From contig MEKT01000037.1 of the NCBI GenBank assembly GCA_001767435.1, forward strand, positions 25,840-89,839: a DNA stretch of 64,000 nucleotides. Reading direction: 5' to 3'. Under the pieces are notes generated by a model. It searched no databases. It worked only from the letters and a program-made list of their open reading frames with translations, and was not told where the DNA came from. Both the position numbers and the translations under genes were made by a program. The DNA comes from Acidobacteria bacterium RIFCSPLOWO2_02_FULL_65_29 (GTDB taxonomy: Bacteria; Acidobacteriota; Vicinamibacteria; Vicinamibacterales; CAVVIG01). This document shows positions 1 through 64,000 of the stretch, in pieces. Every line of letters begins with the position of its first letter. The stretch's first letter is position 1.

Positions 1-667
1 CTACATCTCCTACTACTCGCAGGGAGGCGCCATTGCACTGGCGCTGGACTTGACGCTTCGCGATCGGTCGAACGGCGCGACCACCCTGGACGATTTCATG
101 CGCGCCATGTGGCGCGCGCACGGCAAGCCAGGCGGCACGCGCGAGGGGTACGTGGATCGGCCGTATTCCATCGCCGACGCCGAGGCGCGGCTGGCCGAGG
201 TCAGCGACGCGTCGTTCGCGCGGCAGTTCTTCGCCCGCTACATTCAAGGCCGGGAGGTCGCCGACTACCGGCCGCTGCTCTTGCGCGCGGGGGTCGTACT
301 GCGCCGGCCCAACGAGGGGCGCGGGTGGTGGGGCGACGTCCGCCTCGAGCTTCGGAACGGCGAGGTGCGCCTCGCCGAGGCGCCGGCGCTGGACACGCCG
401 GTGTACACGGCGGGCCTCGACGTCGGCGACCATCTGCGCCAATTGGGTGGTGGCAGGGTTGCAACGCCCGAGGACGTAGCGGTTGTCATGCGCCGCCACA
501 AGCCCGGAGACGCGATCGCAATCACGTTCGTCGATCGCTCTGGGGCGGAGAGGAAGGCCATCGTGACGCTTCGCGAGGATCCGCGGCTCGAGCTCGTGAC
601 CCTCGAATCCACGGGCGCGCCGCTCACCGCGGCGCAAAAGACGTTTCGACAGAGCTGGTTGAATTAG
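1..667 (+). CDS. M61-type (glycyl aminopeptidase-like) peptidase, C-terminal fragment with PDZ-like module; 5' end outside window
   Basis: The frame is open from the window edge to TAG at 665-667. The translation ends in a PDZ-like segment (GDHLRQLGGGRVATPEDVAVVMRRHKPGDAIAITFVDRSG). Family call is from memory. Confidence 0.55.
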   Translation, partial: YISYYSQGGAIALALDLTLRDRSNGATTLDDFMRAMWRAHGKPGGTREGYVDRPYSIADAEARLAEVSDASFARQFFARYIQGREVADYRPLLLRAGVVLRRPNEGRGWWGDVRLELRNGEVRLAEAPALDTPVYTAGLDVGDHLRQLGGGRVATPEDVAVVMRRHKPGDAIAITFVDRSGAERKAIVTLREDPRLELVTLESTGAPLTAAQKTFRQSWLN

Positions 668-693
668 ATCGGCTCTCAGCTTTCAGCCCGTGA

Positions 694-753
694 GTCAACA
701 GTTCACAGTTGACAGTTCACAGCAGCGACAACTGTCAACTGTCGACTGTGAAC
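694..753. terminator. Imperfect long palindrome between convergent genes (candidate bidirectional terminator)
   Basis: gttcacagttgacagttcacag (701-722) is complementary to ctgtcaactgtcgactgtgaac (732-753) at 20 of 22 positions. It lies between the stop at 665-667 (+) and the stop at 785-787 (-). Confidence 0.4.
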
Positions 754-784
754 TAGACGTGAGACCTGAGCCTGTGAAGTGTGC

Positions 785-2398
785 TTACCGGCCAAACAGC
801 ACCCCCGGCGCCATCTTCCACTCGGGATCGATCGCGCGCTTGACCCGGCGCATCTCTTCGATGCCAGCCTCGCCGTACATCATCCGCAGCAGCTCCTGCT
901 TCACCAGGTTTCTGCCGACGCCGTGCTCGGCGAGCGGCGCGCCGCCGAGCCGCAGCACCTCGCGGCCGCAGGCCAGGATCGCCTCTTTGCCGGCTTCCAC
1001 ATCGGCCAACGAGCGTGGAATGACGTTGGGGTGCAGGTTGCCGTCGGAGAGGTGCCCCCAGACGGCGGTATCGAGGCCGCGCCGCGCGAACTCACGGTCG
1101 ACGATCGTCAGCAGCTCGTCGAGCCTGTCGAAGGGCACGATCAGGTCGGCCGCCGTCTTTTCGATGCGCGCGTCACCGGCCCGCTTCGCGCGGCCCACGC
1201 GCTCGTTGACCGCGAATGGCACGGCCTCGCGCACAGCGAGGAGCTGATCGGCGCGGGCGCGATCGCCGGGCACCGCAATCTCGACCTCGTCGAGCACCCC
1301 GGCGTCGGCGAGGGCCGAGCAGAACCGTACGAGCGCAGTGTCGGGCGGATGCGGATCGCGCGAACGGCCGATTTCGTCGAACGCCTGGTCGGAGCGCGTG
1401 TCCGGCGGCAGCTCGAGCGTCACGAGCAACGCGATCTCCGTGCCAGAGGGAACGCGGACCCCTTGCGCGCGGTCGACGCCATCTTCCATGATGAGCGCCA
1501 GGCTTCGCGCGTCCATGTGTTCTATTGCCGCCACGTCCACCCCGCGCGGGTCGCGGCTTCGCCTCGTCTCGTGTGCGACATCCCGGAGCCGACGCGCAAG
1601 CTCGAGCGCCGCGCGGCGCGTCGCGAACGGCACGAACGCCAAGCACACGGCCGGCCGCACCGGCAGCACACGCAGTGTCGCGGCCGTGACGACGCCGAGC
1701 GTGCCCTCCGATCCGATGAAGAGGTCGATGAGGTCCATGCCGCTCGCGGCGAAATAGCCGGCCGACAGCTTCGGCACTGGCGGCATCCGGTACGTGGGCA
1801 CGTTCACCCGGATCGGGCCGCTCGCGAGAGCCAGGTCCAGCTCGAAGTAGCCGTCCGCATGCGCCAGCGTGGCGCCTCTCTCGATGTCGAGCACGTCGCC
1901 GCCCGGCAGAACGACCGTGAGCGCCTCGACCCACGTCCGCGTGCTTCCGTACTTGAACGTGGCCGCCCCGGCCGCGTTCGTCGCGATGGTCCCGCCGACG
2001 AACGCCCCCGCGAAGGTCGGCCCCGGCGGGTAGTAGCGTCCGGCGCGTTCGAGCGCGCGATCGAGCTCGGCGATGCTCACGCCGGCCTGTACGCGCACGC
2101 AACCTGCGCCGATCGACTCGATGCGATTCAATCGGGCCGTGCTGAGCAAGCGTTCGCCCATTGGCGTGGCCCCGCCCGTGAGCGACGACTGTGCGCCGAT
2201 GGGAAGCACCGATGTGGAACGGCGCAGAAGGTCGGCGACCTGGGCCTCCGACGCCGGCAAGGCCAGCTCCCTGGCGTGGCCGCCCGGGAAGTGCGCGGCG
2301 TCCTCGAGGCGGGCGCCGACCAGGTCGGGGTCGCGTTCAATCCGCACCGATCCGGGATCGCCTTCGGGCCTTCTGGCGCGGAGCGCATGGGCAGCCAC
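785..2398 (-). CDS. FAD-linked oxidase (GlcD / D-lactate dehydrogenase family)
   Basis: 537-aa ORF. FAD_binding_4-like N-half (PIGAQSSLTGGATP, GGTIATNAAGAATFKYG) and C-terminal oxidase half (HLSDGNLHPNV, PLAEHGVGR). Confidence 0.85.
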   Translation of the reverse strand: MAAHALRARRPEGDPGSVRIERDPDLVGARLEDAAHFPGGHARELALPASEAQVADLLRRSTSVLPIGAQSSLTGGATPMGERLLSTARLNRIESIGAGCVRVQAGVSIAELDRALERAGRYYPPGPTFAGAFVGGTIATNAAGAATFKYGSTRTWVEALTVVLPGGDVLDIERGATLAHADGYFELDLALASGPIRVNVPTYRMPPVPKLSAGYFAASGMDLIDLFIGSEGTLGVVTAATLRVLPVRPAVCLAFVPFATRRAALELARRLRDVAHETRRSRDPRGVDVAAIEHMDARSLALIMEDGVDRAQGVRVPSGTEIALLVTLELPPDTRSDQAFDEIGRSRDPHPPDTALVRFCSALADAGVLDEVEIAVPGDRARADQLLAVREAVPFAVNERVGRAKRAGDARIEKTAADLIVPFDRLDELLTIVDREFARRGLDTAVWGHLSDGNLHPNVIPRSLADVEAGKEAILACGREVLRLGGAPLAEHGVGRNLVKQELLRMMYGEAGIEEMRRVKRAIDPEWKMAPGVLFGR

Positions 2399-2474
2399 GG
2401 CGGTCTATTATGATTGGCTGCGGTTCATTTTCGTGGCGCCGGCTCAGGTTGTTGAGGCCCAGGGGAGTACAACA

Positions 2475-2627
2475 ATGGGACCACGGGGACTCGGAGACGT
2501 TGCGGAGGCGGAGCATCGAGAGGTCAGCGCGCTCGACCACCCGCTGAACAGCTCGTACGTCCGCGTGCTGATCATCGAGGTGGTCCTCGTCGTGCTGCTC
2601 TTCCTCCTCGGACGGATGTTCCGGTGA
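2475..2627 (+). CDS. Possible 50-aa single-pass membrane peptide upstream of the symporter
   Basis: ATG at 2475 preceded by aggggag (2461-2467). The C-terminal half is hydrophobic (VLIIEVVLVVLLFLLG). It ends 22 nt before the symporter start. No family recognised. Confidence 0.3.
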   Translation: MGPRGLGDVAEAEHREVSALDHPLNSSYVRVLIIEVVLVVLLFLLGRMFR

Positions 2628-2649
2628 GCGGCCGCCGACCGTCGTAAAG

Positions 2650-4299
2650 ATGCATCCCATCGACTGGCTGATCGTTGTCGTGTATTTCGTATGGGTCGTG
2701 ACCGACGGCCTTCGGCGGACGAAGAATCGAGACCGGATCGAAGGCTATTTTCTAGCGAGCCGATCGCTCCCGTGGTGGGTGGCGGGCCTCTCGGTGATGG
2801 CGACGCAGCTGAGTGCGATTACGCTCGTCGGCACCACCGGCCAGGGCTACGCCACGGGCCTGCGGTTCATCCAGTTCTATTTCGGCCTGCCGCTGGCGAT
2901 GATCCTTCTGTCGCTGACGCTCGTCCCGTTTTTTCATCGCGCCAAGGTGTACACCGCCTACGAGTACCTCGAGCGCCGCTTCGACGCGCGGACGCGATCG
3001 CTCACGAGCTTCCTGTTTCTGATGAGCCGGGCGTTCTCGCTGGGCGTCGTGATCGCCGCGCCGGCGGTCGTGATTTCGGCGATGCTCGGCTGGGGCATTC
3101 CGATGACCGTCGCGTTGTTGAGCGTGCCCATGGTGTTCTACACCGCCTTCGGCGGCGTGCAGGCCGTGGCGTGGACCGACGTCAAACAGATGGTGCTGAT
3201 CGTGTTCGGCGTCGTTGCGGCGGTCGTCGTTCTCTTCGTTGCGTTGCCCGAGGGCTTCGGCCTCCGACAGGTGCTCGCGCTGGCCGGATCGACCGGGCGG
3301 CTCGAGGCGCTCGACTTCCGGTTCGACGTCCGCGAGACCTACACGTTCTGGTCGGGGATGATCGGCGGGCTGTTCTTGATGCTCTCGTACTTCGGGTGCG
3401 ATCAGAGCCAGGTGCAGCGGTACCTGACGGCGAAATCGGTCGACGAAGCGCGCCGGTCGCTGCTCATGAGCGCGTACGTGAAGATTCCGCTGCAGCTGCT
3501 CATTCTCGGTACCGGCGTGCTGGTCTTCGTGTTCTACGTCTTTGTGACTCCGCCGATGCTGTTCAATCGCGTGCACGACCGACAGGTTGCCGCGGGTCCG
3601 CGCGCGGCGGAGTACGCCGCGCTCCAGCGCGAGTTTGACGACGCGATCGGGGAACGACGGGAGGCCGCGCGATTGGGAAACCGGAACGTCTTTCTCGCTG
3701 CCGATTCACGTGTGCGCGACATTCGTTCGCGCGCGACGGACATCGTCAAGGCGGCTACCGGCGACGACCGCTACACGGACGTCAACTACGTCTTCCCGAC
3801 GTTTATCACCACCCAGTTGCCCGTGGGCCTGGTGGGCCTGATGATCGCCGCAATTTTTGCCGCGGCCATGTCCACGGCGGCCGGGGAACTGAGCGCGCTG
3901 TCGAGTGCGACCGTCATCGATTTCTACCGCCGACATCTTGTGCAGAATGCCACCGATCGACATTACTTATCGGTGTCCAAGGTGGCAACGGCCGCGTGGG
4001 GAGTGTTCGCCTGCATCGTCGCGCTCTACGCCGCCGACCAAGGCTCGCTGATCGAGGTCGTCAACCGGTACGGGTCGCTCTTCTACGGCTCGATCCTGGG
4101 CGTCTTCCTGCTGGCGGTTCTGACGCGGCGGGCCACTGCGACGGGCGCTTTCTGGGGTCTGATCTCGGGGATGGCGGTGGTCGTGCTCGTGGCGTTCTGG
4201 ACGCCGGTCGCGTTTCTCTGGCACAACCTGATCGGCGCGGTGACGGTCGTGGTGATCGGACTGTCGATCGCGGCGTTTTCCAAGACAGGGGGATCGTAA
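2650..4299 (+). CDS. Sodium:solute symporter family (SSF) transporter
   Basis: 549-aa polytopic ORF with an SSF-type N-terminus (YFLASRSLPWWVAGLSVMATQLSAITLVGTTGQGY). Confidence 0.9.
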   Translation: MHPIDWLIVVVYFVWVVTDGLRRTKNRDRIEGYFLASRSLPWWVAGLSVMATQLSAITLVGTTGQGYATGLRFIQFYFGLPLAMILLSLTLVPFFHRAKVYTAYEYLERRFDARTRSLTSFLFLMSRAFSLGVVIAAPAVVISAMLGWGIPMTVALLSVPMVFYTAFGGVQAVAWTDVKQMVLIVFGVVAAVVVLFVALPEGFGLRQVLALAGSTGRLEALDFRFDVRETYTFWSGMIGGLFLMLSYFGCDQSQVQRYLTAKSVDEARRSLLMSAYVKIPLQLLILGTGVLVFVFYVFVTPPMLFNRVHDRQVAAGPRAAEYAALQREFDDAIGERREAARLGNRNVFLAADSRVRDIRSRATDIVKAATGDDRYTDVNYVFPTFITTQLPVGLVGLMIAAIFAAAMSTAAGELSALSSATVIDFYRRHLVQNATDRHYLSVSKVATAAWGVFACIVALYAADQGSLIEVVNRYGSLFYGSILGVFLLAVLTRRATATGAFWGLISGMAVVVLVAFWTPVAFLWHNLIGAVTVVVIGLSIAAFSKTGGS

Positions 4300-4500
4300 C
4301 GGCTGTCAGCCGTTAGAGCGCTTTTCATGCGCGTGTAGCGCGGGACTTCAGTCCCGCCTAGCGCTCGCCTAGCGCTCGCCTAGCGCCGGCCTATTGCAGG
4401 TCTAAAGACCTGCGCTACACGGAATCGAAAACGGCTCTAGCTGAGCTCTAGCTGTCAGCTTCGGACGCTGAAGGCTGATAGCTGATGGCGAGAGCTGCAA
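4298..4500. repeat. Cluster of hairpins and tandem words between convergent genes (REP-like)
   Basis: aacggc-tgtca-gccgtt (4298-4314); gcgggac-ttca-gtcccgc (4338-4355); three tandem ctagcgc(t/c)cgc units (about 4357-4391); gcaggtc-taaa-gacctgc (4396-4413); then gctctagctga / gctgatagctga words. Confidence 0.6.
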
Positions 4501-4506
4501 TTCAAA

Positions 4507-6006
4507 TTAGTATTTCTTCCAGCTGAACGAGCTCAACACCTGATTGCCCGCCACCCACATCTTTCTCTGCAGCTGGATGTCGTAGTGGACTGAGGCGCCA
4601 CCTGTGGCGGTGAGCTGCTTCAGAATCACAGCGCCATACCAATCCGCGCCGCCCGCGAAGCTTCCCGTGGCATTGGGCGCATACAACAGCGACGCCGTTT
4701 CGGCGCCGCCGGCCAGCGTGAGGTTGCCGGTCCCGCCGTAAATGAATTGCAGATTCTGTGGGTCGTAGGTCGGGTTGCTGATGCCCTGACCTGTCAGGGT
4801 GAGCGGGCTGGCGAGCTCTCCTCCCGCGCCATCCAACCCGGCGATCTTGAAAATGACAGGACCAGAATCGATGATGAGCTTCGAGTTGCCCATCTGCGAC
4901 AGGCTGTTGATGATGTAAGTCCCGGCCTTGAGATGGACCTCCGAGTTGCCGTTCGTCGTGATGTTGCCGAGCGACATGGTGCCGGGCGTCGCCGTGAGCG
5001 CGGGGTCGAGGGTCGCGCCGTTCGCGCTGGGCACGCACCACGGGGCGACAAGGCCCCCCGGACAACCGCCGCCCTGCGTGAAGCTGATGTTGTTGGTCGG
5101 CGGCAGCGGATCGGGTAGCGGCGGGACTGGAAAATCGATCGGCTGCGCGAGCTGCGTGAGCCCGTCGGTGATCGCCGCGTCGGCGGTGTCTTCCGCCGTC
5201 ACGTTGTTGGCCGTGCACGCGCCGACGCCGGACCGCGGCGTCGACAACGAGCCGTTGATGGTCGTCGTGTTGCCGACGTCGGTCAGGTTGCCGTTGGTGC
5301 CGACGTTGCCGCCGCCTTCGATGAGCACCGGCTCACCGCCGACGAGCGGGGATGCCGAGTTGTAGCTGTCGGTGGTCGCGCCGCCGGCGAACGACAGCGC
5401 CGCACAGCCGTTGAACGTGGCAAACGCCGCGTAACTGAAGGCGGGCACTTTCGTGTGCTCCAGATTCGCCGAGACCTCGGTCTCGGCGCTCCGGGCGCCG
5501 TCGATGCCGCCGATGCCGGTGATCTCCCACGTCACCAGCGTGACCGGCGTGGTGCTGTAGGCTGGGGTAATCTGCTGCATCGACAGCATCCGGGCCGTCG
5601 CGCGATACCTGGCGCTGCCATTGTCGTTCGCCAGCGTGCCCCTCGAATTTGCGATGAACGCGTCGCGCACGGCGTCCACCGGGTAGTTCGACGCCGCACC
5701 TTCAACGCTGGTCACGAAGACCGCGGCGCCGCCCGCTCTGATGACCGGCGCCTTCGTCATGTCGTATCCCACGAGCGGATCGGCGGCGTTGGTCCCAGGG
5801 GGCACGTAGGCGAACATCAGGTGGTTGGCGGCGGCATGCACGCCCGACTCGGCGGCGTAGCGTGCCTGCGACATCATCTTGTAGTTCTGGCTCGACCAGG
5901 TCTCGGTCTGCGAGACGAACATCAGCGAGACGCTGATCGTCGACAGCACGAGCACCATGAACATGGCCAGAATCAGCGCAATCCCCTGTTCGTTCGAGCG
6001 AGTCAT
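4507..6006 (-). CDS. PilX-like type IV pilus minor pilin / pilus assembly protein
   Basis: Start moved to ATG at 6006 (MTRSNEQGIALILAMFMVLVLSTISVSLMF), 11 nt after the upstream stop. It has a PilX-type hydrophobic N-terminus and a long Gly/Thr/Asn-rich beta-like C-terminal region. Confidence 0.7.
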   Translation of the reverse strand: MTRSNEQGIALILAMFMVLVLSTISVSLMFVSQTETWSSQNYKMMSQARYAAESGVHAAANHLMFAYVPPGTNAADPLVGYDMTKAPVIRAGGAAVFVTSVEGAASNYPVDAVRDAFIANSRGTLANDNGSARYRATARMLSMQQITPAYSTTPVTLVTWEITGIGGIDGARSAETEVSANLEHTKVPAFSYAAFATFNGCAALSFAGGATTDSYNSASPLVGGEPVLIEGGGNVGTNGNLTDVGNTTTINGSLSTPRSGVGACTANNVTAEDTADAAITDGLTQLAQPIDFPVPPLPDPLPPTNNISFTQGGGCPGGLVAPWCVPSANGATLDPALTATPGTMSLGNITTNGNSEVHLKAGTYIINSLSQMGNSKLIIDSGPVIFKIAGLDGAGGELASPLTLTGQGISNPTYDPQNLQFIYGGTGNLTLAGGAETASLLYAPNATGSFAGGADWYGAVILKQLTATGGASVHYDIQLQRKMWVAGNQVLSSFSWKKY

Positions 6007-6017
6007 GGAAGCGTTCC

Positions 6018-6971
6018 TCAAGGCAGCAGCGCGGTCACGCTGGCCGGCATCGGCTGCAAACGGCTGTTGATGTTCAGGCTGGCCATCTGCCAGACCTGAA
6101 ACACGTTCCGGGGTGATACGTTCAAGAGCGCCTTGGTTTCCATCTGAAACAAGCCCGTGACCGGATCGCGCCGTTCGGTCTGAACCGTCAGCGTCACGGC
6201 CACGTCGGTCACGTACGTCGTACCGGACACCGATACCTGCTGGTAGATGAAGCACGCCGCGCCGTCGGGGTTCGGCTGGACGTTGTTCAACAGCACTTGA
6301 GCCACCGTCGGCGGGTTCTTGACGCCCGCGGTGAAGGGCATCGAATTGCGATACAGGTTATTGGTGACGAGGGCATCGCAGGTGTACTCGACGTATACCA
6401 TGTTGCCGTCGCTGTTGATGTCCCCGAAAATCTTCAGCACCGTGTCGGTCGAGCCGTTCACCGTGCCGCTTGCCGCGGTTGGCACGACGCCCGAGGTAAA
6501 CCCGCCCTGCACGTCGACCGGCGTGTTCACGAGGTGATCGTTGACAAACACCCCGGAGATGATGAGACCGGCGATGGCTGTGATCTCCACGGTTTCCTGG
6601 CTGAGGCCCGCGTCGACGAGCACCTGCTCGCCGACGAAGAGACCCGTGACGTCGTTGACCGCCACCGGCTGTACGGCCACCCCAGTCGGATCCCCCACCA
6701 CGGGCGCCATCAACCACACGGCCTGCGGAAGGGCGATCCGGCCAGCCTGACCGATCTCCTGCTGCAGAAGCTCGGTCGCGTTCCGCACGCCGGCGTGCAT
6801 CTCCGAACGGTTGTGCACCGTTGCGCTGACCTGGGTGAGCTGCTGCACGCCGTTGAACACCGATGCCGACACAATCATCAGCACGGCCACCGCGATCATC
6901 AACTCGATCAGCGTGTAGCCTGTCTCCGAGCAGGCCCCTTGCAAACGTTTGCACCGCACCGAATACGTCAC
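6018..6971 (-). CDS. PilW-like minor pilin with prepilin N-terminal cleavage/methylation motif
   Basis: N-terminus ...SETG|YTLIELMIAVAVLMIV matches the type IV prepilin motif. Confidence 0.7.
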   Translation of the reverse strand: MTYSVRCKRLQGACSETGYTLIELMIAVAVLMIVSASVFNGVQQLTQVSATVHNRSEMHAGVRNATELLQQEIGQAGRIALPQAVWLMAPVVGDPTGVAVQPVAVNDVTGLFVGEQVLVDAGLSQETVEITAIAGLIISGVFVNDHLVNTPVDVQGGFTSGVVPTAASGTVNGSTDTVLKIFGDINSDGNMVYVEYTCDALVTNNLYRNSMPFTAGVKNPPTVAQVLLNNVQPNPDGAACFIYQQVSVSGTTYVTDVAVTLTVQTERRDPVTGLFQMETKALLNVSPRNVFQVWQMASLNINSRLQPMPASVTALLP

Positions 6972-6992
6972 AGGTCGTCCTCTTGGAAACGC

Positions 6993-7496
6993 TTAGAAAG
7001 GCGAAGTCTTCAGCGTGACGACGGTCGATCGCGGGAGTCGGCCGAGCGCGCCCACCTGCGTCCGGACAATCGCCGTCACCGTGATCCGTTTGAGCGTGGC
7101 CGTGACAGTCTCGATCCGCCAGGCACGCTCGTAGAACCAGTTCGCCGGGGGCGCGCCGCCGGCACCGGCGACCAGCGTCCCGTTGATGTCCAGGTAATCG
7201 ACGTAGAGGTCGACTGGCGCGGCCGGATCCGAGCTCCCACCGACCGTCAGTCCACTTCCGCCCGCCGCAGCCGCCGGGAACACCCGGGTATCTGAAATCG
7301 AATCGCTGAACGCGAGCGCCATGAGCTGCTCGAGCTTGTCCTGCGCGTACTCGGTCACGCGGGCCGAGAGGTGGCCCTGATTTTCCGTCTGTGACGTGGC
7401 GAGCACGCCGAGTGGCACCAGGCCGAGCGCCACGATCAGCAGAATGCTGAGCGCGAACACCACTTCGATGAGAGAGAAACCGCGCTGAGCTGTCAT
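6993..7496 (-). CDS. PilV-like minor pilin
   Basis: MTAQRG|FSLIEVVFALSILLIV prepilin motif. The ATG at 7496 overlaps the upstream stop (ATGA). An alternative ATG lies at 7508. Confidence 0.7.
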   Translation of the reverse strand: MTAQRGFSLIEVVFALSILLIVALGLVPLGVLATSQTENQGHLSARVTEYAQDKLEQLMALAFSDSISDTRVFPAAAAGGSGLTVGGSSDPAAPVDLYVDYLDINGTLVAGAGGAPPANWFYERAWRIETVTATLKRITVTAIVRTQVGALGRLPRSTVVTLKTSPF

Positions 7497-8083
7497 TGCC
7501 TGATCCATGCCACGGCGTTGGCGGGCGACCACCAGAGCCGCACAAGCGGCGTTGCGGTCAACGTCGTGGCGAAGACGCCGATACCGTTCGTGAGATAGAT
7601 CGCGTTGTCCCCAACGGGCGCACCGACCCCGTCCACGGGAATACCGCGCGAGTTGAACATGATGCACGCGCTGTTGCCGATGGCGACGCCGCCGTCATCG
7701 GTACAGGCCGCGGACTGCGCGATGGCCACCTGGGTGTCCGGTGGAGGAGTATCGAGGGTGCCGAATCCGAACTGCACGCCTTGCGAGAGCTGCGTGGGAC
7801 CGCCCTCGGTCACCCAGGTGTTGGCGGTCCTGTCCCAGAACTGCGTGAAGTAGGTGTTGTCGTCGAGCGTCACGAACAGGCGCGCACGGCTGAACTTCGA
7901 GGCCGCTCGCATTTTGACCACGCCGACCATCTGGGCGATCGCCCTCCCGTCGTTTCGCAGGCGCAAATCCTCGCTCGTCCGGAAAACACTCGGGAGAGCG
8001 AAAATCGCGATGATGCCCATCACGGCGACCACCGTCAACAGCTCAATCATCGAGAACCCGCCCTCGCCCTTCCTCTGGCGCAT
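7493..8083 (-). CDS. FimT/GspH-like minor pilin
   Basis: MRQRKGEGG|FSMIELLTVVAVMGIIAI prepilin motif. An alternative upstream ATG lies at 8140. Confidence 0.7.
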   Translation of the reverse strand: MRQRKGEGGFSMIELLTVVAVMGIIAIFALPSVFRTSEDLRLRNDGRAIAQMVGVVKMRAASKFSRARLFVTLDDNTYFTQFWDRTANTWVTEGGPTQLSQGVQFGFGTLDTPPPDTQVAIAQSAACTDDGGVAIGNSACIMFNSRGIPVDGVGAPVGDNAIYLTNGIGVFATTLTATPLVRLWWSPANAVAWIRQ

Positions 8084-8264
8084 ACGCCTCGGAACTGCAA
8101 AGCATGGTCCGATGCCAAAAAGTGACTTAACAAATTTCATTTGAATACTTTACAACCAAGATTCAGGACATGGTGGCGCCGAATCTATTGTGCCGTTTTA
8201 GAACACTGAATTACGATTCTGTCCTGACTCCCGAGTCCCTAGTCCCGAGTCCCTAGCCCCCGAT

Positions 8265-9185
8265 CTAGTTCACCGTTGCGCAGATGGCGTAGACGACGAG
8301 GTTCACCGAGCCCAGCGAAAAGGTCAGGTTGTTTCGCACCTCGGCCGACCAACTCCCTTGGGTATCGGGGTAAGACGAGGTCACCGTCGGGCCTGAAGCC
8401 AGTTGCGTGGTCTGCTGTACACCGCCGCCGAGCACGCGCGTTCCGGCCGGACACACCGCGCGCGCGCTCAGCTGTGCACCAGCGGCCAGGTTGCCGCTGT
8501 TGGCGGATCCCGTAAGGATCTGGTAGCCGCTGACGCCCGGTGCCCCTTGCGGTCCTGTCGGTCCGGTCGAGCCAATTGGCCCTTGCGCCCCAGTCGGACC
8601 CGTCGGACCAACGGGCCCCTGCGGCCCGGTCGCGCCAACTGCGCCTGTCGCTCCCGTCGGTCCGGCAGGTCCTTGTGGGCCGGTCGGTCCTGCAGGTCCC
8701 TGCGGTCCTGCCGGCCCTGCAGGTCCCTCGGGCCCTATCGGTCCGGCAGGTCCCTCTGGCCCGGCCGGTCCCGCTAGCGTCGAGGATCCCTCGATGGCAT
8801 CATGCTCGTACACGACGACCGCAAACGACGCTGACTCGTTCCGGCCGTGGCCGCGCGAGACCGTCAGCAGATACGTTCCTTCGGGCTGACTCCCCGAAAG
8901 GAAGGCGACGACTTGAAACTTGTCGGCCGACAAGACCGTCAGCGGCTCGAGATCCAGAGTGACATGCGGCGGTGGCACTGGCGACGAGGCGCCCCTCGGA
9001 GGCGGCCAGGCAAAGTTCACGCCTTTGATCACGAGGCGGTTGTTGGCGGGATCGAATTGCGTGCTTGTGATCACCAACTGCGGCACCGACTGGGGCGCCG
9101 CAAGTGCGGACACCGTCCCAAAGACGACGAGCCCGCCCGCCGCCAAGAGGTTGACCAAGGTTGGTTTCAGCGTCTTCATAGTCAC
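8265..9185 (-). CDS. Secreted collagen-like triple-helix-repeat protein
   Basis: Signal-peptide-like N-terminus ([17 protein letters not shown]). About 27 uninterrupted Gly-X-Y triplets (aa 139-219, nt about 8529-8771). The C-terminal globular domain is bracketed by Cys (AVCPAG...YAICATVN). Confidence 0.85.
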
Positions 9186-9369
9186 ATTCCTCGAATAGCT
9201 GAGCCAAAGAGCAAGTTGCTCGCCAAGTCGATCCGGATCAGGTTAAGTCTATTGTTTGTCCGGCGATACGGTACGGCCCAACGTCCGAGCGGCGGCGAGG
9301 GCTCGCTCGGCGGGACCTCACGGAATTCGAGGGTGCGGTTACACAATTGAGCCAGAGCCGTCCTGCCGC

Positions 9370-10815
9370 TCACCGACCCTGCTGGCCAAAAACGTCATCG
9401 ACCTTCAGCTCCACGATTGCGCCCAAATTCAGCGCGCGGATGCCGGGCTCGACCGTTTTCCTGTCGCCCACGACGACGACGGCGAACTTGTCGGGCGAGA
9501 GGTATTGTTGGGCGACGCGTTGCACATCGGCGGCGGTCACGGCCTGGATGCTCTGCACGTAGCGCGAATAGTAATCGTCGGGCAGCTTGAAGACGAGCAT
9601 GTCCTCGAGCCGCCGCGAGATGTCGCTTGTCGCCTCGAGGCTCGACGGGAAGCGCAGCGCGACGTAGTTTTTCGCGCGCGCCAGCTCGTCGGCGGGCACG
9701 GGTTTCAGCATCGCGTTGAGCTCGTTGAAGAATTCAGTCAGCGACTCCGAGGTCTTGTCCGTCTGCACGCCGGCCGCCGAGGTGAACGGGCCGGCGGTGA
9801 CCCGCATGTCGAAGTTCGATGTCGCGCCGTAGGTGTAGCCGTGTTTCTCGCGAAGGTTCAGGTTCAGCCTCGAGCTGAACGCGCCGCCGAGAACGGTGTT
9901 CATCACGAGAATCGGAAAGTAATCGGGGGTGGAACGGGGCACGCCAATCCAGCCGATCCGGATTTGCGACTGTGGCGCGTTCGGCTTGTCCACGATGTAG
10001 ACCACGCGCGTGACGGGCTGGCCGGTCGTGGTCGACCCCGCGCGGCCCCCCGCCGCCCCCGGCGGTTGCCATTTCCCGAAATTCGCCTCGAGCTGCGGCA
10101 GGACCTTGTCGGCGACGATGTCGCCGACGACGATGAGCGCGCCGTTCTCGGGCCGGAACAGGGTCGCGTAGAAGGACCGGAGATCCTCGGCCGTGAAGCT
10201 CTTGATGGTCTCTGCCGTTCCCATGGTCGCCGTGCCAAACCGGTGATCGCCTCCGTACAGGACCTTCGAGAACGCCAGCGACGCGATCGTCGAGGCGTCG
10301 TCTCTCGCCTGCAAGAGCGAGGTCAGTCGCTGCTGTCGGAGGCGTTCGAGCTCGCTCGGGGGAAACGTCGGCCGGAGCGCGACGTCGGCCATGATCGGCA
10401 GCGCGTCGGCCAATCGCGCGACGGGGACGTGCAGGCGGACGCCGATCGAGTTGATGGCGCTGGCCGCCGAGAGATCGGCGCCGAGAAAGTCGATGGCGTC
10501 CGCGATCTCGAGCGAGGATCGAGAGGCCGCGCCCTCGGCAAGCATGCTCGCCATCAGGCTCGCCACGCCGTATTTCCTGGCCGGGTCGTCGGCGCTCCCG
10601 CCAAGCACCAGCAGGTTCACCTGGACGACGGGCACCTCGTGGAGCTCGACCATCCACACGGGCAGGCCATTGGTCAGCTGCCGCTTCTGAATCGCGGGAA
10701 GCTTCAGCGCGGGTGCGGCGCCAGACGCCGGCGGCTTGCTACGGTCTGGCGCTTGCGCCGACACCCCGGCTGTCCCGGCAAGGAGTAGAACGAACGCGAA
10801 CACGGTGAGTTTCAT
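9370..10815 (-). CDS. M16 (pitrilysin) family peptidase, probably the non-catalytic partner
   Basis: 481-aa ORF with a signal peptide and M16-like architecture. No HxxEH motif seen. Confidence 0.8.
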   Translation of the reverse strand: MKLTVFAFVLLLAGTAGVSAQAPDRSKPPASGAAPALKLPAIQKRQLTNGLPVWMVELHEVPVVQVNLLVLGGSADDPARKYGVASLMASMLAEGAASRSSLEIADAIDFLGADLSAASAINSIGVRLHVPVARLADALPIMADVALRPTFPPSELERLRQQRLTSLLQARDDASTIASLAFSKVLYGGDHRFGTATMGTAETIKSFTAEDLRSFYATLFRPENGALIVVGDIVADKVLPQLEANFGKWQPPGAAGGRAGSTTTGQPVTRVVYIVDKPNAPQSQIRIGWIGVPRSTPDYFPILVMNTVLGGAFSSRLNLNLREKHGYTYGATSNFDMRVTAGPFTSAAGVQTDKTSESLTEFFNELNAMLKPVPADELARAKNYVALRFPSSLEATSDISRRLEDMLVFKLPDDYYSRYVQSIQAVTAADVQRVAQQYLSPDKFAVVVVGDRKTVEPGIRALNLGAIVELKVDDVFGQQGR

Positions 10816-10900
10816 ATCGGGGAACCTGTCTTACATCTCTTCTTCGTGTCTTGGTGGCCTGCCCGGTGGTCTGTTTCGTGCTGTCGTGTTTTCGTGGCTC

Positions 10901-12253
10901 TTATCGCCGTTGCCCCGGGTTTCCCTCGGGCACCACCGTCAGCTCCACGCGCCGATCCTTCGGCAGAAACTGCGCGGCGGCGGCGCGCACGTCGGTCGGC
11001 GACAACGAGCGGTACCGAGCCAGATCCTCGTTGAACCAGTCCGGGTTGCCGGTGTTGGTGTAGTACGCGTTCAGCTGATCGGCCTTGCCGCCGAAGCCGC
11101 CGACCCGTTCCATCCGACTGTAAAACGACGCCTCGTACTGGTTGAGCGCGCGTTCGACCTCACGGGTTGCCGGCGCCTCCGTCTGGAGCCGGGCGATCTC
11201 TTCGTCGATGATCGTCTGCAGCTCTCCGATCGTGTGTCCCGGTCGCGGCGTCGCCTCGATCACGAATGTGGACGCGAGCGCCATCGAGCCTTGAAACGCC
11301 TGGACACTCTGGGCGATCTGCAGGTCGTACACGAGCCGCTTGTAGAGTCGCGAGTTCTTGCCGCTGGTCAGGATCGACGAGACCACGTCGAGCGCGGCGT
11401 CGCCCGGCGCGTACAGCGCGGGCGTGAGCCACGCCAGGTAAAGACGCGGCAGCTGCACGCGGTCGGTGATCGTCTGTTTCTTCACGCTGGAGAGCGCCGC
11501 GCCCGGAATGGCCATCGGGTCGGGACGCGCGCCCGGCTTCACGTCGCCAAACCACTTTTCGACCAGCCTGCGCGCCGTCGCCGTGTCGATGTCGCCCGCC
11601 ACCGCGAGGCTTGCGTTGGATGGCGCGTAATACGTCTTGAAGAACGCCACCACGTCGTCGTAGCTCGCGGCCGTCAGATCCGGCATGTACCCGATGACGG
11701 GCCAGTGGTACGGATGGCCTTCGGGAAAGAGCATCTCGTTCAGCACGACGTCGGCCATGCCGTAGGGCTCGTTTTCGACGCGCTGGCGCCGCTCGTTTTT
11801 CACCACGTCGCGCTGGGCGTCCACGGTCTTGAGCGACATCGTGTCGAGCAGATAGCCCATCCGATCCGACTCGAGGAACAGCGCGAGCTCGAGCGCGTTC
11901 GAGGGGACGTTGATCCAGTAGTTGGTGCGGTCGTTGGACGTCGAGCCGTTGTTGTTGCCGCCGGCGCCTTCGAGCCACGAGTCGAACTCGCCCGGCGGCA
12001 CGTGGCCCGAGCCCATGAACATCAGGTGCTCGAACAGGTGCGCGAAGCCGGTGCGGCCCGTCTTTTCGCGCGCCGAGCCGACGTGGTACCAGACGTTCAC
12101 GCTCACGAGCGGCACGCTGTGGTCCTCGTGGAGAATCACCCGCAGGCCGTTCGGCAGCGTGAACTGCGTGTAGTCGAGTTGGATGGGCGCCGGCGTCTGA
12201 GCGGCGGCGGGCGCCGCCAGCGCCAAAGCGAGCATGCATGCGAAGCGTTTCAT
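10901..12253 (-). CDS. M16 (pitrilysin) family zinc peptidase
   Basis: Signal peptide; inverted zinc motif HLFEH (HxxEH) in GFAHLFEHLMFMGS. Confidence 0.9.
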   Translation of the reverse strand: MKRFACMLALALAAPAAAQTPAPIQLDYTQFTLPNGLRVILHEDHSVPLVSVNVWYHVGSAREKTGRTGFAHLFEHLMFMGSGHVPPGEFDSWLEGAGGNNNGSTSNDRTNYWINVPSNALELALFLESDRMGYLLDTMSLKTVDAQRDVVKNERRQRVENEPYGMADVVLNEMLFPEGHPYHWPVIGYMPDLTAASYDDVVAFFKTYYAPSNASLAVAGDIDTATARRLVEKWFGDVKPGARPDPMAIPGAALSSVKKQTITDRVQLPRLYLAWLTPALYAPGDAALDVVSSILTSGKNSRLYKRLVYDLQIAQSVQAFQGSMALASTFVIEATPRPGHTIGELQTIIDEEIARLQTEAPATREVERALNQYEASFYSRMERVGGFGGKADQLNAYYTNTGNPDWFNEDLARYRSLSPTDVRAAAAQFLPKDRRVELTVVPEGNPGQRR

Positions 12254-12342
12254 AGAGCCGATTCTACCTTGGGTGCAAGGGTGCGAGGGTGCCGGGGTAC
12301 GAGGGGGGCACGGGACTGTCGAATCTATGGTGAAATACGTTC

Positions 12343-12831
12343 ATGTCCGACACGCCCGTGCTGGTGGGCATCGTCATGGGAAGCCAATCCGATTGGGACA
12401 CGATGCGACAGGCCCACGAGATGCTGACGCGGTTCGGGGTAGCGCACGAGAACAGCGTGATGTCGGCCCACCGGTCGCCCGAGCTGACGGCGGGCTACGC
12501 CAAGACGGCGGCGAGCCGTGGCCTGGAAGTGCTCATCGCCGGTGCAGGCGGCGCGGCGCACCTGGCCGGCGTGGTCGCGGCGCACACGGTGCTGCCGGTG
12601 ATCGGTGTGCCGATGCCGAGCGGCTTGAACGGCCTGGACTCGCTGCTGTCCACGGTGCAGATGCCCATGGGCGTGCCGGTCGCCACCGTGGCCATCGGGC
12701 CGTCGGGCGCGGCGAACGCCGGCTTGCTTGCCGTCGCAATCCTCGCGACCTCGCGCCCCGCGTTGCGGGCCGCGTTGCAGGCGTATCGAGACGAGATGGC
12801 GGCCGAAGTCGGCCGCGCCACGATCTTGTAG
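12343..12831 (+). CDS. purE: 5-(carboxyamino)imidazole ribonucleotide mutase
   Basis: Diagnostic PurE sequence: [14 protein letters not shown] ... SAHRSPE ... [18 protein letters not shown] ... PVIGVP. Confidence 0.95.
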
Positions 12832-12957
12832 ACCCGTGAGGCTCGGGGCTCAAGTCCTCAAATCTTCGGGTCTCTTCGTGGCTCTCTTTTTCGTGCTTTC
12901 GTGTTTTCGTGGCTCTTCTTCGTGCCTTCGTGTCTTCGTGGCCTATAATCCGCCAAC

Positions 12958-14163
12958 ATGACGACCAACCGCTGGCACCCCGTGATCGGTGGCGTCCTCA
13001 TGAACCTGGCGCTCGGGTCACTCTACGCTTGGAGCGTCTTTGTCGCCCCGCTCGAAAAAGAGTTCGGGTGGACGCGTACACAAACCTCGCGCACCTTCAC
13101 GATAGCCGTCGTCTGCTTCGCGCTGACGTTCATCTTCGCCGGACGTCTTCAGGACAGGAGGGGGCCGCGCCTCTGTGCCCTCCTCGGCAGCATTCTCGTC
13201 AGCGCGGGATTCGTGCTCACGAGCTTCACGAGCTCGCTCACCGCGCTCTATGTCCTCTTCGGCGTGATCGTCGGCATCGGCAACGGGTTCGGCTACTCGG
13301 CGCCGACGCCGGTGGGATCCAAGTGGTTTCCCGACAAGCGAGGCCTCGTCGTCGGGCTGATGGTCGGCGGGTATGGCGGCGGCCAGGCCATCTTCGGCTC
13401 GCTGGCCAACTACTGGCTCATCCCGACGTTCGGCTGGCGCGCGACGTTTCAGATTCTCGCGGCCGTGTTCATGGTGATGACCCTCGCCGGCACGGCGCTT
13501 CTGAAGAATCCTCCGCAGGGTTATCGGCCGCCGAACTGGACGCCGCCCGGCGGCGCCGCCTCGAGCGGCGCGGATTTCACGACACGCGAGATGCTCGCGA
13601 CGCCGACGTTCTACGCCTTGTGGATCGCCTATTGTCTGGGCGCGACGGCCGGCCTGATGACGATCAGCCAGCTCGTGCCGTTTGCCAACAGCGTGGGACT
13701 CGGCGCCAACGTGGCCACGATCGCCCTTGTTGTGAGCGCGGTCGGGAACGCGGGCGGACGGATTCTTTCGGGCGCCATGTCCGACAGGTTCGGACGCGTC
13801 GTCACGCTCAGGATCATGGTGCTCGCGTCGGCCATCGCGATGCCCTCGCTGTTTCTCTGGCGCGAGCAGGCCGTGCTGTTCTGGGGGCTCGTCGTGCTCG
13901 TCTACTGGTGCTACGGGACGCAGCTCTCGGTGTTCGCGTCGACGACGGCGGATTTTTTCGGGACGAAGAATTTCGGGATGAACTACGGCGTGCTGTTCAC
14001 CGCCTGGGGGGCGGCCGGCATCCTGGGCCCGCAGATCGCCGGCCGCGTCTACGACACGTTCGGCGACTACCGGTACGCGTTCTTTGCCACAGCCGGCCTC
14101 GCGCTCGTCGCGCTCGCGGCCCTGATGGCCGCCCGCACCCCGACTCGCGCGGCTGCGGCGTAG
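12958..14163 (+). CDS. MFS transporter (oxalate/formate antiporter-like family)
   Basis: 401-aa ORF with about 12 hydrophobic segments and an OFA-like N-terminus (GGVLMNLALGSLYAWSVFVAPLEKEFGW). Confidence 0.85.
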   Translation: MTTNRWHPVIGGVLMNLALGSLYAWSVFVAPLEKEFGWTRTQTSRTFTIAVVCFALTFIFAGRLQDRRGPRLCALLGSILVSAGFVLTSFTSSLTALYVLFGVIVGIGNGFGYSAPTPVGSKWFPDKRGLVVGLMVGGYGGGQAIFGSLANYWLIPTFGWRATFQILAAVFMVMTLAGTALLKNPPQGYRPPNWTPPGGAASSGADFTTREMLATPTFYALWIAYCLGATAGLMTISQLVPFANSVGLGANVATIALVVSAVGNAGGRILSGAMSDRFGRVVTLRIMVLASAIAMPSLFLWREQAVLFWGLVVLVYWCYGTQLSVFASTTADFFGTKNFGMNYGVLFTAWGAAGILGPQIAGRVYDTFGDYRYAFFATAGLALVALAALMAARTPTRAAAA

Positions 14164-14311
14164 AACGAGAACAGCGGTCGCACACTCCTTGAACGGAAAA
14201 GCCCAAGGGCTCGCTTACAGTCTTGTTCATCACTGTGCTATTTGCTAACAGCAGGGCAGCTCGGGCCGAACGAGGGCAAACGGGAGGCCATGCGCAATCA
14301 AATGTCGCAGA

Positions 14312-14815
14312 ATGCACATCAAGTCACCAGGTCGTGTTGGCACAACGCTTGATGAGTTGACCGCCTTGAGTCATCCGACTGTTCATGCCGTGCCGATGAG
14401 CGCTCTCGTACCTCACATTCGCGTCCGCGATGGCGATCGAGCTTCCACCGGCAAGGCAAGCGGTTCGGACGCCGAGTCGGTGCGAGCGGAGCTGAAAGCG
14501 ATGCTGGCGATCATCGACGCCTTCGTGAGCGTCCCGGACGAACGAATCCGCGCGAGGATGCTGGCCTGGACGTGCGAACGTTTTGGGGGAAGTTCAGGAA
14601 CGACGCCACGAGGCGCCACTGAATCGCCGTACGCACAAACTGCGCCGGTTGCCTCTCGGCCCGGTACGCAAGCGAAGCAGGAGCAGATATCAGTCGAGGG
14701 CCTCGAAGCTCTGTTCCACGAAGGCCGGCCGGGTCCAGGGCGATTTCCGCCGCCCACGTACCGGCGCCGGCGTCTTAGACCGACGCTGATGCTCCGATTC
14801 CGGTGGTGGACGTGA
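14312..14815 (+). CDS. Hypothetical protein (weak)
   Basis: Only the ORF supports it. Locally lower GC, no recognisable motif. Internal starts are possible (for example MSALVPH). Confidence 0.3.
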   Translation: MHIKSPGRVGTTLDELTALSHPTVHAVPMSALVPHIRVRDGDRASTGKASGSDAESVRAELKAMLAIIDAFVSVPDERIRARMLAWTCERFGGSSGTTPRGATESPYAQTAPVASRPGTQAKQEQISVEGLEALFHEGRPGPGRFPPPTYRRRRLRPTLMLRFRWWT

Positions 14816-14908
14816 GGGTCAGGCGACCTAGGCCTGTCCCACGAGCCAGATTCGGCCGATAACTTGCTGCGGGTTGAGTTCTAGTCTGCACCGCCTCCGC
14901 TCACGACG

Positions 14909-17161
14909 ATGAGCAGCCTCTGTCGTGATTCCACTCCCGACCTGGTGGGCCGCGCGGGCCAGGCCCGCGGACCGCTTTCGACGCACGCCGTCCACAAGGA
15001 CGTACACATTCTCGATCTCCTGGCGGTCATCTATCGGTACCGGCGCATGGCCTTCTCGGTCTTCATCTTGACCACGATCGCCCTGATGATCCAGGGCTAC
15101 TCGGGCGTCCGGTTGTACCAGGCTAAAGCGCAGCTCCTGATCGAAGACGAGCGCTCGACGGCGATGCCGGGCATTGCGACCGGCCAGTACTACGAGGATC
15201 CTGTCCCCTACTACAACACGCAGCACCGTATCTTGCGAAGCCGCGAGCTCGCGCGGCGGGTCGTGAGGCGCCTGCAGCTCGGAACACATCCCGAGTTCAA
15301 TGGCACCGCGACGCCTCCCGTCACACTCGTGACGGCGGTACGAGCGGCGGCCGCGCGGGCGCTGCGGGGCCTGACCTTGTTGTCCGCGGCTGTCGAAGAG
15401 GAAGCGCCCACACCCGACGAGACCCCCGCTGAAGCGGCGCTCGTGGGCAACTTCCTCTCCCGGGTCGTCGTCACACCGGTCCCTGACAGCAAGCTGGTGG
15501 ACGTGTTCTTCACGGCGGCGGACCCCGCGGTGACGGCTCTGGCGGCCACCACGCTCGCCGAGGAGTACGTCGCGCAGAATCTCGAACTGAAGCAGCAGAG
15601 CACGCAGAACATGCTCGAGTGGCTCGAGAACGAAGTGGCGGCCCAGCAGACGAAGGTCGAGCAGAGCGAGCGCGATCTCGCGGAATATCGCGAGATGGAA
15701 AACGCGATGTCGCTCGACGACAAGAACAACATCGTCGTGTCGCGTCTCAACGCACTCAACGAAGCGAGCATTAGGGCTCGCACGGTTCGGATCGAGAAGG
15801 AATCGGTCAACAACCAACTCAAGGCCATCCGCGACACAAGGTCGGTAGACGCCATTCCGGTCATCACACAGAATTTGCAGATTCAGGCGCTCAGGAATCA
15901 ACTCGGTGATTTACAGCGCCAGAAAGCCAATCTCACCGAGCGCTATGGCGACAAGCACCCCGAGATGGTGAAAGTCAACGCCCAGCTTGCCGACGGGCAG
16001 CGTCAGCTCGACGTGGGGACCGCGAAGGCGCTCGAGTCGGTCAGGAACGAATACGAACGTGCGCTGATCGAGGAGCGGACACTCGCCGCCCATCTGGAGG
16101 AAGCCAAGCGAGACGCGCAGGATCTGAGCCGTAAGAGCGTCGGCTACAACGTGTTGGAACGCGAGGCGAAAAGCCATCGCACGGTCTACGAGTCGCTCCT
16201 GCAGCGCACCAACGAGTTGCGCGTGTCGAGCAACAGCCGGGCGAACAACGTTCGGCTTGTCGAGCGGGGTGAAGTGCCGGGAAGTCCTGTGACCCCGTCG
16301 GGCCGGCGCACCTGGGGCCTGTCTGTCGTGGTGGGGTTGTTCGCCGCCATCGCCGTCGCCTATGGCCTCGATTACATGAACGACACCGTCAAGACGCCCG
16401 AGGACGTCACGCGGTTTCTGAAAATGACCTTCCTCGGTCTCGTGCCGTCGGTCCGCGGCGACAAGCATCCGCTGATGGCCTCGTGGGACACACCGAAGCA
16501 CTTCGGCGAAGCGTTCCGAAACCTGCGCACAGCGATCATCGCGCTGTATCCGGGCGACGGGCCGAAGACCATGGCCGTGACGAGCGCGCAGCCGCTCGAA
16601 GGCAAGACGACGACCGCGTGCAATATCGCGTTGGCGTTGGCCTACGGCGGAATGCGAGTCCTCTTGATCGACGCCGATCTACGCCGGCCCGGTCTACACC
16701 TGTCGCTCCGTCTGACAAACGAACGGGGGCTGTCGCACGTCCTGGGCGGGCGGGCTCGTCTACGCGACGTCATCCAGCGCACTGTCGATCTGAACCTATT
16801 TGCGATCACCGCCGGTCCCACACCGTCCGAGCCGTCGGAGCTGCTGGCTTCGGAGCGGATGAAGATGCTCCTGAGCAGTCTGGCGCAGGGGCCATTCGAC
16901 TGGATCATCATCGATACCCCTCCGGTGCTCGGGGTGAGTGACGCCGTCGTCCTTACACCCTTGGTTACCGGCGTCACGTTCGTGGTCGGTGCCGAAATGA
17001 CGCGACGGCAGGTGGCTGAGCACGCAATCGAAACCATTCTGTCGAGCCGGCCAAAGCTGCTTGGCGTCGTGCTCAACAAGGTCGACTTCGCTCGGAACAA
17101 GTACTACTATTCACGCTACTACGGCCGGCAGTACGAGAACCACTACGCTGAAGCGGTCTAG
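14909..17161 (+). CDS. Polysaccharide co-polymerase / bacterial tyrosine autokinase (Wzc/GumC-type)
   Basis: Wzz-like N-terminal TM segment, a long coiled-coil periplasmic region and a second TM segment. Walker A SAQPLEGKTTTACNIA; C-terminal Tyr cluster NKYYYSRYYGRQYENHY. Confidence 0.85.
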   Translation: MSSLCRDSTPDLVGRAGQARGPLSTHAVHKDVHILDLLAVIYRYRRMAFSVFILTTIALMIQGYSGVRLYQAKAQLLIEDERSTAMPGIATGQYYEDPVPYYNTQHRILRSRELARRVVRRLQLGTHPEFNGTATPPVTLVTAVRAAAARALRGLTLLSAAVEEEAPTPDETPAEAALVGNFLSRVVVTPVPDSKLVDVFFTAADPAVTALAATTLAEEYVAQNLELKQQSTQNMLEWLENEVAAQQTKVEQSERDLAEYREMENAMSLDDKNNIVVSRLNALNEASIRARTVRIEKESVNNQLKAIRDTRSVDAIPVITQNLQIQALRNQLGDLQRQKANLTERYGDKHPEMVKVNAQLADGQRQLDVGTAKALESVRNEYERALIEERTLAAHLEEAKRDAQDLSRKSVGYNVLEREAKSHRTVYESLLQRTNELRVSSNSRANNVRLVERGEVPGSPVTPSGRRTWGLSVVVGLFAAIAVAYGLDYMNDTVKTPEDVTRFLKMTFLGLVPSVRGDKHPLMASWDTPKHFGEAFRNLRTAIIALYPGDGPKTMAVTSAQPLEGKTTTACNIALALAYGGMRVLLIDADLRRPGLHLSLRLTNERGLSHVLGGRARLRDVIQRTVDLNLFAITAGPTPSEPSELLASERMKMLLSSLAQGPFDWIIIDTPPVLGVSDAVVLTPLVTGVTFVVGAEMTRRQVAEHAIETILSSRPKLLGVVLNKVDFARNKYYYSRYYGRQYENHYAEAV

Positions 17162-17190
17162 AAGATCGCCTCCCACCGCGTATCGGGGCC

Positions 17191-17354
17191 TAGCAGCCCG
17201 TGGTGAAAGTCTGGCTGCATTCGACGGGCGATGCATCCTCGCCGGCTGCGTTGCTCCTCGCTCACATACTCCCGGTATGCTCGGTCGTCGCGCCTTGCCG
17301 GCGAGGCGCCTCGCCCGTCTCGGTGCGACGCCAGACTTTCGCCACAGGCTGCTA
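17191..17354. mobile_element. MITE-like palindromic element, copy 1 (160 bp flanked by TA)
   Basis: Terminal inverted repeats gcagcccgtggtgaaagtctggc / gccagactttcgccacaggctgc, with internal arms also complementary. About 150 of 160 nt are identical to the copy at 22917-23076. Confidence 0.6.
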
Positions 17355-17404
17355 ATGGCAGACGTCTCGCCCGCCCGTGTCATGGCTCGCGACAGGAACG
17401 CTCG

Positions 17405-17433
17405 TTGACACGGCGCGCCGCCGGCTCTATATT
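17405..17433 (+). promoter_or_regulatory. Near-consensus sigma70-type promoter for the radical SAM operon
   Basis: TTGACA (17405-17410), exactly 17-nt spacer, TATATT (17428-17433). It lies about 110 nt upstream of the first operon ATG. Confidence 0.5.
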
Positions 17434-17544
17434 CAGCGCCCTGGTGATTTCTCGACACCCGTGGTCATCGTTGTGTTTCGGCGACACGGACGAGTGACAA
17501 GACGCGCGCAGTGACGCGGGACGAGATCCCGAGGTGGGCACAGG

Positions 17545-18522
17545 ATGAGCGTCCGATCCGTTCCGGGCGACGCGCTGGACACGATGCGCCGCACTGCGAT
17601 GACTCGCTCGCTGTTGGGACGGTTTCCATGGGCCGGCCAGTGGGAGCTGACATGCCGCTGCAACCTCAGATGTGTGATGTGCTACACGGACTGCTTCAAT
17701 ACGTCCGCACACGTCAGGCAGGAGCTCGCCACCGAGGACATCGTTCGTATTCTCGATGAACTGCAGGAAGCCGGATGCGTCGAGCTGACGTTCACCGGAG
17801 GCGAGCCGTTGTCGCGGCCCGATTTTCTGACAATTTACGGAGCCGCACACGAGCGCGGGTTTGTCCTCACCGTCTTCACCAACGGTACGTTGATTACGCC
17901 GGCCGTTGCCGACTGCTGGGCGCTCGCCCGGCCCAGGAGCGTCGAGATTTCTGTCCACGGTGTGTCGGCCCGGGTCTTCGACGGTGTGACTCGAGTTCCT
18001 GGATCGCTCGAGCGCTGCTTGGCGGGCATCGAGCTGGTGATGAGGCGGCGGATTCCAGTCGTTTTGAAAACGGTGGGGCTGATTTCGAATTGGCACGAGA
18101 TTCTGGCGATCAAACAGTTCGTCGACTCGCTCGGCGGCGCGACGTGGCGGTTCGGCCAGTACTTGCGTGACGACCTCGCTGGCACGAGTGCTCCGTTTCA
18201 GTTTCAGCTTCCCGAGGCGAGACTGCGGACGCTCGAGCAGCAGGACCGCGAGCTCTGGGAAGCCAAGTGCGGCGAGATCGCCTGGTCCGAGTCGATCGCG
18301 CACAAGACCTGCGGTGGCGGGCAGCTGACCTTTCACATCGACGCCTACGGCCAGCTTCAGCTGTGTTCGAACAATAGGCGAGGTGGCTACGACCTGCGCG
18401 CCGGCTCATTCCGTGCCGGCTTCGACGAGGTCCTGCCAACCTTGCCCTGTCAAGGCCGAACCAGGACTCATCCGGAGACCATGCCCCTGCACGTCACGCG
18501 GCCGCGGCGGACGGCGTCGTGA
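17545..18522 (+). CDS. Radical SAM protein A (C-terminal auxiliary-cluster region reduced or disrupted)
   Basis: CX3CX2C in ELTCRCNLRCVMCY and a GGEPL SAM-binding motif. Paralog of the ORFs at 20201 and 22218. Only CGGG...C...C remains in the C-terminal region. Confidence 0.85.
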   Translation: MSVRSVPGDALDTMRRTAMTRSLLGRFPWAGQWELTCRCNLRCVMCYTDCFNTSAHVRQELATEDIVRILDELQEAGCVELTFTGGEPLSRPDFLTIYGAAHERGFVLTVFTNGTLITPAVADCWALARPRSVEISVHGVSARVFDGVTRVPGSLERCLAGIELVMRRRIPVVLKTVGLISNWHEILAIKQFVDSLGGATWRFGQYLRDDLAGTSAPFQFQLPEARLRTLEQQDRELWEAKCGEIAWSESIAHKTCGGGQLTFHIDAYGQLQLCSNNRRGGYDLRAGSFRAGFDEVLPTLPCQGRTRTHPETMPLHVTRPRRTAS

Positions 18523-18537
18523 ACTCGAGGATTCTGA

Positions 18538-20220
18538 GTGCCAACATCGGACGAGTCTCAAAGCAGGATAGCTCGCGTAGGTGTTGAACCCGTGCAGGAT
18601 ATCCGAACGGTCGAAAACCACGATGCGGCGTATGACATCTGGAAGGCCGCTGGCGCTCGAAACCGAGTTCTGGTTCATGTCGACGGGCACGTCGACTTCG
18701 AGTGGATGAACGATCACGTTGCCGATGAGCTTCTGGCCGCGCGCAGCTCAGTGGAGATCCAGCGGCTGCTTGCCGAGACGAGCGCCTGGCATTTCGACGA
18801 ACGGCCGTTGCGCGAACGGGTCACCCCCGCGAATTTCATCTATCCGGCGATAAAGGAGGGTCTCGTTCGCGAGTTCATCTGGATCATGCCCGATGCCTTC
18901 TGGGCAAGCCCCGCAGCACGTCGCGTGATTCGCGATGGTTTGGAGCAGACACTGCGCCGGGGCTCGCCAGAGGCCGGCCCCCTACGCGTGTCCAACGGCG
19001 GCATCCGTTTTCGTCTGCTGGGGTGTCCTGTGACCGCGTGTACGCTCGCCACTTTGCCTCGCATCACCGAGCCGGTGCTGCTCGATATCGACGTCGATTA
19101 TCTCCTCACCACGAATCCGGCGGGGCCGGCCCCGTACTTCCAGCGCGAGCCGGCCGAGCCGTGGCTGTGGCCCAGCGCGTTCTTCCGGCGCCTCAGGTCG
19201 ACGCGTCTGAAGACGGACCTGCTGACCATCGCGTACTCCGTGGACGACGGTTTCACGCTGCTTCGCTACAAGTACTTTGGCGATCTGCTGCGACGCGCGC
19301 TCGGCGAGGCGTCCGAACGCGTGAGCGACGCCCCGGTTTCCGGGAGCGCTGCCGAGGCGTTCGATCACGTGAGCCGAAGCCTCTCCGCTCACGACATGCT
19401 CTCGACCGGTCGCTGGTGGCGAGAAATGGTGCGTCGAGATCCTTCCTATCGCTCGGTCTACGCGATCCCTGGATGGCGGGAAGAATGCGCTGGACGCTGG
19501 GACGCCGCGCTCGACATCTACCAGCGAATGATTGAGATCGATCCGGAATGGCACGTGCCGCATCTGGGAAGGGGTCGCGCGCTCTGGCAATTTGGCCGAT
19601 ATGCGGAGGCGGAAACGGCTTTCGAAGCGGCAGCCTCGCGGAGCTCCCGAGCGACGTCAGCCACGTACTGGCTGGGTCTTTGCCGATTTCGCCGCCAAGA
19701 TCTCGAAGGGGCCTCACGCGCCTGGACCGACGCGGTTCGAGCCGACCCACGCGATGGCTCGAGCCTGCATGGTTTGGCCTGCGTGGAGGCTCAACAAGGG
19801 CAGGCGAGAGCTGGCGGCGCCCGGATTGCTCGAGGAGAACGCCGGCAGTGGAACCGGAGACGAAAGGGACTATCTCACATGACGGACCTCCACGATCCGC
19901 TCGGCACGCGCTATGAGCATGAGCCAAGCATCGTGACCCGCCGCGTCGCCGGCGAGGTCATCCTCGTGCCGACGCGCCAGATGAGCGGAGACGCTGCCCT
20001 TTTCACACTGGACGAAGTGGCAGCTTTTCTCTGGGAACGGTTGGACGGGCAGAGGACCGGCAAGGACCTCGTCGCGGCTCTGGAGTCGTCATATGCCGCT
20101 GAACCGGAACAGGCCGCCGCTGATGTGCGCACCTTTCTGGAGCAGCTCGAATCAATTGACGCAGTGCGGCGCGTGTCGGAGTCCCGCCGGGCGACGAATC
20201 ATGGCCCGGCCTCTCGCTGA
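18538..20220 (+). CDS. Multidomain ORF: UPF0489/arginase-deacetylase-like N-domain, TPR repeats and a C-terminal PqqD-type (RRE) domain
   Basis: Uninterrupted 560-codon frame. N-terminus VENHDAAYDIW...LVHVDGHVDF resembles the UPF0489 signature. TPR-like helices span aa about 290-420. The last 113 aa (from ATG 19879, preceded by aaaggga) are PqqD-like (VAGEVILVP...LFTLDEVAAFLWERLDGQRTGKDLVAAL). Confidence 0.7.
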   Translation: MPTSDESQSRIARVGVEPVQDIRTVENHDAAYDIWKAAGARNRVLVHVDGHVDFEWMNDHVADELLAARSSVEIQRLLAETSAWHFDERPLRERVTPANFIYPAIKEGLVREFIWIMPDAFWASPAARRVIRDGLEQTLRRGSPEAGPLRVSNGGIRFRLLGCPVTACTLATLPRITEPVLLDIDVDYLLTTNPAGPAPYFQREPAEPWLWPSAFFRRLRSTRLKTDLLTIAYSVDDGFTLLRYKYFGDLLRRALGEASERVSDAPVSGSAAEAFDHVSRSLSAHDMLSTGRWWREMVRRDPSYRSVYAIPGWREECAGRWDAALDIYQRMIEIDPEWHVPHLGRGRALWQFGRYAEAETAFEAAASRSSRATSATYWLGLCRFRRQDLEGASRAWTDAVRADPRDGSSLHGLACVEAQQGQARAGGARIARGERRQWNRRRKGLSHMTDLHDPLGTRYEHEPSIVTRRVAGEVILVPTRQMSGDAALFTLDEVAAFLWERLDGQRTGKDLVAALESSYAAEPEQAAADVRTFLEQLESIDAVRRVSESRRATNHGPASR

Positions 20221-21298
20221 AGAGCAGTACGGTCAGTTCAGCGCCCGCGTCTGCAGTCGCACCATCGCCGACGCGCAACCGACTCGTGTCCAGTTCGAGC
20301 TGACCTACAGGTGCAATATCCATTGCGTGCACTGCTACACCGACCCCTTCAACACCCTGGACGCTGTCGGGCGTGAGCTCGATCTGCACGAGATCTCGAG
20401 GATCTTTGACGAGCTGGCTGATGCGGGTGTGCTGTGGATGACGATGACAGGCGGTGAAGCCCTCGTGCATCCTCAGTTCCGGCGGATCTATCAGGAAGCC
20501 AAACGCCGGGGATTCATCATCAGCCTCTATTCGAACGGGACGACGGTTTCCGAGAGCCTCGCGGACTTCCTTGCCGCGGACCCGCCGTTCACGATTGACG
20601 TGAGCTGCCACGCGGCCACGAGCGGAACCTTCGACAGGATCACCCAAGTCTCCGGTTCCTTCAATCTGTTTCAGCAGGGCGTTGGTCGGCTGATGGCGAG
20701 AGCGTTGCCGCTCACGATCAAGACGAAGGCGATGACGACAAACCGGCACGAGCTCTCGCGGATCAAGACGCTGGTGGAAGACCTCGGGCTCGACTTCCAT
20801 GTCTTCACGACGATTCATCCACGTCTGAACGGGGACCTGACGTCCACCCACTACCGGCTGACACCGCGAGAGATCATCGATCTCGAGGTGGGAGAGACAG
20901 CCGATGGCTGTGAAGGTGTGTGCGGCTCGCGCGATCGGGCCGGTGCCAACACCCTGACAGAGCCTCCCTCCGATGATCGGTTGTTTCGCTGCGGGTGCGG
21001 GACCAACACCTGCACGATCAATCCCTACGGGGTTCTGCGAGCCTGCACCCATACCACCTGGCCTTCGATCGACCTGAACACCACGCCATTTGCGCAGGCG
21101 TTCGCGCGCCTTGTCAACCAAGTGCGGAATGCCCGATACACAGGCGCGTCGCCGTGCGCGGCGTGTACGGCCCATGTCTTCTGCCACAAGAACCCGGCAA
21201 TGGCCGTGCACGAAGCGGGTGCGATGGAGGCGCCGGTGACCCATTACTGTGAAGTGGCCTTTGGCAAAGCCGCGCGGCTTGGGCAGACGTGCAAATGA
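20201..21298 (+). CDS. Radical SAM/SPASM protein B
   Basis: ELTYRCNIHCVHCY cluster motif. Cys-rich tail FRCGCGTNTC...C...CAACTAHVFC...C. The start at 20201 (MARPLAEE) overlaps the previous ORF by 20 nt. Confidence 0.85.
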   Translation: MARPLAEEQYGQFSARVCSRTIADAQPTRVQFELTYRCNIHCVHCYTDPFNTLDAVGRELDLHEISRIFDELADAGVLWMTMTGGEALVHPQFRRIYQEAKRRGFIISLYSNGTTVSESLADFLAADPPFTIDVSCHAATSGTFDRITQVSGSFNLFQQGVGRLMARALPLTIKTKAMTTNRHELSRIKTLVEDLGLDFHVFTTIHPRLNGDLTSTHYRLTPREIIDLEVGETADGCEGVCGSRDRAGANTLTEPPSDDRLFRCGCGTNTCTINPYGVLRACTHTTWPSIDLNTTPFAQAFARLVNQVRNARYTGASPCAACTAHVFCHKNPAMAVHEAGAMEAPVTHYCEVAFGKAARLGQTCK

Positions 21299-22221
21299 CG
21301 GTTCGATTCCAGTTCGGACCGGCGACGATCGATCTTGTCGCTGACCGCTGGCCCGAGGATGTGACGGCCGGGCACTACGGGCCGTTCGTGTCCAACCCGG
21401 AGGGCCCCGCCGACCTCACCATCCACGTCCATCGCGATCGAGCGCCCAGTTGCGGCCGGGTTTCGCCCGCCGCGCAACTACCGACCAACTGGGCCCTGTA
21501 CCGGTGCCGATCGGGCTATCGCCTGGAAATCCTGGAGCAAGTCACATTCGCACCACGGCAGATAGTCTTGCTGGATCGATCATTGAGCCGCGCTGACGTC
21601 TACGCGGCGTCGGGAGCTGGGCTCCCAGGGTATCCGCCGGGGAGCTGGTGTCTGGCTCTGGTGATGAATCCGTTCGTGCAGTGGTGGCTCACGGCCTTCC
21701 TCGCGCTTCGAGCGCGGGGCGTGTTGCTGCATGCTTCCGCGGCGGCCTTCAATGGGGCGGGCCTTGCGTTTGCCGGACCTTCCGGCGCGGGCAAGACGAC
21801 GACCGTTCGGAGGTGTCGAGATCGCGCCGGGGCGGTCGTGCTCAACGACGAGCGGATCATCGTGTGGCGAACCGCGGAGGGGGTCAAGGTGGCTGGCACG
21901 CCCTGGCACGGGGAACTCCCCGAGGTTGCCGCCTTGGTCGTACCTCTGGTCGGGCTCTTCATGCTGACCAAGAACGCAACGAACCGCTATCTCCCGTGGC
22001 CGCCGCCACGTATGGTGGCGGGCATCATGTCGGAAGCGTTTCTCCCTATCTGGAGCGTCGAGGCCATGGCGGGCCTGCTCGAAGCGGCGGAGCACATCGT
22101 ACGCGCGGTTCCGAGCGGCGAGCTGCAGCTCGCGAACGACCGCGACGTCGCGGACTACCTGCGGCGCTTCGTGGATGTCGGGCCCAGCACGCCGTGGGCG
22201 GTCGCCGTGGGGTCGCCATGA
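21295..22221 (+). CDS. HPr-kinase-like P-loop protein (HprK-related, ScmC-like)
   Basis: LLHASAAAFNGAGLAFAGPSGAGKTTT matches the HprK C-terminal-domain P-loop context. ATGA overlap with the upstream stop; GTG alternative at 21289. Confidence 0.75.
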   Translation: MTVRFQFGPATIDLVADRWPEDVTAGHYGPFVSNPEGPADLTIHVHRDRAPSCGRVSPAAQLPTNWALYRCRSGYRLEILEQVTFAPRQIVLLDRSLSRADVYAASGAGLPGYPPGSWCLALVMNPFVQWWLTAFLALRARGVLLHASAAAFNGAGLAFAGPSGAGKTTTVRRCRDRAGAVVLNDERIIVWRTAEGVKVAGTPWHGELPEVAALVVPLVGLFMLTKNATNRYLPWPPPRMVAGIMSEAFLPIWSVEAMAGLLEAAEHIVRAVPSGELQLANDRDVADYLRRFVDVGPSTPWAVAVGSP

Positions 22222-23468
22222 ACGAGATATCGTTCGAGCGCCTGGTCTTTGGCGTGGACGACGAAGCCCGGGCCGCCCCGCATCTCGTGCAGGCGATGGT
22301 GGAGCTCACCTATGGCTGCAACCTGCGGTGTGTTCACTGCTACAACCCGACGCACGACGCGCAAGACGAGCTGCGGACCGAGGCTGTCCTGCGGATCCTA
22401 GACGAGCTGGCCCACGAGGGATGCCTCCGCGTCGGCTTTACCGGCGGCGAGCTCTTCGTTCGTCGCGATACCTTCGACATCCTGCGTCACGCAAAACGGC
22501 TCGGGATGATCCTCACGATTCTCACCAATGCGACGATGATCACATCGAAGATCGCGGATCGTCTTGCCGCGCTCGATCCCCACCAGGTCGACGTCTCGGT
22601 CTACGGCGCAAGCGCCGAGACGTATGAAACCGTCACGAGAGTCCCCGGCTCCTTCCTCCGATTTTTGAGCGGTCTGGATCGGCTCGTCGAGCGGCATGTT
22701 CGCGTGTTGCTCAAGCTCGTCCTGCTCACCGTGAACGTCCACGAGCGCCGCCAGATGCAAGAGCTTGCGATGAGCCGAAATCTTCGTTACCAGATGGCGA
22801 CCGACGTGCACCCGAGGGTTGACGGATCGATCGAGCCGCTGGCCTATCGTCTCTCGCCAGCGCAAGCGTTCGAAGTCTGGCGCGAGTCTGCCGAGCCGAT
22901 CCCGTCAGCGAGCCTAACAGCCCGTGGTGAAAGTCTGGCTGCATTCGACGGGCGATGCATCCCCGCCGGCGGCGTTGCTCCTCCCTCAAATACTCCCGGT
23001 ATTCTCGGTCGTCGCGCCTTGCCGGCGGGGCGCCTCGCCCGTCTCGGTGCGACGCCAGACGTTCACCACGGGCTGCTAACGTCTGGCGGTTCCCAGATGC
23101 GGGGGGCTTCCCGTGCGAAAGCAGAGGAACCCTCCTGTGGATTCGATGGGCGGGTGTTTCACTGTCGTTGCGGAAAATCGAATGTGGCCGTGACGCCCCA
23201 CGGCAGGCTCAATCTGTGCCTCTCGGTTTATCACCCACGATACGACCTCACACGCGGCAGCCTGAAAGACGGTTGGAAGCAGCTCGTGGATCTGGTTGCG
23301 TCGGCCAGACCAGGACCGGCCTACGAGTGCAATCGGTGCTCCCTCACCGAGCATTGCTCGCGCGGCGTGGGCGATAGCTGGCTCGCGACCGGCCAATTCG
23401 ACAATCCATGTATGCCGCACTACCGGGAGCTGGCCGAGCGCAAGGCAAGTTTCCTCAGGGAGCGGTAA
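22218..23468 (+). CDS. Radical SAM/SPASM protein C carrying an in-frame MITE-derived 54-codon insert
   Basis: ELTYGCNLRCVHCY cluster motif. SPASM-like tail HCRCG...C...ECNRCSLTEHC...C. ATGA overlap with the upstream stop. The insert lies at 22915-23078, in the linker between the core and the SPASM region. Confidence 0.85.
   Translation: MNEISFERLVFGVDDEARAAPHLVQAMVELTYGCNLRCVHCYNPTHDAQDELRTEAVLRILDELAHEGCLRVGFTGGELFVRRDTFDILRHAKRLGMILTILTNATMITSKIADRLAALDPHQVDVSVYGASAETYETVTRVPGSFLRFLSGLDRLVERHVRVLLKLVLLTVNVHERRQMQELAMSRNLRYQMATDVHPRVDGSIEPLAYRLSPAQAFEVWRESAEPIPSASLTARGESLAAFDGRCIPAGGVAPPSNTPGILGRRALPAGRLARLGATPDVHHGLLTSGGSQMRGASRAKAEEPSCGFDGRVFHCRCGKSNVAVTPHGRLNLCLSVYHPRYDLTRGSLKDGWKQLVDLVASARPGPAYECNRCSLTEHCSRGVGDSWLATGQFDNPCMPHYRELAERKASFLRER
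22915..23078. mobile_element. MITE-like palindromic element, copy 2, inside a coding region
   Basis: Same 160-bp element as 17193-17352, flanked by TA. Element plus one TA is 162 bp (54 codons), with no stop in the host frame. Confidence 0.6.
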
Positions 23469-23482
23469 CCGGAGGTCTTCTC

Positions 23483-23701
23483 ATGGAGCACGAACGCGCG
23501 CGGAAAAAGTACCACCCACCGACGATCACTCGGGTCGTCTTGCGGCCCGAGCAGGCCATTCTGAGCCAGTGCAGCACGATGGGGATGTCCGCTCGAGACC
23601 TCGGCAGCCCGAGCGTGATGACGTGTGCGTTCGGACCCGACAATTGCCGCGCGTGGGCCGGCACCGGCAGGTTTGTCGACAGCGGGTATCGCCCCTCGTA
23701 A
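23483..23701 (+). CDS. Candidate RiPP precursor peptide (72 aa)
   Basis: GGAGG at 23471-23475, 7 nt before the ATG. Peptide: MEHERARKKYHPPTITRVVLRPEQAILSQCSTMGMSARDLGSPSVMTCAFGPDNCRAWAGTGRFVDSGYRPS. It has a YxxPxI leader-like motif, 3 Cys and a C-terminal Ser. Confidence 0.55.
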   Translation: MEHERARKKYHPPTITRVVLRPEQAILSQCSTMGMSARDLGSPSVMTCAFGPDNCRAWAGTGRFVDSGYRPS

Positions 23702-23703
23702 GG

Positions 23704-24180
23704 ATGAGAGGGCTCCTGACGCGGCCGCGGCATCCAAGCGGGATTCCTGAACGGACGGGACGAATCTCCGACTATCTCGAGGTGGCGGATCTTCTCGTTT
23801 GCCAGCGAAGATTGCGCTTCCGAGTCTCGTCGGACAGCATGGTGCCCAGTCTGCGACCGGGGGATCTCGTGCGGCTCCGCCCTGTGTTCGACCGGCTCGC
23901 CGCGGGCGATCTCGTCGCGATGCGCCTGGGGGACCGCATCATCTGTCATCGCGTCACGCGCTGCTACCCTGACGAAGACGGCCGACAGTGGGTGGTGACG
24001 AAAGGCGATCGGAGCGCTGCCGAGGATTTCCCCAGTTCCGCAGCCCTGATCGTCGGTCGGGTCACCGAGGTGATTCGACCGCCGGTCTGGAATCGCCTCA
24101 TGTGGCGCACGCGCGGCTTCCTGTGCGCGCTGTTGGCGCGCCGCCGCAAAGCGTCTGAACGTCAGAGGTCACCGTCTTGA
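23704..24180 (+). CDS. S26B-type (SipW/Sec11-like) serine peptidase, candidate leader peptidase
   Basis: Motif series SDSMVPSLRPGD ... GDLVAM ... CHRV ... TKGDRSAAED parallels the archaeal/SipW-type signal peptidase boxes. It starts 2 nt after the precursor stop. Confidence 0.65.
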   Translation: MRGLLTRPRHPSGIPERTGRISDYLEVADLLVCQRRLRFRVSSDSMVPSLRPGDLVRLRPVFDRLAAGDLVAMRLGDRIICHRVTRCYPDEDGRQWVVTKGDRSAAEDFPSSAALIVGRVTEVIRPPVWNRLMWRTRGFLCALLARRRKASERQRSPS

Positions 24181-25052
24181 AATCGCCGAGCGAGCCTCGC
24201 CCAGCTCAGGCCGCTGCCGAACCCACCGAATGGGCGCGACCCTGGCGCCTTGAAGCCACAAGGCGACTGCTACTTGCCGCGCGGGGGTTGGAGTTTTTCA
24301 GCCTCGCGATCCCGCGTCCGGACGATTTGATCGGATCGGCGCACCGGTTCTACGCCAAGCCGGAAGTGGTCACCGGCATGGCGGAGAGTGCCGATGCCGA
24401 CCTGTATCCGCACGAGAAGGCCGCTCTGGAACGATTCGCTCCTCACCCGACCGATGCGCTCGTGCTGGGTTGCGGCGCGGGGCGGGAAGCGATCGCGTTG
24501 GTGAAGCGGGGCTGGAGCGTCGTGGGCCTGGACGCCGGGCCCGCGCTGATTGAGGCCGCGAAGCTGAACGCCGCTCGAGCCGACGTCCGCATCGACTTCC
24601 GCTGCCACGACATCACGCGGCCATTTCATGTCGATGTCGATCGCGTGTTCGACCTCGTCTGCATCTTCGGCGTCGTTTACAGCCTGATCCCGAGTCGTCC
24701 GCTGCGGGTGGCCACTCTCCGCACCTGTCGCACGCATCTGGCGCCTGATGGCGTGTGCGTCTTGGACTTTGCGGCCCGCGAGAACCCGACGAGCCCGCGC
24801 GAGCTTTGGGCCCACCGCTGGCGCCAGCGACTTGCTTGGGCGACCCGCGGAAATCGAGACTGTCAGATCGGTGACCACTGGTTCGCTGGCGTCCTCTGCA
24901 TGCACGCATTTGCCCATCCCGACGAAGTGTCGAAAGAGGCCGAGGAGGCCGGTTTCCATACTGAGATGTTGCGGGACCCTGGCTACCCGCCGGTCGCGGT
25001 GTTGACACACCGCCCTCACCCTCACGAAATGTCGTCTCGAGACGCCGACTGA
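24177..25052 (+). CDS. Class I SAM-dependent methyltransferase
   Basis: Motif I VLGCGAGREA and post-I VVGLD. TTGA overlap with the upstream stop. An internal ATG (MAESAD) is an alternative start. Confidence 0.8.
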   Translation: MKSPSEPRPAQAAAEPTEWARPWRLEATRRLLLAARGLEFFSLAIPRPDDLIGSAHRFYAKPEVVTGMAESADADLYPHEKAALERFAPHPTDALVLGCGAGREAIALVKRGWSVVGLDAGPALIEAAKLNAARADVRIDFRCHDITRPFHVDVDRVFDLVCIFGVVYSLIPSRPLRVATLRTCRTHLAPDGVCVLDFAARENPTSPRELWAHRWRQRLAWATRGNRDCQIGDHWFAGVLCMHAFAHPDEVSKEAEEAGFHTEMLRDPGYPPVAVLTHRPHPHEMSSRDAD

Positions 25053-25092
25053 CCGGCTCCCACACGTCGCGTCACCGGTCACGGTTCCGGCT

Positions 25093-26244
25093 TCAGAAGA
25101 TGTCGAGAGGCGAGCGACGGCGAAGCCACTTCCCCACGCCGCGGACGATTCGACGGGCGTACAGCAGTGGGAGAAGCACGGCGATTGAGGTGTTGTTGGA
25201 ACGCAGGACGTATTCCGCGGAAGGAAAAAGATGCTGGTAAACGAGTCGAAGTCTGTCTGGCCACCTGGGAAGGGCCCGCAGGTCGGAGATGAACACATCC
25301 GCCTTGCGCCGGCCATTCTTCAAGAATGCCGCCGATCGCTCGACCTCGCCGAATGGTGTCTTCGCGATGAGATCGCTGAGCACAAACGAAGGGACCGGCG
25401 CGCCGCATGAGCGCTGGGCAGCCCGCAGCCCGCTCGCGCAGATCGCCCGGACGCGCCTCTGGCCGGCCAACTCCATGAAACGGTTCCACTGCTGTTCGGA
25501 CATGCCGGCGGCGAGTAGATGGATGTCGTACAGCCAGATCAGCCGGCGCGTGTTGTTGTGGTGGGCAACCCGATGAACGCATGCGAGCAACAGGGCGTGG
25601 ACCGCCGACAGGCCCCGCGCGCCCGCGCCGAGATAGGCGACCTGCACGGCCTCACAGGCGAGGTCGTCAAAGCTCGCCAGCTGTGCAAACGTTTGCGGCT
25701 CGGCGAGGCGCCAATGAATGTCGAACTCATACTTGAGGCCAAGGCGAGCGTCGCGCTGATAGAGAGTCTGATAGGTGACGAGTTCGCCGCTGACGCGTAC
25801 GCCAGGGCAGTAACCGAGATCGTTCATGAGACGACCGGCCGGCTGGCGATCGGATTCTCTGATCAGCAGATCGACGTCCGAGCAGGGCCTCAGGCAGGGA
25901 CTGGGATAATGAGTGTACGCCAGGTGCGTACCCTTGAGCAGCAGCGGATGGACTCCGCCCTCGAACAGCGCGCGTAGCACCCGCCTCAGTTCGACAAAGC
26001 GAAGCGACTCGGAGAACACCTGTGCGCGCGTCTCGGCCGCGAGGATCGTCCGCACGCGGTCGGGCCATTCTTGGCCCTCGCCGCGGTGGTAAAGCAGATG
26101 AGCCAGCAATGACTGGATGCCGTGCGCCCTGGCAGCCTGGATGAAACGCTCCTCCATGTCGCCGTTCCAGCTGGCGGGCCACCGTACAGGGTTGCCGCGC
26201 AGCGCTGCGGCGAGCAGAGCCTCGATCACGATGGGCCTTGTCAA
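25093..26244 (-). CDS. Uncharacterised nucleotidyltransferase family protein (PF14907-like)
   Basis: 383-aa ORF with LLLKGTHLAYTHYPSPCLRPCSDVDLLI and a later DIHW motif, typical of that family (from memory). Convergent with the operon. Confidence 0.65.
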   Translation of the reverse strand: MTRPIVIEALLAAALRGNPVRWPASWNGDMEERFIQAARAHGIQSLLAHLLYHRGEGQEWPDRVRTILAAETRAQVFSESLRFVELRRVLRALFEGGVHPLLLKGTHLAYTHYPSPCLRPCSDVDLLIRESDRQPAGRLMNDLGYCPGVRVSGELVTYQTLYQRDARLGLKYEFDIHWRLAEPQTFAQLASFDDLACEAVQVAYLGAGARGLSAVHALLLACVHRVAHHNNTRRLIWLYDIHLLAAGMSEQQWNRFMELAGQRRVRAICASGLRAAQRSCGAPVPSFVLSDLIAKTPFGEVERSAAFLKNGRRKADVFISDLRALPRWPDRLRLVYQHLFPSAEYVLRSNNTSIAVLLPLLYARRIVRGVGKWLRRRSPLDIF

Positions 26245-26429
26245 CTCAGCGTATTCAAGATGCGCGTCGAATCACTCAGCGTAACCGGCGTCAAGAGCAT
26301 ACGATTGTTTGGGCCGATGAGCACTCATGCTTGATCTACACCCGCGGGCTACTGGGTTTTTCCCGCGGGCTGCTAAGATAGGATTCGACCAAGATCGCAG
26401 TGATCGTCTATTCAGGGAGGATGACCATC

Positions 26430-26879
26430 ATGATGCTGCGTCAGATCGTGCCGCTTGCCGGTGTGCTCGCCCTTTCCGTGGCCGTGTTCGCCCAGGGCCC
26501 GCGGCGCGACGGCAGGTGGGAAGTGACCACACAAATGGAAATGGCCGGGATGCCGGGCGGACGCGGCATGCCCGCGATGACCGCCACTCAGTGCATCACC
26601 AAGGAGCAGGCCGACGACCCGCAGAGGATGACGCCGCAGCCGCCGCAGCGCGGGGGCGGCCAGAACGACTGCAAGGTGTCGGACTACAAGATCGTCGGCA
26701 ACAAGGCCACGTGGACGATGAAGTGCACCACGCCGCAGGAGATCGACGGCACGGGCGACGTGACGTACGGCAACGACACGTACGAAGGCACCATGACGAT
26801 GAACATGGCGCGCGGCGGCCAGGCCATGCAAATGACGATGAAGATGAACGGCAAGCGGCTTGGAGACTGTACGCAGTAG
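26430..26879 (+). CDS. DUF3617-like secreted/lipoprotein-type protein
   Basis: GGGAGG at 26415-26420. Signal peptide MMLRQIVPLAGVLALSVAVFAQG. Conserved Cys spacing and a C-terminal KRLGDC. Confidence 0.7.
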   Translation: MMLRQIVPLAGVLALSVAVFAQGPRRDGRWEVTTQMEMAGMPGGRGMPAMTATQCITKEQADDPQRMTPQPPQRGGGQNDCKVSDYKIVGNKATWTMKCTTPQEIDGTGDVTYGNDTYEGTMTMNMARGGQAMQMTMKMNGKRLGDCTQ

Positions 26880-26975
26880 GGCGTTCGTCGTTCTTCGTGC
26901 GGCGTTCGTCGTTCTATTCGTTCGACGTTCGACGTTTTCCGAACGACAGCACGTCGCACGGAGAACGCCGCACGG
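26880..26975. terminator. Long imperfect hairpin between convergent genes
   Basis: cgtgcggcgttc pairs with gaacgccgcacg, and further arms are built from the words cgttcg / acgtcg / cgcacg. Confidence 0.45.
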
Positions 26976-26977
26976 TT

Positions 26978-28216
26978 TCACCGCGCGACATGTGCCACTG
27001 TCTTTTCTACGAGGCGCAGGTACGCGCGGATCGTTTTCTCGAGATGCGGTTCGGGCGTGTCCTCTTCCTTGCAGTGCGACAACCCGTTCGACGAGTACGC
27101 GAACATCATCACGACCGGCATGAGCGGCACCATCTCGGCCGCGTCGTGCAGGGGTCCCGAGGGTAGTCTCGGCGCGTCGCCGGTTTCCTCGTGAACCGAC
27201 TCCTCGCACAACCGGACCAGGTTTCCATCGAACAATCGAGGTTCGATGCGCCACAGCCGCTTCCATTCCACCGTGACGTTGTTCTCGAGCGCTGATCGAG
27301 CGGCGACGCCGCGCGCGTCGAGCAGCATCGCGGCCAGCACGCTCGCGTCGAGCGCGCGCTGATCGAGCGAGATCTCGCAGACGCCTGGCACCGCAGTCAC
27401 GATTTTCGGCTCCACGTTCACGATGCCCACGGTGCAGACGACGCCGGCGCCCGGGGCCGAGTGGCGCCTGGCGATCTCGCGGCATCCGAGCGACGTCTGA
27501 GCCGCGGCGAGAAACGCGTCGCGGCGCATGGGAATCGGCGTCGATCCAGCGTGCGCGGCCTGCCCGGTGAAGCGCAGCATGTGGCGCTCGACGCCGAAGG
27601 TGCCGAGCACGACGCCCGTCGGCTTCCCCAGCGACTCCAGAACGGGCCCTTGCTCGATGTGCAGCTCCAGGTACGCGCGCGCGTCGATCGCCTGCAGCTC
27701 CTGGTGCGCGTCCCGCATGCGTTCCACCGACACACCGTTCTCTGCGAGCGCGTCGGGGAGCGTCGTGCCCTGCCGATCCTTCAGTCCGCGCACATCGTCG
27801 AGGTCGAGGCTGCCGGAGGCGGCCGACGATCCGAGCAGGCTCCGTCCGAATCGCGCACCCTCCTCGTCGGCCCAGTCGACGAGTTTCAGCGTGACGGGCG
27901 GCGTCGCGCCCGCGTGCATGCGCAGCGCCTCGATCGAAGCGGCCACGCCGAGCGCGCCGTCCAGCCAGCCGCCGTTCGGCACCGAGTCGAGGTGCGAGCC
28001 GACGATGACGGATTTTTGTGAGGCGCCGCGAATGGTGACCCAGTTGTTACCGGCCGAGTCGGTCGTGACGGGAAGCCCGAGCGGCGCGACCTTGCGTGTG
28101 AACCAGGCGCGCGCGTCGCGCCACACGGGACCCCACGCGAGGCGCTGGGCGCCGTCGGAGGTCGAGGTGAGCGCAGCCAGCTCGCGCAGATCTGAAATCA
28201 CTCGTGACGCGTCCAT
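26978..28216 (-). CDS. M20 family amidohydrolase (allantoate amidohydrolase / N-carbamoyl-amino-acid hydrolase type)
   Basis: 412-aa ORF. N-terminus ISDLRELAALTS...AGNNWVTIRG...VIVGSHLDSVPNGGWLDGALGV is typical of this family. Confidence 0.85.
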   Translation of the reverse strand: MDASRVISDLRELAALTSTSDGAQRLAWGPVWRDARAWFTRKVAPLGLPVTTDSAGNNWVTIRGASQKSVIVGSHLDSVPNGGWLDGALGVAASIEALRMHAGATPPVTLKLVDWADEEGARFGRSLLGSSAASGSLDLDDVRGLKDRQGTTLPDALAENGVSVERMRDAHQELQAIDARAYLELHIEQGPVLESLGKPTGVVLGTFGVERHMLRFTGQAAHAGSTPIPMRRDAFLAAAQTSLGCREIARRHSAPGAGVVCTVGIVNVEPKIVTAVPGVCEISLDQRALDASVLAAMLLDARGVAARSALENNVTVEWKRLWRIEPRLFDGNLVRLCEESVHEETGDAPRLPSGPLHDAAEMVPLMPVVMMFAYSSNGLSHCKEEDTPEPHLEKTIRAYLRLVEKTVAHVAR

Positions 28217-28253
28217 AGCGGCCTCATGTTAACAGCAGTGTTAGGATCGTGCG

Positions 28254-29381
28254 ATGCGTCCTCTCATGCTCGCGTGCGCTGTGGCGACCGGCCTCGCGCT
28301 CGCGGCGCCTTCGGCCCAGCAAGCGCCCGAACCGCCGCGGCCGATCGACCCCGGCGGCGTGGCGTTGCCACCTGAAGCCGAGTCAGAAGCCCAGACGCGG
28401 TTCTCGTTCATCGCCTACGGCGACACGCGCGGCCAGGCCGACGGCTCCGCGCTGCAGATCGACCATGGGAAGGTTGTGGACGCGATGATCGCCACGATCA
28501 AAGCGCGCGCGTCGGGCCCGTTCCCGGTGCGGTTCATCGTGCAGTCGGGCGACGGTGTCACGGCCGGATCCAACGCCGCGCAGTGGAACGTGAGCTACAC
28601 ACCGCTCGTCGAGCGGCTGCTGGGCGAGGGCGGCGTGCCGTACTTCCTGGCGGTCGGCAATCACGACGTGACCGCGCGACCGATCGACGACCCGCAGCGC
28701 CAGCCGGGGCTGCGCAACACCCTTGCGGTGATGTCGAAGATCTATCCGCCCGACGGATCTCCCCGGCGCCTGGACGGCTACCCAACGTTCGCCTTCGGCT
28801 ACGGCAACGTGTTCGTGCTATGCCTGGACTCGAACATCGCGGTCGACCGGCCGCAGCTCGAGTGGGTCGACAGGCAGCTCGACGGACTCGACCGCGCGCG
28901 CTACCGGCACGTGATTGCCGTGGTTCATCACCCCGTGCTGTCTTCCGGCCCGCATGGCGGTCCGATCGTCGAAAGCCAGACAGCGACTCTCCGTCAGCTG
29001 TACATGCCGCTGTTTCGCCGGCATCACCTGCGCCTGGTGATCGCGGGACACGATCATCTGTTCGAGCATTGGGTCGAGCGGTACACGGACGCCACCGGAC
29101 GCCATCGCCTCGACGAGGTCGTGACGGGCGGTGGAGGGGCCCCGATCTACACGTATCGCGGCGAGCCAGATCTTGCCGACTACCTGTCGGCCGGCGCGGC
29201 ACAACAGGTCAGCGTCGAGCATCTCGTCAAGCCGGGCCCGACCGTCGACGACAACCCGCATCACTTCGTCGTCGTGCAGGTGGACGGCGACTCGCTGTCG
29301 CTCGAGGTCGTCGGCATCGGACCGGCGCCGTTCCTGCCGTACGGGCGGCACGTCATCGAGCTGGCCGACCCTTCCCAATGA
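28254..29381 (+). CDS. Secreted metallophosphoesterase (calcineurin-like)
   Basis: Signal peptide plus the motifs FIAYGDTRG, QSGDG, AVGNHD and GHDH. Confidence 0.8.
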   Translation: MRPLMLACAVATGLALAAPSAQQAPEPPRPIDPGGVALPPEAESEAQTRFSFIAYGDTRGQADGSALQIDHGKVVDAMIATIKARASGPFPVRFIVQSGDGVTAGSNAAQWNVSYTPLVERLLGEGGVPYFLAVGNHDVTARPIDDPQRQPGLRNTLAVMSKIYPPDGSPRRLDGYPTFAFGYGNVFVLCLDSNIAVDRPQLEWVDRQLDGLDRARYRHVIAVVHHPVLSSGPHGGPIVESQTATLRQLYMPLFRRHHLRLVIAGHDHLFEHWVERYTDATGRHRLDEVVTGGGGAPIYTYRGEPDLADYLSAGAAQQVSVEHLVKPGPTVDDNPHHFVVVQVDGDSLSLEVVGIGPAPFLPYGRHVIELADPSQ

Positions 29382-29445
29382 GTGTTTGAATTTCGGAGTT
29401 CAGACTCTGAACTCTGAAGTTCCAGCCCGGTCCTTGTTAGTCGGT

Positions 29446-29919
29446 ATGGAGGCACGAATGGGCAAAGACGTGATGGTCATGGATCGGAGCGCCGGCGATT
29501 CGAGCATCAACGTGGGCCGTGTCATTGCCGGCGGACTTTTGGCCGGACTGGTGATCAACATCAGCGAGGCCATCCTCAACCTGTTCGTCGTCGCGGCCGA
29601 CATGGAGGCCGTACTCAAGGAGCGCAACCTCCCGCCGCTCGGCATGACGCCGATCGTCGGGTTCATCGTGTTCGGGTTCCTGCTCGGCATCGGCACCATC
29701 TGGCTGTACGCGGCGATGCGCCCGCGGCTGGGGCCAGGCGTCAAGACGGCGGTGATCACCGCTGTCGTCGTGTGGTTGCTGGCCTATGTCTATGCGGGTC
29801 TGGGCATGAGCTTGATGGGGCTGTTTCCCATGGGATTGATGACCTTTACGCTCGTGTGGGGCCTGGTCGAGGTCGTCGCCGGCGCGGTCGCCGGCGCATG
29901 GGTGTATCGCGAATCGTAG
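29446..29919 (+). CDS. Integral membrane protein, unknown function
   Basis: Four hydrophobic segments after MEARMGKDVMVMDRS. Start chosen after the intergenic hairpin; nearby ATGs are alternatives. Confidence 0.6.
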   Translation: MEARMGKDVMVMDRSAGDSSINVGRVIAGGLLAGLVINISEAILNLFVVAADMEAVLKERNLPPLGMTPIVGFIVFGFLLGIGTIWLYAAMRPRLGPGVKTAVITAVVVWLLAYVYAGLGMSLMGLFPMGLMTFTLVWGLVEVVAGAVAGAWVYRES

Positions 29920-30089
29920 CGTCTCACCGGGCCATATCCGACGCGATCGTGGACCGATGGATGACAGCCGAGTGGTCGACGATGGACTTTCTACGCCTTG
30001 GTCTCGTGACGTATCACGATACGGACGTTCGAGCGAGCACGTTCGGCGCGACGTTCAGTTGGATTCGTTCGGGCAGTGAGCGTTCGGGA

Positions 30090-33000
30090 ATGCCTCTGCT
30101 GGCGATGGCTTCGGTGACACTGCTCTTTGGGGCATTACTGTGTGCCGACCCGGCGTCGGCACAAGTCGTGGCCAGCGGCAAGTCGCTGACGGTGACCACC
30201 GCGAACGCCGTCGCGACGTTCAACGGACCCGACCTGGTCGGGTTCGTGAACTCCCTCACCAACGAAACCTACTTGAAGAACCCGAGCGCCGGCGAACTGG
30301 CGCAGGTCGACACCATCGCGTCCACAGGACAGGCCTTGCAGTCGTCGAACTGGACGATCGGATCGGAACCCGGGACGGGCCTTCCGCTCGCCACCATCAC
30401 CAGCAGCGATTCGGTCCGCACATTCACGTTGACCGTCAAGATCGATCCGGCCAGCCAGGAAATCGTCCTCCGCTGTGGCGCGAGCGTGTCGACGGCGGGA
30501 CTGCGCGGTGCCTCCTGGAGCATCGCGGGCCTGGATTTTACATCTGGCCGGCTGATCATCCCGGCGAACGGCGGTCGGATATTCGACCGGGCCCATCCGG
30601 ACATCGGCACGTCCATGGAATATCCGAACAACTGGCACGCGCAGATGGCGGTGTACGAATCCGCGCTCGGCAGCTTTGTGATGTATTCCACCGACGCGCA
30701 GATGTTTTTCAAGCGGCTGCGCCTGTCGAGCCGCGGCGATTCGACCGTGGACGTCGCCGTGGCCACCGAAGCGGTGGCGCCGTTCCCCTCGGCCACGACC
30801 GTTCCGGCCGTGGAGTGGCGGCTCAAAGCATTCGCCGGCGACTGGCGCGTATCGGCGCGGCTGTATCGAGACTGGCTGCTGGCCAATCGTCCGCCCGTGT
30901 CGAACGCCGCGCATCCGTGGGTCTCGGATATCCGTGCCGTCGTGGGCGTTTACCGGACGGATGCGAGCCTTCTCACGCCGCTGGCCGCCCTGCTCGTTCC
31001 GTCGCAGACGCTGCTGTACTTGGTCGATTGGCGACAGGATTCCTACGACATCAATTACCCCGACTACACGCCGCGCGCCGGCGTTGCGAGCTTCGTCTCG
31101 AGCGCTCACGCCCTGGGCTTCAAGGTCATGCTTCACACGGACCTGATAGGCGTGTCGCCTGGGAACGCCGATTACGCGGCCATGCAGCCGTATCAACTAC
31201 GGACACCGGAAACACTCGACTTGATGGGCTGGCAATGGGACCGTCTCTCGGATCCACAGCGCTTTGCCTTCATCGACCCGGCGGCGCCTTCATTCAGAGC
31301 TTTGTGGATTTCCAGGATGGGCGCGGCCATCGCCGCGGTCGCTCCGGACGCGTTGCACCTGGATATTTCCGGGTACACGTTCAACGACGGGAACGGACCC
31401 ATTGCGGGCCTCACATATCCGCAGGGCACGGATCAATTCCGCAAGGACATCATCGCGGCGTTTCCCAGTGTCGCTCTCGGGGGCGAAGGCGAAAACGACA
31501 TCTCGTATCGCTACGAGTCGTTCGCCCAGATCGATTGGAACGCTCCAAACAACCCAGGGCATCCGATTGCGACGTTCCTTTTCAGTCCGCAGGTCCGGTA
31601 CTACGGGTACCTCGGTCAGCACTTGGCACAGGACCCCGGCTTCAAACGTGATCTCCTCGAGTACGAGCGCCGCGCCATTCTGCCGCAGTTGCCAATCGGT
31701 TCGGCAAGCGATCTGGACATGAGCAATGCGGACAACGCGCGCCTCATTGGCCTGATCCAAAGCTGGCAGACTCACGCGTTTCAACCGGCGTGGACGGCCG
31801 ACTGGACGGGCGCGTTGGTGCGCTACGAGGGTCTGGCGGGGTCGACGGCGACGCTCACCGACTCCGGAGGACTGACGACGCTGACGGCGGCGGGCTCGAC
31901 GCTGTTTCAGCTCGCGCACGACGTGAACCAGGTGACGAGCGGATCGTTCCTCAACGCCTGGCCGGCCTTCGACAACACGACGCTGTACGGGTTGAACCCG
32001 ACGAGGCTGTACTTTCTCGATCCTGTGCCGCGGCCCGGGACGACCCATGCGACGTCGCTGCCGGCCGGCGTTCAGATCGGTTCGGGCACGGTCACCAGCA
32101 CGTCGTTCGCTCACATCGAGGTCGCGCCGGCCTCAGTGCCGCTATTCGATTTCATCGGAGGCCTGATTCAGGCGCACAGCGGTGTCCGGTTTCAGGGTGT
32201 CGACACGCCGCTCGGCAACGGCGCGAATGCATCGCCGGGTACGATCACCGCGGGAGGCGTGACACGCTCTGGGCTCCTGCTCCAGCCCCCCTTCCAGAGT
32301 CAGGTCGGCGGGGAGTCCTTTGTCGAGTATTCCGTGCCGGTGCCGACCAACGCCACGATGCAGTTCTCCGTTGGCGTCGACGACGGCGGTACGTGCACGG
32401 ATGGCGTGACGTTCCGCATCACGGCCAACGGGTCTGAGCTCTGGCACCAGCACGTGAACCGCGGCGGGTGGCAGGACATCCTCCTGAACGTCGCGGCCTG
32501 GAGCGGAACGACGGTCGCGCTGCGTCTGATCAGCAACCCCGGGCCGGCCGGCAACCCGCACTGCGACCGGTCGTTGTGGAGCCAACTCACCCTCGCCGTT
32601 CCACCGACCGAGTCCATCGCCGTGCCGTTGGCTCTCGCAACCGGTTCCGTCATCGCTGGCTTCGACGGAGATGGGACGCTGTCATCTGCTGTGCCGCTCT
32701 CAGCCACGGTCAGCAACGTACGGGTGCCGGGGGCCTTTACCGTCTTTACTCAAGTGGGCGCCGCGGTGTCCGCCGGAACGAACCTCGCCAGCCTGCCGTT
32801 CGAGGTTTGGGGATCGTCACATGGGGAGAGGGCCATACCGGGCGGCATTTTTGGATCAGGCTCGATCGGAACCGCCACCTCGGGTGGCGTGTCGAAATCG
32901 CAAACGATCTGGGCCCATCCCCCGAACGGCGGAACGACGATTCTGTCCTGGGTGCTTCAGTTGCCGGTCGGCCCGCTGCGCCTTGGCTTGAGCGTCGGTT

Positions 33001-35372
33001 TGGGCGACGGCGGAACGAGCGCCGATGGCGTCGATTTCCGGATCAGAGTCAACGGCGTGCCGTACTGGCAGTTGACGACACAGGCCAACCAATGGATTCC
33101 GGGCGCACTTGATCTCACGCGTTGGAAGGGACAGAACGTTCTCATGGAGTTGGTTACCGACTCCCGCGTGAACTACAACACCGACTGGGCGTATTGGGCC
33201 GACCTGGTCCTGAGCACCAGCACCGTCACCTGTTCGTACAGCGTGCCGTCGTCGGCGTCGATTGGGGCAATCGGCGGATCGTTGGCGGTGAACGTCACCG
33301 CGACCGCGACGTGTCCGTGGTCGACGGTGAGCAACGCGCCCTGGTTGACGATCTCGTCCGGTTCGGGGAGCGGCGACGGCACGGCGAATTACGTTGCGGG
33401 ACCCAATCCCGACACTGCGATTCGCACGGGAACAGTGACCATCGCCGGCCAGGTGCTGACCGTCACTCAGGCCGGAAGAGCCGGCCCCGCCAACTTGGGT
33501 CCCACGGCGTTGAGCTTCGGGGCCACGAAAACCGCGGCGTCTGCCACGCTGACCCATGTCACTCCTCCACAGGACGTGACGGTGACGTTTGCCGGCGCGG
33601 CGAGCGCGTGGACGGCGAGCGCCGATCAGCCATGGGTGCAGATCACGAACGCGTCCGGCGCCACGAGCGGCCAGTTCACGGTAGCGATTGTCAACGCCAA
33701 CAACGTGATCGGCGCCAGCACCTCGATGAGCGCGACGATCACGGTCACGGCGCCGACGGCGAGCAACTCGCCGGTCACGATCCCGGTCACGCTCACGGTG
33801 AGCCCGCCCGGATCGACCGCCGCGCCGTTCGGGTCGTTCGACACGCCCGCCGCCGGTGCGGTGCAGGGATCGATCGCCGTCACCGGCTGGGCTCTCGATG
33901 ACATCGCAGTGGATCGCGTCGAGATCTGGCGCGATCTGGCGGCCGGGGAAACGACGGTGCCGTTCAACGCGCCGGGGCATCCCGGGCATGGGAAGGTGTT
34001 CATCGCGACGCCACTGTTCGTCACCGGATCGCGGCCCGATGTGGAAGCCGCCTTCTCGACCCAGCCGCTCGCGCACCGCGCGGGATGGGGCTACCTGCTG
34101 CTGACGTGGGGTTTGTGGAATCAGGGGAATGGACCGTTCACGTTGTATGCGTTCGCGTTCGATCAAGAAGGGAACACGGTGACGCTGGGGACGAAAACCG
34201 TGACGGCGGACAACGCCGGCGCGATCAAACCCTTCGGGGCGCTGGACACGCCGACCTACGGGCAGACGGTGTCGGGCGCGTTCTGGAATTACGGCTGGGC
34301 GCTGACGCCGAGCCCGAACGCGGTGGACACCCGCACGTGCGCGATCACGAACGGGAACGTGTTCATGGGCATCGACTCGGGTTCTCTGACGCCCGTGAAC
34401 TATGCGGATCTGCGCACGGACATCGCGGGGTTCTTCCCCGGGTTCAGCAACGGCGCGGGCGCGGGCGGCGCGTACTACCTCGACACGACGACGCTGACCA
34501 ACGGGACGCACCAGATCGGCTGGTTCGTCGTGGACAACTGCGGCCGGGCGGACGGCATCGGCAGCCGGTTCTTCACGGTGCTGAACGGGGGTAGCGTGAC
34601 AGTGGACGGTCCGCCTACAGGCGGACACGATATCCATCAGGACGATCAGGTGCCCGCCACCGTCGATCGCGGGGTCCGTCTTCAGCCGGACCTGCAGGAC
34701 GGCGTCGTCCTTCGCGTGCGCCGGTTGAATGGCGAATGGACCGACGTTCCCGCGAACGCGGCGGGTGTCCACGTCGTCGAGATCGGCCAGAGCGAGCGCG
34801 TGGAAGTGCAGCTCCCGGTTGCCGACGGGGCGACGTATACGGGTGCGCAGATGGTCAACAGCGAGCGGCGCGCGCTGCCGATCGGCTCATCGCTCGATGC
34901 GGAGAAGGGGATCTTCTACTGGCAGCCGGCGGCCGGCTTCCTCGGCCGCTTCGACCTGATGTTCGCGTCCGAGGGCGGTGAGCAGACTCCTGTGCGGATC
35001 ATCGTCGGGCCACCGGTGCGCATGACGATCGATACTCCGCAGGCGGGCGTCGCTGTGGACCAGCCGTTCGCGATCGCCGGCTGGGCGATCGATCTCGCCG
35101 CCGACGAGGGATCGGGGATCGACACGGTGCACGTGTGGGCGTACCCAGCGGCGGGCGGCGAGCCGATCTTCCTCGGCGTGGCCGACATCGGCGATGCGCG
35201 TCCGGATGTGGCGGCGATCTACGGTGAGCAGTTCGAGCGATCGTCGTACAGCTTGATCGCGAAACCGCTGGCTCGGGGAACCTATGACGTCGTCTTCTAT
35301 CCTCACCGCGCCGCAACCGGCATGTTCGACGGCGCGCAGGTCGTGAGGGTGACCGTGCGGGCCGGCGCCTAA
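30090..35372 (+). CDS. Giant (about 1760 aa) secreted multidomain protein, probably carbohydrate-active or carbohydrate-binding
   Basis: Signal peptide MPLLAMASVTLLFGALLCADPASA and an N-terminal TIM-barrel-like region. Two NPCBM-like modules (DGVTFRITANG..., DGVDFRIRVNG...). Two BACON-like modules (CSYSV...CPWSTVSNAPWLTI...VTQAG). Three Ig-like C-terminal repeats (FDTP...GWALD). Confidence 0.8.
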   Translation: MPLLAMASVTLLFGALLCADPASAQVVASGKSLTVTTANAVATFNGPDLVGFVNSLTNETYLKNPSAGELAQVDTIASTGQALQSSNWTIGSEPGTGLPLATITSSDSVRTFTLTVKIDPASQEIVLRCGASVSTAGLRGASWSIAGLDFTSGRLIIPANGGRIFDRAHPDIGTSMEYPNNWHAQMAVYESALGSFVMYSTDAQMFFKRLRLSSRGDSTVDVAVATEAVAPFPSATTVPAVEWRLKAFAGDWRVSARLYRDWLLANRPPVSNAAHPWVSDIRAVVGVYRTDASLLTPLAALLVPSQTLLYLVDWRQDSYDINYPDYTPRAGVASFVSSAHALGFKVMLHTDLIGVSPGNADYAAMQPYQLRTPETLDLMGWQWDRLSDPQRFAFIDPAAPSFRALWISRMGAAIAAVAPDALHLDISGYTFNDGNGPIAGLTYPQGTDQFRKDIIAAFPSVALGGEGENDISYRYESFAQIDWNAPNNPGHPIATFLFSPQVRYYGYLGQHLAQDPGFKRDLLEYERRAILPQLPIGSASDLDMSNADNARLIGLIQSWQTHAFQPAWTADWTGALVRYEGLAGSTATLTDSGGLTTLTAAGSTLFQLAHDVNQVTSGSFLNAWPAFDNTTLYGLNPTRLYFLDPVPRPGTTHATSLPAGVQIGSGTVTSTSFAHIEVAPASVPLFDFIGGLIQAHSGVRFQGVDTPLGNGANASPGTITAGGVTRSGLLLQPPFQSQVGGESFVEYSVPVPTNATMQFSVGVDDGGTCTDGVTFRITANGSELWHQHVNRGGWQDILLNVAAWSGTTVALRLISNPGPAGNPHCDRSLWSQLTLAVPPTESIAVPLALATGSVIAGFDGDGTLSSAVPLSATVSNVRVPGAFTVFTQVGAAVSAGTNLASLPFEVWGSSHGERAIPGGIFGSGSIGTATSGGVSKSQTIWAHPPNGGTTILSWVLQLPVGPLRLGLSVGLGDGGTSADGVDFRIRVNGVPYWQLTTQANQWIPGALDLTRWKGQNVLMELVTDSRVNYNTDWAYWADLVLSTSTVTCSYSVPSSASIGAIGGSLAVNVTATATCPWSTVSNAPWLTISSGSGSGDGTANYVAGPNPDTAIRTGTVTIAGQVLTVTQAGRAGPANLGPTALSFGATKTAASATLTHVTPPQDVTVTFAGAASAWTASADQPWVQITNASGATSGQFTVAIVNANNVIGASTSMSATITVTAPTASNSPVTIPVTLTVSPPGSTAAPFGSFDTPAAGAVQGSIAVTGWALDDIAVDRVEIWRDLAAGETTVPFNAPGHPGHGKVFIATPLFVTGSRPDVEAAFSTQPLAHRAGWGYLLLTWGLWNQGNGPFTLYAFAFDQEGNTVTLGTKTVTADNAGAIKPFGALDTPTYGQTVSGAFWNYGWALTPSPNAVDTRTCAITNGNVFMGIDSGSLTPVNYADLRTDIAGFFPGFSNGAGAGGAYYLDTTTLTNGTHQIGWFVVDNCGRADGIGSRFFTVLNGGSVTVDGPPTGGHDIHQDDQVPATVDRGVRLQPDLQDGVVLRVRRLNGEWTDVPANAAGVHVVEIGQSERVEVQLPVADGATYTGAQMVNSERRALPIGSSLDAEKGIFYWQPAAGFLGRFDLMFASEGGEQTPVRIIVGPPVRMTIDTPQAGVAVDQPFAIAGWAIDLAADEGSGIDTVHVWAYPAAGGEPIFLGVADIGDARPDVAAIYGEQFERSSYSLIAKPLARGTYDVVFYPHRAATGMFDGAQVVRVTVRAGA

Positions 35373-35593
35373 TAGCCCGCGCGGACGAGCCACCACAGGG
35401 CCGCTCCGAGCGCAACGCCAACGAGCACGAGCATGGTGCTGCTCTCGGTGAAGAACGGATAGACCGTGAAGAGCGCGCCGAAGAGCACATGAATCCAGCG
35501 CTCCCGCTTCTTGCCGTAGACGATCAGGACGAACCCGGCCCCGCCGGGAAAGAGCGACAGAAAGAGCCACGTCGGATCGAGGTTGAGGCCCAC
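35369..35593 (-). CDS. Small (74 aa) membrane protein
   Basis: Two to three hydrophobic helices and good GC3 bias. Its stop overlaps the stop of the giant ORF (convergent). Confidence 0.45.
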   Translation of the reverse strand: MGLNLDPTWLFLSLFPGGAGFVLIVYGKKRERWIHVLFGALFTVYPFFTESSTMLVLVGVALGAALWWLVRAGY

Positions 35594-35672
35594 CGGCTGG
35601 ATGATACTCTCCGGGGTCTTTCAACCCTTCCTCCAGCCAGCCCGTCCAAAGTTACTGACCTGAGGAGGAGCC

Positions 35673-36503
35673 ATGCGACGAGTGTTGACGGCAGTTGCCT
35701 TTCTTTCGATCATCATCGCCGGGGACGCCGCTCGTGCGGGCGCGCAGACGGCGGACGACTTCCGCTGGAGCGGGCCGATCGCCCTCGGCAAGTCGATTGA
35801 AATCAAAGGTGTGAACGGGGATGTCGAGGCCGTCCTGGCCTCTGGCAGCCAGGTCGAGGTCGTCGCCCGCAAGCGCGCTCGGCGCAGCGACGCCGCCGAT
35901 GTGCGGGTGGAGGTTCTCGAACACGACGGCCACGTCACGATCTGCGCGGTCTATCCGACGCCGGCGCGTTACTCGAGTCGCAACCGACCGGGCCGTCGTG
36001 ACCAGGGTCCGAATGAGTGCCGACCCGGCGACGAGGGCCGGATGAACACCGACAACAACGACGTCCAGGTGGACTTCACCGTGCGCGTGCCGGCCGGCGT
36101 CCGTTTCGTCGGCCGCACGGTCAACGGACGCGTGGATGCCACCTCGCTTCAGAGCGACGTCGACGTCTACACCGTCAACGGGCGCATCATGGTGTCGACA
36201 TCGGGGACCGCGTCGGCCGAAACGGTGAACGGATCGATCGATGCGGCGATCGGCGACGCGAAGTGGGCCAGGCCCCTGGACTTCCACACGGTCAACGGGA
36301 GCATCACGCTCGACCTGCCGAAGAACGCCGCCGCCGAGCTTCGCGCCGAGGTGATGAACGGCGACATCACGTCCGACCTGCCGCTGACGATCCAGAGCAG
36401 CCGCAACCGCGGCCGGCGCATCACCGGCTCGATAGGATCGGGCGGCCAGATGCTCTACCTCAGCACCACCAATGGGAGCATTCGCCTCAGAGCGGCGAGG
36501 TGA
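35673..36503 (+). CDS. DUF4097-like beta-helical putative adhesin
   Basis: Signal peptide plus repeated VNGxI/VNGSI strands (VNGDVEA, VNGRVDA, VNGRIMV, VNGSIDA, VNGSITL, MNGDITS, TNGSIRL). Confidence 0.75.
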   Translation: MRRVLTAVAFLSIIIAGDAARAGAQTADDFRWSGPIALGKSIEIKGVNGDVEAVLASGSQVEVVARKRARRSDAADVRVEVLEHDGHVTICAVYPTPARYSSRNRPGRRDQGPNECRPGDEGRMNTDNNDVQVDFTVRVPAGVRFVGRTVNGRVDATSLQSDVDVYTVNGRIMVSTSGTASAETVNGSIDAAIGDAKWARPLDFHTVNGSITLDLPKNAAAELRAEVMNGDITSDLPLTIQSSRNRGRRITGSIGSGGQMLYLSTTNGSIRLRAAR

Positions 36504-36554
36504 CGCGCGTGTTTTCTCTTGCTGCAATTCTGCGATTCTGCAATCCTGCCACGT

Positions 36555-38450
36555 ATGAATCTGCCCCTGAGGAAGCGGACGCCGGTTGTCGCTCTGGCCC
36601 TCGCCGCGCTCACATTGACCGGCCTGGCGCAGGAACGCGACCGCGCGAAAATCCCGGACCAGTACACGTGGAACCTCGCGGACATCTACGCGACAGACGT
36701 CGCGTGGCGAGCCTCGAAGGACAGGCTGCAGGCCGCGCTGCCCGAGCTCGGCCAGTTCAAGGGTCGGCTGGCCTCGTCGGCATCGACACTGGCTGACGCG
36801 CTCGACAAGCTCTACGCGTTCGACAAGGAGCTCTCGCGTCAATTCGTCTACGCGAGCATGCTCGCCGACCAGGACACACGCGACGCGACGCACCAGGGCA
36901 TGCGGCAGGAGATGACGCAGCTGGCGGCGGCGTTCTCGGCTCGAGTGTCGTATGTCGAGCCCGAAGTGCTGCGGTTTCCCGCCGGGACGGTCGCCAGGTT
37001 CGTGTCCTCGGAGCCGCGACTGAGGAACTACCGTTTCTACCTCGAGGACATCGCGCGGCGCGCGGCGCACACGCTCACCGAAGGCGAAGAGAAGATTCTG
37101 GCCGACGCTGGGCCGCTGGCCGGCTCGCCGTCGAACACGTTCAACATTCTGTCGAACGCCGACTTCCCGTATCCCACGGTCCAGCTGAGCGACGGCCGCT
37201 CGGTGAAAATCGATCAGGCCGCCTTCGCCCCTCTTCGCGGGCTGCCCAACCGCACCGATCGACAGAACGTGATGTCGTCGTTCTTCACCGCGCTCGGCGG
37301 CTTCGGCCGCACCTTCGGCACGACGATGAACAGCGAAGTGCAGAAGGTGCTGTTCTTCTCGAATGCGCGAAAGTACTCTTCAGCGCTCGAGGCACAGCTC
37401 GACGGCCCGAACATCCCCGCCTCGGTTTACACGCGTTTGATCGAGGGCGTTGGCCGGGAGCTGCCCACCTTTCATCGCTATCTGAAGCTTCGCAAGCGAA
37501 TGATGGGTCTCGACGAGCTGCATTACTACGACCTGTACGCGCCGCTCGTGGGCTCCGTGCGGCTCGATTACACGCCGGAGGAGGCGCAGAAGCTCGTGCT
37601 GGCCGCCGTCGCGCCTCTCGGTTCGGAATACCAGTCCGTCATTCAGCGCGCGTTCAACGAGCGATGGATCGACTTGTTTCCGACGCCCGGCAAGCGCTCG
37701 GGCGCCTACTCGAACGGCGGCGCCTACGACGTGCACCCCTACATGCTCATCAACTACAACGGGCATTACGACGACGTGAGCACGCTGGCGCACGAGCTCG
37801 GGCACACGATGCAAAGCTATTTCTCGAACCGGACCCAGCCGTACGCGCTCGCGAACTATCCAATCTTCGTCGCGGAAGTGGCGTCGACGTTCAACGAGGC
37901 TCTCCTCATCGATTACATGCTCAAGGCGATCAAGGACCCCGACGCCCGGCTGTCGCTCCTCGGCAACTACCTCGAGAACATCAAAGGCACGGTGTTCCGC
38001 CAGACGCAGTTCGCCGAGTTCGAGCTGCGCATGCACGAGATGGCTCAGAAGGGCCAGCCGCTCACAGGCGACGCGCTGTCAAAGCTGTACATGGACATCA
38101 CGAAGCGTTACTACGGCCACGACCAGGGTGTATGCGTCGTGGACGATTACATTGCCAACGAGTGGAGCTACATTCCGCACTTCTACCGCGACTTCTACGT
38201 GTTTCAGTACGCCACCTCGTTCACCGCGTCGGCGGCGCTGGCCGAGAAGGTGAAGGCCGGCGATCCGGACGCGCGGAGACGCTATCTGGCCTTTCTCGCC
38301 GCGGGCGGCTCCAAGTACCCGATCGACCTCCTGAAGGACGCGGGCGTGGACATGACAACCGACGAGCCGCTCACCCTGACGATGCGGGAGATGAACCGGG
38401 TGATGGACGAGATGGAGAAGCTGCTGGCGTCGCGCCCTGGAAAGAAGTAA
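36555..38450 (+). CDS. pepF: Oligoendopeptidase F (M3B family)
   Basis: HELGHTM zinc motif, typical PepF length and flanking sequence, and a signal-like N-terminus. Confidence 0.9.
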   Translation: MNLPLRKRTPVVALALAALTLTGLAQERDRAKIPDQYTWNLADIYATDVAWRASKDRLQAALPELGQFKGRLASSASTLADALDKLYAFDKELSRQFVYASMLADQDTRDATHQGMRQEMTQLAAAFSARVSYVEPEVLRFPAGTVARFVSSEPRLRNYRFYLEDIARRAAHTLTEGEEKILADAGPLAGSPSNTFNILSNADFPYPTVQLSDGRSVKIDQAAFAPLRGLPNRTDRQNVMSSFFTALGGFGRTFGTTMNSEVQKVLFFSNARKYSSALEAQLDGPNIPASVYTRLIEGVGRELPTFHRYLKLRKRMMGLDELHYYDLYAPLVGSVRLDYTPEEAQKLVLAAVAPLGSEYQSVIQRAFNERWIDLFPTPGKRSGAYSNGGAYDVHPYMLINYNGHYDDVSTLAHELGHTMQSYFSNRTQPYALANYPIFVAEVASTFNEALLIDYMLKAIKDPDARLSLLGNYLENIKGTVFRQTQFAEFELRMHEMAQKGQPLTGDALSKLYMDITKRYYGHDQGVCVVDDYIANEWSYIPHFYRDFYVFQYATSFTASAALAEKVKAGDPDARRRYLAFLAAGGSKYPIDLLKDAGVDMTTDEPLTLTMREMNRVMDEMEKLLASRPGKK

Positions 38451-38522
38451 GAAGTGAGAACTTAGAAGTTAGAATAAGTTAGAAGTCAGAAGTTAGAAGG
38501 AAGAAATGAGCATTCCGCGCAT

Positions 38523-39707
38523 ATGACGACGGCCACGATCGACCAGGCACTACCTGCTGGAATGGCGAAGCCGTCGTTCAACCCGGCCCCGATCGTGGTG
38601 GCGTTGGCGGTGATCGCCGCGGGGACGTGGTACCTGGGATCGACGTTCGCGTGGCGGCAGGGCGCGCTGTTTCTGGTCGGTGTCGGCGCGGGCGTGGTGC
38701 TCTATCACGCGGCGTTCGGCTTCACGTCGGCGTGGCGCGTGATGATCACCGAAGGGCAGGGCGACGGCCTGCGCGCGCAGATGCTGATGCTGGCCGTGAC
38801 GTGCGCCGTGTTCTTCCCGGTGCTGGCCCAGGGCGAGATCTTCGGCCGCGCGGTTCGAGGGTCGGTGTCGCCGGTCGGCGTGTCGGTCGTGGTCGGCGCC
38901 TTTCTTTTCGGCCTTGGCATGCAGCTCGGCGGCGGCTGTGCGTCCGGCACGCTGTACACGGCCGGCGGCGGCAGCGTGCGCATGCTCGTCACGCTGGCCG
39001 CGTTCATTGTCGGATCAGTCGTCGGCGTGATTCACCAGCCGCTTTGGGACCAAGCGCCCCGCATCGCGCCGATCTCGATGGTCTCGAGTCTTGGCGTTGT
39101 CCCCGCGCTCGGCCTCAACCTCGCGATCTTCGGGGCGATTGCGCTCGTCTCTCTTGTCATCGAACGTCGCACGTCGCGCGTCGCACGTCGCACGGCCTTT
39201 GCGTGGCTGCGAGGCCCGTGGCCCCTGGCGGCGGGCGCGATTGGTCTCGCTGCGGTCAACATCGCGACGCTCGCCCTCGCCGGCCGCCCATGGGGCGTCA
39301 CGTCGGCGTTTGCCCTGTGGGGATCGAAGATCGTCGCCGCCACGGGCGTCGACGTGGCCGCGTGGCCCTACTGGCAGTCGCGCGCCGCCGAGTTGCGCGG
39401 GACCGTATTGAGCGATGTGACGTCGGTGATGAATGTCGGGATTATCCTCGGCGCGCTCACCGCGTCCGGTCTGGCCGGCCGTTTCGCGCCAACCTTCCGC
39501 GTACCCGCCCGGTCGCTCGCCGCCGCCCTCCTCGGCGGTCTCATGCTCGGCTACGGCGCGCGCATCGCCTACGGCTGCAACATCGGCGCCTACTTCGGCG
39601 GCATTGCTTCGTCGAGCGTGCACGGATGGCTCTGGTTCGCCGCCGCGTTCGCCGGCAGCGCACTCGGCACGCGGCTCCGGCCCTTCTTCGGCCTGCGGGT
39701 GGAGTAG
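38523..39707 (+). CDS. YeeE/YedE family sulfur-compound (thiosulfate-type) transporter
   Basis: Polytopic ORF with duplicated conserved Cys motifs GGGCASGTLY and YGCNIGAYFGG. Confidence 0.85.
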   Translation: MTTATIDQALPAGMAKPSFNPAPIVVALAVIAAGTWYLGSTFAWRQGALFLVGVGAGVVLYHAAFGFTSAWRVMITEGQGDGLRAQMLMLAVTCAVFFPVLAQGEIFGRAVRGSVSPVGVSVVVGAFLFGLGMQLGGGCASGTLYTAGGGSVRMLVTLAAFIVGSVVGVIHQPLWDQAPRIAPISMVSSLGVVPALGLNLAIFGAIALVSLVIERRTSRVARRTAFAWLRGPWPLAAGAIGLAAVNIATLALAGRPWGVTSAFALWGSKIVAATGVDVAAWPYWQSRAAELRGTVLSDVTSVMNVGIILGALTASGLAGRFAPTFRVPARSLAAALLGGLMLGYGARIAYGCNIGAYFGGIASSSVHGWLWFAAAFAGSALGTRLRPFFGLRVE

Positions 39708-39718
39708 CGAGCCGCTCC

Positions 39719-40240
39719 GTGCGCCTTTCGCTTCGCACCTGCGAGGTCCGCTCTTGGGAGACGGCCGACGTGGTGTCGCTCGTGGCCCAGGCCAACAATC
39801 GGAACATCTGGATCAATCTGCGCGACCGCTTCCCTCATCCCTACACGAAGAGCGACGGCCAGACGTTCATTCGCGAGTCTCGCAAGATGCAACCGGAGAC
39901 CAACTTCGCCATTGCCGTCGAGGGTCTCGCCGTGGGTGGCGCAGGATTCCTGCTGCAGTCGGACGTCGACCGGGTGTCGGCCGAGATCGGCTACTGGCTG
40001 GGCGAGCCGTACTGGGGAAGGGGTATTGCCACCGAGGCGCTGGTCGCGCTGACCCGGCACGCGATCGACACGCACGGGCTGACGCGCATCTTCGCGCTGC
40101 CGTTTGCGCACAACCCCGCCTCGTGCCGCGTTCTCGAGAAGACCGGCTACGTTCTCGAGGCCAGGCTGCGCAGGAGCGCCATCAAGGACGGCCGGATCGT
40201 CGACCAGATGCAGTATGCCTACATAGTCGCTAGTCGATAG
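39719..40240 (+). CDS. GNAT family N-acetyltransferase (RimJ/RimL-like)
   Basis: GTG start. Motif YWLGEPYWGRGIATEAL...HNPASCRVLEKTGY. Confidence 0.8.
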   Translation: MRLSLRTCEVRSWETADVVSLVAQANNRNIWINLRDRFPHPYTKSDGQTFIRESRKMQPETNFAIAVEGLAVGGAGFLLQSDVDRVSAEIGYWLGEPYWGRGIATEALVALTRHAIDTHGLTRIFALPFAHNPASCRVLEKTGYVLEARLRRSAIKDGRIVDQMQYAYIVASR

Positions 40241-40256
40241 TCGTTAGTCCTGCCAA

Positions 40257-40350
40257 GTCCTCAAATCCTGAAATCCTGAAATCCTCAAATCCTCAAATCC
40301 TCAAATCCTCAAATCCTCAAATCCTCAAATCCTCAGATTCCTAGATTCTT
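40257..40350. repeat. Tandem octamer array (AAATCCTC-type, about 11-12 units)
   Basis: gtcctcaa atcctgaa atcctgaa then six perfect atcctcaa units, decaying to attcctag attcttta. Confidence 0.9.
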
Positions 40351-40420
40351 TAGATCATTAACCCGCGCATGAGTGCGGCTATACTGCAGCATGACGAAAA
40401 GGCGCGCACAGCGCGCCTGC

Positions 40421-40548
40421 GTCCCTCGACGATGCTCGGGACGCCCTGAGCCATTGTCGTCCCTCGACTGGGCTCGGGACGACCCTGAGCCAGTCGAAGG
40501 GTCGAAGGGCGAGGGAGCGGGGCGCCCTGAGCGGGGAGTCGAAGGGCG
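40421..40548. repeat. REP-like composite repeat (CCCTCGAC..GCTCGGGA..CCCTGAGC..GTCGAAGGG units), left copy
   Basis: Two and a half units. Roughly 85% identical (by eye) to 41926-42010, in the same orientation. Confidence 0.6.
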
Positions 40549-40597
40549 CGACCGAGCCGGGTGTGGGGCGGAGCCCCACGTGAGTAAGGAGCCCCAG

Positions 40598-41839
40598 ATG
40601 AAACGCATGATCGCCGCGCTTGCCTCGGGAGTCGTCTTCGCGCTGGCCCTGGCTTCCCTCGTTTCGGCCGAGCAGCGGACGCCTGCTGCTCAGACGCCCA
40701 CTGCCCAAAGCGCGCGGCCGCAGGCTGCGCCGTACTTTCCCGATCGGTTCGATTGGCAGCACAAGCGGCCTGAAGAAGTCGGCATGAACCCAGCGCTCGT
40801 GGCGGAGGCCGTGAAGGCCGCCACGGACCGCGAAATCACCGCGAACCGCGATCTGAACCTCGAGCAGGCGACGAGCTTCGGCAGAAACGAGCCGTACGAC
40901 ACCGTGATCGGACCGCTCAAGCCAAGGGGTCCCGCAAGCGGCCTCATCGTCCGCAACGGCTACATCGTGGCGGAGTGGGGCGAGCCGATTCGCGTGGACG
41001 TGACCAACAGCGTCACGAAGACGTTTCTGACGACGGTCATCGGGTTGGCGTGGCAGCGCGGTCTCATTCGCGACATCGACGACTACGCCCGCGACTACAT
41101 GCCGCCGGGCGTGGATCTGTTCGAAGCCGAGCACAACCAGAAGATCAAATGGGAGCATCTGTTGCGTCAGACCAGCGACTGGCAGGGCACGCTGTGGGGC
41201 AAACCCGACTGGGCGGACCGGCCCGAGGGTAAGACCTCTGCCGACTGGCCGAACCGGCCGCTGCGCGAGCCCGGGACCCACTTCAAGTACAACGACGTGC
41301 GAGTGAACGCGATGTCGCTCGCGGCGCTGCAGGTGTGGCGGCGTCCGTTGCCGCAGGTGCTGAACGAAGAGCTGATGGAGCCGATCGGCGCCTCGTCGAC
41401 GTGGCGCTGGTACGGCTACGACAATTCGTGGGTGGACATCGATGGGCAGAAGATCCAGTCCGTGTCTGGCGGCGGCCACTGGGGCGGGGGCATGTTCATC
41501 AACGCGTACGACATGGCGCGCTTCGGGTATCTCTTCCTGCGCAACGGCAAGTGGAAGGACGAGCCGATCGTCTCCGAGAAGTGGATTCAGATGGCGCGAA
41601 CGCCGGGGCCGGCCAACCACAACTACGGGTTCGCCAACTGGTATCTGAACACGGACGGGAAGCAGGTGGCGGCGGCCCCAGTCACCGCCGTGCGCTTTGT
41701 CGGCAACGGCAACAACATCATCTACATCGACTGGCAGAACGATCTGGTGATCGTCACGCGCTGGTCGAGCGGGCTCAACGATCTCGTCGGCAAGACCATC
41801 GCGTCGCTCAAGCCGGCGTCGACCACTGCGTCGCGATAA
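40598..41839 (+). CDS. Secreted serine hydrolase (beta-lactamase/transpeptidase-like)
   Basis: AAGGA RBS and signal peptide MKRMIAALASGVVFALALASLVSA. SxxK motif in NSVTKTF. Confidence 0.75.
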   Translation: MKRMIAALASGVVFALALASLVSAEQRTPAAQTPTAQSARPQAAPYFPDRFDWQHKRPEEVGMNPALVAEAVKAATDREITANRDLNLEQATSFGRNEPYDTVIGPLKPRGPASGLIVRNGYIVAEWGEPIRVDVTNSVTKTFLTTVIGLAWQRGLIRDIDDYARDYMPPGVDLFEAEHNQKIKWEHLLRQTSDWQGTLWGKPDWADRPEGKTSADWPNRPLREPGTHFKYNDVRVNAMSLAALQVWRRPLPQVLNEELMEPIGASSTWRWYGYDNSWVDIDGQKIQSVSGGGHWGGGMFINAYDMARFGYLFLRNGKWKDEPIVSEKWIQMARTPGPANHNYGFANWYLNTDGKQVAAAPVTAVRFVGNGNNIIYIDWQNDLVIVTRWSSGLNDLVGKTIASLKPASTTASR

Positions 41840-41925
41840 GCCTGAGCCACGAAGGCACGAAAACACGAAGAAGAATATTTTTTCGTGACGACGCGTCCTC
41901 GTGGCCGCCTAGGACGATCACCGCA

Positions 41926-42010
41926 TCCCTCGACAGGCTCGGGATGCCCTGAGCTAGTCGCCCCTCGACGGTGCTCGGGACCACCCTGAGCCAGTCGAAG
42001 GGTCGAAGGG
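41926..42010. repeat. REP-like composite repeat, right copy
   Basis: tccctcgacaggctcgggatgccctgagc...ccctcgacggtgctcgggaccaccctgagccagtcgaagggtcgaaggg. Confidence 0.6.
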
Positions 42011-42145
42011 CAGAGCGCGCAGAGATCGCAGAAAAAGAGCCTGGTTTCTGCTTCAGCCACGAAGGCGCGAAGGGATCGTGTTTTCGTGGCCTACAGTTCG
42101 ACCGCAAGCCGCGGATAGCCGCGCACGGTCGCCGCCGGCGATAGT

Positions 42146-43225
42146 GTGTGCATGCTTCAGATACAGCAAGAGCCGTCCGACTCGGACCGCCAGACGATGT
42201 GGCGCGCGGTGCTCGCGCGCGACAGAGACGCCGACGGCCGGTTCGTGTACGCCGTCCGCTCAACGGGTATCTACTGCCGGCCGTCGTGCCCGAGCCGCAA
42301 ACCACACCGGGATCGCGTGGAGTTCTTCGAAACACCCGCGGACGCGGAGCGGGCCGGCTATCGGGCCTGCCGGCGATGCCGTCCGCTCGAGGCCATGCAG
42401 GCGGATCCGTGGCTCGAGAGAATTCGCCGCGCCTGCGTGTATCTGTCGAACGTCGACGGTCATCCGACGCTCGCGACGCTGGCCGCGCGGATCGGTGGCA
42501 GTCCGTATCACCTGCAGCGCAACTTCAAGCGGATCGTCGGCCTGACGCCGCGAGAGTATGCAGACGCCTGCCGTCTGCGAACCGTGAAGCGACGGCTGCG
42601 GGCCGGCCGCGACGTGACCGGCGCCATGCTCGAGGCCGGCTACGGGTCGAGCAGCCGGTTCTACGAACGTGCCGCGCCCTTGCTCGGCATGCCGCCGAAG
42701 ACCTATCAACGCGGCGGCGCCGGCATGGACGTACGCTACACCATTGTGACGTCACCGCTCGGCCGGCTGCTGGTGGCGGCGACGCCGCGCGGCGTGTGCG
42801 CGGTCGCGATGGGCGAGTCGGACCAGAGGCTCGAGCGCGCGCTTCACGCCGAGTACCCGGCGGCCGCCATCCAACCGGACCTGGGATCGCTTGCCGGCTG
42901 GACCCGGCGGATTCTGGCGCACCTCGCCGGCCGCGTCCCGCGTCTCGACTTGCCGCTCGACGTGCAGGCGACCGCGTTTCAATGGCAGGTGTGGACCGCG
43001 CTCGCGGCGATCCCCCGCGGCGAGACGCGCTCGTACGCCGACGTGGCGTCCGCGATTGGCCGTCCGCGCGCGGCGCGGGCCGTCGCGCGCGCCTGCGCCA
43101 CAAATCCGGTGGCGCTGGCCATCCCCTGCCACCGCGTCGTGCCCGCCGCGGGCGGTGTCGGCGGCTATCGCTGGGGGCCTGCCAGAAAGCGCGCCCTTCT
43201 CGCCCGCGAACGCCTCCGCGGGTAG
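42146..43225 (+). CDS. ada: Bifunctional Ada: methylphosphotriester-DNA methyltransferase / AraC-type regulator / O6-methylguanine-DNA methyltransferase
   Basis: N-terminal Zn site (YCRPSCPSR...CRRCRP), a central HTH_AraC region, and the C-terminal active site IPCHRVV. Confidence 0.9.
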   Translation: MCMLQIQQEPSDSDRQTMWRAVLARDRDADGRFVYAVRSTGIYCRPSCPSRKPHRDRVEFFETPADAERAGYRACRRCRPLEAMQADPWLERIRRACVYLSNVDGHPTLATLAARIGGSPYHLQRNFKRIVGLTPREYADACRLRTVKRRLRAGRDVTGAMLEAGYGSSSRFYERAAPLLGMPPKTYQRGGAGMDVRYTIVTSPLGRLLVAATPRGVCAVAMGESDQRLERALHAEYPAAAIQPDLGSLAGWTRRILAHLAGRVPRLDLPLDVQATAFQWQVWTALAAIPRGETRSYADVASAIGRPRAARAVARACATNPVALAIPCHRVVPAAGGVGGYRWGPARKRALLARERLRG

Positions 43226-43428
43226 AATGCCCAATCGCCCGGCGGTCTAACGATGGTGGGCCCCCGCGCCCGACAGCCCGAGGCCGAGAGTCTACGCTCG
43301 AGGCCGAGGGACAAACGAAAGAACGTGCCAGCGAGTGGCAGCCTTGAGCCGTCGCGAGGCGCGAAGACGCGACAGTGTCGGGGCCCCGGCACGACTCAAC
43401 GATGGTCGGGCCCCACGAGAATAAGAGA

Positions 43429-44661
43429 ATGACCAGATACGGCAGATCCCCGTGGATCGAGAACTGTCCCGAGTCTCTCGTTCCCGCCTGTCCCAAGCAG
43501 CGCGGATCCCTTCAGACGGACGTCGTCATCGTCGGCGGCGGCCTTGCTGGCTGCATGACGGCTTACGCGTTTGCGGCTGCCGGCATCCGAGTCGCGCTCG
43601 TCGAAGAGGGACAGATCGGGCGGGGCAGCAGCGGATGCTCGTCTGGATGGATTTCGGACGATCCGGGCGTCGGTTTTCAGGACGTCGAACGCGCCCTTGG
43701 CGTGCGGGCGGCGCGCCACGGCTGGCGGTCGTGGCGTCGAGCGGCGCTCGATTTCATCGCTCTCGTGAGGCGGCTGAAGCTGGCGTGCCGCTTCGATCAG
43801 CGCGGTGCGCTGCTCGTGGCGAATACGCCCGAGCAGGCGCTCCGCTTGAAAAAGGAGCAGAAAGTCCGGCGCGACGCCGGGCTCGACGCGCCCCTCGTCA
43901 ACGCCCGCGCGATTGCCGTCGAGGCGGCGGTGTCGGCCATCTCCGCCATCAAGACCCGAGACGGCGCCACGGTCGATCCCTATCGGGCGGCGATTGGGCT
44001 GGCCGGCGCCGCGGCGGACCGGGGCGCGAAGCTGTTCGAGCGCTCACCTGCGCGCCGCATCACGTTCGCGCGTAAGTTTGTCGACGTCGGGACGCCGCAC
44101 GGCACGATTCGCGCCGACCGGGTGGTCGTGGCGACGGGCACGCCGACGCCGTTGTTCAAAACGCTTGCGCGCCATTTCTGGTATCGGAGCTCCTTTCTGG
44201 TGCTCACCGAGCGAGTGCCTGCAAGAATCCGCCAGCAGCTCGGCCGCCGCGGCGCCGTTGTCCGCGATTCCGCCGCGCCGCCACATGTCATCCGCTGGGT
44301 CGAGGACGAGCGGCTGCTTGTTTCGGGCGCCGACTGTAACACCGGCCCAGACCGCCAACGCGGGACGATCCTGGTCCAGCGGACCGGCCAGCTGATGTAC
44401 GAGCTATCCACGATTTATCCTGACATCTCCGGCCTGCAGCCCGAGTACGGCTGGGACGCGGGTTACGGGCGAACAGCGGACGGCCTGCCGTATCTCGGTC
44501 CGCACCGCAATTACCCGCGCCACCTTTTTGCACTTGGCGACGCCAGCCACAGCGTGACAGGGGCGTATCTAGCCAGCCGCGTGCTGCTGCGCCATTTCCT
44601 CGACGAAGCCGAAGAGGCCGACGAGGTGTTCGGGTTCCACAGGCTGCCACGCTCCGGCTAG
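43429..44661 (+). CDS. FAD-dependent oxidoreductase (DAO family)
   Basis: Dinucleotide fold DVVIVGGGLAGCMTAYAFAAAGIRVALVE. Upstream alternative starts reach back to 43375. Confidence 0.8.
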   Translation: MTRYGRSPWIENCPESLVPACPKQRGSLQTDVVIVGGGLAGCMTAYAFAAAGIRVALVEEGQIGRGSSGCSSGWISDDPGVGFQDVERALGVRAARHGWRSWRRAALDFIALVRRLKLACRFDQRGALLVANTPEQALRLKKEQKVRRDAGLDAPLVNARAIAVEAAVSAISAIKTRDGATVDPYRAAIGLAGAAADRGAKLFERSPARRITFARKFVDVGTPHGTIRADRVVVATGTPTPLFKTLARHFWYRSSFLVLTERVPARIRQQLGRRGAVVRDSAAPPHVIRWVEDERLLVSGADCNTGPDRQRGTILVQRTGQLMYELSTIYPDISGLQPEYGWDAGYGRTADGLPYLGPHRNYPRHLFALGDASHSVTGAYLASRVLLRHFLDEAEEADEVFGFHRLPRSG

Positions 44662-44677
44662 GGCAGAAAGGGGCGCG

Positions 44678-45460
44678 TTGTCGAGCGGGGGTGGGGCCCC
44701 GCGAGCAGTGAAAAAGTCGGGCGGGAAGGCCAGGAAGGGCGGCCCGCCTTACACTTATCTGGTGCCGGTGGATCTGCTCGTGTTCGGACCACATCCCGAC
44801 GACATCGAGATCGGCCTCGGCGGGACCGTTGCACGACACGCCTCGCTCGGTTCGATCGTCGGGCTCTGCGATCTCACGGCTGGCGAGATGGGCAGCAACG
44901 GCACGCCCGACGAGCGGCTCGTCGAGGCTGAGAACGCGCGCGTCGTGCTCGGCGCCGCCTGGCGCGAGAACCTGCGGTGGCCCGATCGGCGCATCGGGAA
45001 GGATCCGAACCATCTGGAGCATGCCGCCTCGTTCATTCGGCGCCATCAGCCGCGCGTGGTGGCGGCACCGTACTGGTCCGACCGCCATCCGGACCACACG
45101 GCGTCCAGCCAGCTTCTGACCGAAGCCGTCTTCAACGCCGGTCTGCGCCGCTATCGTGCGGAAGGCGAGCCGTGGAAAACCGATTGGATCTGCTATTACT
45201 TCATCAACGATCAGGCGTCGCCGACCTTTGTCATCGACGTTTCGGCGACCTACGACAAGAAACGCGCGGCGCTCGACTGCCACAGGACGCAGTTCGAACC
45301 GGCGGCGCCCGGCGCGGCCGACACTCGGCTGAACACGCCCCTCTTCCGCCAGCTCATCGAAAGCCGCGACGCGCAGTTCGGCGCGCTTGCCGGTGTCCGA
45401 TGGGCCGAGGGGTTCGTGGTGCGGGAGCCCATCCTGCGCACGAGCTTGCTCAAGGGCTAG
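44678..45460 (+). CDS. bshB1: PIG-L/LmbE family deacetylase, BshB1-like
   Basis: VFGPHPDDIEIGLGGT ... DLTAGEMGSNGT ... DRHPDH, located directly upstream of bshA. Confidence 0.75.
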   Translation: MSSGGGAPRAVKKSGGKARKGGPPYTYLVPVDLLVFGPHPDDIEIGLGGTVARHASLGSIVGLCDLTAGEMGSNGTPDERLVEAENARVVLGAAWRENLRWPDRRIGKDPNHLEHAASFIRRHQPRVVAAPYWSDRHPDHTASSQLLTEAVFNAGLRRYRAEGEPWKTDWICYYFINDQASPTFVIDVSATYDKKRAALDCHRTQFEPAAPGAADTRLNTPLFRQLIESRDAQFGALAGVRWAEGFVVREPILRTSLLKG

Positions 45461-45472
45461 AGGCTAGAGGCT

Positions 45473-46606
45473 ATGAACATTGGCATCGTCTGTTACGCGT
45501 CGGTCGGCGGGAGCGGGATCATCGCGACCGAATTGGGCAAAGTGCTGGCGTCGCGCGGCCACCACGTCCACATCCTGAGCAGCGAGATGCCGGTCCGGCT
45601 GGGCGTGTTTCAGCCAGGGCTGGCCTTTCATCGCGTCGAGACGCCGAGCTATCCCGTGTTCCGCGAGCCGCAGTATCTGCTGTCGCTCGCCAACAAGATC
45701 GTGGAGGTCTCGCGCGAAGAAAAGCTCGACGTGGTGCACGCTCACTACGCCGTGCCCCACGCGACAGCGGCGTATCTGGCGCGTCAGATTCTCGCGTCGG
45801 CGGGCCAGGCTCGTGTGCCACGCGTGATTACGACCCTGCACGGCACCGACATTACCCTTCTCGGCACCGATCGGTCGTATTCCGAGACGGTGGCGTTCTG
45901 CATTCAGCAATCCGACGGGGTGACGGCCGTCTCCGAGAGTCTGAAGCGCGACACGATCCGCGAGCTGGGCGTGACGCGCGAGATTCGCGTGATCCCAAAT
46001 TTTGTCGACTGCGCGACCCACAAGCGCCATCCGGTGCCCGAGCTGCAGGAACGGTTCGCGCCGCGCGGCGAGAAGCTGCTCATCCACGTCTCCAATTTCC
46101 GTCCGGTCAAGCGCACGAAATCCGTGGTCGAGGTCTTCGCGCGCGTGCGCCGGCAGACGCCGGCTCGGCTGCTCATGGTTGGCGACGGCCCGGACTTCCA
46201 CGACGCGATGTGCCTCGCCCGCTCGCTCGGCGTGGGCGACGATGTGGAGTTTCTGGGAGAGCAGGATCAGGTGGTGCCGCTGCTCTCGGCGGCCGATGTG
46301 TTTCTGGTGCCGTCCGTGAAGGAGAGCTTCGGTCTGGCGGCGCTCGAGGCCATGGCGTGCGAAGTGCCCGTCGTGGCGTCGGCGATCGGCGGCCTGCCCG
46401 AGCTCGTCGAGGACGGCGTCAACGGCTTCCTCCATGATCCGGACGATCTGGACGGCATGGCCGGCTCGACGATCCGGCTGCTCACCGACGCGACCTTGCA
46501 CCGCCGGGCGGCCGAGGCAGCTCGCCGGACGGCCGAAGACCGCTACTGCGACTCCAAGATCGTTCCGATGTATGAGGCCTATTACGCGGAAATGGTCAAC
46601 CGCTAA
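45473..46606 (+). CDS. bshA: N-acetyl-alpha-D-glucosaminyl L-malate synthase (GT4), BshA-like
   Basis: N-terminus [34 protein letters not shown] is very BshA-like. GT4 C-terminal motif [18 protein letters not shown]. Confidence 0.8.
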
Positions 46607-46688
46607 CAAACCGGGCGCGAATCGCTCCACCACGGAGGACAGAGGAAGGGCGTCCAAATCTATAGGATTTGACCGCTCCGGAGGCATA

Positions 46689-49628
46689 ATGGGCCTCTTG
46701 CGGACAGGAGTCCGTGTGACGTGGGCCATGCGCTATAAGCTCTCGCGTGTCGCGTTGTGCTGCTGCCTGGCGTCGGCCGCCATGTTGCTGCCGCGCGCGC
46801 AGATGCGCATCGCGCCGCTCGACGAGGAGCAGGGTCATGTCGCCCTCGGTCTGGCCCTTCGCCACCTCGGCAACACGGGCATCTTCATGGACGTCACCGC
46901 CCATCCCGACGATGAAAACAACGGGCTGCTGGTGATGCTCAACCGGGGGCAGGGCTACCGCACGGCCCTCGCTACGGCCACGCGAGGCAACGGCGGGCAG
47001 AACGAGATAGGCCCCGAGATTTTCGAGGCGCTTGGCGTGCTGCGCACCGAGGAACTCGCCGCCATCCACCGGTTCGACGGGGCGGAGCAGTACTTCGCGC
47101 GCGCCGTCGACTTCGGCTACTCGTTCAGCATCGAGGAGACGTTCGAGAAATGGGGCCGGAGTGAAATTGTCGGCGACTTCGTCCGCCTCATCCGCCTGAT
47201 TCGTCCCGATGTGATGCTCAGCCTGCCGCCAGAGGGCGACGGCGGCGGGCAGCACCATCAGGCGTCGGCGGTGATCGCCCGCGAGGCCTACCTGGCCGCG
47301 GCCGATCCCGCGAAGTACCCCGAGCACCTGAAGGACGGCTTGCGGCCGTGGCAGCCGAAGAAGTTCTATGCGGCGAGCGGACGCGGAGGCGGGCCCGGCG
47401 GTGCCGAGCTGGCGTCGCCGCCGGCCCGGACGGTCACGGTCAACCTGTCGGCGTACGATCCGCTCCTCGGTCGGACCTACAGCGAGATCGGCGCCGAAGC
47501 GCGGAGCATGCACAAGTGCCAGGGTTTTCCGCAGCTGTTGGCCTTGCCCGGGCCGTCGGCCAGCACGTTCCGGCTCGTGGAATCGTCGATGTCCGGACAG
47601 CTGCAGCGGGACGAGCGCACGCTTTTCGACAACGTCGATACGAGCCTTGCCGGTCTTGCGCAGTTTGTGGGGGCCCGTCCGCCCAGGGATCTCATCGAGG
47701 CGCTGTCGGCGATTTCGTCGGCCGTCGCTTCCGCGCAGGAAGCATTCACCGAAGAAGGCGACGCGGCGACGCTCGTGCCGCTTCTGAACGGTCTGCGCGC
47801 CGTGCGATCGGCGCGTGCCCGGCTGCGCGGCCTCGTGGCCGACGAAGGCGGCCGCTTCGAGATCGAGTTCCGCCTTCGCCAGAAGGAACGGGAGTTCCAG
47901 CAAGCCATTCTCCTGGCCAACGCCGTTCGTATTGAAGCGCTGGCCGACGATGGATTGGTCGTGCCTGGACAGTCCGTACAGGTGTCCGTGCACGTCGCCA
48001 ATCGCGGCAGGTCGGACGTGACAGTCAAGCAGGTGAAGTTCGACGGGTTCGAGAGCGGCGCCGCATGCACGCTGACCGCGGTCGAGGGCGGCGGCGGCTC
48101 CGGACCGGGCGGCGGCGGCCGCGCGGTCGGTGGCCGTGGCGGTGTCACCGGAGGGCGGGGCCGTGGCGCCGCGGCGACTTCGCCTGTGCCAGTTTCCACG
48201 CTTCGGCCCGACCAGGTCGGGCGCTGTGATCCTGAGTTGCGTGTCCGCGCCGGCGAGCGCGTGTCGGAGCCGTACTGGCATCGCGACGGCCAGGCTGGCC
48301 GCTATACGTTCGACGCGGACGCGCCGTTCGGACTCCCGAACCGGCCGACGCCGTTCTACGTTCAGGTCACGCTCGGGTTCGCGGGTGGGGAAGATGTGAT
48401 CGGCGGCTTGCCCGTCCAGTACAGGTACTCGGACGTCCTCAGCGGTGAAAAACGGTCGGACTTGCACGTGGTGCCAGCGCTGTCGGTGCGCGCCTCACCG
48501 GAAGTGGCGATCCTTTCCGTCTCTACGCCCGGCGCGCCAAGCGTTTCGGCGGCGCCGGCGCGTGGCAGCGGTGTGCCGGCCGGGCCCGCCCGCGGCGCGC
48601 GTGGCCGCGGTGGCGCGACGCCTGCGGCGCGAGGTCGGGGCACCCCCTCCGAACCCGTGCCTGCTCCGCCGTCGGCCCGAGAAATCCGAGTCACCGTCGT
48701 CAACGATACGAAGGGACCGGCTGAAGCGGGCGTGACGCTCACGTTGCCTCCAGGATGGGGGGCGACGCCCGCGGAACACGCCTTGGCGTTCACACGCGAG
48801 GACGAAGCGCAAACCGTCAGATTCCAGGTGCGCCCGGCCGCGTCGGTGCGGACAGGCGAATTCCGGGTTGGCGCGGTGGCCACCACGGCCGGGCAGCAAT
48901 TCCGTCGTGGTTTCCAGGTCATCGAGTACCCGCACATCCGCCGGCGGCACCTGTACCACGAGGCAGACTCAACGCTGAAGATTCTGGACGTCAAGACGAA
49001 GCCGAACCTGACGGTCGGTTACGTCATGGGCGTCGGCGACGAAGTGCCACAGGCGATTGCGGAGCTCGGCATCAAAGTGGACCTGATCGGCGCCGAAGAT
49101 CTCGCGTGGGGCGATCTGTCGCGCTTCCACACGATCGTCACGGGCGTGCGAGCCTACGAGCGGCGCGCCGATCTGCGAGCGAACAACGGCCGCCTGATCG
49201 AATACGTCCGCAACGGCGGCACGCTCATCGTGCAGTACAACAAATTCGAGTTCAACGACGCGCAGTACGGACCGTACCCAGCCGTCGTGAGCGACAACCG
49301 GGTCACCGACGAGCGCGCCCCCGTGAACATCGTCGCGCGCGGGCATCCGGTTTTCACGACTCCCAACGAAACGAGCGATACCACGTGGGGTGGCTGGGTG
49401 CAGGAGCGCGGGTTGTATTTTCTCGGTGAGAGAGATTCGAGGTACCGGGATCTCGTGAGCCTGGCCGATCCGTTTCCGGGCAACCCGGGCGTCAAAGACG
49501 GAGCCCTTGTCGAGGCGACCTTCGGCAAGGGGCGATGGGTGTATGTCGGCCTCGGTCTGTGGCGCCAGCTGCAGGCCGGCGTTCCCGGTGCGTATCAGCT
49601 GCTGGCCAATCTGATTAGCCTCAAATGA
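46689..49628 (+). CDS. Large secreted LmbE/PIG-L-domain protein with a C-terminal amidotransferase/ThuA-like region
   Basis: GGAGG 5 nt before ATG 46689. Motif AHPDDENNG. Two Gly/Arg/Ala-rich low-complexity linkers. Confidence 0.7.
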   Translation: MGLLRTGVRVTWAMRYKLSRVALCCCLASAAMLLPRAQMRIAPLDEEQGHVALGLALRHLGNTGIFMDVTAHPDDENNGLLVMLNRGQGYRTALATATRGNGGQNEIGPEIFEALGVLRTEELAAIHRFDGAEQYFARAVDFGYSFSIEETFEKWGRSEIVGDFVRLIRLIRPDVMLSLPPEGDGGGQHHQASAVIAREAYLAAADPAKYPEHLKDGLRPWQPKKFYAASGRGGGPGGAELASPPARTVTVNLSAYDPLLGRTYSEIGAEARSMHKCQGFPQLLALPGPSASTFRLVESSMSGQLQRDERTLFDNVDTSLAGLAQFVGARPPRDLIEALSAISSAVASAQEAFTEEGDAATLVPLLNGLRAVRSARARLRGLVADEGGRFEIEFRLRQKEREFQQAILLANAVRIEALADDGLVVPGQSVQVSVHVANRGRSDVTVKQVKFDGFESGAACTLTAVEGGGGSGPGGGGRAVGGRGGVTGGRGRGAAATSPVPVSTLRPDQVGRCDPELRVRAGERVSEPYWHRDGQAGRYTFDADAPFGLPNRPTPFYVQVTLGFAGGEDVIGGLPVQYRYSDVLSGEKRSDLHVVPALSVRASPEVAILSVSTPGAPSVSAAPARGSGVPAGPARGARGRGGATPAARGRGTPSEPVPAPPSAREIRVTVVNDTKGPAEAGVTLTLPPGWGATPAEHALAFTREDEAQTVRFQVRPAASVRTGEFRVGAVATTAGQQFRRGFQVIEYPHIRRRHLYHEADSTLKILDVKTKPNLTVGYVMGVGDEVPQAIAELGIKVDLIGAEDLAWGDLSRFHTIVTGVRAYERRADLRANNGRLIEYVRNGGTLIVQYNKFEFNDAQYGPYPAVVSDNRVTDERAPVNIVARGHPVFTTPNETSDTTWGGWVQERGLYFLGERDSRYRDLVSLADPFPGNPGVKDGALVEATFGKGRWVYVGLGLWRQLQAGVPGAYQLLANLISLK

Positions 49629-49696
49629 GATTGCAGATTTAAGAGTTCAGATTTCAGACTTCATTTCGACTTCATTCAGACTTCGGAACTGCAGAT

Positions 49697-51013
49697 TTGA
49701 AAGGCGCTGACAAATCTGTCCTTGTGGTAGGCGCCGGACCCGCGGGTGCCACGGCCGCGCGGGCGCTCGCTCGAGCTGGAGTAACCGTCCGGCTGCTCGA
49801 CCGGTCTAATTTCCCAAGAAACAAGGCGTGTGGCGGCGGCATCAGCCTTCGGGTGCTGAAGCGGTTTCCGTATCTCGAAGCCGAGCTGGGACGGATCGCC
49901 ACCCACACGGTCGGCCGGCTCCACCTCGAAGGCCCGGGCGGCGACTCGACCGTCGTCGACGCGCGGGAGCCGGCGGCGTTGCTCGTCCGCCGCCTCGAAT
50001 TCGACCAGCTGCTGGTCTCGCTCGCCGTCGACGCGGGCGCAGAGCTGGTCACCGGCGCGGACATCGTTCAGGCTTCGATGGACGCTGCCCGCGTCGTGCT
50101 GGTGACGCGAGATGGCCGGCGCTTCGAGTCGCCGTTCGTGATTGCCGCCGACGGCGTCTACAGCGTCGTCGGGCGGCGGTTAGGTGTGAACCCTGGCTGG
50201 CCGGCGCGCGCGGTGGCGCTGGACATGATGGAGGAGACGCCCCGCGACAGGCTCCGGGACGTCGATCCATCGGCGCTCTGGGTCGCGTACGGTTTTGAAC
50301 GAGACGGCCACTCGTGCGCGCATGGAGACAAGGGTCGGGCAGCTGAAGGATATGCGTACATCTTCCCAAAACGGGATCATGTCAACATCGGCGTCGGCTA
50401 CGTGCTCCAACACTTTCGCGACAGGATCGATGAGTCGCCTTACGACCTCCAGCGAGGGTTCGTGGAGCACGTGCGGAGTCGCGGCGTGGTCGAGGGCGAA
50501 TCGGTGCGCGCCAATTTCACGCCGTTTCAGATTCCCGTCGGTGGGCCGATCGGGCGCCCGGGCCGGGGCCGCGTGTTGCTGGCCGGCGATGCTGGGGGCT
50601 TCGTCAACGCCGTCACGGCCGAGGGCATCTATTACGCGATGGTCTCGGGCGATCTGGCAGCCCGGTCGCTGGTCGAGACCACGCCTTTGTCGGAACGGAG
50701 CCTTGCGGCGCGCTATCGTCGGGCCTGCGATCACGAAATTGGTCGTGAGCTGAAGGATTCGGTGCTCATTCAGCAGTATCTCTTTGGAGATCGGCGCAGA
50801 ATTGGGCGACTGATTGACGGCGCGACTCGTGCTCCGGCGATCACGGAGCTGATTTCGGATTTTGTCATCGGCCGGGTGAGCTATCCTGTACTGCGTCGGC
50901 GGCTGCTGTCGGCGGCGCCGCATTTGGCGGGGCGGATGATCTGGGAGCGGCTCAGGGGGCTGGGAGCCTCGCGCGACGCGCTGGATACCTACGCCAAAGG
51001 GGCCGGGCGTTAG
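49697..51013 (+). CDS. Geranylgeranyl-reductase-family FAD-dependent oxidoreductase
   Basis: VLVVGAGPAGATAARALARAGVTVRLLDR ... KACGGGIS ... LLAGDAGGFVNAVTAEGIYYAM. Confidence 0.8.
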   Translation: MKGADKSVLVVGAGPAGATAARALARAGVTVRLLDRSNFPRNKACGGGISLRVLKRFPYLEAELGRIATHTVGRLHLEGPGGDSTVVDAREPAALLVRRLEFDQLLVSLAVDAGAELVTGADIVQASMDAARVVLVTRDGRRFESPFVIAADGVYSVVGRRLGVNPGWPARAVALDMMEETPRDRLRDVDPSALWVAYGFERDGHSCAHGDKGRAAEGYAYIFPKRDHVNIGVGYVLQHFRDRIDESPYDLQRGFVEHVRSRGVVEGESVRANFTPFQIPVGGPIGRPGRGRVLLAGDAGGFVNAVTAEGIYYAMVSGDLAARSLVETTPLSERSLAARYRRACDHEIGRELKDSVLIQQYLFGDRRRIGRLIDGATRAPAITELISDFVIGRVSYPVLRRRLLSAAPHLAGRMIWERLRGLGASRDALDTYAKGAGR

Positions 51014-51029
51014 CGCCAGGGGCTTCAGG

Positions 51030-52502
51030 GTGCGAACGATGGCGACAGTCTACGATCCGCAATTCGAGCATCTCCTTCGCCGGGCGGGCTTCGGCGCGCG
51101 GCCCGACGAGATGGACACGTTTCGCACGCTCTCGTTCAACGGCGCCATCGATCGACTGATCAACTACGAGAGGATTCCAGACGAGGTCGACTCGAAGATT
51201 TTTCAGGCGGGCTACGCTGGTGTGACGACCCGCGGCGGGCCGCTCGCTCCCCAATCCAGCATTGTCGACGCGCGGCAGCGATGGCTGTTCCGGATGGTGC
51301 ATTCGGACCGCCCGCTCCAAGAGAAGATGACGCTCTTCTGGCACAACCATTTCGCGACCGCCTACACGAAGGTGGCCGGGACGCTTGGCGCCACTGAAGG
51401 CGCGCGTTACATGGCGGCGAAGGCGTCGGAAGACCCGGGCGGCGTTCGCGGCCAGCTCGAAATGCTGCGCGACAACGCGCTCGGCAACTTCAAGGACATC
51501 CTCGTCAATATCGCGAAAGACACGGCGATGCTCGTCTGGCTCGACGGACGAACCAACACGAGGGCCAGACCGCAGGAGAACTTCGGCCGCGAGATCATGG
51601 AGCTCTTCACGATGGGCGTCGGCAACTACACGGAAGCCGACGTGTATGCCGCCGCGCGGGTGTTCACCGGGTGGAATCTGACGCGTCCCGGCGCGGCGAC
51701 CGACGGCTCTCGGCGTTATGCGTTCTTCTACAACGCCAACCAGCACGAGACCACGGCCAAGACATTCAGCTTTGCGATTTATCCCGACGGGGGCACGACC
51801 ATTCCGGCGCGCTCTACGGCCGACGGTATGCAGGACGGGCTCGATTTCATCGAGGGGCTGGCCGCGCATCCGAGCACCGCGCGCTATCTCGCGAAAAAGC
51901 TGTACCGCTTCTTCGTCTCCGAGTTTGGCGACGTCAGTGAGAGCTTCGTCAGCCGAATCGCGAACGTGTACCTGCAAAGCCGGTACGACATGAAGAGCGT
52001 GATGCGCGAGGTGCTGTTGTCTCCCGAGTTCTGGGACTCGTCGAGCTACTTCGCCCGCTACGCCTGGCCGGTCGAGTTCGTCGTTCGCGCGGTCAAGGAT
52101 GTCGGCTGGAGGGGGTACTCGGTCAACGACGCGCTCGCGCCGCTGTCGAACATGGGCCAGATTCTCTACGACCCGCCCGACGTGGCGGGTTGGGACTACG
52201 GCCAGTCGTGGTTCTCGACTGGGGCGATGCTGTCGCGGATGAATTTCGCGTCCGCGCTGGCGGGGAACCAGCGGTTCAATCTGGCGACCGCGGCCGCGCC
52301 GTATGCCAAGAGCCCCGACGAAGTGCTGTCGTTCGTGCTCGACTCGATGCGCACCGCGCCGCTCGACGCCAACGTGGTCGCCGAGCTGTCGAACTACCTG
52401 CACGCGACCACTGCGTGGACCGGCAATGCGGCCCAGCTGCAAGCGAAGGTTCCCGGTCTCGTGCACCTCGTGGGTGCCACCGCGGAGTACCAGTTCGTAT
52501 GA
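51030..52502 (+). CDS. DUF1800 domain protein
   Basis: FEHLLRRAGFGARPDE N-terminus plus the length are characteristic. Paired with DUF1501. Confidence 0.8.
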   Translation: MRTMATVYDPQFEHLLRRAGFGARPDEMDTFRTLSFNGAIDRLINYERIPDEVDSKIFQAGYAGVTTRGGPLAPQSSIVDARQRWLFRMVHSDRPLQEKMTLFWHNHFATAYTKVAGTLGATEGARYMAAKASEDPGGVRGQLEMLRDNALGNFKDILVNIAKDTAMLVWLDGRTNTRARPQENFGREIMELFTMGVGNYTEADVYAAARVFTGWNLTRPGAATDGSRRYAFFYNANQHETTAKTFSFAIYPDGGTTIPARSTADGMQDGLDFIEGLAAHPSTARYLAKKLYRFFVSEFGDVSESFVSRIANVYLQSRYDMKSVMREVLLSPEFWDSSSYFARYAWPVEFVVRAVKDVGWRGYSVNDALAPLSNMGQILYDPPDVAGWDYGQSWFSTGAMLSRMNFASALAGNQRFNLATAAAPYAKSPDEVLSFVLDSMRTAPLDANVVAELSNYLHATTAWTGNAAQLQAKVPGLVHLVGATAEYQFV

Positions 52503-53764
52503 ACATCACAAGACGACAATTCGTCAGGGGCGGCGTTGCGGCGTTCTCGGTGACGTTTGCCGCTCCGGAATTCCTCTCCGATCTTGCGCGGGCGCAAGGC
52601 GCGCGCGCCAGAAACCTCGTCGTGCTGTTCCTCGGGGGCGGCAACGACGCGCTGAGCACGCTCATTCCCTACAACGACGCGTTCTATTACAGCCGCCGGC
52701 CGACGCTCGCCGTGCCGGCCGCCAACGTGCTCCAGGTGGGCCGCGACAGGTCGAACGTGGCGCTCGGGCTTCATCCCAGGCTCACCGGGCTCAGGCAGAT
52801 CTTCGACGCCGGCCGACTCGCGCTCGTTCAGCGGACGGGCTACGCGAACCAGAGCCGCTCACATTTTCAGGGCACCGATATCTGGGCCACGGCGAATCCA
52901 GAGAGCTCGGCGGGCTACGGCTGGGTGGGCCGTTATCTCGATTCGCTGCCGTCGCCCCTCGACGCGCTCGTCGGTTGGAACACGACGCGCGAGCTGCCGC
53001 GCGTGCTGCAGGCCAGCCGGGTGTCTGTGCCGGCCATCCCGAACGCGGCGCAGTACGCCTTTGCGAGCCCGAACGGGGGCGTCGAGGCGGCGGCCGAGCG
53101 AAACGCCGCCGTTCGCATCAACTCGCACGTAGCGGTCGACCGCCCCGAGCTCGCGTTCGTGTACAGCAGTGCGCAGGCCGCGCTCGCGACGCTCGATCGG
53201 GTTGCCACGGTCGGCACCTATACCGGGACGACGGCGTATCCAAACTCCGGGCTGGGGCAGGCGCTTCGCGCGGTCGCGGGCGCCATGGTGCGTGGCATCG
53301 GCACGAGAGTCTTCTACGTGACCACCGGCGGGTTCGATACGCATTCGCAACAGAACACGAACGCCACCAACGGCGCGTATTACAACCTGATGGGCACGCT
53401 CAACGATGCGCTGCTCGCGTTCTACAACGATTTGAGGAACCAGGCGCTGCTGGAGGATACGCTCGTCCTCGGCTGGTCCGAATTCGGACGTCGAATCACC
53501 GAGAACGGAAGCACCGGGACCGACCATGGCGCCGGCGCGCTGATGATGGCAATGGGCGGCCGCGTGAACGGCGGCCTTTATGGATCGGCGGCCTCTCTCA
53601 ACCCGGATCCCGCGAATCCCACGCTCGAGAACAGCGGCGCCGACGTGCGCTACGAGACCGATTTCCGGTCGGTGTACGCACAGGTCATCGACAACTGGCT
53701 TGGCGCCGACTCCACCTCAATACTCGGCGGCAACTTCCGAGCTTCGGGGATCAGTTTCATCTGA
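52499..53764 (+). CDS. DUF1501 domain protein (sulfatase-like, Tat signal)
   Basis: ATGA overlap with the DUF1800 gene. Tat-like MNITRRQFVRGG; C-terminal motif TDHG. Confidence 0.8.
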   Translation: MNITRRQFVRGGVAAFSVTFAAPEFLSDLARAQGARARNLVVLFLGGGNDALSTLIPYNDAFYYSRRPTLAVPAANVLQVGRDRSNVALGLHPRLTGLRQIFDAGRLALVQRTGYANQSRSHFQGTDIWATANPESSAGYGWVGRYLDSLPSPLDALVGWNTTRELPRVLQASRVSVPAIPNAAQYAFASPNGGVEAAAERNAAVRINSHVAVDRPELAFVYSSAQAALATLDRVATVGTYTGTTAYPNSGLGQALRAVAGAMVRGIGTRVFYVTTGGFDTHSQQNTNATNGAYYNLMGTLNDALLAFYNDLRNQALLEDTLVLGWSEFGRRITENGSTGTDHGAGALMMAMGGRVNGGLYGSAASLNPDPANPTLENSGADVRYETDFRSVYAQVIDNWLGADSTSILGGNFRASGISFI

Positions 53765-53869
53765 AGCGTTCGGCGTTCTGCGTGTGACGTGCGATGGTGT
53801 GGCGTGCTGCGTGCGACGTCCGGCGAACGAGAGAACGTCGCACGTCGAACAAAGCACGCCGCACGGTAG

Positions 53870-54442
53870 TTATCTCTTCGGGATCGTCCAGTAGAACACT
53901 CGTCGCCCTTCGACTTCGAGCGTCTGCTCGGGCACCCAGTCGCCCATGTCGAACGCGTGCGACACGATGCGCGTGCCTGGCTTGAGCTCTTTCATCAGCT
54001 TCGGCATCAGCTTCAGGTTGAGGCTCGGCAGCAAGTACAGCGTGACGACCGTCGCTTCGCTGATGTTGGTCTCGAAGAGATCCTGGTTCAGGAACCGGAC
54101 GCGATCGCCGACGCCGGACTTCTGCAGGTTGGCATTGGCTTCCTTGATGCGCTGCGGGTCGATGTCGATGCCGGTGGCCCGCGCGGCGCCGAAATCCTTG
54201 ACCGCGGCGATCGGGATGCGGCCATCGCCCGAACCGAGATCGAACACGATGTCGCCCTTGCCGACCTTGGCGACCTTCAACATCGCGGCGACGACCTCCG
54301 GCGGCGTCGGGACGAAGATGACGTCGGGCGATCGGAGTGTGCCCTGAGCGGCCTGGCCAGCCAGGGCCGGCGCGGCTGGGACCGCCAGCGACAGGATGAG
54401 AGCGAGGTCACAGAGAGCGTTCGAGCGCAGCATCAGACTCAT
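53870..54442 (-). CDS. Secreted class I SAM-dependent methyltransferase
   Basis: Start trimmed to MSLMLRS (signal-like). Motif I VFDLGSGDGRI. Confidence 0.75.
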   Translation of the reverse strand: MSLMLRSNALCDLALILSLAVPAAPALAGQAAQGTLRSPDVIFVPTPPEVVAAMLKVAKVGKGDIVFDLGSGDGRIPIAAVKDFGAARATGIDIDPQRIKEANANLQKSGVGDRVRFLNQDLFETNISEATVVTLYLLPSLNLKLMPKLMKELKPGTRIVSHAFDMGDWVPEQTLEVEGRRVFYWTIPKR

Positions 54443-54546
54443 CGGACAGATCCTCCTCGGGTCCGGCGAACAACGAACGTCGAACCCAGCACGACAAACC
54501 CCGCACGAAGAACGACGCACGTCCAGTAGGCCGTCACTATAACGCG

Positions 54547-55452
54547 TCATTGGGCGAAGATGGAACGCAAAGCCGAGTCGACGTCTTTGAAGGCAAAGGT
54601 GAAGCCCAGCCGTTCCGCCCTCGCGGGAACCACCCGCTGACCCGAAAGCAGGAGCGCTCCGGCCATTTCGCCCAGCAATAGCTTCAACGCAAACGCGGGC
54701 GCCGGCATGAACGCCGGCCGGTGGAGTGCCCGGCCCAGGGCGCGCGCGAAGTCGCGATTGGTCACCGGGTTGGGCGCCGACGCGTTGAGCGGGCCGGACA
54801 AGGTGGGCGTTCGAATCGCAAAGCAGACCAGTCCGATCCAGTCGCGCAGGTGAATCCACGGCCAGTACTGGCGGCCCGATCCAACCGGCCCGCCGGCGCC
54901 GGCCCAGAACGGCGGCAGCATCTTTGGCAGCGCGCCGCCGCCGCGCTCGAGCACAAGTCCCGTGCGGACGCACACGACGCGCGTGCGGGACCCGGCGGCG
55001 CGCATGGCTTCGGCCTCCCATTGCACACAGACGTTCGCGAGAAAGTCCTGGCCCGGCACGTGGTCTTCCGTGACCGCCTCGTCGCCGAGCGGGCCGTAAT
55101 AGCCGACCGCCGAGCCGCTGATGAACACCGCCGGCGGCGAAGGGGCCAGACCGATCGCCGCGACGAGGCTGCGAGTCGCCTGCAGACGGCTATCGAGGAT
55201 GCGCTTTTTCTGCTCCATGGTCCAACGCCGTGCGGCAATCGACTCGCCGGCCAGATTGATGACCGCGTCGGCACCGCCGAGCGCCGACGCCCACGCGCCG
55301 GCCGTGCCGTCGGGCGTCCACTGCACGACACGCGCGCGGCCCGCCACGGCGGCTGACTGCCTGGACAGTACGACCACATCGGCGTCGAGCGCGTCGATGA
55401 GGGAGCGTCCGAGAAACCCCGACCCCCCGGCAATGACAACTCGTGACACCAA
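54547..55452 (-). CDS. TIGR01777/YfcH-type epimerase-family SDR (DUF1731 C-terminus)
   Basis: VVIAGGSGFLGRSL Rossmann motif and a typical YfcH-like tail. The start may be GTG 55449, preceded by GAGGA. Confidence 0.85.
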   Translation of the reverse strand: MVSRVVIAGGSGFLGRSLIDALDADVVVLSRQSAAVAGRARVVQWTPDGTAGAWASALGGADAVINLAGESIAARRWTMEQKKRILDSRLQATRSLVAAIGLAPSPPAVFISGSAVGYYGPLGDEAVTEDHVPGQDFLANVCVQWEAEAMRAAGSRTRVVCVRTGLVLERGGGALPKMLPPFWAGAGGPVGSGRQYWPWIHLRDWIGLVCFAIRTPTLSGPLNASAPNPVTNRDFARALGRALHRPAFMPAPAFALKLLLGEMAGALLLSGQRVVPARAERLGFTFAFKDVDSALRSIFAQ

Positions 55453-55508
55453 ATCCTCAGATTCTCAAATCCTCAAATCCTCAAATCCTCAAATCCTCAA
55501 ATCCTCAG
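55451..55508. repeat. Tandem octamer array (AAATCCTC, about 7 units)
   Basis: aaatcctcag attctc aaatcctc x5 ag. Same word and same strand as the array at 40257-40350. Confidence 0.9.
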
Positions 55509-56677
55509 TAGGTTCGCCTCGCCACCCACTCCCTCAGCAGCGAATCGACCACCAGGTAGCGATCGCCTTCCCGGCTGATGACGTCTTCTCGAGTCAGCGC
55601 GGCCAGCGCCGCCTGCACCGTCGAGGGCCCGCCGAGACGCTGGCGCGTGCGCGCGTCGGCCGACAGCAGCTCGCGGCCCTCCTCGAGCACGACGGCGCGC
55701 AGCGCCGCGCGCTGCGCCAGGGTGAGACGCTGCCAGAGCGCCTCGAACATCATGTGCTGTTCGGCGAGCAGTCGTCGCAACGCGAGGTGCAGATCGTCGA
55801 GCGTGGCGCGGCGGCGGCCGGCGGCGCGGACCTCGTCCCACGTTTCATGGGCGAGCCGCTGCACGTCGTACGGCAGGTTGCCGCCGAGGTCGACGATCGC
55901 CGCCGCCAATCCGGCTTCGGGACGGATGCCCGATCGCGTGAACCGCGCGTCGATGGCTTCGGCAAACTCCTCGGCGGGAATCTTGTCGAGCCGCATGACC
56001 GGGCCGGCCTTGTAGAACGGCCGCCTCGGGCCCAGCATGCGCTCCATCAGGCTCGGTTCCGACCCGGCAAAGACGTAGCCCACGTCGCGCTGGTGTTGAA
56101 CGGCCGCCCTCAGCGCGTGTTCGACCGAGCCGCCATCGAACCCGCCGATGGCCTGGAACTCGTCGAGGGCGACGACGACCTTCCGCCGCCGCGCCTCAGC
56201 CAGCCTGGCGGGCAGCTCGAACACTTCCTGCGCGAGCCGCGACACGTCGCGCTCGGCGCGGACGGTCGGGAAGGCCACGGTCAGGCCTGGCGCGGCAATG
56301 GGCCGGGAGGAGGGGGTGCTCCGAGGGAACGACGGCTCGTAGCGAATCTCCGGACGTACGGTTCGTATGGACTCGAGCAGCCAGTGGCGCGCGCGATCCC
56401 ACTTGGTTTCGGCCGCCAGCAGCGCCCGCGCGTAGCCTTCGAGGAAGGCCACGTAGGAACTGAAGCTGCTGACGGTGACATCGACCGTCAGTGCCCCCCT
56501 CCGGTTCATCGCCGCGAGGGCCTGCCGGATGAGCGACGACTTGCCGTACCGGCGGGGCGAGATGAGGAACACCTTCTGGCCCGCGGCCAGGTCGCCGACG
56601 AGGCGGTCGAGCTCGGTCACGCGGTTCACGAAGGCCGCCGCCGGCACGACCTCGCCGTACACGAAGGGGTTGTCCAT
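55505..56677 (-). CDS. AAA/Arch_ATPase-type ATP-binding protein
   Basis: FVNRVTELDRL...VFLISPRRYGKSSL Walker A, a Walker B-like VVVALDEFQ, and a C-terminal winged-helix-like tail. Confidence 0.7.
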   Translation of the reverse strand: MDNPFVYGEVVPAAAFVNRVTELDRLVGDLAAGQKVFLISPRRYGKSSLIRQALAAMNRRGALTVDVTVSSFSSYVAFLEGYARALLAAETKWDRARHWLLESIRTVRPEIRYEPSFPRSTPSSRPIAAPGLTVAFPTVRAERDVSRLAQEVFELPARLAEARRRKVVVALDEFQAIGGFDGGSVEHALRAAVQHQRDVGYVFAGSEPSLMERMLGPRRPFYKAGPVMRLDKIPAEEFAEAIDARFTRSGIRPEAGLAAAIVDLGGNLPYDVQRLAHETWDEVRAAGRRRATLDDLHLALRRLLAEQHMMFEALWQRLTLAQRAALRAVVLEEGRELLSADARTRQRLGGPSTVQAALAALTREDVISREGDRYLVVDSLLREWVARRTY

Positions 56678-56854
56678 TACGTCTCCATGCGTAACGGTTA
56701 CGTTATATCACGTAATTCCGGCTCTTGGCGGTCTTCGAACGCGCGGTCCCGATAGGGGCGGGCGCGGCGCCGCGACCCCCCGGAGCAACTGGGTTCCGGT
56801 GTATATTGCCTCATCGTCGCCGAGGGTCCCGTCGCCAGCTTCCGACTACCCGTT

Positions 56855-57982
56855 ATGCCAGGTCAGAAAGAACGCGTCGGCCATCGTCTGGTGCTCTCGC
56901 CGCAGGAGCCCATTGTGGGCGGCGGCGCGGCCGAGGCCTTCGAAAAGCACTTGCAGCAGCTGTTTCGCAGCGGCTATCGGGATCTGGTTGTCAACATGGG
57001 CGGCGTGCCGTCTATCGACAGCGCCGGGGTGCGCGCGCTGGTCCGCGGCCACACCCACGCCCAGCACGTGGCCGGCAGCCTGCGCATCGCGGGCATGAAG
57101 CCCGCCGTCAAGCAAGTCATCGAGTTGTCGCATCTCGGCCGGGTGCTCGAGTTGTACGACACGGTCGACGCCGCGCGGTTCGCGTCGCTGCCGTGGCGCA
57201 CGATCCGGGTCTGGCTGTCGGTGGCCGGCGTCTCGGGCGTCTTGGTGGCGGCCGGCCTACGATGGCCCGCCGAGCTGGGCGGCGCCGCGGTCACCGAGGG
57301 TGTGGGCGCAATCCTGCCGGGCGCCGCGGGCGCGGCCGAGGCCGCGCCGACCCACCCCTTGCAGCCCTTCGTGGAGCTCCTGAAGCTCGTCGCGGCTGCG
57401 GCCATCGGGCTGCTCGTCACCGCGATCCATCGTCCGTCGCCGCGTGAGCGGCCGCTCGCGCGGTCGATGGAACAGGCGCAGACGCTGCTCTGCGTGTCGG
57501 GCGCGATGATCATGATCATCATCGGCAACTCGGTCGCGCGCGCCTTCGGCATCGCCGGCGCCGCCAGCATCATCCGATTCCGCACGCCGGTCGACGACCC
57601 GAAGGACGTGACGATCCTTTTCTTGCTGATGGCACTCGGCATGTCCGCGGGCCTCGGCGCGTTCGCGGTGGCGGGGCTGGGCACCGCATTCCTGTGCGTC
57701 GCGCTGCTGACGCTCGAGCGGTTCTCGGGGGTGACCACGCGGATGATGTCGGTCGAGATCGTCTCCCGCGGCCGGCAGTTCCCGACGAGCCACGTCGAGG
57801 CCGTGTTCGTCCACAACGAAGTGCTGTTCGAGCCGCGTGAGATTTCGCAGGCCGACGACGTGACGGTGAAATACCTGACGTGGCTCGACGAACAGGCCTC
57901 CCTCGACGACCTCAGCAGCCAGTTGATGGCCGAGGGGGCGGGTGTCGATTCGGTGTCCTGGTCGCACGCCAAACGCGCATGA
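56855..57982 (+). CDS. STAS domain fused to a DUF4956-like membrane domain
   Basis: STAS-like N-terminus (VVNMGGVPSIDSAGVRALV...LRIAGMKPAVKQVIEL). Membrane half with ARAFGIAGAASIIRFRTPVDDPKDVTILFLLMALGMSAG, which is DUF4956-like from memory. Confidence 0.65.
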   Translation: MPGQKERVGHRLVLSPQEPIVGGGAAEAFEKHLQQLFRSGYRDLVVNMGGVPSIDSAGVRALVRGHTHAQHVAGSLRIAGMKPAVKQVIELSHLGRVLELYDTVDAARFASLPWRTIRVWLSVAGVSGVLVAAGLRWPAELGGAAVTEGVGAILPGAAGAAEAAPTHPLQPFVELLKLVAAAAIGLLVTAIHRPSPRERPLARSMEQAQTLLCVSGAMIMIIIGNSVARAFGIAGAASIIRFRTPVDDPKDVTILFLLMALGMSAGLGAFAVAGLGTAFLCVALLTLERFSGVTTRMMSVEIVSRGRQFPTSHVEAVFVHNEVLFEPREISQADDVTVKYLTWLDEQASLDDLSSQLMAEGAGVDSVSWSHAKRA

Positions 57983-58866
57983 CGGATTCCCCGCGTCATC
58001 GGCCTCCCGATCGCGTCATCACGTCTCCCGGCGACCGCCGGGAGGCCGTGCTCGACGTCATCCGACACGCGCGCACGCGCATCGGACTGTCGCTCTTCCG
58101 CTGCAACGACAAGGAGATCTTCGCCGAGCTCCGGCGCGCGGTCGCCCGCGGCGTCGCGGTCGAGGTGCTGGTGACGTCGCGTGCCAAGGGCGGCAAGAAG
58201 AAGCTGAGGAAACTGTGGAGCGCGCTCGAGGCCACCGGCGCCGCCATTCATCCCTACACCGACTCAGTGGTCAAGTATCACGCGAAGTACCTCGTGGCCG
58301 ATGAGGGCCCCGCGCTCGTCTCCTCGCTCAATTTCACGCGCAAGTGCTTCAACAAGACGTGCGATGCCATCCTCATCACTCACGACCCGGATGTCGTGGC
58401 GGGGCTTCGCGATGTGATGGCGGCCGATTGTGAAGGACGGCCGGTGCCGGAGACCGTGTCGCCGAGGCTCATCATCGGGCCCGAACGCGCTCGTCGGCAG
58501 ATGACGGCGCTCCTCGAACAGGCGCGCTCGAGCATTCGGTTGATTGATGCGAAGCTGACCGACCCGGCCATGGTGGCGCTCCTCAACGCGCGCCGCGCGG
58601 CCGGAGTCACTGTGGAGATCTTCGGCGCCAAGCGGTACGCGGGCCTCGCGTCTCACGGCAAGATCATGATTGTCGACGGCCGCACGGCGGTCGTCGGCGG
58701 TCTGGCGCTGGCGGCGCTCAGCCTGGACTTCCGTCGCGAAGTGGCGGTCATCGTCGAGGAGCCAGCCGCGGTGGCCGAGGTCGCGGAGCTCGTGCGCTTC
58801 GTCTCGGCGGCCGCGGCGAGGGAAGGGAGTGTCGCGGCGAGCGCCGCGGGAGGCACAGCGTGTTGA
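57979..58866 (+). CDS. Phospholipase D-family protein (two HKD motifs)
   Basis: YHAKYLVAD and SHGKIMIVDG. ATGA overlap with the upstream stop. Confidence 0.8.
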   Translation: MTDSPRHRPPDRVITSPGDRREAVLDVIRHARTRIGLSLFRCNDKEIFAELRRAVARGVAVEVLVTSRAKGGKKKLRKLWSALEATGAAIHPYTDSVVKYHAKYLVADEGPALVSSLNFTRKCFNKTCDAILITHDPDVVAGLRDVMAADCEGRPVPETVSPRLIIGPERARRQMTALLEQARSSIRLIDAKLTDPAMVALLNARRAAGVTVEIFGAKRYAGLASHGKIMIVDGRTAVVGGLALAALSLDFRREVAVIVEEPAAVAEVAELVRFVSAAAAREGSVAASAAGGTAC

Positions 58867-60212
58867 AGTGGACGCCGGTGGCGGTGGCCGCTCTGATTCT
58901 CGGCGTGCCCGTTACGGGCGCGGGACAGACGTCAAGGACCCTGACGACAATCCCCACGCCGGAGCTCGTCCCGTTGCTCAGCAACCAAGGCGGCGGCCAG
59001 CAAGGAGGGCAGCAGGGGGCTGAGGGCGTGCGCTTCGTGTGGGCAGACAGTCCGTCGCTAAGGTTTGGCCGCGCGCTTCGCCTCGATTTCAAGTTCAGGC
59101 TCCAGGAGGATGCGCGCAAGCCCGGCGACGTTCCGATCGATTTCGAAACCTGGGAACTCCATCGATTGCGCGTTGGCGTCGATGGCGAGATATTCAACCG
59201 CCTCCAGTTCAGCATCGAGCGCGAGTTGTACGAGCGCGAGGTCGAGGACGCGGAGGAGGAGCTGCAGACGAGACAGACGCTGTGGAAGGACGTCTACGCT
59301 GATGTGAACTTCGCGGATTCGCTCCAGCTGCGGGCCGGCCAGTTCAAGATTCCTTTCGGCGGCGAAACACTCACCGGCGTCTCGAACCTCGACTTTGTGT
59401 ATCGAACGCTGGGGTCGCGGTACCTGACGCCGTCCCGAGACATCGGCTTGGCCGTGCATGGGCAACTCTTCGACGAGGGCATCAACTACTGGGTGGGCGG
59501 CTTCAAGCACGATGGCGACAACTCGAGATCTCGCAAGATCCAGGGCGGCGACGAGACCGTGGCCGCGCGCGTGACCGCGCAGCCATGGAACCAATCCGGC
59601 GGTCCTGGCATCCTCGAGATCAGCACGGCGTTCATGCGAAGCGCCGTCTCGGACGCCTCGATCCTTCCGAACGGGCTGCGCGGCCGAACGGTGATGTCGC
59701 AGTTCACGTTCTACGAGCCTGTTTTCGCCAAAGGGCATCGGACGCGCTTCGAGGCCGATGTAGACTTGATCGCAGGACCGTTCTCGAGCCGTGCCGAGTA
59801 CATCTGGATGAGCGACGAGCGCCTCGAGCAGGGTTTCGGATCAGACGATCTGCCGCAGGCGCGGGCCCGCGCGTGGTACGTGTCCGGTGCGATGGTCGTC
59901 ACGGGGGAGAGAAAAAATCGGCCGGTCGAACCGCGCCATTGGCTCGGTGCCCTGGAAGTGGTGGGTCGTCTCGAGCGGATTCGCTTCGCGGGAGTTCCCG
60001 GCGAGGACACACCGTTCAGGAACCCGCGCGCCGTCACGATTTTTCCAGTGACCGACGAAATGGTCACGCTGGGTGTCAACTGGTATGTGAACCGCTGGGT
60101 CAAGATGCAGGCCAACGCGATCAGGGAACACATCGATGATCCGGAACGTAGTCCAGCGCCGAATGGCGTCGCGTTCTGGAGCCAGATTGTCCGTCTCCAG
60201 CTCGCCTTGTAG
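58860..60212 (+). CDS. Phosphate-selective porin O/P-like outer-membrane protein
   Basis: Signal peptide, motif LRAGQFKIPFGGETL...RDIGLAVHG, and a beta-barrel-like alternating pattern. Confidence 0.65.
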   Translation: MLKWTPVAVAALILGVPVTGAGQTSRTLTTIPTPELVPLLSNQGGGQQGGQQGAEGVRFVWADSPSLRFGRALRLDFKFRLQEDARKPGDVPIDFETWELHRLRVGVDGEIFNRLQFSIERELYEREVEDAEEELQTRQTLWKDVYADVNFADSLQLRAGQFKIPFGGETLTGVSNLDFVYRTLGSRYLTPSRDIGLAVHGQLFDEGINYWVGGFKHDGDNSRSRKIQGGDETVAARVTAQPWNQSGGPGILEISTAFMRSAVSDASILPNGLRGRTVMSQFTFYEPVFAKGHRTRFEADVDLIAGPFSSRAEYIWMSDERLEQGFGSDDLPQARARAWYVSGAMVVTGERKNRPVEPRHWLGALEVVGRLERIRFAGVPGEDTPFRNPRAVTIFPVTDEMVTLGVNWYVNRWVKMQANAIREHIDDPERSPAPNGVAFWSQIVRLQLAL

Positions 60213-60225
60213 GGAGGAGGTCGTC

Positions 60226-61521
60226 ATGTCGACGCATCGCTCCGGGCCTTTCGTCTTTTTCTGTGCGATCGCACTGGCCGCCCTGTTCGGCGCACGCCAG
60301 GCCGTCGCGCAGACAACGCCGCCGCCCGCGCCCGATCCGTCGGACGCCTTCTTCGACGATACCGTCGTCCACGAGATCCGGCTGGCCATCAACTCGAGAG
60401 ACTGGGTGACGCTCAAGTCCAACTACCTGGCCAACGACTACTACCCGTGCGACCTCAAGTGGGGCACGCAGACGGTCAGGAACGTCGGTATCCGCTCGCG
60501 CGGCAACGGGAGCCGGAGCGGCGTGAAGCCCGGCCTGCGCGTGGACTTCGATCGCTATACGAGCAGCCAGAAATTCCTCGGCCTGAAGTCGTTCGTGCTG
60601 CGCAACAACACGCAGGACCAGACGAACATGCACGAGCGCGTCGCCATGTTGTTCTTCAAGCGGCAGGGCATGCTGGCGTCGCGCGAAGCGCACGCGAGGC
60701 TCTACATCAACAACGCGTACTCGGGGCTGTACACGATCGTCGAGGCCGTGGACAAGTTGTTCCTCGAGAAGAACCTGGGCGAAGACAGCGGGACGCTCTA
60801 CAAGTACGATTACCCTCCCACCGACCAGCCCTACTACCTCGAATACAAGGGTCCGGATTCCGCGTTGTACGTGCCCTTGCCGTTCAAGCCGGAAACGAAC
60901 GAAACCGATCCGCAGCCGGCGCCCCTCGTGGACATGATTCGGACCATCGCGGAGACGTCGGGAGCGTTGTTCCGCCAGCAGATGGCGCAGTTCCTCGATC
61001 TCTCCAAGTTCGTCAAGCACGTGGCCGTCGAGGTGTTTCTGGCCGACAGCGACGGCTTCCTGGGCGACTGGGGGATGAACAACTTCTACCTCTATCGCCC
61101 AACCGACCGGAACCTCTTCACAATCCTTCCGTGGGACAAGAGCGAGGCGTTCAAGGACGGCCCGACCTACGAGATCTTCCGCAACATCGACGACGTGGCG
61201 GAGGCGAACCGCAATCGGCTGATGACGCGCGTGCTGGCCGATCCCGAATTGAAGAACCTGTTTCTCGACACGCTGCTCGAGCTGGCACGCTCGGCGTCGG
61301 AGCCGCTGGTCGTCGCACCGGAGATGACGCCCACCGACACGAGGGGATGGCTCGAGCGCGAGACCGAGCGCGAGTACTCGCAAGTCAGGGACGCCGTGCT
61401 GGCGGACCCCGAGAAGGCGTACACGAACGATGAGTTCGAGGCAGCGGTCGAGGCGATGCGGGTGTTTGCCCGCCAGCGCGGCGATTTCGTGAAGGCCGCG
61501 GTCGCCAGAGCACGGCCGTAG
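60226..61521 (+). CDS. CotH kinase-family protein (secreted)
   Basis: GGGAGGAGG RBS and a signal peptide. CotH-like VRNVGIRSRGNGS...LKSFVLRNN...NNFYLY. Confidence 0.8.
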   Translation: MSTHRSGPFVFFCAIALAALFGARQAVAQTTPPPAPDPSDAFFDDTVVHEIRLAINSRDWVTLKSNYLANDYYPCDLKWGTQTVRNVGIRSRGNGSRSGVKPGLRVDFDRYTSSQKFLGLKSFVLRNNTQDQTNMHERVAMLFFKRQGMLASREAHARLYINNAYSGLYTIVEAVDKLFLEKNLGEDSGTLYKYDYPPTDQPYYLEYKGPDSALYVPLPFKPETNETDPQPAPLVDMIRTIAETSGALFRQQMAQFLDLSKFVKHVAVEVFLADSDGFLGDWGMNNFYLYRPTDRNLFTILPWDKSEAFKDGPTYEIFRNIDDVAEANRNRLMTRVLADPELKNLFLDTLLELARSASEPLVVAPEMTPTDTRGWLERETEREYSQVRDAVLADPEKAYTNDEFEAAVEAMRVFARQRGDFVKAAVARARP

Positions 61522-61524
61522 CGC

Positions 61525-62070
61525 TCAGCGAGCTCGGCGGTGGGCGTCGTGACGCTTTTTCAGGAAGGCCGTCGCGCGTTCCAACAAGCGCTGCCGGTCG
61601 AGGCCCGCCCGGCCGTAGGCCACGCGATCGCATCCAAACTCGACGAATCCCACATGACCCGCCGCGTGCGCCGGCGGTTGAATCCGGCATGATTCCGCAG
61701 CCGCGGGCGCAAAGCCGAACAGGTGGGTCAGCCAGCTGGCGCGCAGACCCGCGGCGCGCCCGAATGCGATGGCCGTGTCGACGTATGGCGCCGCGATCAC
61801 CGCGCGGCCTTCAGCCAGCGCGGGCCGGATGTCCCACCGCAGGCGAAACGCGAGGTCCGTCGCATAGAGCAGCAGCAGCACGCGCGCCGACGGCGCGCCC
61901 TCCTCGTCGCGGTCGCCGAGATCACCGAAAATGCCCGACGCGTCCCATGTGCTGATGCTTGCGACTCGGTGGCCGCCCATCCGCCATTCACGCGCGGCAG
62001 CCTGCAGCGCCGGGCCGCTGACCCCGTCGATGGCGATCAGGCGGCCGGGGGACGTCGACGTCGACGTCAT
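61525..62070 (-). CDS. Thymidylate-kinase-like protein with degenerate P-loop
   Basis: Start MTSTSTSPGRLIAIDGVSGPALQAA. The P-loop GK(S/T) is replaced by GPA. ATGA overlap with the upstream Tmk-like gene. Confidence 0.5.
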   Translation of the reverse strand: MTSTSTSPGRLIAIDGVSGPALQAAAREWRMGGHRVASISTWDASGIFGDLGDRDEEGAPSARVLLLLYATDLAFRLRWDIRPALAEGRAVIAAPYVDTAIAFGRAAGLRASWLTHLFGFAPAAAESCRIQPPAHAAGHVGFVEFGCDRVAYGRAGLDRQRLLERATAFLKKRHDAHRRAR

Positions 62071-62813
62071 CGGTGGGCCCCGATCGACACGAGCCAGTCG
62101 GCGACTGCGTCGAGGTTCCACTCGGACCACGCGCGCCGCTCGCTCTCACGAAAGATTCGCCGAATCTCCAAATGCTGGTCGCCAATCGACTGCTCGGCGT
62201 CCACCGTCATGAAATTGAAAATGATTGCGAGCGACTCGTACTCCCGAATGATGCGTTGGATGAACTGCTTGTAGCTCTCGACCGGATCGATCTTCTCGGT
62301 CACGTCCTGGCCGGCCTCGTAGAACCCTGGCGTGCGCGTCGTCGTCACGCGCTGTCTGGACGTGTCCGCCGTCACCGCAAAGTAGAAGACGATGTCGGGC
62401 CAGAGGAGCGGCTGATAGAGCCGCAGCACCCAGTCCAGATCGAGTCCGCGCGCCACGTCGCGCGCCAGGCCCGTGAACAGAAAGCGGTCGGCGATGACGA
62501 GCTTGCCCTCCCAGAGGGCGGGAAGCATCACGCGCTCGACACGGTGGCGGAAGTCGGCCGCGTGCAGCAGGGAGAATTCCTCGGGCCCGAGGGACCTCGC
62601 GGATTTCCTCGCCTTGATGATTGGTTTGATGAGCGTCGACGAGTTCCATTTCGTGGTCACGACGTCGTAGCCTTCGGTTTCCAGCCACTTCTTGAACAGC
62701 TTCCGCTGCGTCGTCTTGCCAGAGCCGTCTGGACCCTCGAAGGCCACGAGCAAGCCCCGGCGGCGCCCGGGATCGCCGAAGCGCGCGCGCGCGCGCTGCC
62801 GGACGTTGCTCAT
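62067..62813 (-). CDS. Thymidylate-kinase-family P-loop protein
   Basis: LLVAFEGPDGSGKTTQ P-loop and the ADRF (DRY-like) motif. Start trimmed to MSNVRQR. Confidence 0.7.
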   Translation of the reverse strand: MSNVRQRARARFGDPGRRRGLLVAFEGPDGSGKTTQRKLFKKWLETEGYDVVTTKWNSSTLIKPIIKARKSARSLGPEEFSLLHAADFRHRVERVMLPALWEGKLVIADRFLFTGLARDVARGLDLDWVLRLYQPLLWPDIVFYFAVTADTSRQRVTTTRTPGFYEAGQDVTEKIDPVESYKQFIQRIIREYESLAIIFNFMTVDAEQSIGDQHLEIRRIFRESERRAWSEWNLDAVADWLVSIGAHR

Positions 62814-62901
62814 GGCGCTAGGGTGGCTTTCATCGACGTCGACGACCTGTCGACTGTGAACTGTCAACTGTCGACTTCGCTACGAGGAAGTGCAAAGCGA
62901 T

Positions 62902-63990
62902 TTAATAGTAGTACACCGGCAGGTCCACGATGACGCGCCGGCGAATGAGCTCGTCGAGGGCCGGCGGCCGCCCGCCGGCCTCGAGGGCCTGCAACAGGGA
63001 GGCGTCCACGGTGGTCTCCTCGGGCAGGTAGTGGCGGCACCCGCCGTACTCGGCCTCGTAATCCTCCGACGGGAATCGGAGGCGCAGCTGCAGCCGGCCG
63101 CCCGCGCGCGTCGTTTCGTACAACGGGTTGATGCGGTACGTGCCGCGCAGCGCGCGGGGGTGATCCACCGTATGGGGTTCGAACACGCCGGGATGCCGGG
63201 TGGCGATGATCGTCAAGCCCGGGTCGGCGTCGAGTGCCTGTTCCGGGTCGCGTCTGGCGAGATCGACGACGCCGCGCGAGACCACGTCCGAGAAGAGGCC
63301 CGCGGCACCAAACAGACGCGGTTGAAGCGTCTCGAACAAGTCGCGATACCCAGAGGGCGGCAACGGCTGCCCCTGCGAGGGGCTCCACGCCTGGGCGTTC
63401 CGCGTATGGTTGATGGCCACCGCGCCGTTTCCCCGATCGCCGTCGATGGCGCGAATCAGTTCGCCGACGAACTGGCGCTTGGTCCAGATGTACTGAAACG
63501 CGTCGGCGCACATCGCAAACCCGAAGGCCCCGCGCACGAACGGCAGCGGCGCATTGGCGTCGCAGCAGACCGGTTCGCACCCCGGCGCCGTGAACCGGCG
63601 CGCCAGCCAGACCTTCACGAAATAGAGGTCGGCCAGGACGGGAGGTCCGGACGACAAATCGAGGAGCGATCGGGTGAGGTGGCCCGATCCGCCGCAGACG
63701 TCGAGCGCGCGGCGCCCGTCCAGTACCGTTCGCGCGACCGCGCGCACCACGGCATCTGCCACGACGTAGGTCGGGTCCGAGAAGCGGTAGAGAAAGTAGC
63801 CGCCTTCGAACCCCTCGCCGAGCGACTCGGCGAGGTCTCGATACGTGGCCGTGGCACAGGAGGCGACGGCCTCGAATCTGGCCGCGGCAGCCTCGTCGTC
63901 GAGCCCGATCATCGCGCGAAGCGCCAGGGCCGGCCGTCCGGCTTCGAGGTGCGCGCGCGCGGCGATGGCCGCCGGCTGCAGATGGAGCAC
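62902..63990 (-). CDS. Class I SAM-dependent methyltransferase-like protein (N-terminus may extend past the window end)
   Basis: Motif I ALDVCGGSGHLT. 362-aa ORF reaching within 10 nt of the window edge. Confidence 0.65.
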   Translation of the reverse strand: MLHLQPAAIAARAHLEAGRPALALRAMIGLDDEAAAARFEAVASCATATYRDLAESLGEGFEGGYFLYRFSDPTYVVADAVVRAVARTVLDGRRALDVCGGSGHLTRSLLDLSSGPPVLADLYFVKVWLARRFTAPGCEPVCCDANAPLPFVRGAFGFAMCADAFQYIWTKRQFVGELIRAIDGDRGNGAVAINHTRNAQAWSPSQGQPLPPSGYRDLFETLQPRLFGAAGLFSDVVSRGVVDLARRDPEQALDADPGLTIIATRHPGVFEPHTVDHPRALRGTYRINPLYETTRAGGRLQLRLRFPSEDYEAEYGGCRHYLPEETTVDASLLQALEAGGRPPALDELIRRRVIVDLPVYYY

Positions 63991-64000
63991 CGGAATGCCG

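What the first reader, a model, noticed from the sequence alone, without database searches (positions are those of the whole stretch)
22915..23078. In-frame MITE-like insertion (162 bp, 54 codons) inside radical SAM gene C, with a sister copy just upstream of the operon promoter
A 160-bp element has about 23-nt terminal inverted repeats (gcagcccgtggtgaaagtctggc ... gccagac(t/g)ttc(g/a)ccac(a/g)ggctgc) and internal arm complementarity, so it would fold as a long hairpin. It occurs at 17193-17352 (intergenic, 50 bp before the -35 box) and at 22917-23076. About 150 of 160 positions are identical by manual alignment. Both copies are flanked by TA, as for Tc1/IS630-type MITE target duplications. 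In the second copy, the element plus one TA adds exactly 162 nt with no stop codon. The rSAM reading frame therefore continues (...PSAS-LTARGESLAAFDGRC...HHGLL-TSGGSQ...) into the SPASM-type Cys region. The insert falls in the linker between the rSAM core and the auxiliary-cluster domain, where the paralog at 20201 has an unrelated short linker. The same frame is open in copy 1 as well.
Basis: seen in the sequence. Interest (0 to 1): 0.72.

Follow-up and report, generated by a model that had tools for sequence, protein, structure and literature searches.

The report
In-frame MITE inside a radical-SAM gene
A 158-bp hairpin-forming mobile DNA element, abundant in soil and groundwater Acidobacteria, has jumped into a radical-SAM enzyme gene without breaking the reading frame, adding 54 probably floppy amino acids between the enzyme's two domains; this kind of event is already known from other bacteria.

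Summary
Two copies of a 158-nt palindromic element lie at 17194-17351 (intergenic) and 22918-23075 (inside radical-SAM gene C).

It is a true MITE. Copies have 22-nt terminal inverted repeats and near-full-length hairpins (RNA z = -11).

The target duplication is 4 bp with a YTAR preference, not TA: 27 of 75 copies have perfect direct 4-mers, against 7 expected. That is the IS5-type signature, not IS630/Tc1. No autonomous parent was found.

The two window copies are not special sisters. They are 94% identical to each other, while copy 2 is 98% identical to copies in other species.

Element plus duplication is 162 nt, or 54 codons. All other homologs, including positional orthologs in the same cassette, lack these residues. 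AlphaFold places the insert in a disordered linker between confidently folded core and SPASM-type domains.

Other copies sit in frame in unrelated real genes. Substitutions among copies show no coding constraint, so translatability looks incidental.

Verdict: a new MITE family behaving like Rickettsia palindromic elements. This is a new member of a known kind, of moderate interest.

The parts
22918..23075 (+). MITE copy 2: a 158-nt non-autonomous element inside rSAM-C. With one copy of the target duplication it encodes residues 234-287 of the protein.
   Evidence: It differs from the oriented family consensus at 2 of 158 positions. RNA hairpin dG -107.9 kcal/mol, z = -11.2.
22914..22917 (.). 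Left copy of the 4-bp target-site duplication, CTAA. It is read as CTA|A in the gene (Leu233, then the first base of the next codon).
23076..23079 (.). Right copy of the 4-bp target-site duplication, CTAA.
22918..22939 (+). Left terminal inverted repeat of copy 2, CAGCCCGTGGTGAAAGTCTGGC.
   Evidence: 0 mismatches.
23054..23075 (-). Right terminal inverted repeat of copy 2.
   Evidence: 1 mismatch.
17194..17351 (+). MITE copy 1: intergenic, same orientation as copy 2. It starts 32 nt after the stop of the Wzz/tyrosine-kinase-like gene (the flanking CTAG starts 28 nt after it) and ends 53 nt before the -35 box of the rSAM operon promoter.
   Evidence: It differs from the consensus at 7 of 158 positions. 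dG -100.9 kcal/mol.
17190..17193 (.). Left flank of copy 1, CTAG. This is the target duplication, with one mismatch to the right copy.
17352..17355 (.). Right flank of copy 1, CTAA.
22218..23468 (+). rSAM-C, a radical-SAM/SPASM-type enzyme gene: 416 aa with the insert, 362 aa without. The CxxxCxxC motif is at C34/C38/C41. The auxiliary-cluster cysteines are C307, C316, C318, C334, C371, C374, C380 and C398.
17405..17433 (+). Sigma-70-like promoter candidate, TTGACA-17-TATATT, upstream of rSAM-A (start 17545).
   Evidence: 11 of 12 matches; shuffles give a mean of 0.1 sites.
17545..22221 (+). Upstream genes of the same cassette: rSAM-A (17545-18522), a TPR+PqqD protein (18538-20220), rSAM-B (20201-21298) and an ScmC/HprK-related protein (21289-22221).

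Best explanation
The element is a copy of a previously undescribed MITE family of Vicinamibacterales-type Acidobacteria.

Anatomy: a 158-nt core with 22-nt terminal inverted repeats (5'-CAGCCCGTGGTGAAAGTCTGGC). It is almost fully self-complementary and far too short to encode a transposase.

Mobility: it is mobilised in trans by a DDE transposase that cuts YTAR targets with a 4-bp stagger. This is the IS5-group signature. The partner transposase is inferred and was not found.

The event in rSAM-C: one copy inserted at a CTAA site, read as CTA|A. Three properties kept the frame open:
- 158 + 4 = 162 is a multiple of three.
- In a coding sequence a YTAR site cannot lie with TAR as a codon.
- The YTA|R phase puts the element into its stop-free frame, which is open in 41 of 41 copies in this orientation and in 30 of 41 in the other.

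Consequence for the protein: it gained 54 Gly/Ala/Arg/Pro-rich residues in a naturally variable, disordered linker. The linker lies between the radical-SAM barrel and the SPASM-type auxiliary-cluster domain, and the insert ends 20 residues before the first auxiliary Cys. Both domains stay intact. The most likely outcome is a tolerated, near-neutral insertion that is translated and leaves the enzyme working.

Possible RNA effect: the roughly 70-bp hairpin in the mRNA may lower or modulate expression through ribosome pausing or RNase III cleavage. This step is inference only.

Copy 1 is an independent intergenic insertion of the same family.
For: Multi-copy and mobile:
- 76 two-armed copies were recovered, 42 of them exactly 158 nt.
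- The duplication is 4 bp and direct: 27 of 75 perfect against 7.0 +/- 2.4 permuted, and 55 of 75 with at most one mismatch. Non-palindromic 4-mers repeat directly 14 times and inverted 0 times. YTAR is found in 42 of 75 left flanks.
- IS5 makes YTAR duplications (PMC10359306).

Family homogeneity:
- Median identity to the oriented consensus is 95.6%. Copy 2 is 98.7% identical to it.

Insertion rather than ancestral sequence:
- Of the 120 best-listed homologs (360 in all), only P0001 carries the insert, and its 90%-identity cluster is the only one that does. The others are about 290-406 aa, apart from one 674-aa fusion protein.
- The alignment shows a clean 54-aa gap at the site. Removing the insert restores a linker of about 24 aa, like the orthologs.
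- P0007 and P0010 are positional orthologs in the same cassette, and no arm of the element occurs in those loci.

Tolerated position:
- AlphaFold2 gives mean pLDDT 81.6 and pTM 0.81. The only low-confidence segment (pLDDT <50) is residues 233-307. Both domains have 10-residue block means mostly above 90, apart from residues 31-50 (about 67).
- Full-length fold matches are BlsE, PqqE, SuiB, anSME and CteB.
- All invariant residues of the C-terminal domain are retained.
- The insert-free gene has only two YTAR sites, both in the YTA|R phase. The occupied one is the linker site.

Family behaviour:
- Other copies lie in frame in ORFs that carry real domains: Helicase_C/DrmD-like, FG-GAP, TMEM260-like, TPR, DUF1028, ThuA/EF-hand, Peripla_BP_2 and a TIGR01210-like radical-SAM protein.
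- 881 protein-cluster representatives contain the peptide at E <= 1e-3.

Not an artefact:
- The copies are identical in three further assemblies.
Against: - No autonomous element with these termini was found in about 0.8 Mb of held loci. The IS5 assignment therefore rests on the duplication alone. IS701-family elements also make exact 4-bp duplications (PMC2266710), although their published terminal consensus does not fit.
- No empty-site allele of this gene was recovered. The nearest insert-free ortholog is only about 65% identical.
- All insert-bearing sequences come from one population at about 99.95% identity. There is no evolutionary depth to show purifying selection after the insertion.
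- With only 2 differences from the consensus, the copy could be so young that an inactivated gene would not yet have decayed.
- There is no transcript, protein or activity evidence.
- A hairpin of -108 kcal/mol inside a coding region could be strongly detrimental to expression.
Confidence: 0.8

Rival explanations
1. This is the first reader's version: a Tc1/IS630-type MITE, 160 nt long, that duplicates a TA target, with the two window copies being sister copies.
For: TA is present on both sides of both copies. TA is also the invariant core of most flanks: T at position -3 in 61 of 75 copies and A at position -2 in 62 of 75.
Against: - The bases outside the TA are duplicated as well. CTAA...CTAA occurs 5 times and TTAG...TTAG 3 times, and GTAA, CTAT, TTTA, TAAA, TTGA and CAAG each repeat directly.
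- Non-palindromic 4-mers show 14 direct matches and 0 inverted matches.
- Perfect 4-mers occur in 27 of 75 copies against 7 expected.
- Copy 2 is closer to copies in other species (98.1%) than to copy 1 (94.3%).
Confidence: 0.03
2. The insertion has inactivated rSAM-C or severely reduced its output. The frame is open only because the element is GC-rich, has a 3n length and arrived recently, so the gene is a young pseudogene that has not yet decayed.
For: - Copy 2 differs from the family consensus at only 2 of 158 positions.
- An open frame is expected by chance in about 39% of shuffles.
- Substitutions among copies show no coding constraint.
- The very stable hairpin could block translation or attract RNase III.
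- The cassette has two paralogous radical-SAM enzymes that might compensate.
- Orthologous cassettes in relatives are riddled with IS elements.
Against: - The insert is in a linker that is poorly conserved and variable in length among orthologs and is predicted to be disordered.
- The folded domains and all invariant Cys residues are intact.
- The allele is fixed in four independent assemblies from different samples.
- Several unrelated genes in other genomes keep comparable in-frame copies.
Confidence: 0.15
3. The insertion has been co-opted. The hairpin acts as a regulatory RNA element inside the operon, for example as a processing or stability site that separates rSAM-C and downstream genes from upstream genes. 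Alternatively, the 54-aa loop has gained a role in the enzyme.
For: The hairpin is strong and well preserved. From my own knowledge, not checked here: Correia and ERIC elements are processed in mRNA by RNase III or RNase E. The MITE review cited notes regulatory roles for MITEs (PMC10969869).
Against: - There is no conservation beyond a single population.
- No Rfam match was found.
- No promoter-like site, and no terminator-like site on the gene's strand, lies in or next to the element.
- The peptide shows no selection signal across the family.
- Nothing distinguishes this copy from the intergenic ones.
Confidence: 0.04
4. This is not a transposon. It would instead be a REP/BIME-like palindrome spread by a RAYT (tyrosine-type) transposase, or ancestral protein sequence, or an assembly chimera.
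For: The element is palindromic, GC-rich, abundant and mostly extragenic.
Against: - A 4-bp target duplication with a sequence preference is present.
- At 158 nt with discrete ends it is far larger than the 20-40 bp reported for REPs (PMC3733652).
- Orthologs lack it.
- It is identical in four assemblies.
Confidence: 0.02

Closest known systems
Rickettsia palindromic elements (RPEs; Ogata et al. 2000 and 2002, as summarised in PMC10969869)
   Same: RPEs are palindromic repeats of about 150 bp that occur in many copies and are repeatedly found inserted in frame in unrelated protein-coding genes. They add a peptide segment at positions judged compatible with the protein fold. Here the length with duplication is 3n, the frame is stop-free, and the insert lies in a disordered interdomain linker. 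Other copies are in frame in helicase, FG-GAP, glycosyltransferase, TPR and radical-SAM genes.
   Different: The present family has sharp terminal inverted repeats and a 4-bp YTAR duplication, so it is a classical cut-and-paste MITE. It occurs in GC-rich, presumably free-living soil and groundwater Acidobacteria, not in AT-rich obligate intracellular Rickettsia. Most copies appear to be intergenic. Sequence similarity to RPEs was not tested directly.
IS5-group insertion sequences (IS5 family) and MITEs derived from them
   Same: A 4-bp target-site duplication with the YTAR motif, which is documented for IS5 (PMC10359306). Here CTAG, TTAA, CTAA and TTAG dominate the flanks.
   Different: No transposase-bearing parent with these termini was found. 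The element begins with 5'-CAG. From memory, IS5-group ends are listed as GA/GG-type, so the family link is unproven. IS701-family elements also give exact 4-bp duplications (PMC2266710).
Correia elements (Neisseria), ERIC/IRU (enterobacteria) and QMITE1/2 (Coxiella)
   Same: These are small hairpin-forming MITEs of about 100-200 bp. They are mostly intergenic but sometimes intragenic with in-frame fusions (PMC10969869, PMC5896051). They can be co-transcribed with neighbouring genes.
   Different: They have different ends and duplications: TA for Correia and ERIC (my own knowledge), and 7-9 bp direct repeats for QMITE2 (PMC10969869). They occur in different phyla. No promoter or terminator activity is indicated for this copy.
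Radical-SAM/SPASM peptide-maturase cassettes, SynChlorMet (Scm) type
   Same: The host operon has three radical-SAM proteins, a PqqD-like protein and an ScmC/HprK-related protein. The fold of rSAM-C matches SPASM/twitch enzymes.
   Different: All NCBIfam scores are far below the curated cut-offs. No precursor peptide was identified. This entry describes the target of the insertion, not the nature of the finding.

Membership tests
[quoted passage not shown] | Small size (tens to a few hundred bp) and no capacity to encode a transposase. | tested here: met
   The core is 158 nt and variants range from 83 to 318 nt. The open frames encode at most 52 aa of low-complexity peptide.
[quoted passage not shown] | Terminal inverted repeats. 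| tested here: met
   The arms are 22 nt with 0-2 mismatches in the window. The termini CAGCCCGTGG...CCACGGGCTG are conserved in 75 copies.
[quoted passage not shown] | Target-site duplication flanking the copies. | tested here: met
   The duplication is 4 bp and direct. It is perfect in 27 of 75 copies against 7.0 expected, and 0 of 20,000 permutations reach 27.
[quoted passage not shown] | Many dispersed copies per genome. | tested here: met
881 protein clusters carry the peptide.
[quoted passage not shown] | A related autonomous IS with matching ends that supplies the transposase. | tested here: inconclusive
   No pair of arms 0.7-4 kb apart with a duplication was found in about 0.8 Mb of held loci. 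Unpaired arms are contig ends or truncations. Whole genomes could not be scanned.
   The duplication spans 4 bp. The outer Y and R positions co-vary in direct register in 57 and 58 of 75 copies, against about 34-35 expected from the position-specific base frequencies (my own calculation). Non-palindromic 4-mers repeat directly 14 times and inverted 0 times.
IS5 family, IS5 group (as source of the transposase) | A 4-bp duplication at YTAR targets. | tested here: met
   Among the perfect duplications, CTAG occurs 7 times, TTAA 6, CTAA 5 and TTAG 3. YTAR is found in 42 of 75 left flanks. The motif is cited for IS5 in PMC10359306.
IS5 family, IS5 group (as source of the transposase) | A DDE (DDE_Tnp_1-type) transposase bounded by the same terminal repeats. 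| not testable with these tools
No parent is present in the held loci.
IS701 family (alternative source) | An exact 4-bp duplication, and the terminal consensus ---YACT-Y--YR (PMC2266710). | tested here: inconclusive
   The 4-bp duplication is met. Positions 4-7 of the arm are CCCG, not YACT. The paper states that its consensus does not represent the whole family.
Rickettsia palindromic elements | Palindromic repeats recurrently inserted in frame in protein-coding genes. | tested here: met
   rSAM-C is one case. At least 8 further copies lie in frame in ORFs with Pfam or NCBIfam domains.
Rickettsia palindromic elements | Sequence membership in one of the RPE families, and restriction to Rickettsia. 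| not tested
   No RPE sequences were compared. Every copy found is on a MAG contig, and nearly all are labelled Acidobacteriota or Vicinamibacterales. The element is therefore analogous to RPEs, not a member.
REP/BIME elements | Palindromes of 20-40 bp, which in my recollection lack a target duplication and are linked to RAYT transposases. | tested here: not met
   The element is 158 nt with a 4-bp duplication. The REP size is from PMC3733652.
Radical-SAM enzyme with a SPASM/twitch auxiliary domain (host gene) | A CxxxCxxC radical-SAM motif, plus a C-terminal Cys-rich motif (Cx9-15Gx4C ... Cx2Cx5C ...) and the matching fold. | tested here: met
   Pfam Radical_SAM matches at 2.1e-23. C34/C38/C41 and C316, C318, C334, C371, C374 and C380 are invariant in 108 homologs. 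Foldseek hits are BlsE, PqqE, SuiB, anSME and CteB. The Pfam SPASM model itself did not hit.

The most novel reading that the evidence does not exclude
This MITE family may be a systematic source of in-frame protein insertions in Vicinamibacterales, an RPE-like phenomenon in GC-rich, presumably free-living bacteria.

On this reading, its geometry has been shaped by selection for survival inside coding sequence in gene-dense genomes. The relevant features are:
- core plus duplication is 3n;
- the target phase YTA|R is the only phase that leads into a stop-free frame;
- that frame is open in both orientations;
- the nested modules of 39-45 nt are also multiples of three.

The inserted disordered segments, including the one in rSAM-C, would be translated and retained in working proteins.
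Probability: 0.15. Interest if true: 0.6.

Novelty: new member of a known kind. Interest (0 to 1): 0.38.

Why it matters
It adds a well-defined, abundant and apparently undescribed MITE family in Vicinamibacterales, a major soil lineage known largely from MAGs. I found no Rfam match and no mention in the literature searched.

There are three practical consequences:
- The element breaks short-read assemblies. Several contigs end inside copies.
- It seeds hundreds of spurious or extended ORF calls.
- It can be mistaken for protein sequence in enzyme families such as radical-SAM/SPASM maturases.

Biologically, in-frame, fold-compatible insertion of palindromic selfish DNA is best known from Rickettsia. 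Here it also occurs in GC-rich, presumably free-living bacteria, and the codon-phase logic of a YTAR target explains why. For the rSAM cassette itself, the insert is most likely a tolerated linker expansion.

Tried and rejected
1. GC3 periodicity in 210-nt flanks, used to classify copies as intragenic or intergenic. It failed its positive control: window copy 2 was called non-coding. I discarded it.
2. Word-indexed protein search with the 54-aa peptide. It returned only short ORFs of 40-95 aa and missed even P0001, so it says nothing about long carriers. The exhaustive search replaced it.
3. Empty-site search among the held loci, using flanks joined across one duplication copy. Nothing was found.
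4. Empty-allele search in JGI metagenomes with a wobble-degenerate junction pattern. It found 0 hits. The control showed the lineage is essentially absent from that collection, with one relative at 30% identity, so the null result is uninformative.
5. Search for an autonomous parent. I looked for arm pairs with up to 7 mismatches, 0.7-4 kb apart, with a 4-bp duplication, and inspected 34 unpaired arms. All were contig ends, truncations or degenerate short copies.
6. Viral contigs, plasmids and Rfam. No match to the element in any of them.
7. My first family consensus and frame counts mixed the two orientations and were wrong in the central region. I redid them after orienting the copies.
8. 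Codon-position periodicity and synonymous/non-synonymous counts among 41 copies. No coding signal was found (chi-square p = 0.62), which argues against selection on the peptide.
9. Strain comparison to date the insertion. The assemblies are 99.95-99.99% identical with no differences in either copy, so this gave no time depth.
10. The apparent excess of size classes with (length + 4) divisible by 3. It largely reflects nested modules of about 39-45 nt inserted at several positions in the 158-nt core, so the classes may not be independent events. I do not count it as evidence.
Full report
**1. The observation**

| | Element | Left flank | Right flank |
|---|---|---|---|
| Copy 1 | 17194-17351 | CTAG (17190-17193) | CTAA (17352-17355) |
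| Copy 2 | 22918-23075 | CTAA (22914-22917) | CTAA (23076-23079) |

- The copies match at 149 of 158 positions.
- A search for the 22-nt arm CAGCCCGTGGTGAAAGTCTGGC with up to three mismatches returns only the four arms in the 64-kb window. None is expected by chance.
- As RNA, copy 2 folds into a single near-perfect hairpin: -107.9 kcal/mol, z = -11.2 against dinucleotide shuffles.
- The radical-SAM gene C reads through the element without a stop, from ATG 22218 to stop 23466-23468, giving 416 aa.
- The equivalent frame of copy 1 is also open (ORF 17061-17408).
- A strong sigma-70-like promoter candidate (TTGACA-17-TATATT) lies 53 nt after copy 1.

**2. It is a multi-copy mobile element**

These come from 23 MAGs. 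Almost all are labelled Acidobacteria, Acidobacteriota, Vicinamibacterales, gp6 or Luteitalea. One MAG is labelled 'delta proteobacterium' and one short contig 'Elusimicrobia'.

The loci yielded 76 two-armed copies, of which 42 are exactly 158 nt. After orienting the copies, the median identity to the consensus is 95.6%. Copy 2 differs from it at 2 positions and copy 1 at 7.

Copy 2 is 98.1% identical to copies in other species-level MAGs (L091 and L062). It is only 94.3% identical to copy 1. The two window copies are therefore independent insertions of one widespread, young-looking family, not sisters.

Longer variants (197, 203, 236 and 281 nt) are the same core carrying nested GC-rich palindromic modules of 39-45 nt at several positions. 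Many contigs end inside copies (L102 begins inside copy 1), which is typical of a repeat that breaks short-read assemblies.

**3. Ends and target**

All copies begin with CAGCCCGTGG and end with CCACGGGCTG. The four bases outside are directly repeated:

- 27 of 75 copies have perfect repeats, against 7.0 +/- 2.4 in 20,000 permutations, none of which reaches 27.
- 55 of 75 have at most one mismatch.
- Among the perfect repeats, CTAG (7), TTAA (6), CTAA (5) and TTAG (3) dominate.
- Rare targets (GTAA, CTAT, TTTA, TAAA, TTGA, CAAG) are also duplicated directly.
- Non-palindromic 4-mers match in direct register 14 times and in inverted register never.

The duplication is therefore 4 bp at YTAR, not TA. 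The element is 158 nt + 4, not 160 nt + 2.

YTAR is the motif reported for IS5 (PMC10359306). IS701-family elements also make exact 4-bp duplications, but their published terminal consensus (---YACT-Y--YR) does not fit this arm (PMC2266710). IS630/Tc1 is excluded.

I could not find the autonomous partner:

- no arm pair 0.7-4 kb apart with a duplication exists in the held loci;
- unpaired arms are contig ends or truncated copies;
- there is no match in viral contigs, plasmids or Rfam.

**4. The insertion in rSAM-C**

The protein search returned 360 homologs. The only full-length ones carrying the insert belong to one 90%-identity cluster: P0001, P0121 (= NCBI OFW29525.1, from 'Acidobacteria bacterium RIFCSPLOWO2_02_FULL_65_29') and P0122. 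Two fragments in the cluster are broken at the element. The other listed homologs are about 290-406 aa, apart from one 674-aa fusion protein.

In the alignment, the 54 residues TARGES...HHGLL (234-287) face a clean gap. The gap lies in a poorly conserved stretch between WRxES and EExCG..FHCRCG. Removing them leaves a linker of about 24 aa, like those of the orthologs.

P0007 and P0010 are positional orthologs. Their loci show the same order: rSAM, PqqD, rSAM, ScmC, the rSAM-C ortholog, a small ORF, a methyltransferase and NTP_transf_5. They contain no arm of the element.

AlphaFold2 with 108 homologs gives mean pLDDT 81.6 and pTM 0.81. The only segment below pLDDT 50 is residues 233-307, which is the insert plus the native linker. 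Both domains have 10-residue block means mostly above 90, apart from residues 31-50 at about 67. Full-length structural neighbours are the SPASM/twitch enzymes BlsE, PqqE, SuiB, anSME and CteB.

The radical-SAM CxxxCxxC motif is invariant across the family and retained here. So are six of the eight C-terminal cysteines. C307 and C398 are nearly invariant (at least 90%) and also retained. The insert ends 20 residues before the first auxiliary-cluster cysteine.

The insert-bearing allele is identical in three further assemblies from different samples, at 99.95-99.99% identity over 13-17 kb. That rules out a chimera but gives no time depth.

**5. Why the frame stays open**

This part follows directly from the sequence.

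- Element plus duplication is 162 nt, a multiple of three.
- In a coding sequence a YTAR site cannot lie with TAR as a codon. Only the phases YTA|R and xYT|ARx are possible.
- From YTA|R, the element is read from its third base. That frame is open in 41 of 41 oriented copies, and in 30 of 41 for the opposite orientation.
- From xYT|ARx, the reading hits TGA inside the arm (GTGGTGAAAG), which closes the frame in 40 of 41 copies.
- The insert-free rSAM-C has only two YTAR sites, both in phase YTA|R. One is in the catalytic core (nt 181) and one in the linker (nt 697). The element occupies the linker site.

Other copies behave in the same way. Of the 31 ORFs that span a copy with at least 60 codons before it and 40 after it, 28 are in this phase. 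Ten of these ORFs were tested against Pfam, and eight carry real domains. Two of them were further confirmed by NCBIfam, which also placed a ninth carrier:

| Locus | Host protein | Source |
|---|---|---|
| L029 | Helicase_C / DrmD-like SNF2 | |
| L095, L085 | FG-GAP | |
| L067 | TMEM260-like | |
| L003 | membrane protein with TPR | |
| L031 | DUF1028 | |
| L032 | ThuA / EF-hand | |
| L041 | Peripla_BP_2 (a different open frame) | |
| L027 | TIGR01210-like radical-SAM protein carrying a 203-nt variant in reverse orientation | |

An exhaustive search finds the peptide in 881 protein-cluster representatives at E <= 1e-3. Most are short ORFs that are probably spurious or over-extended calls.

**6. 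Is the coding compatibility selected?**

Probably not.

- An open frame is expected in 39% of composition-matched shuffles.
- Substitutions among the 41 copies are spread evenly over codon positions in the open frame (96, 112 and 107; chi-square p = 0.62).
- The synonymous to non-synonymous ratio in that frame (70:204) is no better than in the closed frames.
- The apparent excess of 3n size classes largely reflects nested modules of about 39-45 nt in the 158-nt core, so the classes may not be independent events.

**7. Interpretation**

Shown:
- it is a MITE with a 4-bp YTAR duplication;
- it is an insertion that orthologs lack;
- it lies in frame in a variable, predicted-disordered interdomain linker;
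- the downstream domain is intact;
- the allele is fixed in one population;
- other copies of the family lie in frame in other genes.

Inferred:
- mobilisation by an IS5-type DDE transposase in trans;
- translation of the insert and retained enzyme function;
- a possible dampening of expression by the mRNA hairpin.

The main rival is that the gene is a very young pseudogene. I cannot exclude this, because no diverged insert-bearing relatives exist in the data and there is no expression evidence.

**8. Comparison with what is known**

In-frame MITE insertions are an established phenomenon. Rickettsia palindromic elements are the extreme case, and ERIC, BOX and QMITE elements are further examples (PMC10969869, PMC5896051).

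The present element works like an RPE at the protein level, but it is a classical cut-and-paste MITE with terminal repeats and a duplication. I found no description of this family. The MITE review does not mention Acidobacteria. A large MITE survey mentions Acidobacteriae only for phage-borne MITEs. Rfam has no match.

I therefore file it as a new member of a known kind.

**9. Verdict**

The reading as a MITE, in frame, in the linker is right. The TA/IS630 assignment and the 'sister copy' reading are wrong.
- Interest is moderate (0.38). It is useful for annotating Vicinamibacterales genomes and as a second, mechanistically transparent example of RPE-like behaviour. It is not a surprise to specialists in mobile elements.

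Noticed in passing
window 40231-40368 and 55427-55540: There are two arrays of an 8-nt tandem repeat, AAATCCTC, with about 11 and about 8 units, 15 kb apart (family D1). Similar octamer runs (AATCTGAA-like) abut a truncated copy of the MITE in L090.
   Followed up: no
window 40456-40510 and 41957-42011: A 55-nt repeat, 93% identical between its two copies, with internal complementarity (GTCGTCCC...GGGACGAC). It may belong to another small repeat family (D6).
   Followed up: no
window 10870-10902, 12885-12917, 12914-12946: A T-rich 33-nt repeat, TCTGTTTCGTGCTGTCGTGTTTTCGTGGCTCTT, present three times. This is unusual in a GC-rich sequence (D4).
   Followed up: no
L040 7453-7688, L050 3991-4226, L033 4184-4419, L009, L010, L067 1581-1777, L027 5046-5248, L099 5731-5933: The longer MITE variants are the 158-nt core with nested GC-rich palindromic modules of 39-45 nt, for example GGGGCCCCCAGCGCGGCTGCCGCGCTGGGGACCCC. 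The modules sit at three or more different positions, and one is flanked by a duplicated TTCG. This looks like a second, smaller mobile palindrome nesting in the first. It is absent from the window. In the held loci it occurs only inside MITE copies.
   Followed up: partly
window 17545-25052; L101-L106: The host operon resembles a SynChlorMet-type peptide-modification cassette. It has three radical-SAM proteins, a TPR+PqqD protein, an ScmC/HprK-related protein (PF27840), a small 72-aa ORF after rSAM-C, a signal-peptidase-like ORF and a methyltransferase. All NCBIfam scores are below the curated cut-offs, and no precursor peptide was identified.
   Followed up: partly
L104 1698-2975, 4311-5419, 15672-16799; L106 2325-3530: In the closest insert-free relatives, the orthologous cassette is interrupted by IS256-type (Transposase_mut) and IS3-type (rve) elements, and several cassette genes are called as fragments. 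The locus seems to be a hotspot for mobile elements, or else the long-read assemblies carry frameshift errors.
   Followed up: no
L102 start (window 17298); P0123 and P0124: Independent short-read assemblies break inside the MITE copies. Gene callers then produce truncated or restarted rSAM-C fragments of 286 aa and 123 aa. This is a practical annotation hazard.
   Followed up: yes
L001, L024, L038, L068 (CAWDHA01) and L082 (JAHFCE01): Copies of the element occur in a MAG labelled 'uncultured delta proteobacterium' and on a 3.6-kb contig of an 'Elusimicrobia' MAG. Mislabelling or mis-binning seems more likely than true cross-phylum spread, but horizontal transfer was not excluded.
   Followed up: no

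Follow-up and report, generated by a model that had tools for sequence, protein, structure and literature searches.

A probable precursor peptide gene of an uncharacterised, cross-phylum RiPP family in a radical SAM/PqqD cluster of an Acidobacteria genome

The 64,000-nucleotide stretch of DNA analysed here (the window) carries, between the gene of a radical SAM enzyme (radical SAM C) and that of a peptidase, an open reading frame for a peptide of only 72 amino acids. The questions raised by this locus are whether the frame is a gene at all and, if so, whether its product is the substrate of the enzymes encoded around it. The features of the locus were collected in Table 1. On re-reading of the sequence, the coordinates and the translation given in the original prediction proved identical, and the residues named in it (Y10-H-P-P-T-I15, Cys30, Cys48, Cys55 and the C-terminal Ser72) were every one present. 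The Shine-Dalgarno sequence, which had been described as the strongest of the operon, is the sole full GGAGG, the other starts being preceded by GAGG or AGAGG at most, or by none; it lies 2 nt downstream of the TAA of radical SAM C (23466-23468), and the ATG of the peptidase gene follows 2 nt past the stop of the short frame. The frame had also been taken as unannotated, which was wrong: NCBI/GenBank already lists it under an Acidobacteria MAG, as the hypothetical protein A3H97_01205. The whole operon is compact (8.7 kb), and the promoter match lies about 110 nt upstream of its first gene.

Table 1. Features of the locus, with their coordinates in the window
Feature	Position	Strand	Evidence or remark
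Sigma-70-like promoter match, TTGACA-17-TATATT, 11/12	17405..17433	+	Consensus match; one such expected by chance in the region
Radical SAM A	17545..18522	+	CxxxCxxC and auxiliary Cys 256, 274, 302 conserved; Pfam Radical_SAM E 2.8e-22
Peptide-arginase-like/TPR/PqqD protein	18538..20220	+	PqqD E 2.8e-16 and TPR matches
Radical SAM B, full SPASM	20201..21298 (start approximate, alternative ATG 20093)	+	Seven conserved auxiliary Cys
ScmC-family P-loop protein, PEPCK/HprK kinase fold	21289..22221	+	GPSGAGKTT 163-171; invariant H148, D187
Radical SAM C, full SPASM	22218..23468	+	Seven conserved auxiliary Cys
Shine-Dalgarno GGAGG	23471..23475	+	7 nt before the ATG of the precursor gene
Probable precursor peptide gene, 72 aa	23483..23701 (stop included)	+	ATG 23483, TAA 23699-23701; homologues, profile search
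Y10-H-P-P-T-I15 codons, YxxPx(I/L/V) leader motif	23510..23527	+	n=100: Y 98%, P 99%, I/L/V 99%
E23-QAILSQ-C30 codons	23549..23572	+	Most conserved block; C30 always 20 residues past Y10
C48 to C55 codons, conserved Cys pair	23624..23647	+	C48 100%, C55 99% (n=100)
C-terminal Ser72 codon	23696..23698	+	138/149 family members end in Ser
S24/S26 peptidase, archaeal/ER (SipW) signal-peptidase type	23704..24180	+	Peptidase_S24 E 1e-6
Class I SAM-dependent methyltransferase	24177..25052	+	Methyltransf_25 E 5e-14
NTP_transf_5 'uncharacterised nucleotidyltransferase'	25093..26244	-	PF14907 E 4e-41

Long spurious frames abound in GC-rich windows, and the region from 14 to 33 kb is overlapped by 122 ORFs with a length of 50 aa or more, which would be consistent with a chance ORF or with a non-coding spacer between two genes. 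Against this stand the strong Shine-Dalgarno sequence, the GC content of the frame by codon position (0.56/0.58/0.82), which is correct for a coding frame and resembles that of the adjacent genes, and an Rfam scan of 17000-26500, by which no RNA family was found. Eleven close homologues were obtained with 50-75% identity, and a profile search of 1.84 billion proteins returned 139 representative clusters at E<=1e-3. The conservation at the protein level extends over five phyla and is accompanied by synonymous variation: the codons of EQAILSQC differ synonymously between phyla, including switches of Ser between TCN and AGY, and the comparison with an acidobacterial homologue gave pS and pN values of 0.63 and 0.27, respectively. 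Because of this conservation the chance-ORF reading is already refuted, and its probability is taken as practically nil; judged by its conservation, 23483-23701 is a translated, selectively constrained gene. A second copy in the window was searched for by tblastn with nine family members, and only 23483-23698 was recovered. Neither the window peptide nor any of 100 family members at E<=1 was matched by a curated family of Pfam or NCBIfam.

The peptide family comprises about 140 clusters (50% identity) of peptides of 60-75 aa. The column entropy in the alignment of 100 members was low at residues 7-31, with the consensus K-x-Y-x-x-P-x-[ILV]-x-R-V-x-L-x-x-EQA[IV]LSxC-S, and was at least 2.6 bits at residues 32-47. 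The alignment that had been proposed for telling a conserved leader from the core thus gave a leader conserved through EQA[IV]LSxC-S and a variable core; in sequence terms, residues 7-31 behave as the leader and the remainder as the core, and the junction is probably located at the E23-C30 block or just after it. The boundary suggested earlier at T32-M33-G34 was not borne out, T and G being found in 46% and 9% of 100 members, respectively. The leader motif in the form YxxPx[ILVMF] is present in 145 of 149 family sequences, exactly three Cys residues in 124 of them and a C-terminal Ser in 138, including all nine peptides of loci L001-L007 and the window; most of the sequences with other endings look truncated or frameshifted. 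In every complete member (121/121) the first Cys stands exactly 20 residues past the Tyr, and K or R directly follows the third Cys in 102 of these. The second and third Cys are spaced by 3 to 17 residues (motif form C-x(3-10)-C-[KR]), and a [DN]-S-[AG]-x(1-4)-S motif is conserved at the C-terminus. By this comparison, the core has three fixed features, namely the Cys 20 residues past the Tyr, the C-C-[KR] pair and the terminal Ser.

For the linkage count, eleven loci with enough context were used (the window, L001-L006, L008, L009, L012 and L013); the divergent members P0120, P0104 and P0138 (context too short or contig end) and L007 (cut 671 nt upstream) were kept outside it. The search for a small ORF beside homologues of the radical SAM enzymes, as had been advised, gave a homologue adjoining three radical SAM genes, PqqD and the kinase-like gene in 11/11 loci. 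The precursor gene is accompanied by three radical SAM orthogroups, PqqD, ScmC, the S26 peptidase, the methyltransferase and NTP_transf_5, in shuffled order, and this gene set was found in Acidobacteria, Omnitrophota, Elusimicrobiota, Nitrospiraceae and Deltaproteobacteria. Homologues of the methyltransferase were found in L001, L003, L004, L006 and L012, with a PRMT-like methyltransferase instead in L008, and NTP_transf_5 was also found in L001, L003, L004, L005 and L008, of which L001 and L003 encode it as a fusion with the S26 peptidase. As to the surroundings, a Wzc tyrosine kinase gene adjoins the cluster in the window and in L005, and the clusters of L008 and L009 are nested between Wzc/Wzy and a glycosyltransferase block. 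The conserved linkage, the leader/core pattern and the near-invariant features support the original prediction of a precursor for the radical SAM/PqqD cluster, and on these sequence grounds we consider it likely that the ORF encodes the precursor of an uncharacterised, cross-phylum RiPP family; no curated family or paper that would cover this system was found.

The three radical SAM enzymes score 3- to 8-fold under the cutoffs of every curated maturase family. The best curated match of radical SAM C is the StsB sactipeptide maturase, with 102.4 bits against a cutoff of 625; radical SAM B aligns end to end with the MftC and PapB-type models, below their cutoffs; and radical SAM A, which carries a twitch-like partial SPASM and has orthologues of 46-55% identity in L001-L006, gave NCBIfam matches that were all far under cutoff. 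In the same NCBIfam comparison the window enzymes reached 55.7 bits against 850 for AlbA, 42.8 against 340 for PapB, at most 90 against 265 for MftC and at most 74 against 381 for PqqE. A Cys-bearing core and radical SAM/SPASM maturases with seven auxiliary Cys are common to this system and to the sactipeptides and ranthipeptides (AlbA, StsB, PapB, CteB), from which it differs in having three distinct maturases for three Cys, an RRE that is not fused to the radical SAM enzymes, and thioethers that are putative; tailoring by a kinase, an NTP-transferase and an arginase is likewise untypical of those peptides. The equality of Cys and radical SAM numbers pointed out in the original prediction was found in most loci but not in L003, where two tandem precursor genes encode peptides of five Cys each beside three radical SAM genes. 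One Cys per radical SAM enzyme was therefore discarded as a rule, and with it the one-enzyme-per-Cys scheme.

The arrangement of a separate PqqD and radical SAM/SPASM enzymes is that of PQQ and mycofactocin, and the ORF might accordingly be read, on the model of PqqA or MftA, as the precursor of a cofactor or another small fixed molecule, from which a few residues are excised and the rest is discarded. The end-to-end alignment of radical SAM B with MftC (90 bits), the retention of [DN]-S-[AG]-x(1-4)-S and of the Cys positions while other core residues vary, and the lack of an exporter gene, none being found in the cluster, would fit such a precursor; however, the cutoffs of PqqE and MftC are far from reached, the variable spacing of the second and third Cys is unlike that of cofactor precursors, the tandem divergent copies of L003 and their five-Cys variant suggest a diversifying product, and tailoring by kinase, NTP-transferase and arginase is typical of peptide natural products. 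A cofactor precursor is thus regarded as unlikely, and a RiPP precursor is preferred.

The only RRE of the window cluster is the PqqD domain (residues ~465-553) of a protein whose N-terminal domain (PF12640/UPF0489, ~20-260) and TPR region (~270-440) precede it. When a profile of the N-terminal domain was compared with the PDB, the sole match was 8BRP 'Peptide arginase' (OspR), with E 2e-13, and H47/D49/H51/D53 and D183/D185/D187, corresponding to the HxDxHxD and DxDxD motifs, respectively, are invariant. The AF2 model of the whole protein has a pLDDT of 85.7, and the Foldseek search with this full-length model was dominated by TPR matches and uninformative for the N-terminal domain; the NCBIfam FlmR/OhkR model gave 28.8 bits against a cutoff of 350. 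The peptide arginases OspR, FlmR and OhkR are pfam12640 RiPP maturases, with NHLP, N11P, SCIFF, SCCRRSCN and DD(I/V)LF precursors as their described substrates (PMC12703449). The RRE protein is homologous to OspR in its N-terminal domain, in which both motifs are kept, and it differs from OspR, FlmR and OhkR by the fusion of this domain to TPR and PqqD/RRE and by a peptide type outside the described substrates. The arginase domain is accessory, because it is missing from the Nitrospiraceae and L005 clusters. A tie between a C-terminal 'RPS' and the arginase was considered and rejected, as RPS occurs without the arginase in Nitrospiraceae, and the arginase without RPS in L001 and L002.

Homologues of the kinase-like protein carry Pfam PF27840 'ScmC' among precomputed matches, and its own NCBIfam matches, to HprK_rel_B and ScmC, were weak. 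With its AF2 model (pLDDT 93), the Foldseek PDB matches at E<=1e-3 were, with one exception, PEPCK and HprK/P, a modest fold match with TM 0.3-0.56. The sequence likeness to HprK is limited to the P-loop region; Hpr_kinase_C was matched weakly by 3 of 7 orthologues (E about 0.02), and PDB searches with the sequence or a 7-member profile returned mostly generic P-loop proteins, with HprK at E 0.03-0.7. The protein probably targets the last Ser of the precursor, by analogy with the lasso-peptide kinases; it could also be a phosphotransferase of other specificity or a non-catalytic ATPase. The nucleotidyltransferase belongs to PF14907, of which we take PsmN to be a member; a literature search on PF14907 brought up nothing but a phosphonate paper of no relevance here.

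In lasso precursors the C-terminal Ser is phosphorylated by HprK homologues, and a hexose is added to the Ser phosphate by an 'uncharacterised NTP transferase'; some such transferases form one protein with the leader protease (PMC6993621, PMC8498205). The co-occurrence in paeninodin/pseudomycoidin-type clusters of YxxPx(I/L), PqqD, an HprK-like kinase, an NTP transferase and a C-terminal Ser would favour a lasso-peptide precursor with the PqqD domain as the lasso B1 protein. Paeninodin (PadeA/PadeK) and pseudomycoidin (PsmA/PsmK/PsmN) share with this system the YxxPx(L/I) leader, a PqqD-type RRE that is stand-alone or fused, a precursor ending in Ser and an 'uncharacterised nucleotidyltransferase' at times fused to the leader protease, and their HprK-fold kinase has a putative counterpart here. 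A kinship with lasso peptides is not supported beyond the leader motif: neither an Asn-synthetase-like cyclase nor a transglutaminase-type B2 protease was found by Pfam and NCBIfam in the window cluster, and the genes tabulated for L008, L009 and L012 include neither of them. Three radical SAM enzymes take the place of the cyclase, and the S26 serine peptidase that of the B2 cysteine protease; the kinase-like protein falls in Pfam ScmC, not in Hpr_kinase_C; and the peptides have neither a conserved penultimate Thr (compare T32 and G34 above) nor a fixed Asp/Glu for ring closure at core positions 7-9. The lasso reading is therefore already largely refuted and seems very improbable.

The SynChlorMet (SCM) cassette has in common with the present cluster an HprK-like P-loop protein (ScmC), a PqqD relative (ScmD) and paralogous radical SAM/SPASM enzymes (ScmE/ScmF). 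The NCBIfam scores were 20.5 bits against 125 for ScmC, 34.4 against 100 for ScmD, at most 87.2 against 400 for ScmE and at most 68.8 against 400 for ScmF, and the cutoffs were missed in L008, L012 and L013 as well; at family level, only the broader Pfam ScmC (PF27840) was matched. The window system differs from SCM by three radical SAM enzymes instead of two and by the addition of the S26 peptidase, the methyltransferase and NTP_transf_5, joined in some clusters of the family by the arginase. The literature search returned nothing on SynChlorMet, ScmC, ScmD and ScmE being found only as unrelated acronyms, and as far as this literature shows the SCM cassette itself appears to be known only in silico. 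A literature search for HprK with a radical SAM/SPASM RiPP gave only a generic mining paper.

The S26 peptidase matched TIGR02228 sigpep_I_arch with E 7.7e-9, below the cutoff; its S-M-x-P and C-H-R motifs do not vary among eight orthologues, and no evident membrane anchor was found in it. From its sequence it is a candidate leader peptidase. Two M16 peptidases (9370-12253, minus strand) were also considered for this role and rejected, as they lie on the other strand and an MFS transporter and Wzc intervene. A signal-peptidase-I homologue beside a lipobox-like L27-S28-x-C30 could also belong to a small secreted protein or lipoprotein. In that case 'L-S-x-C' would be a lipobox or a site for signal peptidase, the S26 enzyme would have the usual role of such a peptidase, and the peptide would not be a radical SAM substrate; but the peptides have no hydrophobic h-region (best 10-residue Kyte-Doolittle mean in the leader 0.65 on average and 1.65 at maximum in 121 members), charged residues occur in the leader, many members have Q, V, T or P at position -1 of the would-be lipobox, the peptidase lacks an evident anchor and the linkage to PqqD and the radical SAM genes is invariant. 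A secreted protein or lipoprotein is given next to no chance.

For the preferred RiPP precursor, the following route is proposed. The YxxPxI strand of the leader would dock on the PqqD/RRE of the arginase-TPR-PqqD protein, by which the core would be presented to the enzymes. The three non-redundant radical SAM enzymes (two full SPASM, one twitch-like) would then install cross-links, for which thioethers formed from the Cys residues, as in sactipeptides and ranthipeptides, are our best guess. In the window system, the fused peptide-arginase domain may convert at least one core Arg (R38, R56, R63 or R70) into ornithine. The kinase-like protein would phosphorylate the C-terminal Ser, as in paeninodin (PadeK and PsmK being HprK homologues), NTP_transf_5 may then decorate the Ser phosphate as PsmN does, and the methyltransferase would methylate the precursor at some site. 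Finally, the leader would be cut off by the soluble SipW-type S26 peptidase, possibly at the small-x-small site S28-x-C30; with this cleavage, C30, the most invariant residue, would be left in the leader. The cross-links, the Ser phosphorylation and the conversion of Arg to ornithine are what we infer by analogy.

As a long shot, the product might be a cross-linked peptide that is not free and antibiotic-like, and of which the Ser phosphate is used by NTP_transf_5 to attach sugars; the peptide would then prime, cap or anchor an exopolysaccharide, or serve as a dedicated signal for its control. Such a peptide-glycan would explain the lack of an exporter, the Wzc neighbour and the Wzc/Wzy and glycosyltransferase setting, and would amount to a ribosomal peptide-glycan conjugate pathway common to at least two phyla.

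If the RiPP model holds, a new RiPP family is present in Acidobacteria, Nitrospirota, Omnitrophota, Elusimicrobiota and Deltaproteobacteria, in which a leader and a tailoring set of the lasso type (RRE, HprK-fold kinase, nucleotidyltransferase and terminal Ser) would be joined to triple radical SAM cross-linking and, in one branch, a peptide arginase would be fused directly to the RRE. C-terminal Ser phosphorylation would then extend past lasso peptides, there would be a substrate on which the in-silico 'ScmC' family could be tested, and the leader peptidases known so far would be joined by a SipW-type S26 enzyme. As most of the producers are uncultured, the practical route is to express the 8.7-kb operon in a heterologous host. 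With the 20-residue Tyr-Cys register and the three non-redundant radical SAM orthogroups, the family would provide a clean system for radical SAM enzymes sharing one RRE-bound substrate.

All the features originally described are present in the sequence. The ORF proposed as a precursor gene starts at ATG 23483, ends with TAA at 23699-23701 and yields the 72-aa translation originally quoted. Its Shine-Dalgarno sequence, GGAGG (23471-23475), lies 7 nt 5' of the ATG and 2 nt past the stop of the upstream radical SAM gene; the full GGAGG precedes only this ORF among the operon start sites, and the peptidase gene follows directly (ATG at 23704). The ORF had been called unannotated, but NCBI lists it as a hypothetical protein (A3H97_01205) of Acidobacteria bacterium RIFCSPLOWO2_02_FULL_65_29. 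Spurious ORFs abound in the GC-rich window, with 122 ORFs of >=50 aa overlapping 14-33 kb, and therefore ORF length alone is no proof of a gene. The codon-position GC (0.56/0.58/0.82) agrees with that of the flanking genes, and pS was 0.63 versus a pN of 0.27 against one acidobacterial homologue. A word-indexed search through 5.8 billion proteins yielded eleven homologues (62-72 aa, 50-75% identity), in whose alignment 22 columns are invariant. A profile search across the full set of 1.84 billion representatives returned 139 clusters at E<=1e-3, nearly all of 55-85 aa, and scanning one genome per species for the pattern turned up copies in MAGs of Omnitrophota, Elusimicrobiota, Nitrospiraceae and Deltaproteobacteria. 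Between phyla, most differences in the EQAILSQC codons (eight) are synonymous and include Ser TCN/AGY switches. Rfam matched no family in the operon. The sequence evidence thus indicates a conserved, translated gene.

The genes of the operon (~17545-25052) overlap or lie a few bases apart, and their order is shown in the table together with the features of related loci.

Features of the window and of related genome or contig loci (L numbers)
Locus	Feature	Coordinates	Strand	Remark
Window	PilX_N/DUF7305 pilin-like protein	4507-6255	-	upstream
Window	Collagen triple-helix repeat protein	8265-9185	-	upstream; E 5e-14
Window	M16 (insulinase/PqqL-like) peptidase pair	9370-10815, 10901-12253	-	5-8 kb upstream, opposite strand
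Window	Wzc-type polysaccharide co-polymerase/tyrosine kinase	14909-17161	+	adjoins cluster
Window	Sigma-70-like promoter match	17405-17433	+	TTGACA-17-TATATT, near-consensus, weak evidence; ~110 nt 5' of radical SAM A
Window	GC-rich hairpin, then T-rich tract	17411-17423		overlapped by promoter match
Window	Radical SAM A	17545-18522	+	operon
Window	560-aa PqqD-ending protein	18538-20220	+	operon
Window	Radical SAM B	20201-21298	+	operon
Window	P-loop protein	21289-22221	+	operon
Window	Radical SAM C	22218-23468	+	operon
Window	Peptide	23483-23701	+	operon
Window	S24/S26 peptidase			operon
Window	Methyltransferase			operon
Window	NTP_transf_5	25093-26244		convergent to operon
Window	1866-aa ORF	29772-35372	+	downstream; Gly/Thr/Ser/Ala-rich, apparently repeated domains
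L001	S26-NTP_transf_5 fusion	1906-3801	-	NTP_transf_5 C-terminal; extra middle region
L003	Tandem precursor genes	9720-9971, 10001-10237	+	longer core
L003	S26-NTP_transf_5 fusion	12235-14010	+	NTP_transf_5 N-terminal
L005	Wzc-type protein	11701-12057	-	adjoins cluster
L008	Separate PqqD genes	5567-5869, 10268-10561	+, -	
L008	Flanking polysaccharide genes	230-3848, 14550-20219		
L012	Separate PqqD genes	39-353, 1327-1656	+	

Linkage was assessed by tblastn of the window proteins against seven genome loci. In L001-L006, the three radical SAM proteins each match a separate orthologue best, and the peptide co-occurs with PqqD, the P-loop protein and the S26 peptidase; four of the six loci gave a match to the methyltransferase and four to NTP_transf_5, and gene order varies between phyla. 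The metagenomic contigs carrying the homologues P0008, P0012 and P0134 share the neighbourhood of the window, and those of P0120, P0104, P0138 and L007 were uninformative, being too short or cut. A homologous small ORF thus recurs in the related clusters, and the original prediction therefore passed the comparison that it had itself proposed.

In the peptide, the YxxPx[ILVMF] leader motif was retained in 145 of the 149 family sequences, exactly three Cys in 124 and the C-terminal Ser in 138, the exceptions to the last being mostly truncated- or frameshifted-looking. Entropy per column stays low between K7 and S31 (Y10, P13, V18, L20, Q24, A25, L27 and C30 each >=91% conserved) and high (>=2.6 bits) across residues 32-47, past which C48, C55, the K/R after C55, G62, D66-S67 and the terminal Ser are fixed points. 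Among the 121 complete members, Tyr and the first Cys are exactly 20 residues apart in all, the C1-C2 spacing is mostly 14-15 residues, the C2-C3 spacing 3-10 (maximum 17) and the distance from C3 to the C-terminus 13-17, with K/R directly after C3 in 102. The suggested leader/core junction T32-M33-G34 did not hold, T being present in 46% and G in 9%. A conserved leader with a variable core is the pattern expected of a RiPP precursor, as judged from the alignment. That the peptide is instead a cofactor precursor is disfavoured, since the spacing between conserved residues varies and the precursors are paralogous and divergent. A lipoprotein or signal peptide was rejected because a hydrophobic region is absent. 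The recurring small ORF and the leader/core pattern support the ORF as the precursor peptide of the cluster. The two tandem precursors of L003 have five Cys each, and P0116 (136 aa) looks like two precursor units joined head to tail.

All three radical SAM proteins contain CxxxCxxC; beyond it, B and C retain seven Cys in a SPASM pattern, and A retains three, twitch-like. The best curated matches were NirJ/AhbD, MftC, ScmE and StsB, and none reached a family cutoff, scores being 3- to 8-fold below (window, L008, L012, L013). The P-loop protein weakly matched NCBIfam 'HprK-related kinase B' and ScmC. Its homologues (P0150-P0191) carry a precomputed match to Pfam PF27840, named ScmC, which the Pfam-A version searched here did not report even at E<=1; the two Pfam versions therefore differ. 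With its AlphaFold model (pLDDT 93), the PDB matches at E<=1e-3 were, with one exception, PEP carboxykinases (E ~2e-7) and HPr kinase/phosphorylases (E ~1e-4), suggesting an HprK-like fold; the P-loop, H148 and D187 are invariant.

The 560-aa protein consists of an arginase-like domain, TPR repeats and the PqqD/RRE domain, the sole RRE of the window cluster. The N-terminal domain is a peptide-arginase (pfam12640) homologue: its 13-member profile matched only PDB 8BRP, 'Peptide arginase' (E 2e-13), and the metal-binding motifs HxDxHxD and DxDxD are invariant. Peptide arginases act as RiPP maturases and have to date been described only for precursors of other types (PMC12703449), and the 2025 peptide-arginase paper makes no mention of an arginase-TPR-RRE fusion. 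The arginase-TPR module was found in the window, L001, L002, L008 and L009, and not in the Nitrospiraceae loci or L005. Two or three separate PqqD genes stand beside or replace the fused PqqD in related clusters, where individual enzymes may have their own RRE.

The S26 peptidase is of the archaeal/ER (SipW) signal-peptidase type, with invariant S-M-x-P and C-H-R motifs and no membrane anchor seen. Its fusion to NTP_transf_5 in L001 and L003 ties the nucleotidyltransferase to leader removal in the Rosetta-stone sense, and parallels the NTase-B2 fusions that have been reported in lasso clusters; the fusion logic is common to both, but the protease differs here. In some RiPP systems, the leader is removed by such a pair of M16 peptidases as lies upstream here; between the M16 pair and the operon stand an MFS transporter and Wzc.

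Of the conserved features, the most telling is the terminal Ser, taken with the HprK-fold protein and NTP_transf_5. The precursors of paeninodin and pseudomycoidin are phosphorylated by an HprK homologue on the side chain of their C-terminal Ser, and an 'uncharacterised NTP transferase', in some cases fused to the leader protease, then puts hexoses on the Ser phosphate (PMC6993621, PMC8498205). We infer all chemical steps of the mechanism as follows. The YxxPxI leader strand would dock on the RRE, and the fixed 20-residue register would position C30 and the core with respect to the enzymes. Cys-derived cross-links are probably the work of the three non-redundant radical SAM enzymes, and in the window branch the RRE-fused arginase probably turns core Arg into ornithine. 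By analogy, the C-terminal Ser would be phosphorylated by the P-loop protein, and NTP_transf_5 may act on the phosphate as in pseudomycoidin. The soluble S26 peptidase is a candidate leader peptidase, for which S28-x-C30 fits the small-x-small rule as a guessed cleavage site.

The system resembles a phosphorylated lasso pathway in its tailoring half, but it is not a lasso peptide system, and the lasso kinship originally suggested is not supported: no cyclase or B2 protease was seen in the window cluster, L008, L009 or L012, and Thr(-2) and the ring-forming acidic residue are missing. It also resembles the in-silico SynChlorMet cassette, but falls short of all four NCBIfam models of that cassette. 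Chemically, the product may be a sactipeptide or ranthipeptide, but none of the maturases here reaches a family score. The peptide matches no Pfam or NCBIfam model, and the literature search found no paper describing the system.

In the acidobacterial contigs L008 and L009, the cluster has Wzc/Wzy_C on one side and Bac_transf, GT4 and carbamoyltransferase genes on the other, inside an exopolysaccharide locus; polysaccharide genes of this kind are absent within 10 kb in L001-L004 and L006.

There are many radical-SAM RiPP families whose product is unknown. From its sequences, the present system would be an uncharacterised, radical SAM/SPASM-modified RiPP family with an unusual conserved tailoring set; it is broad, compact and amenable to testing, and combines several features that a RiPP specialist would not expect together.
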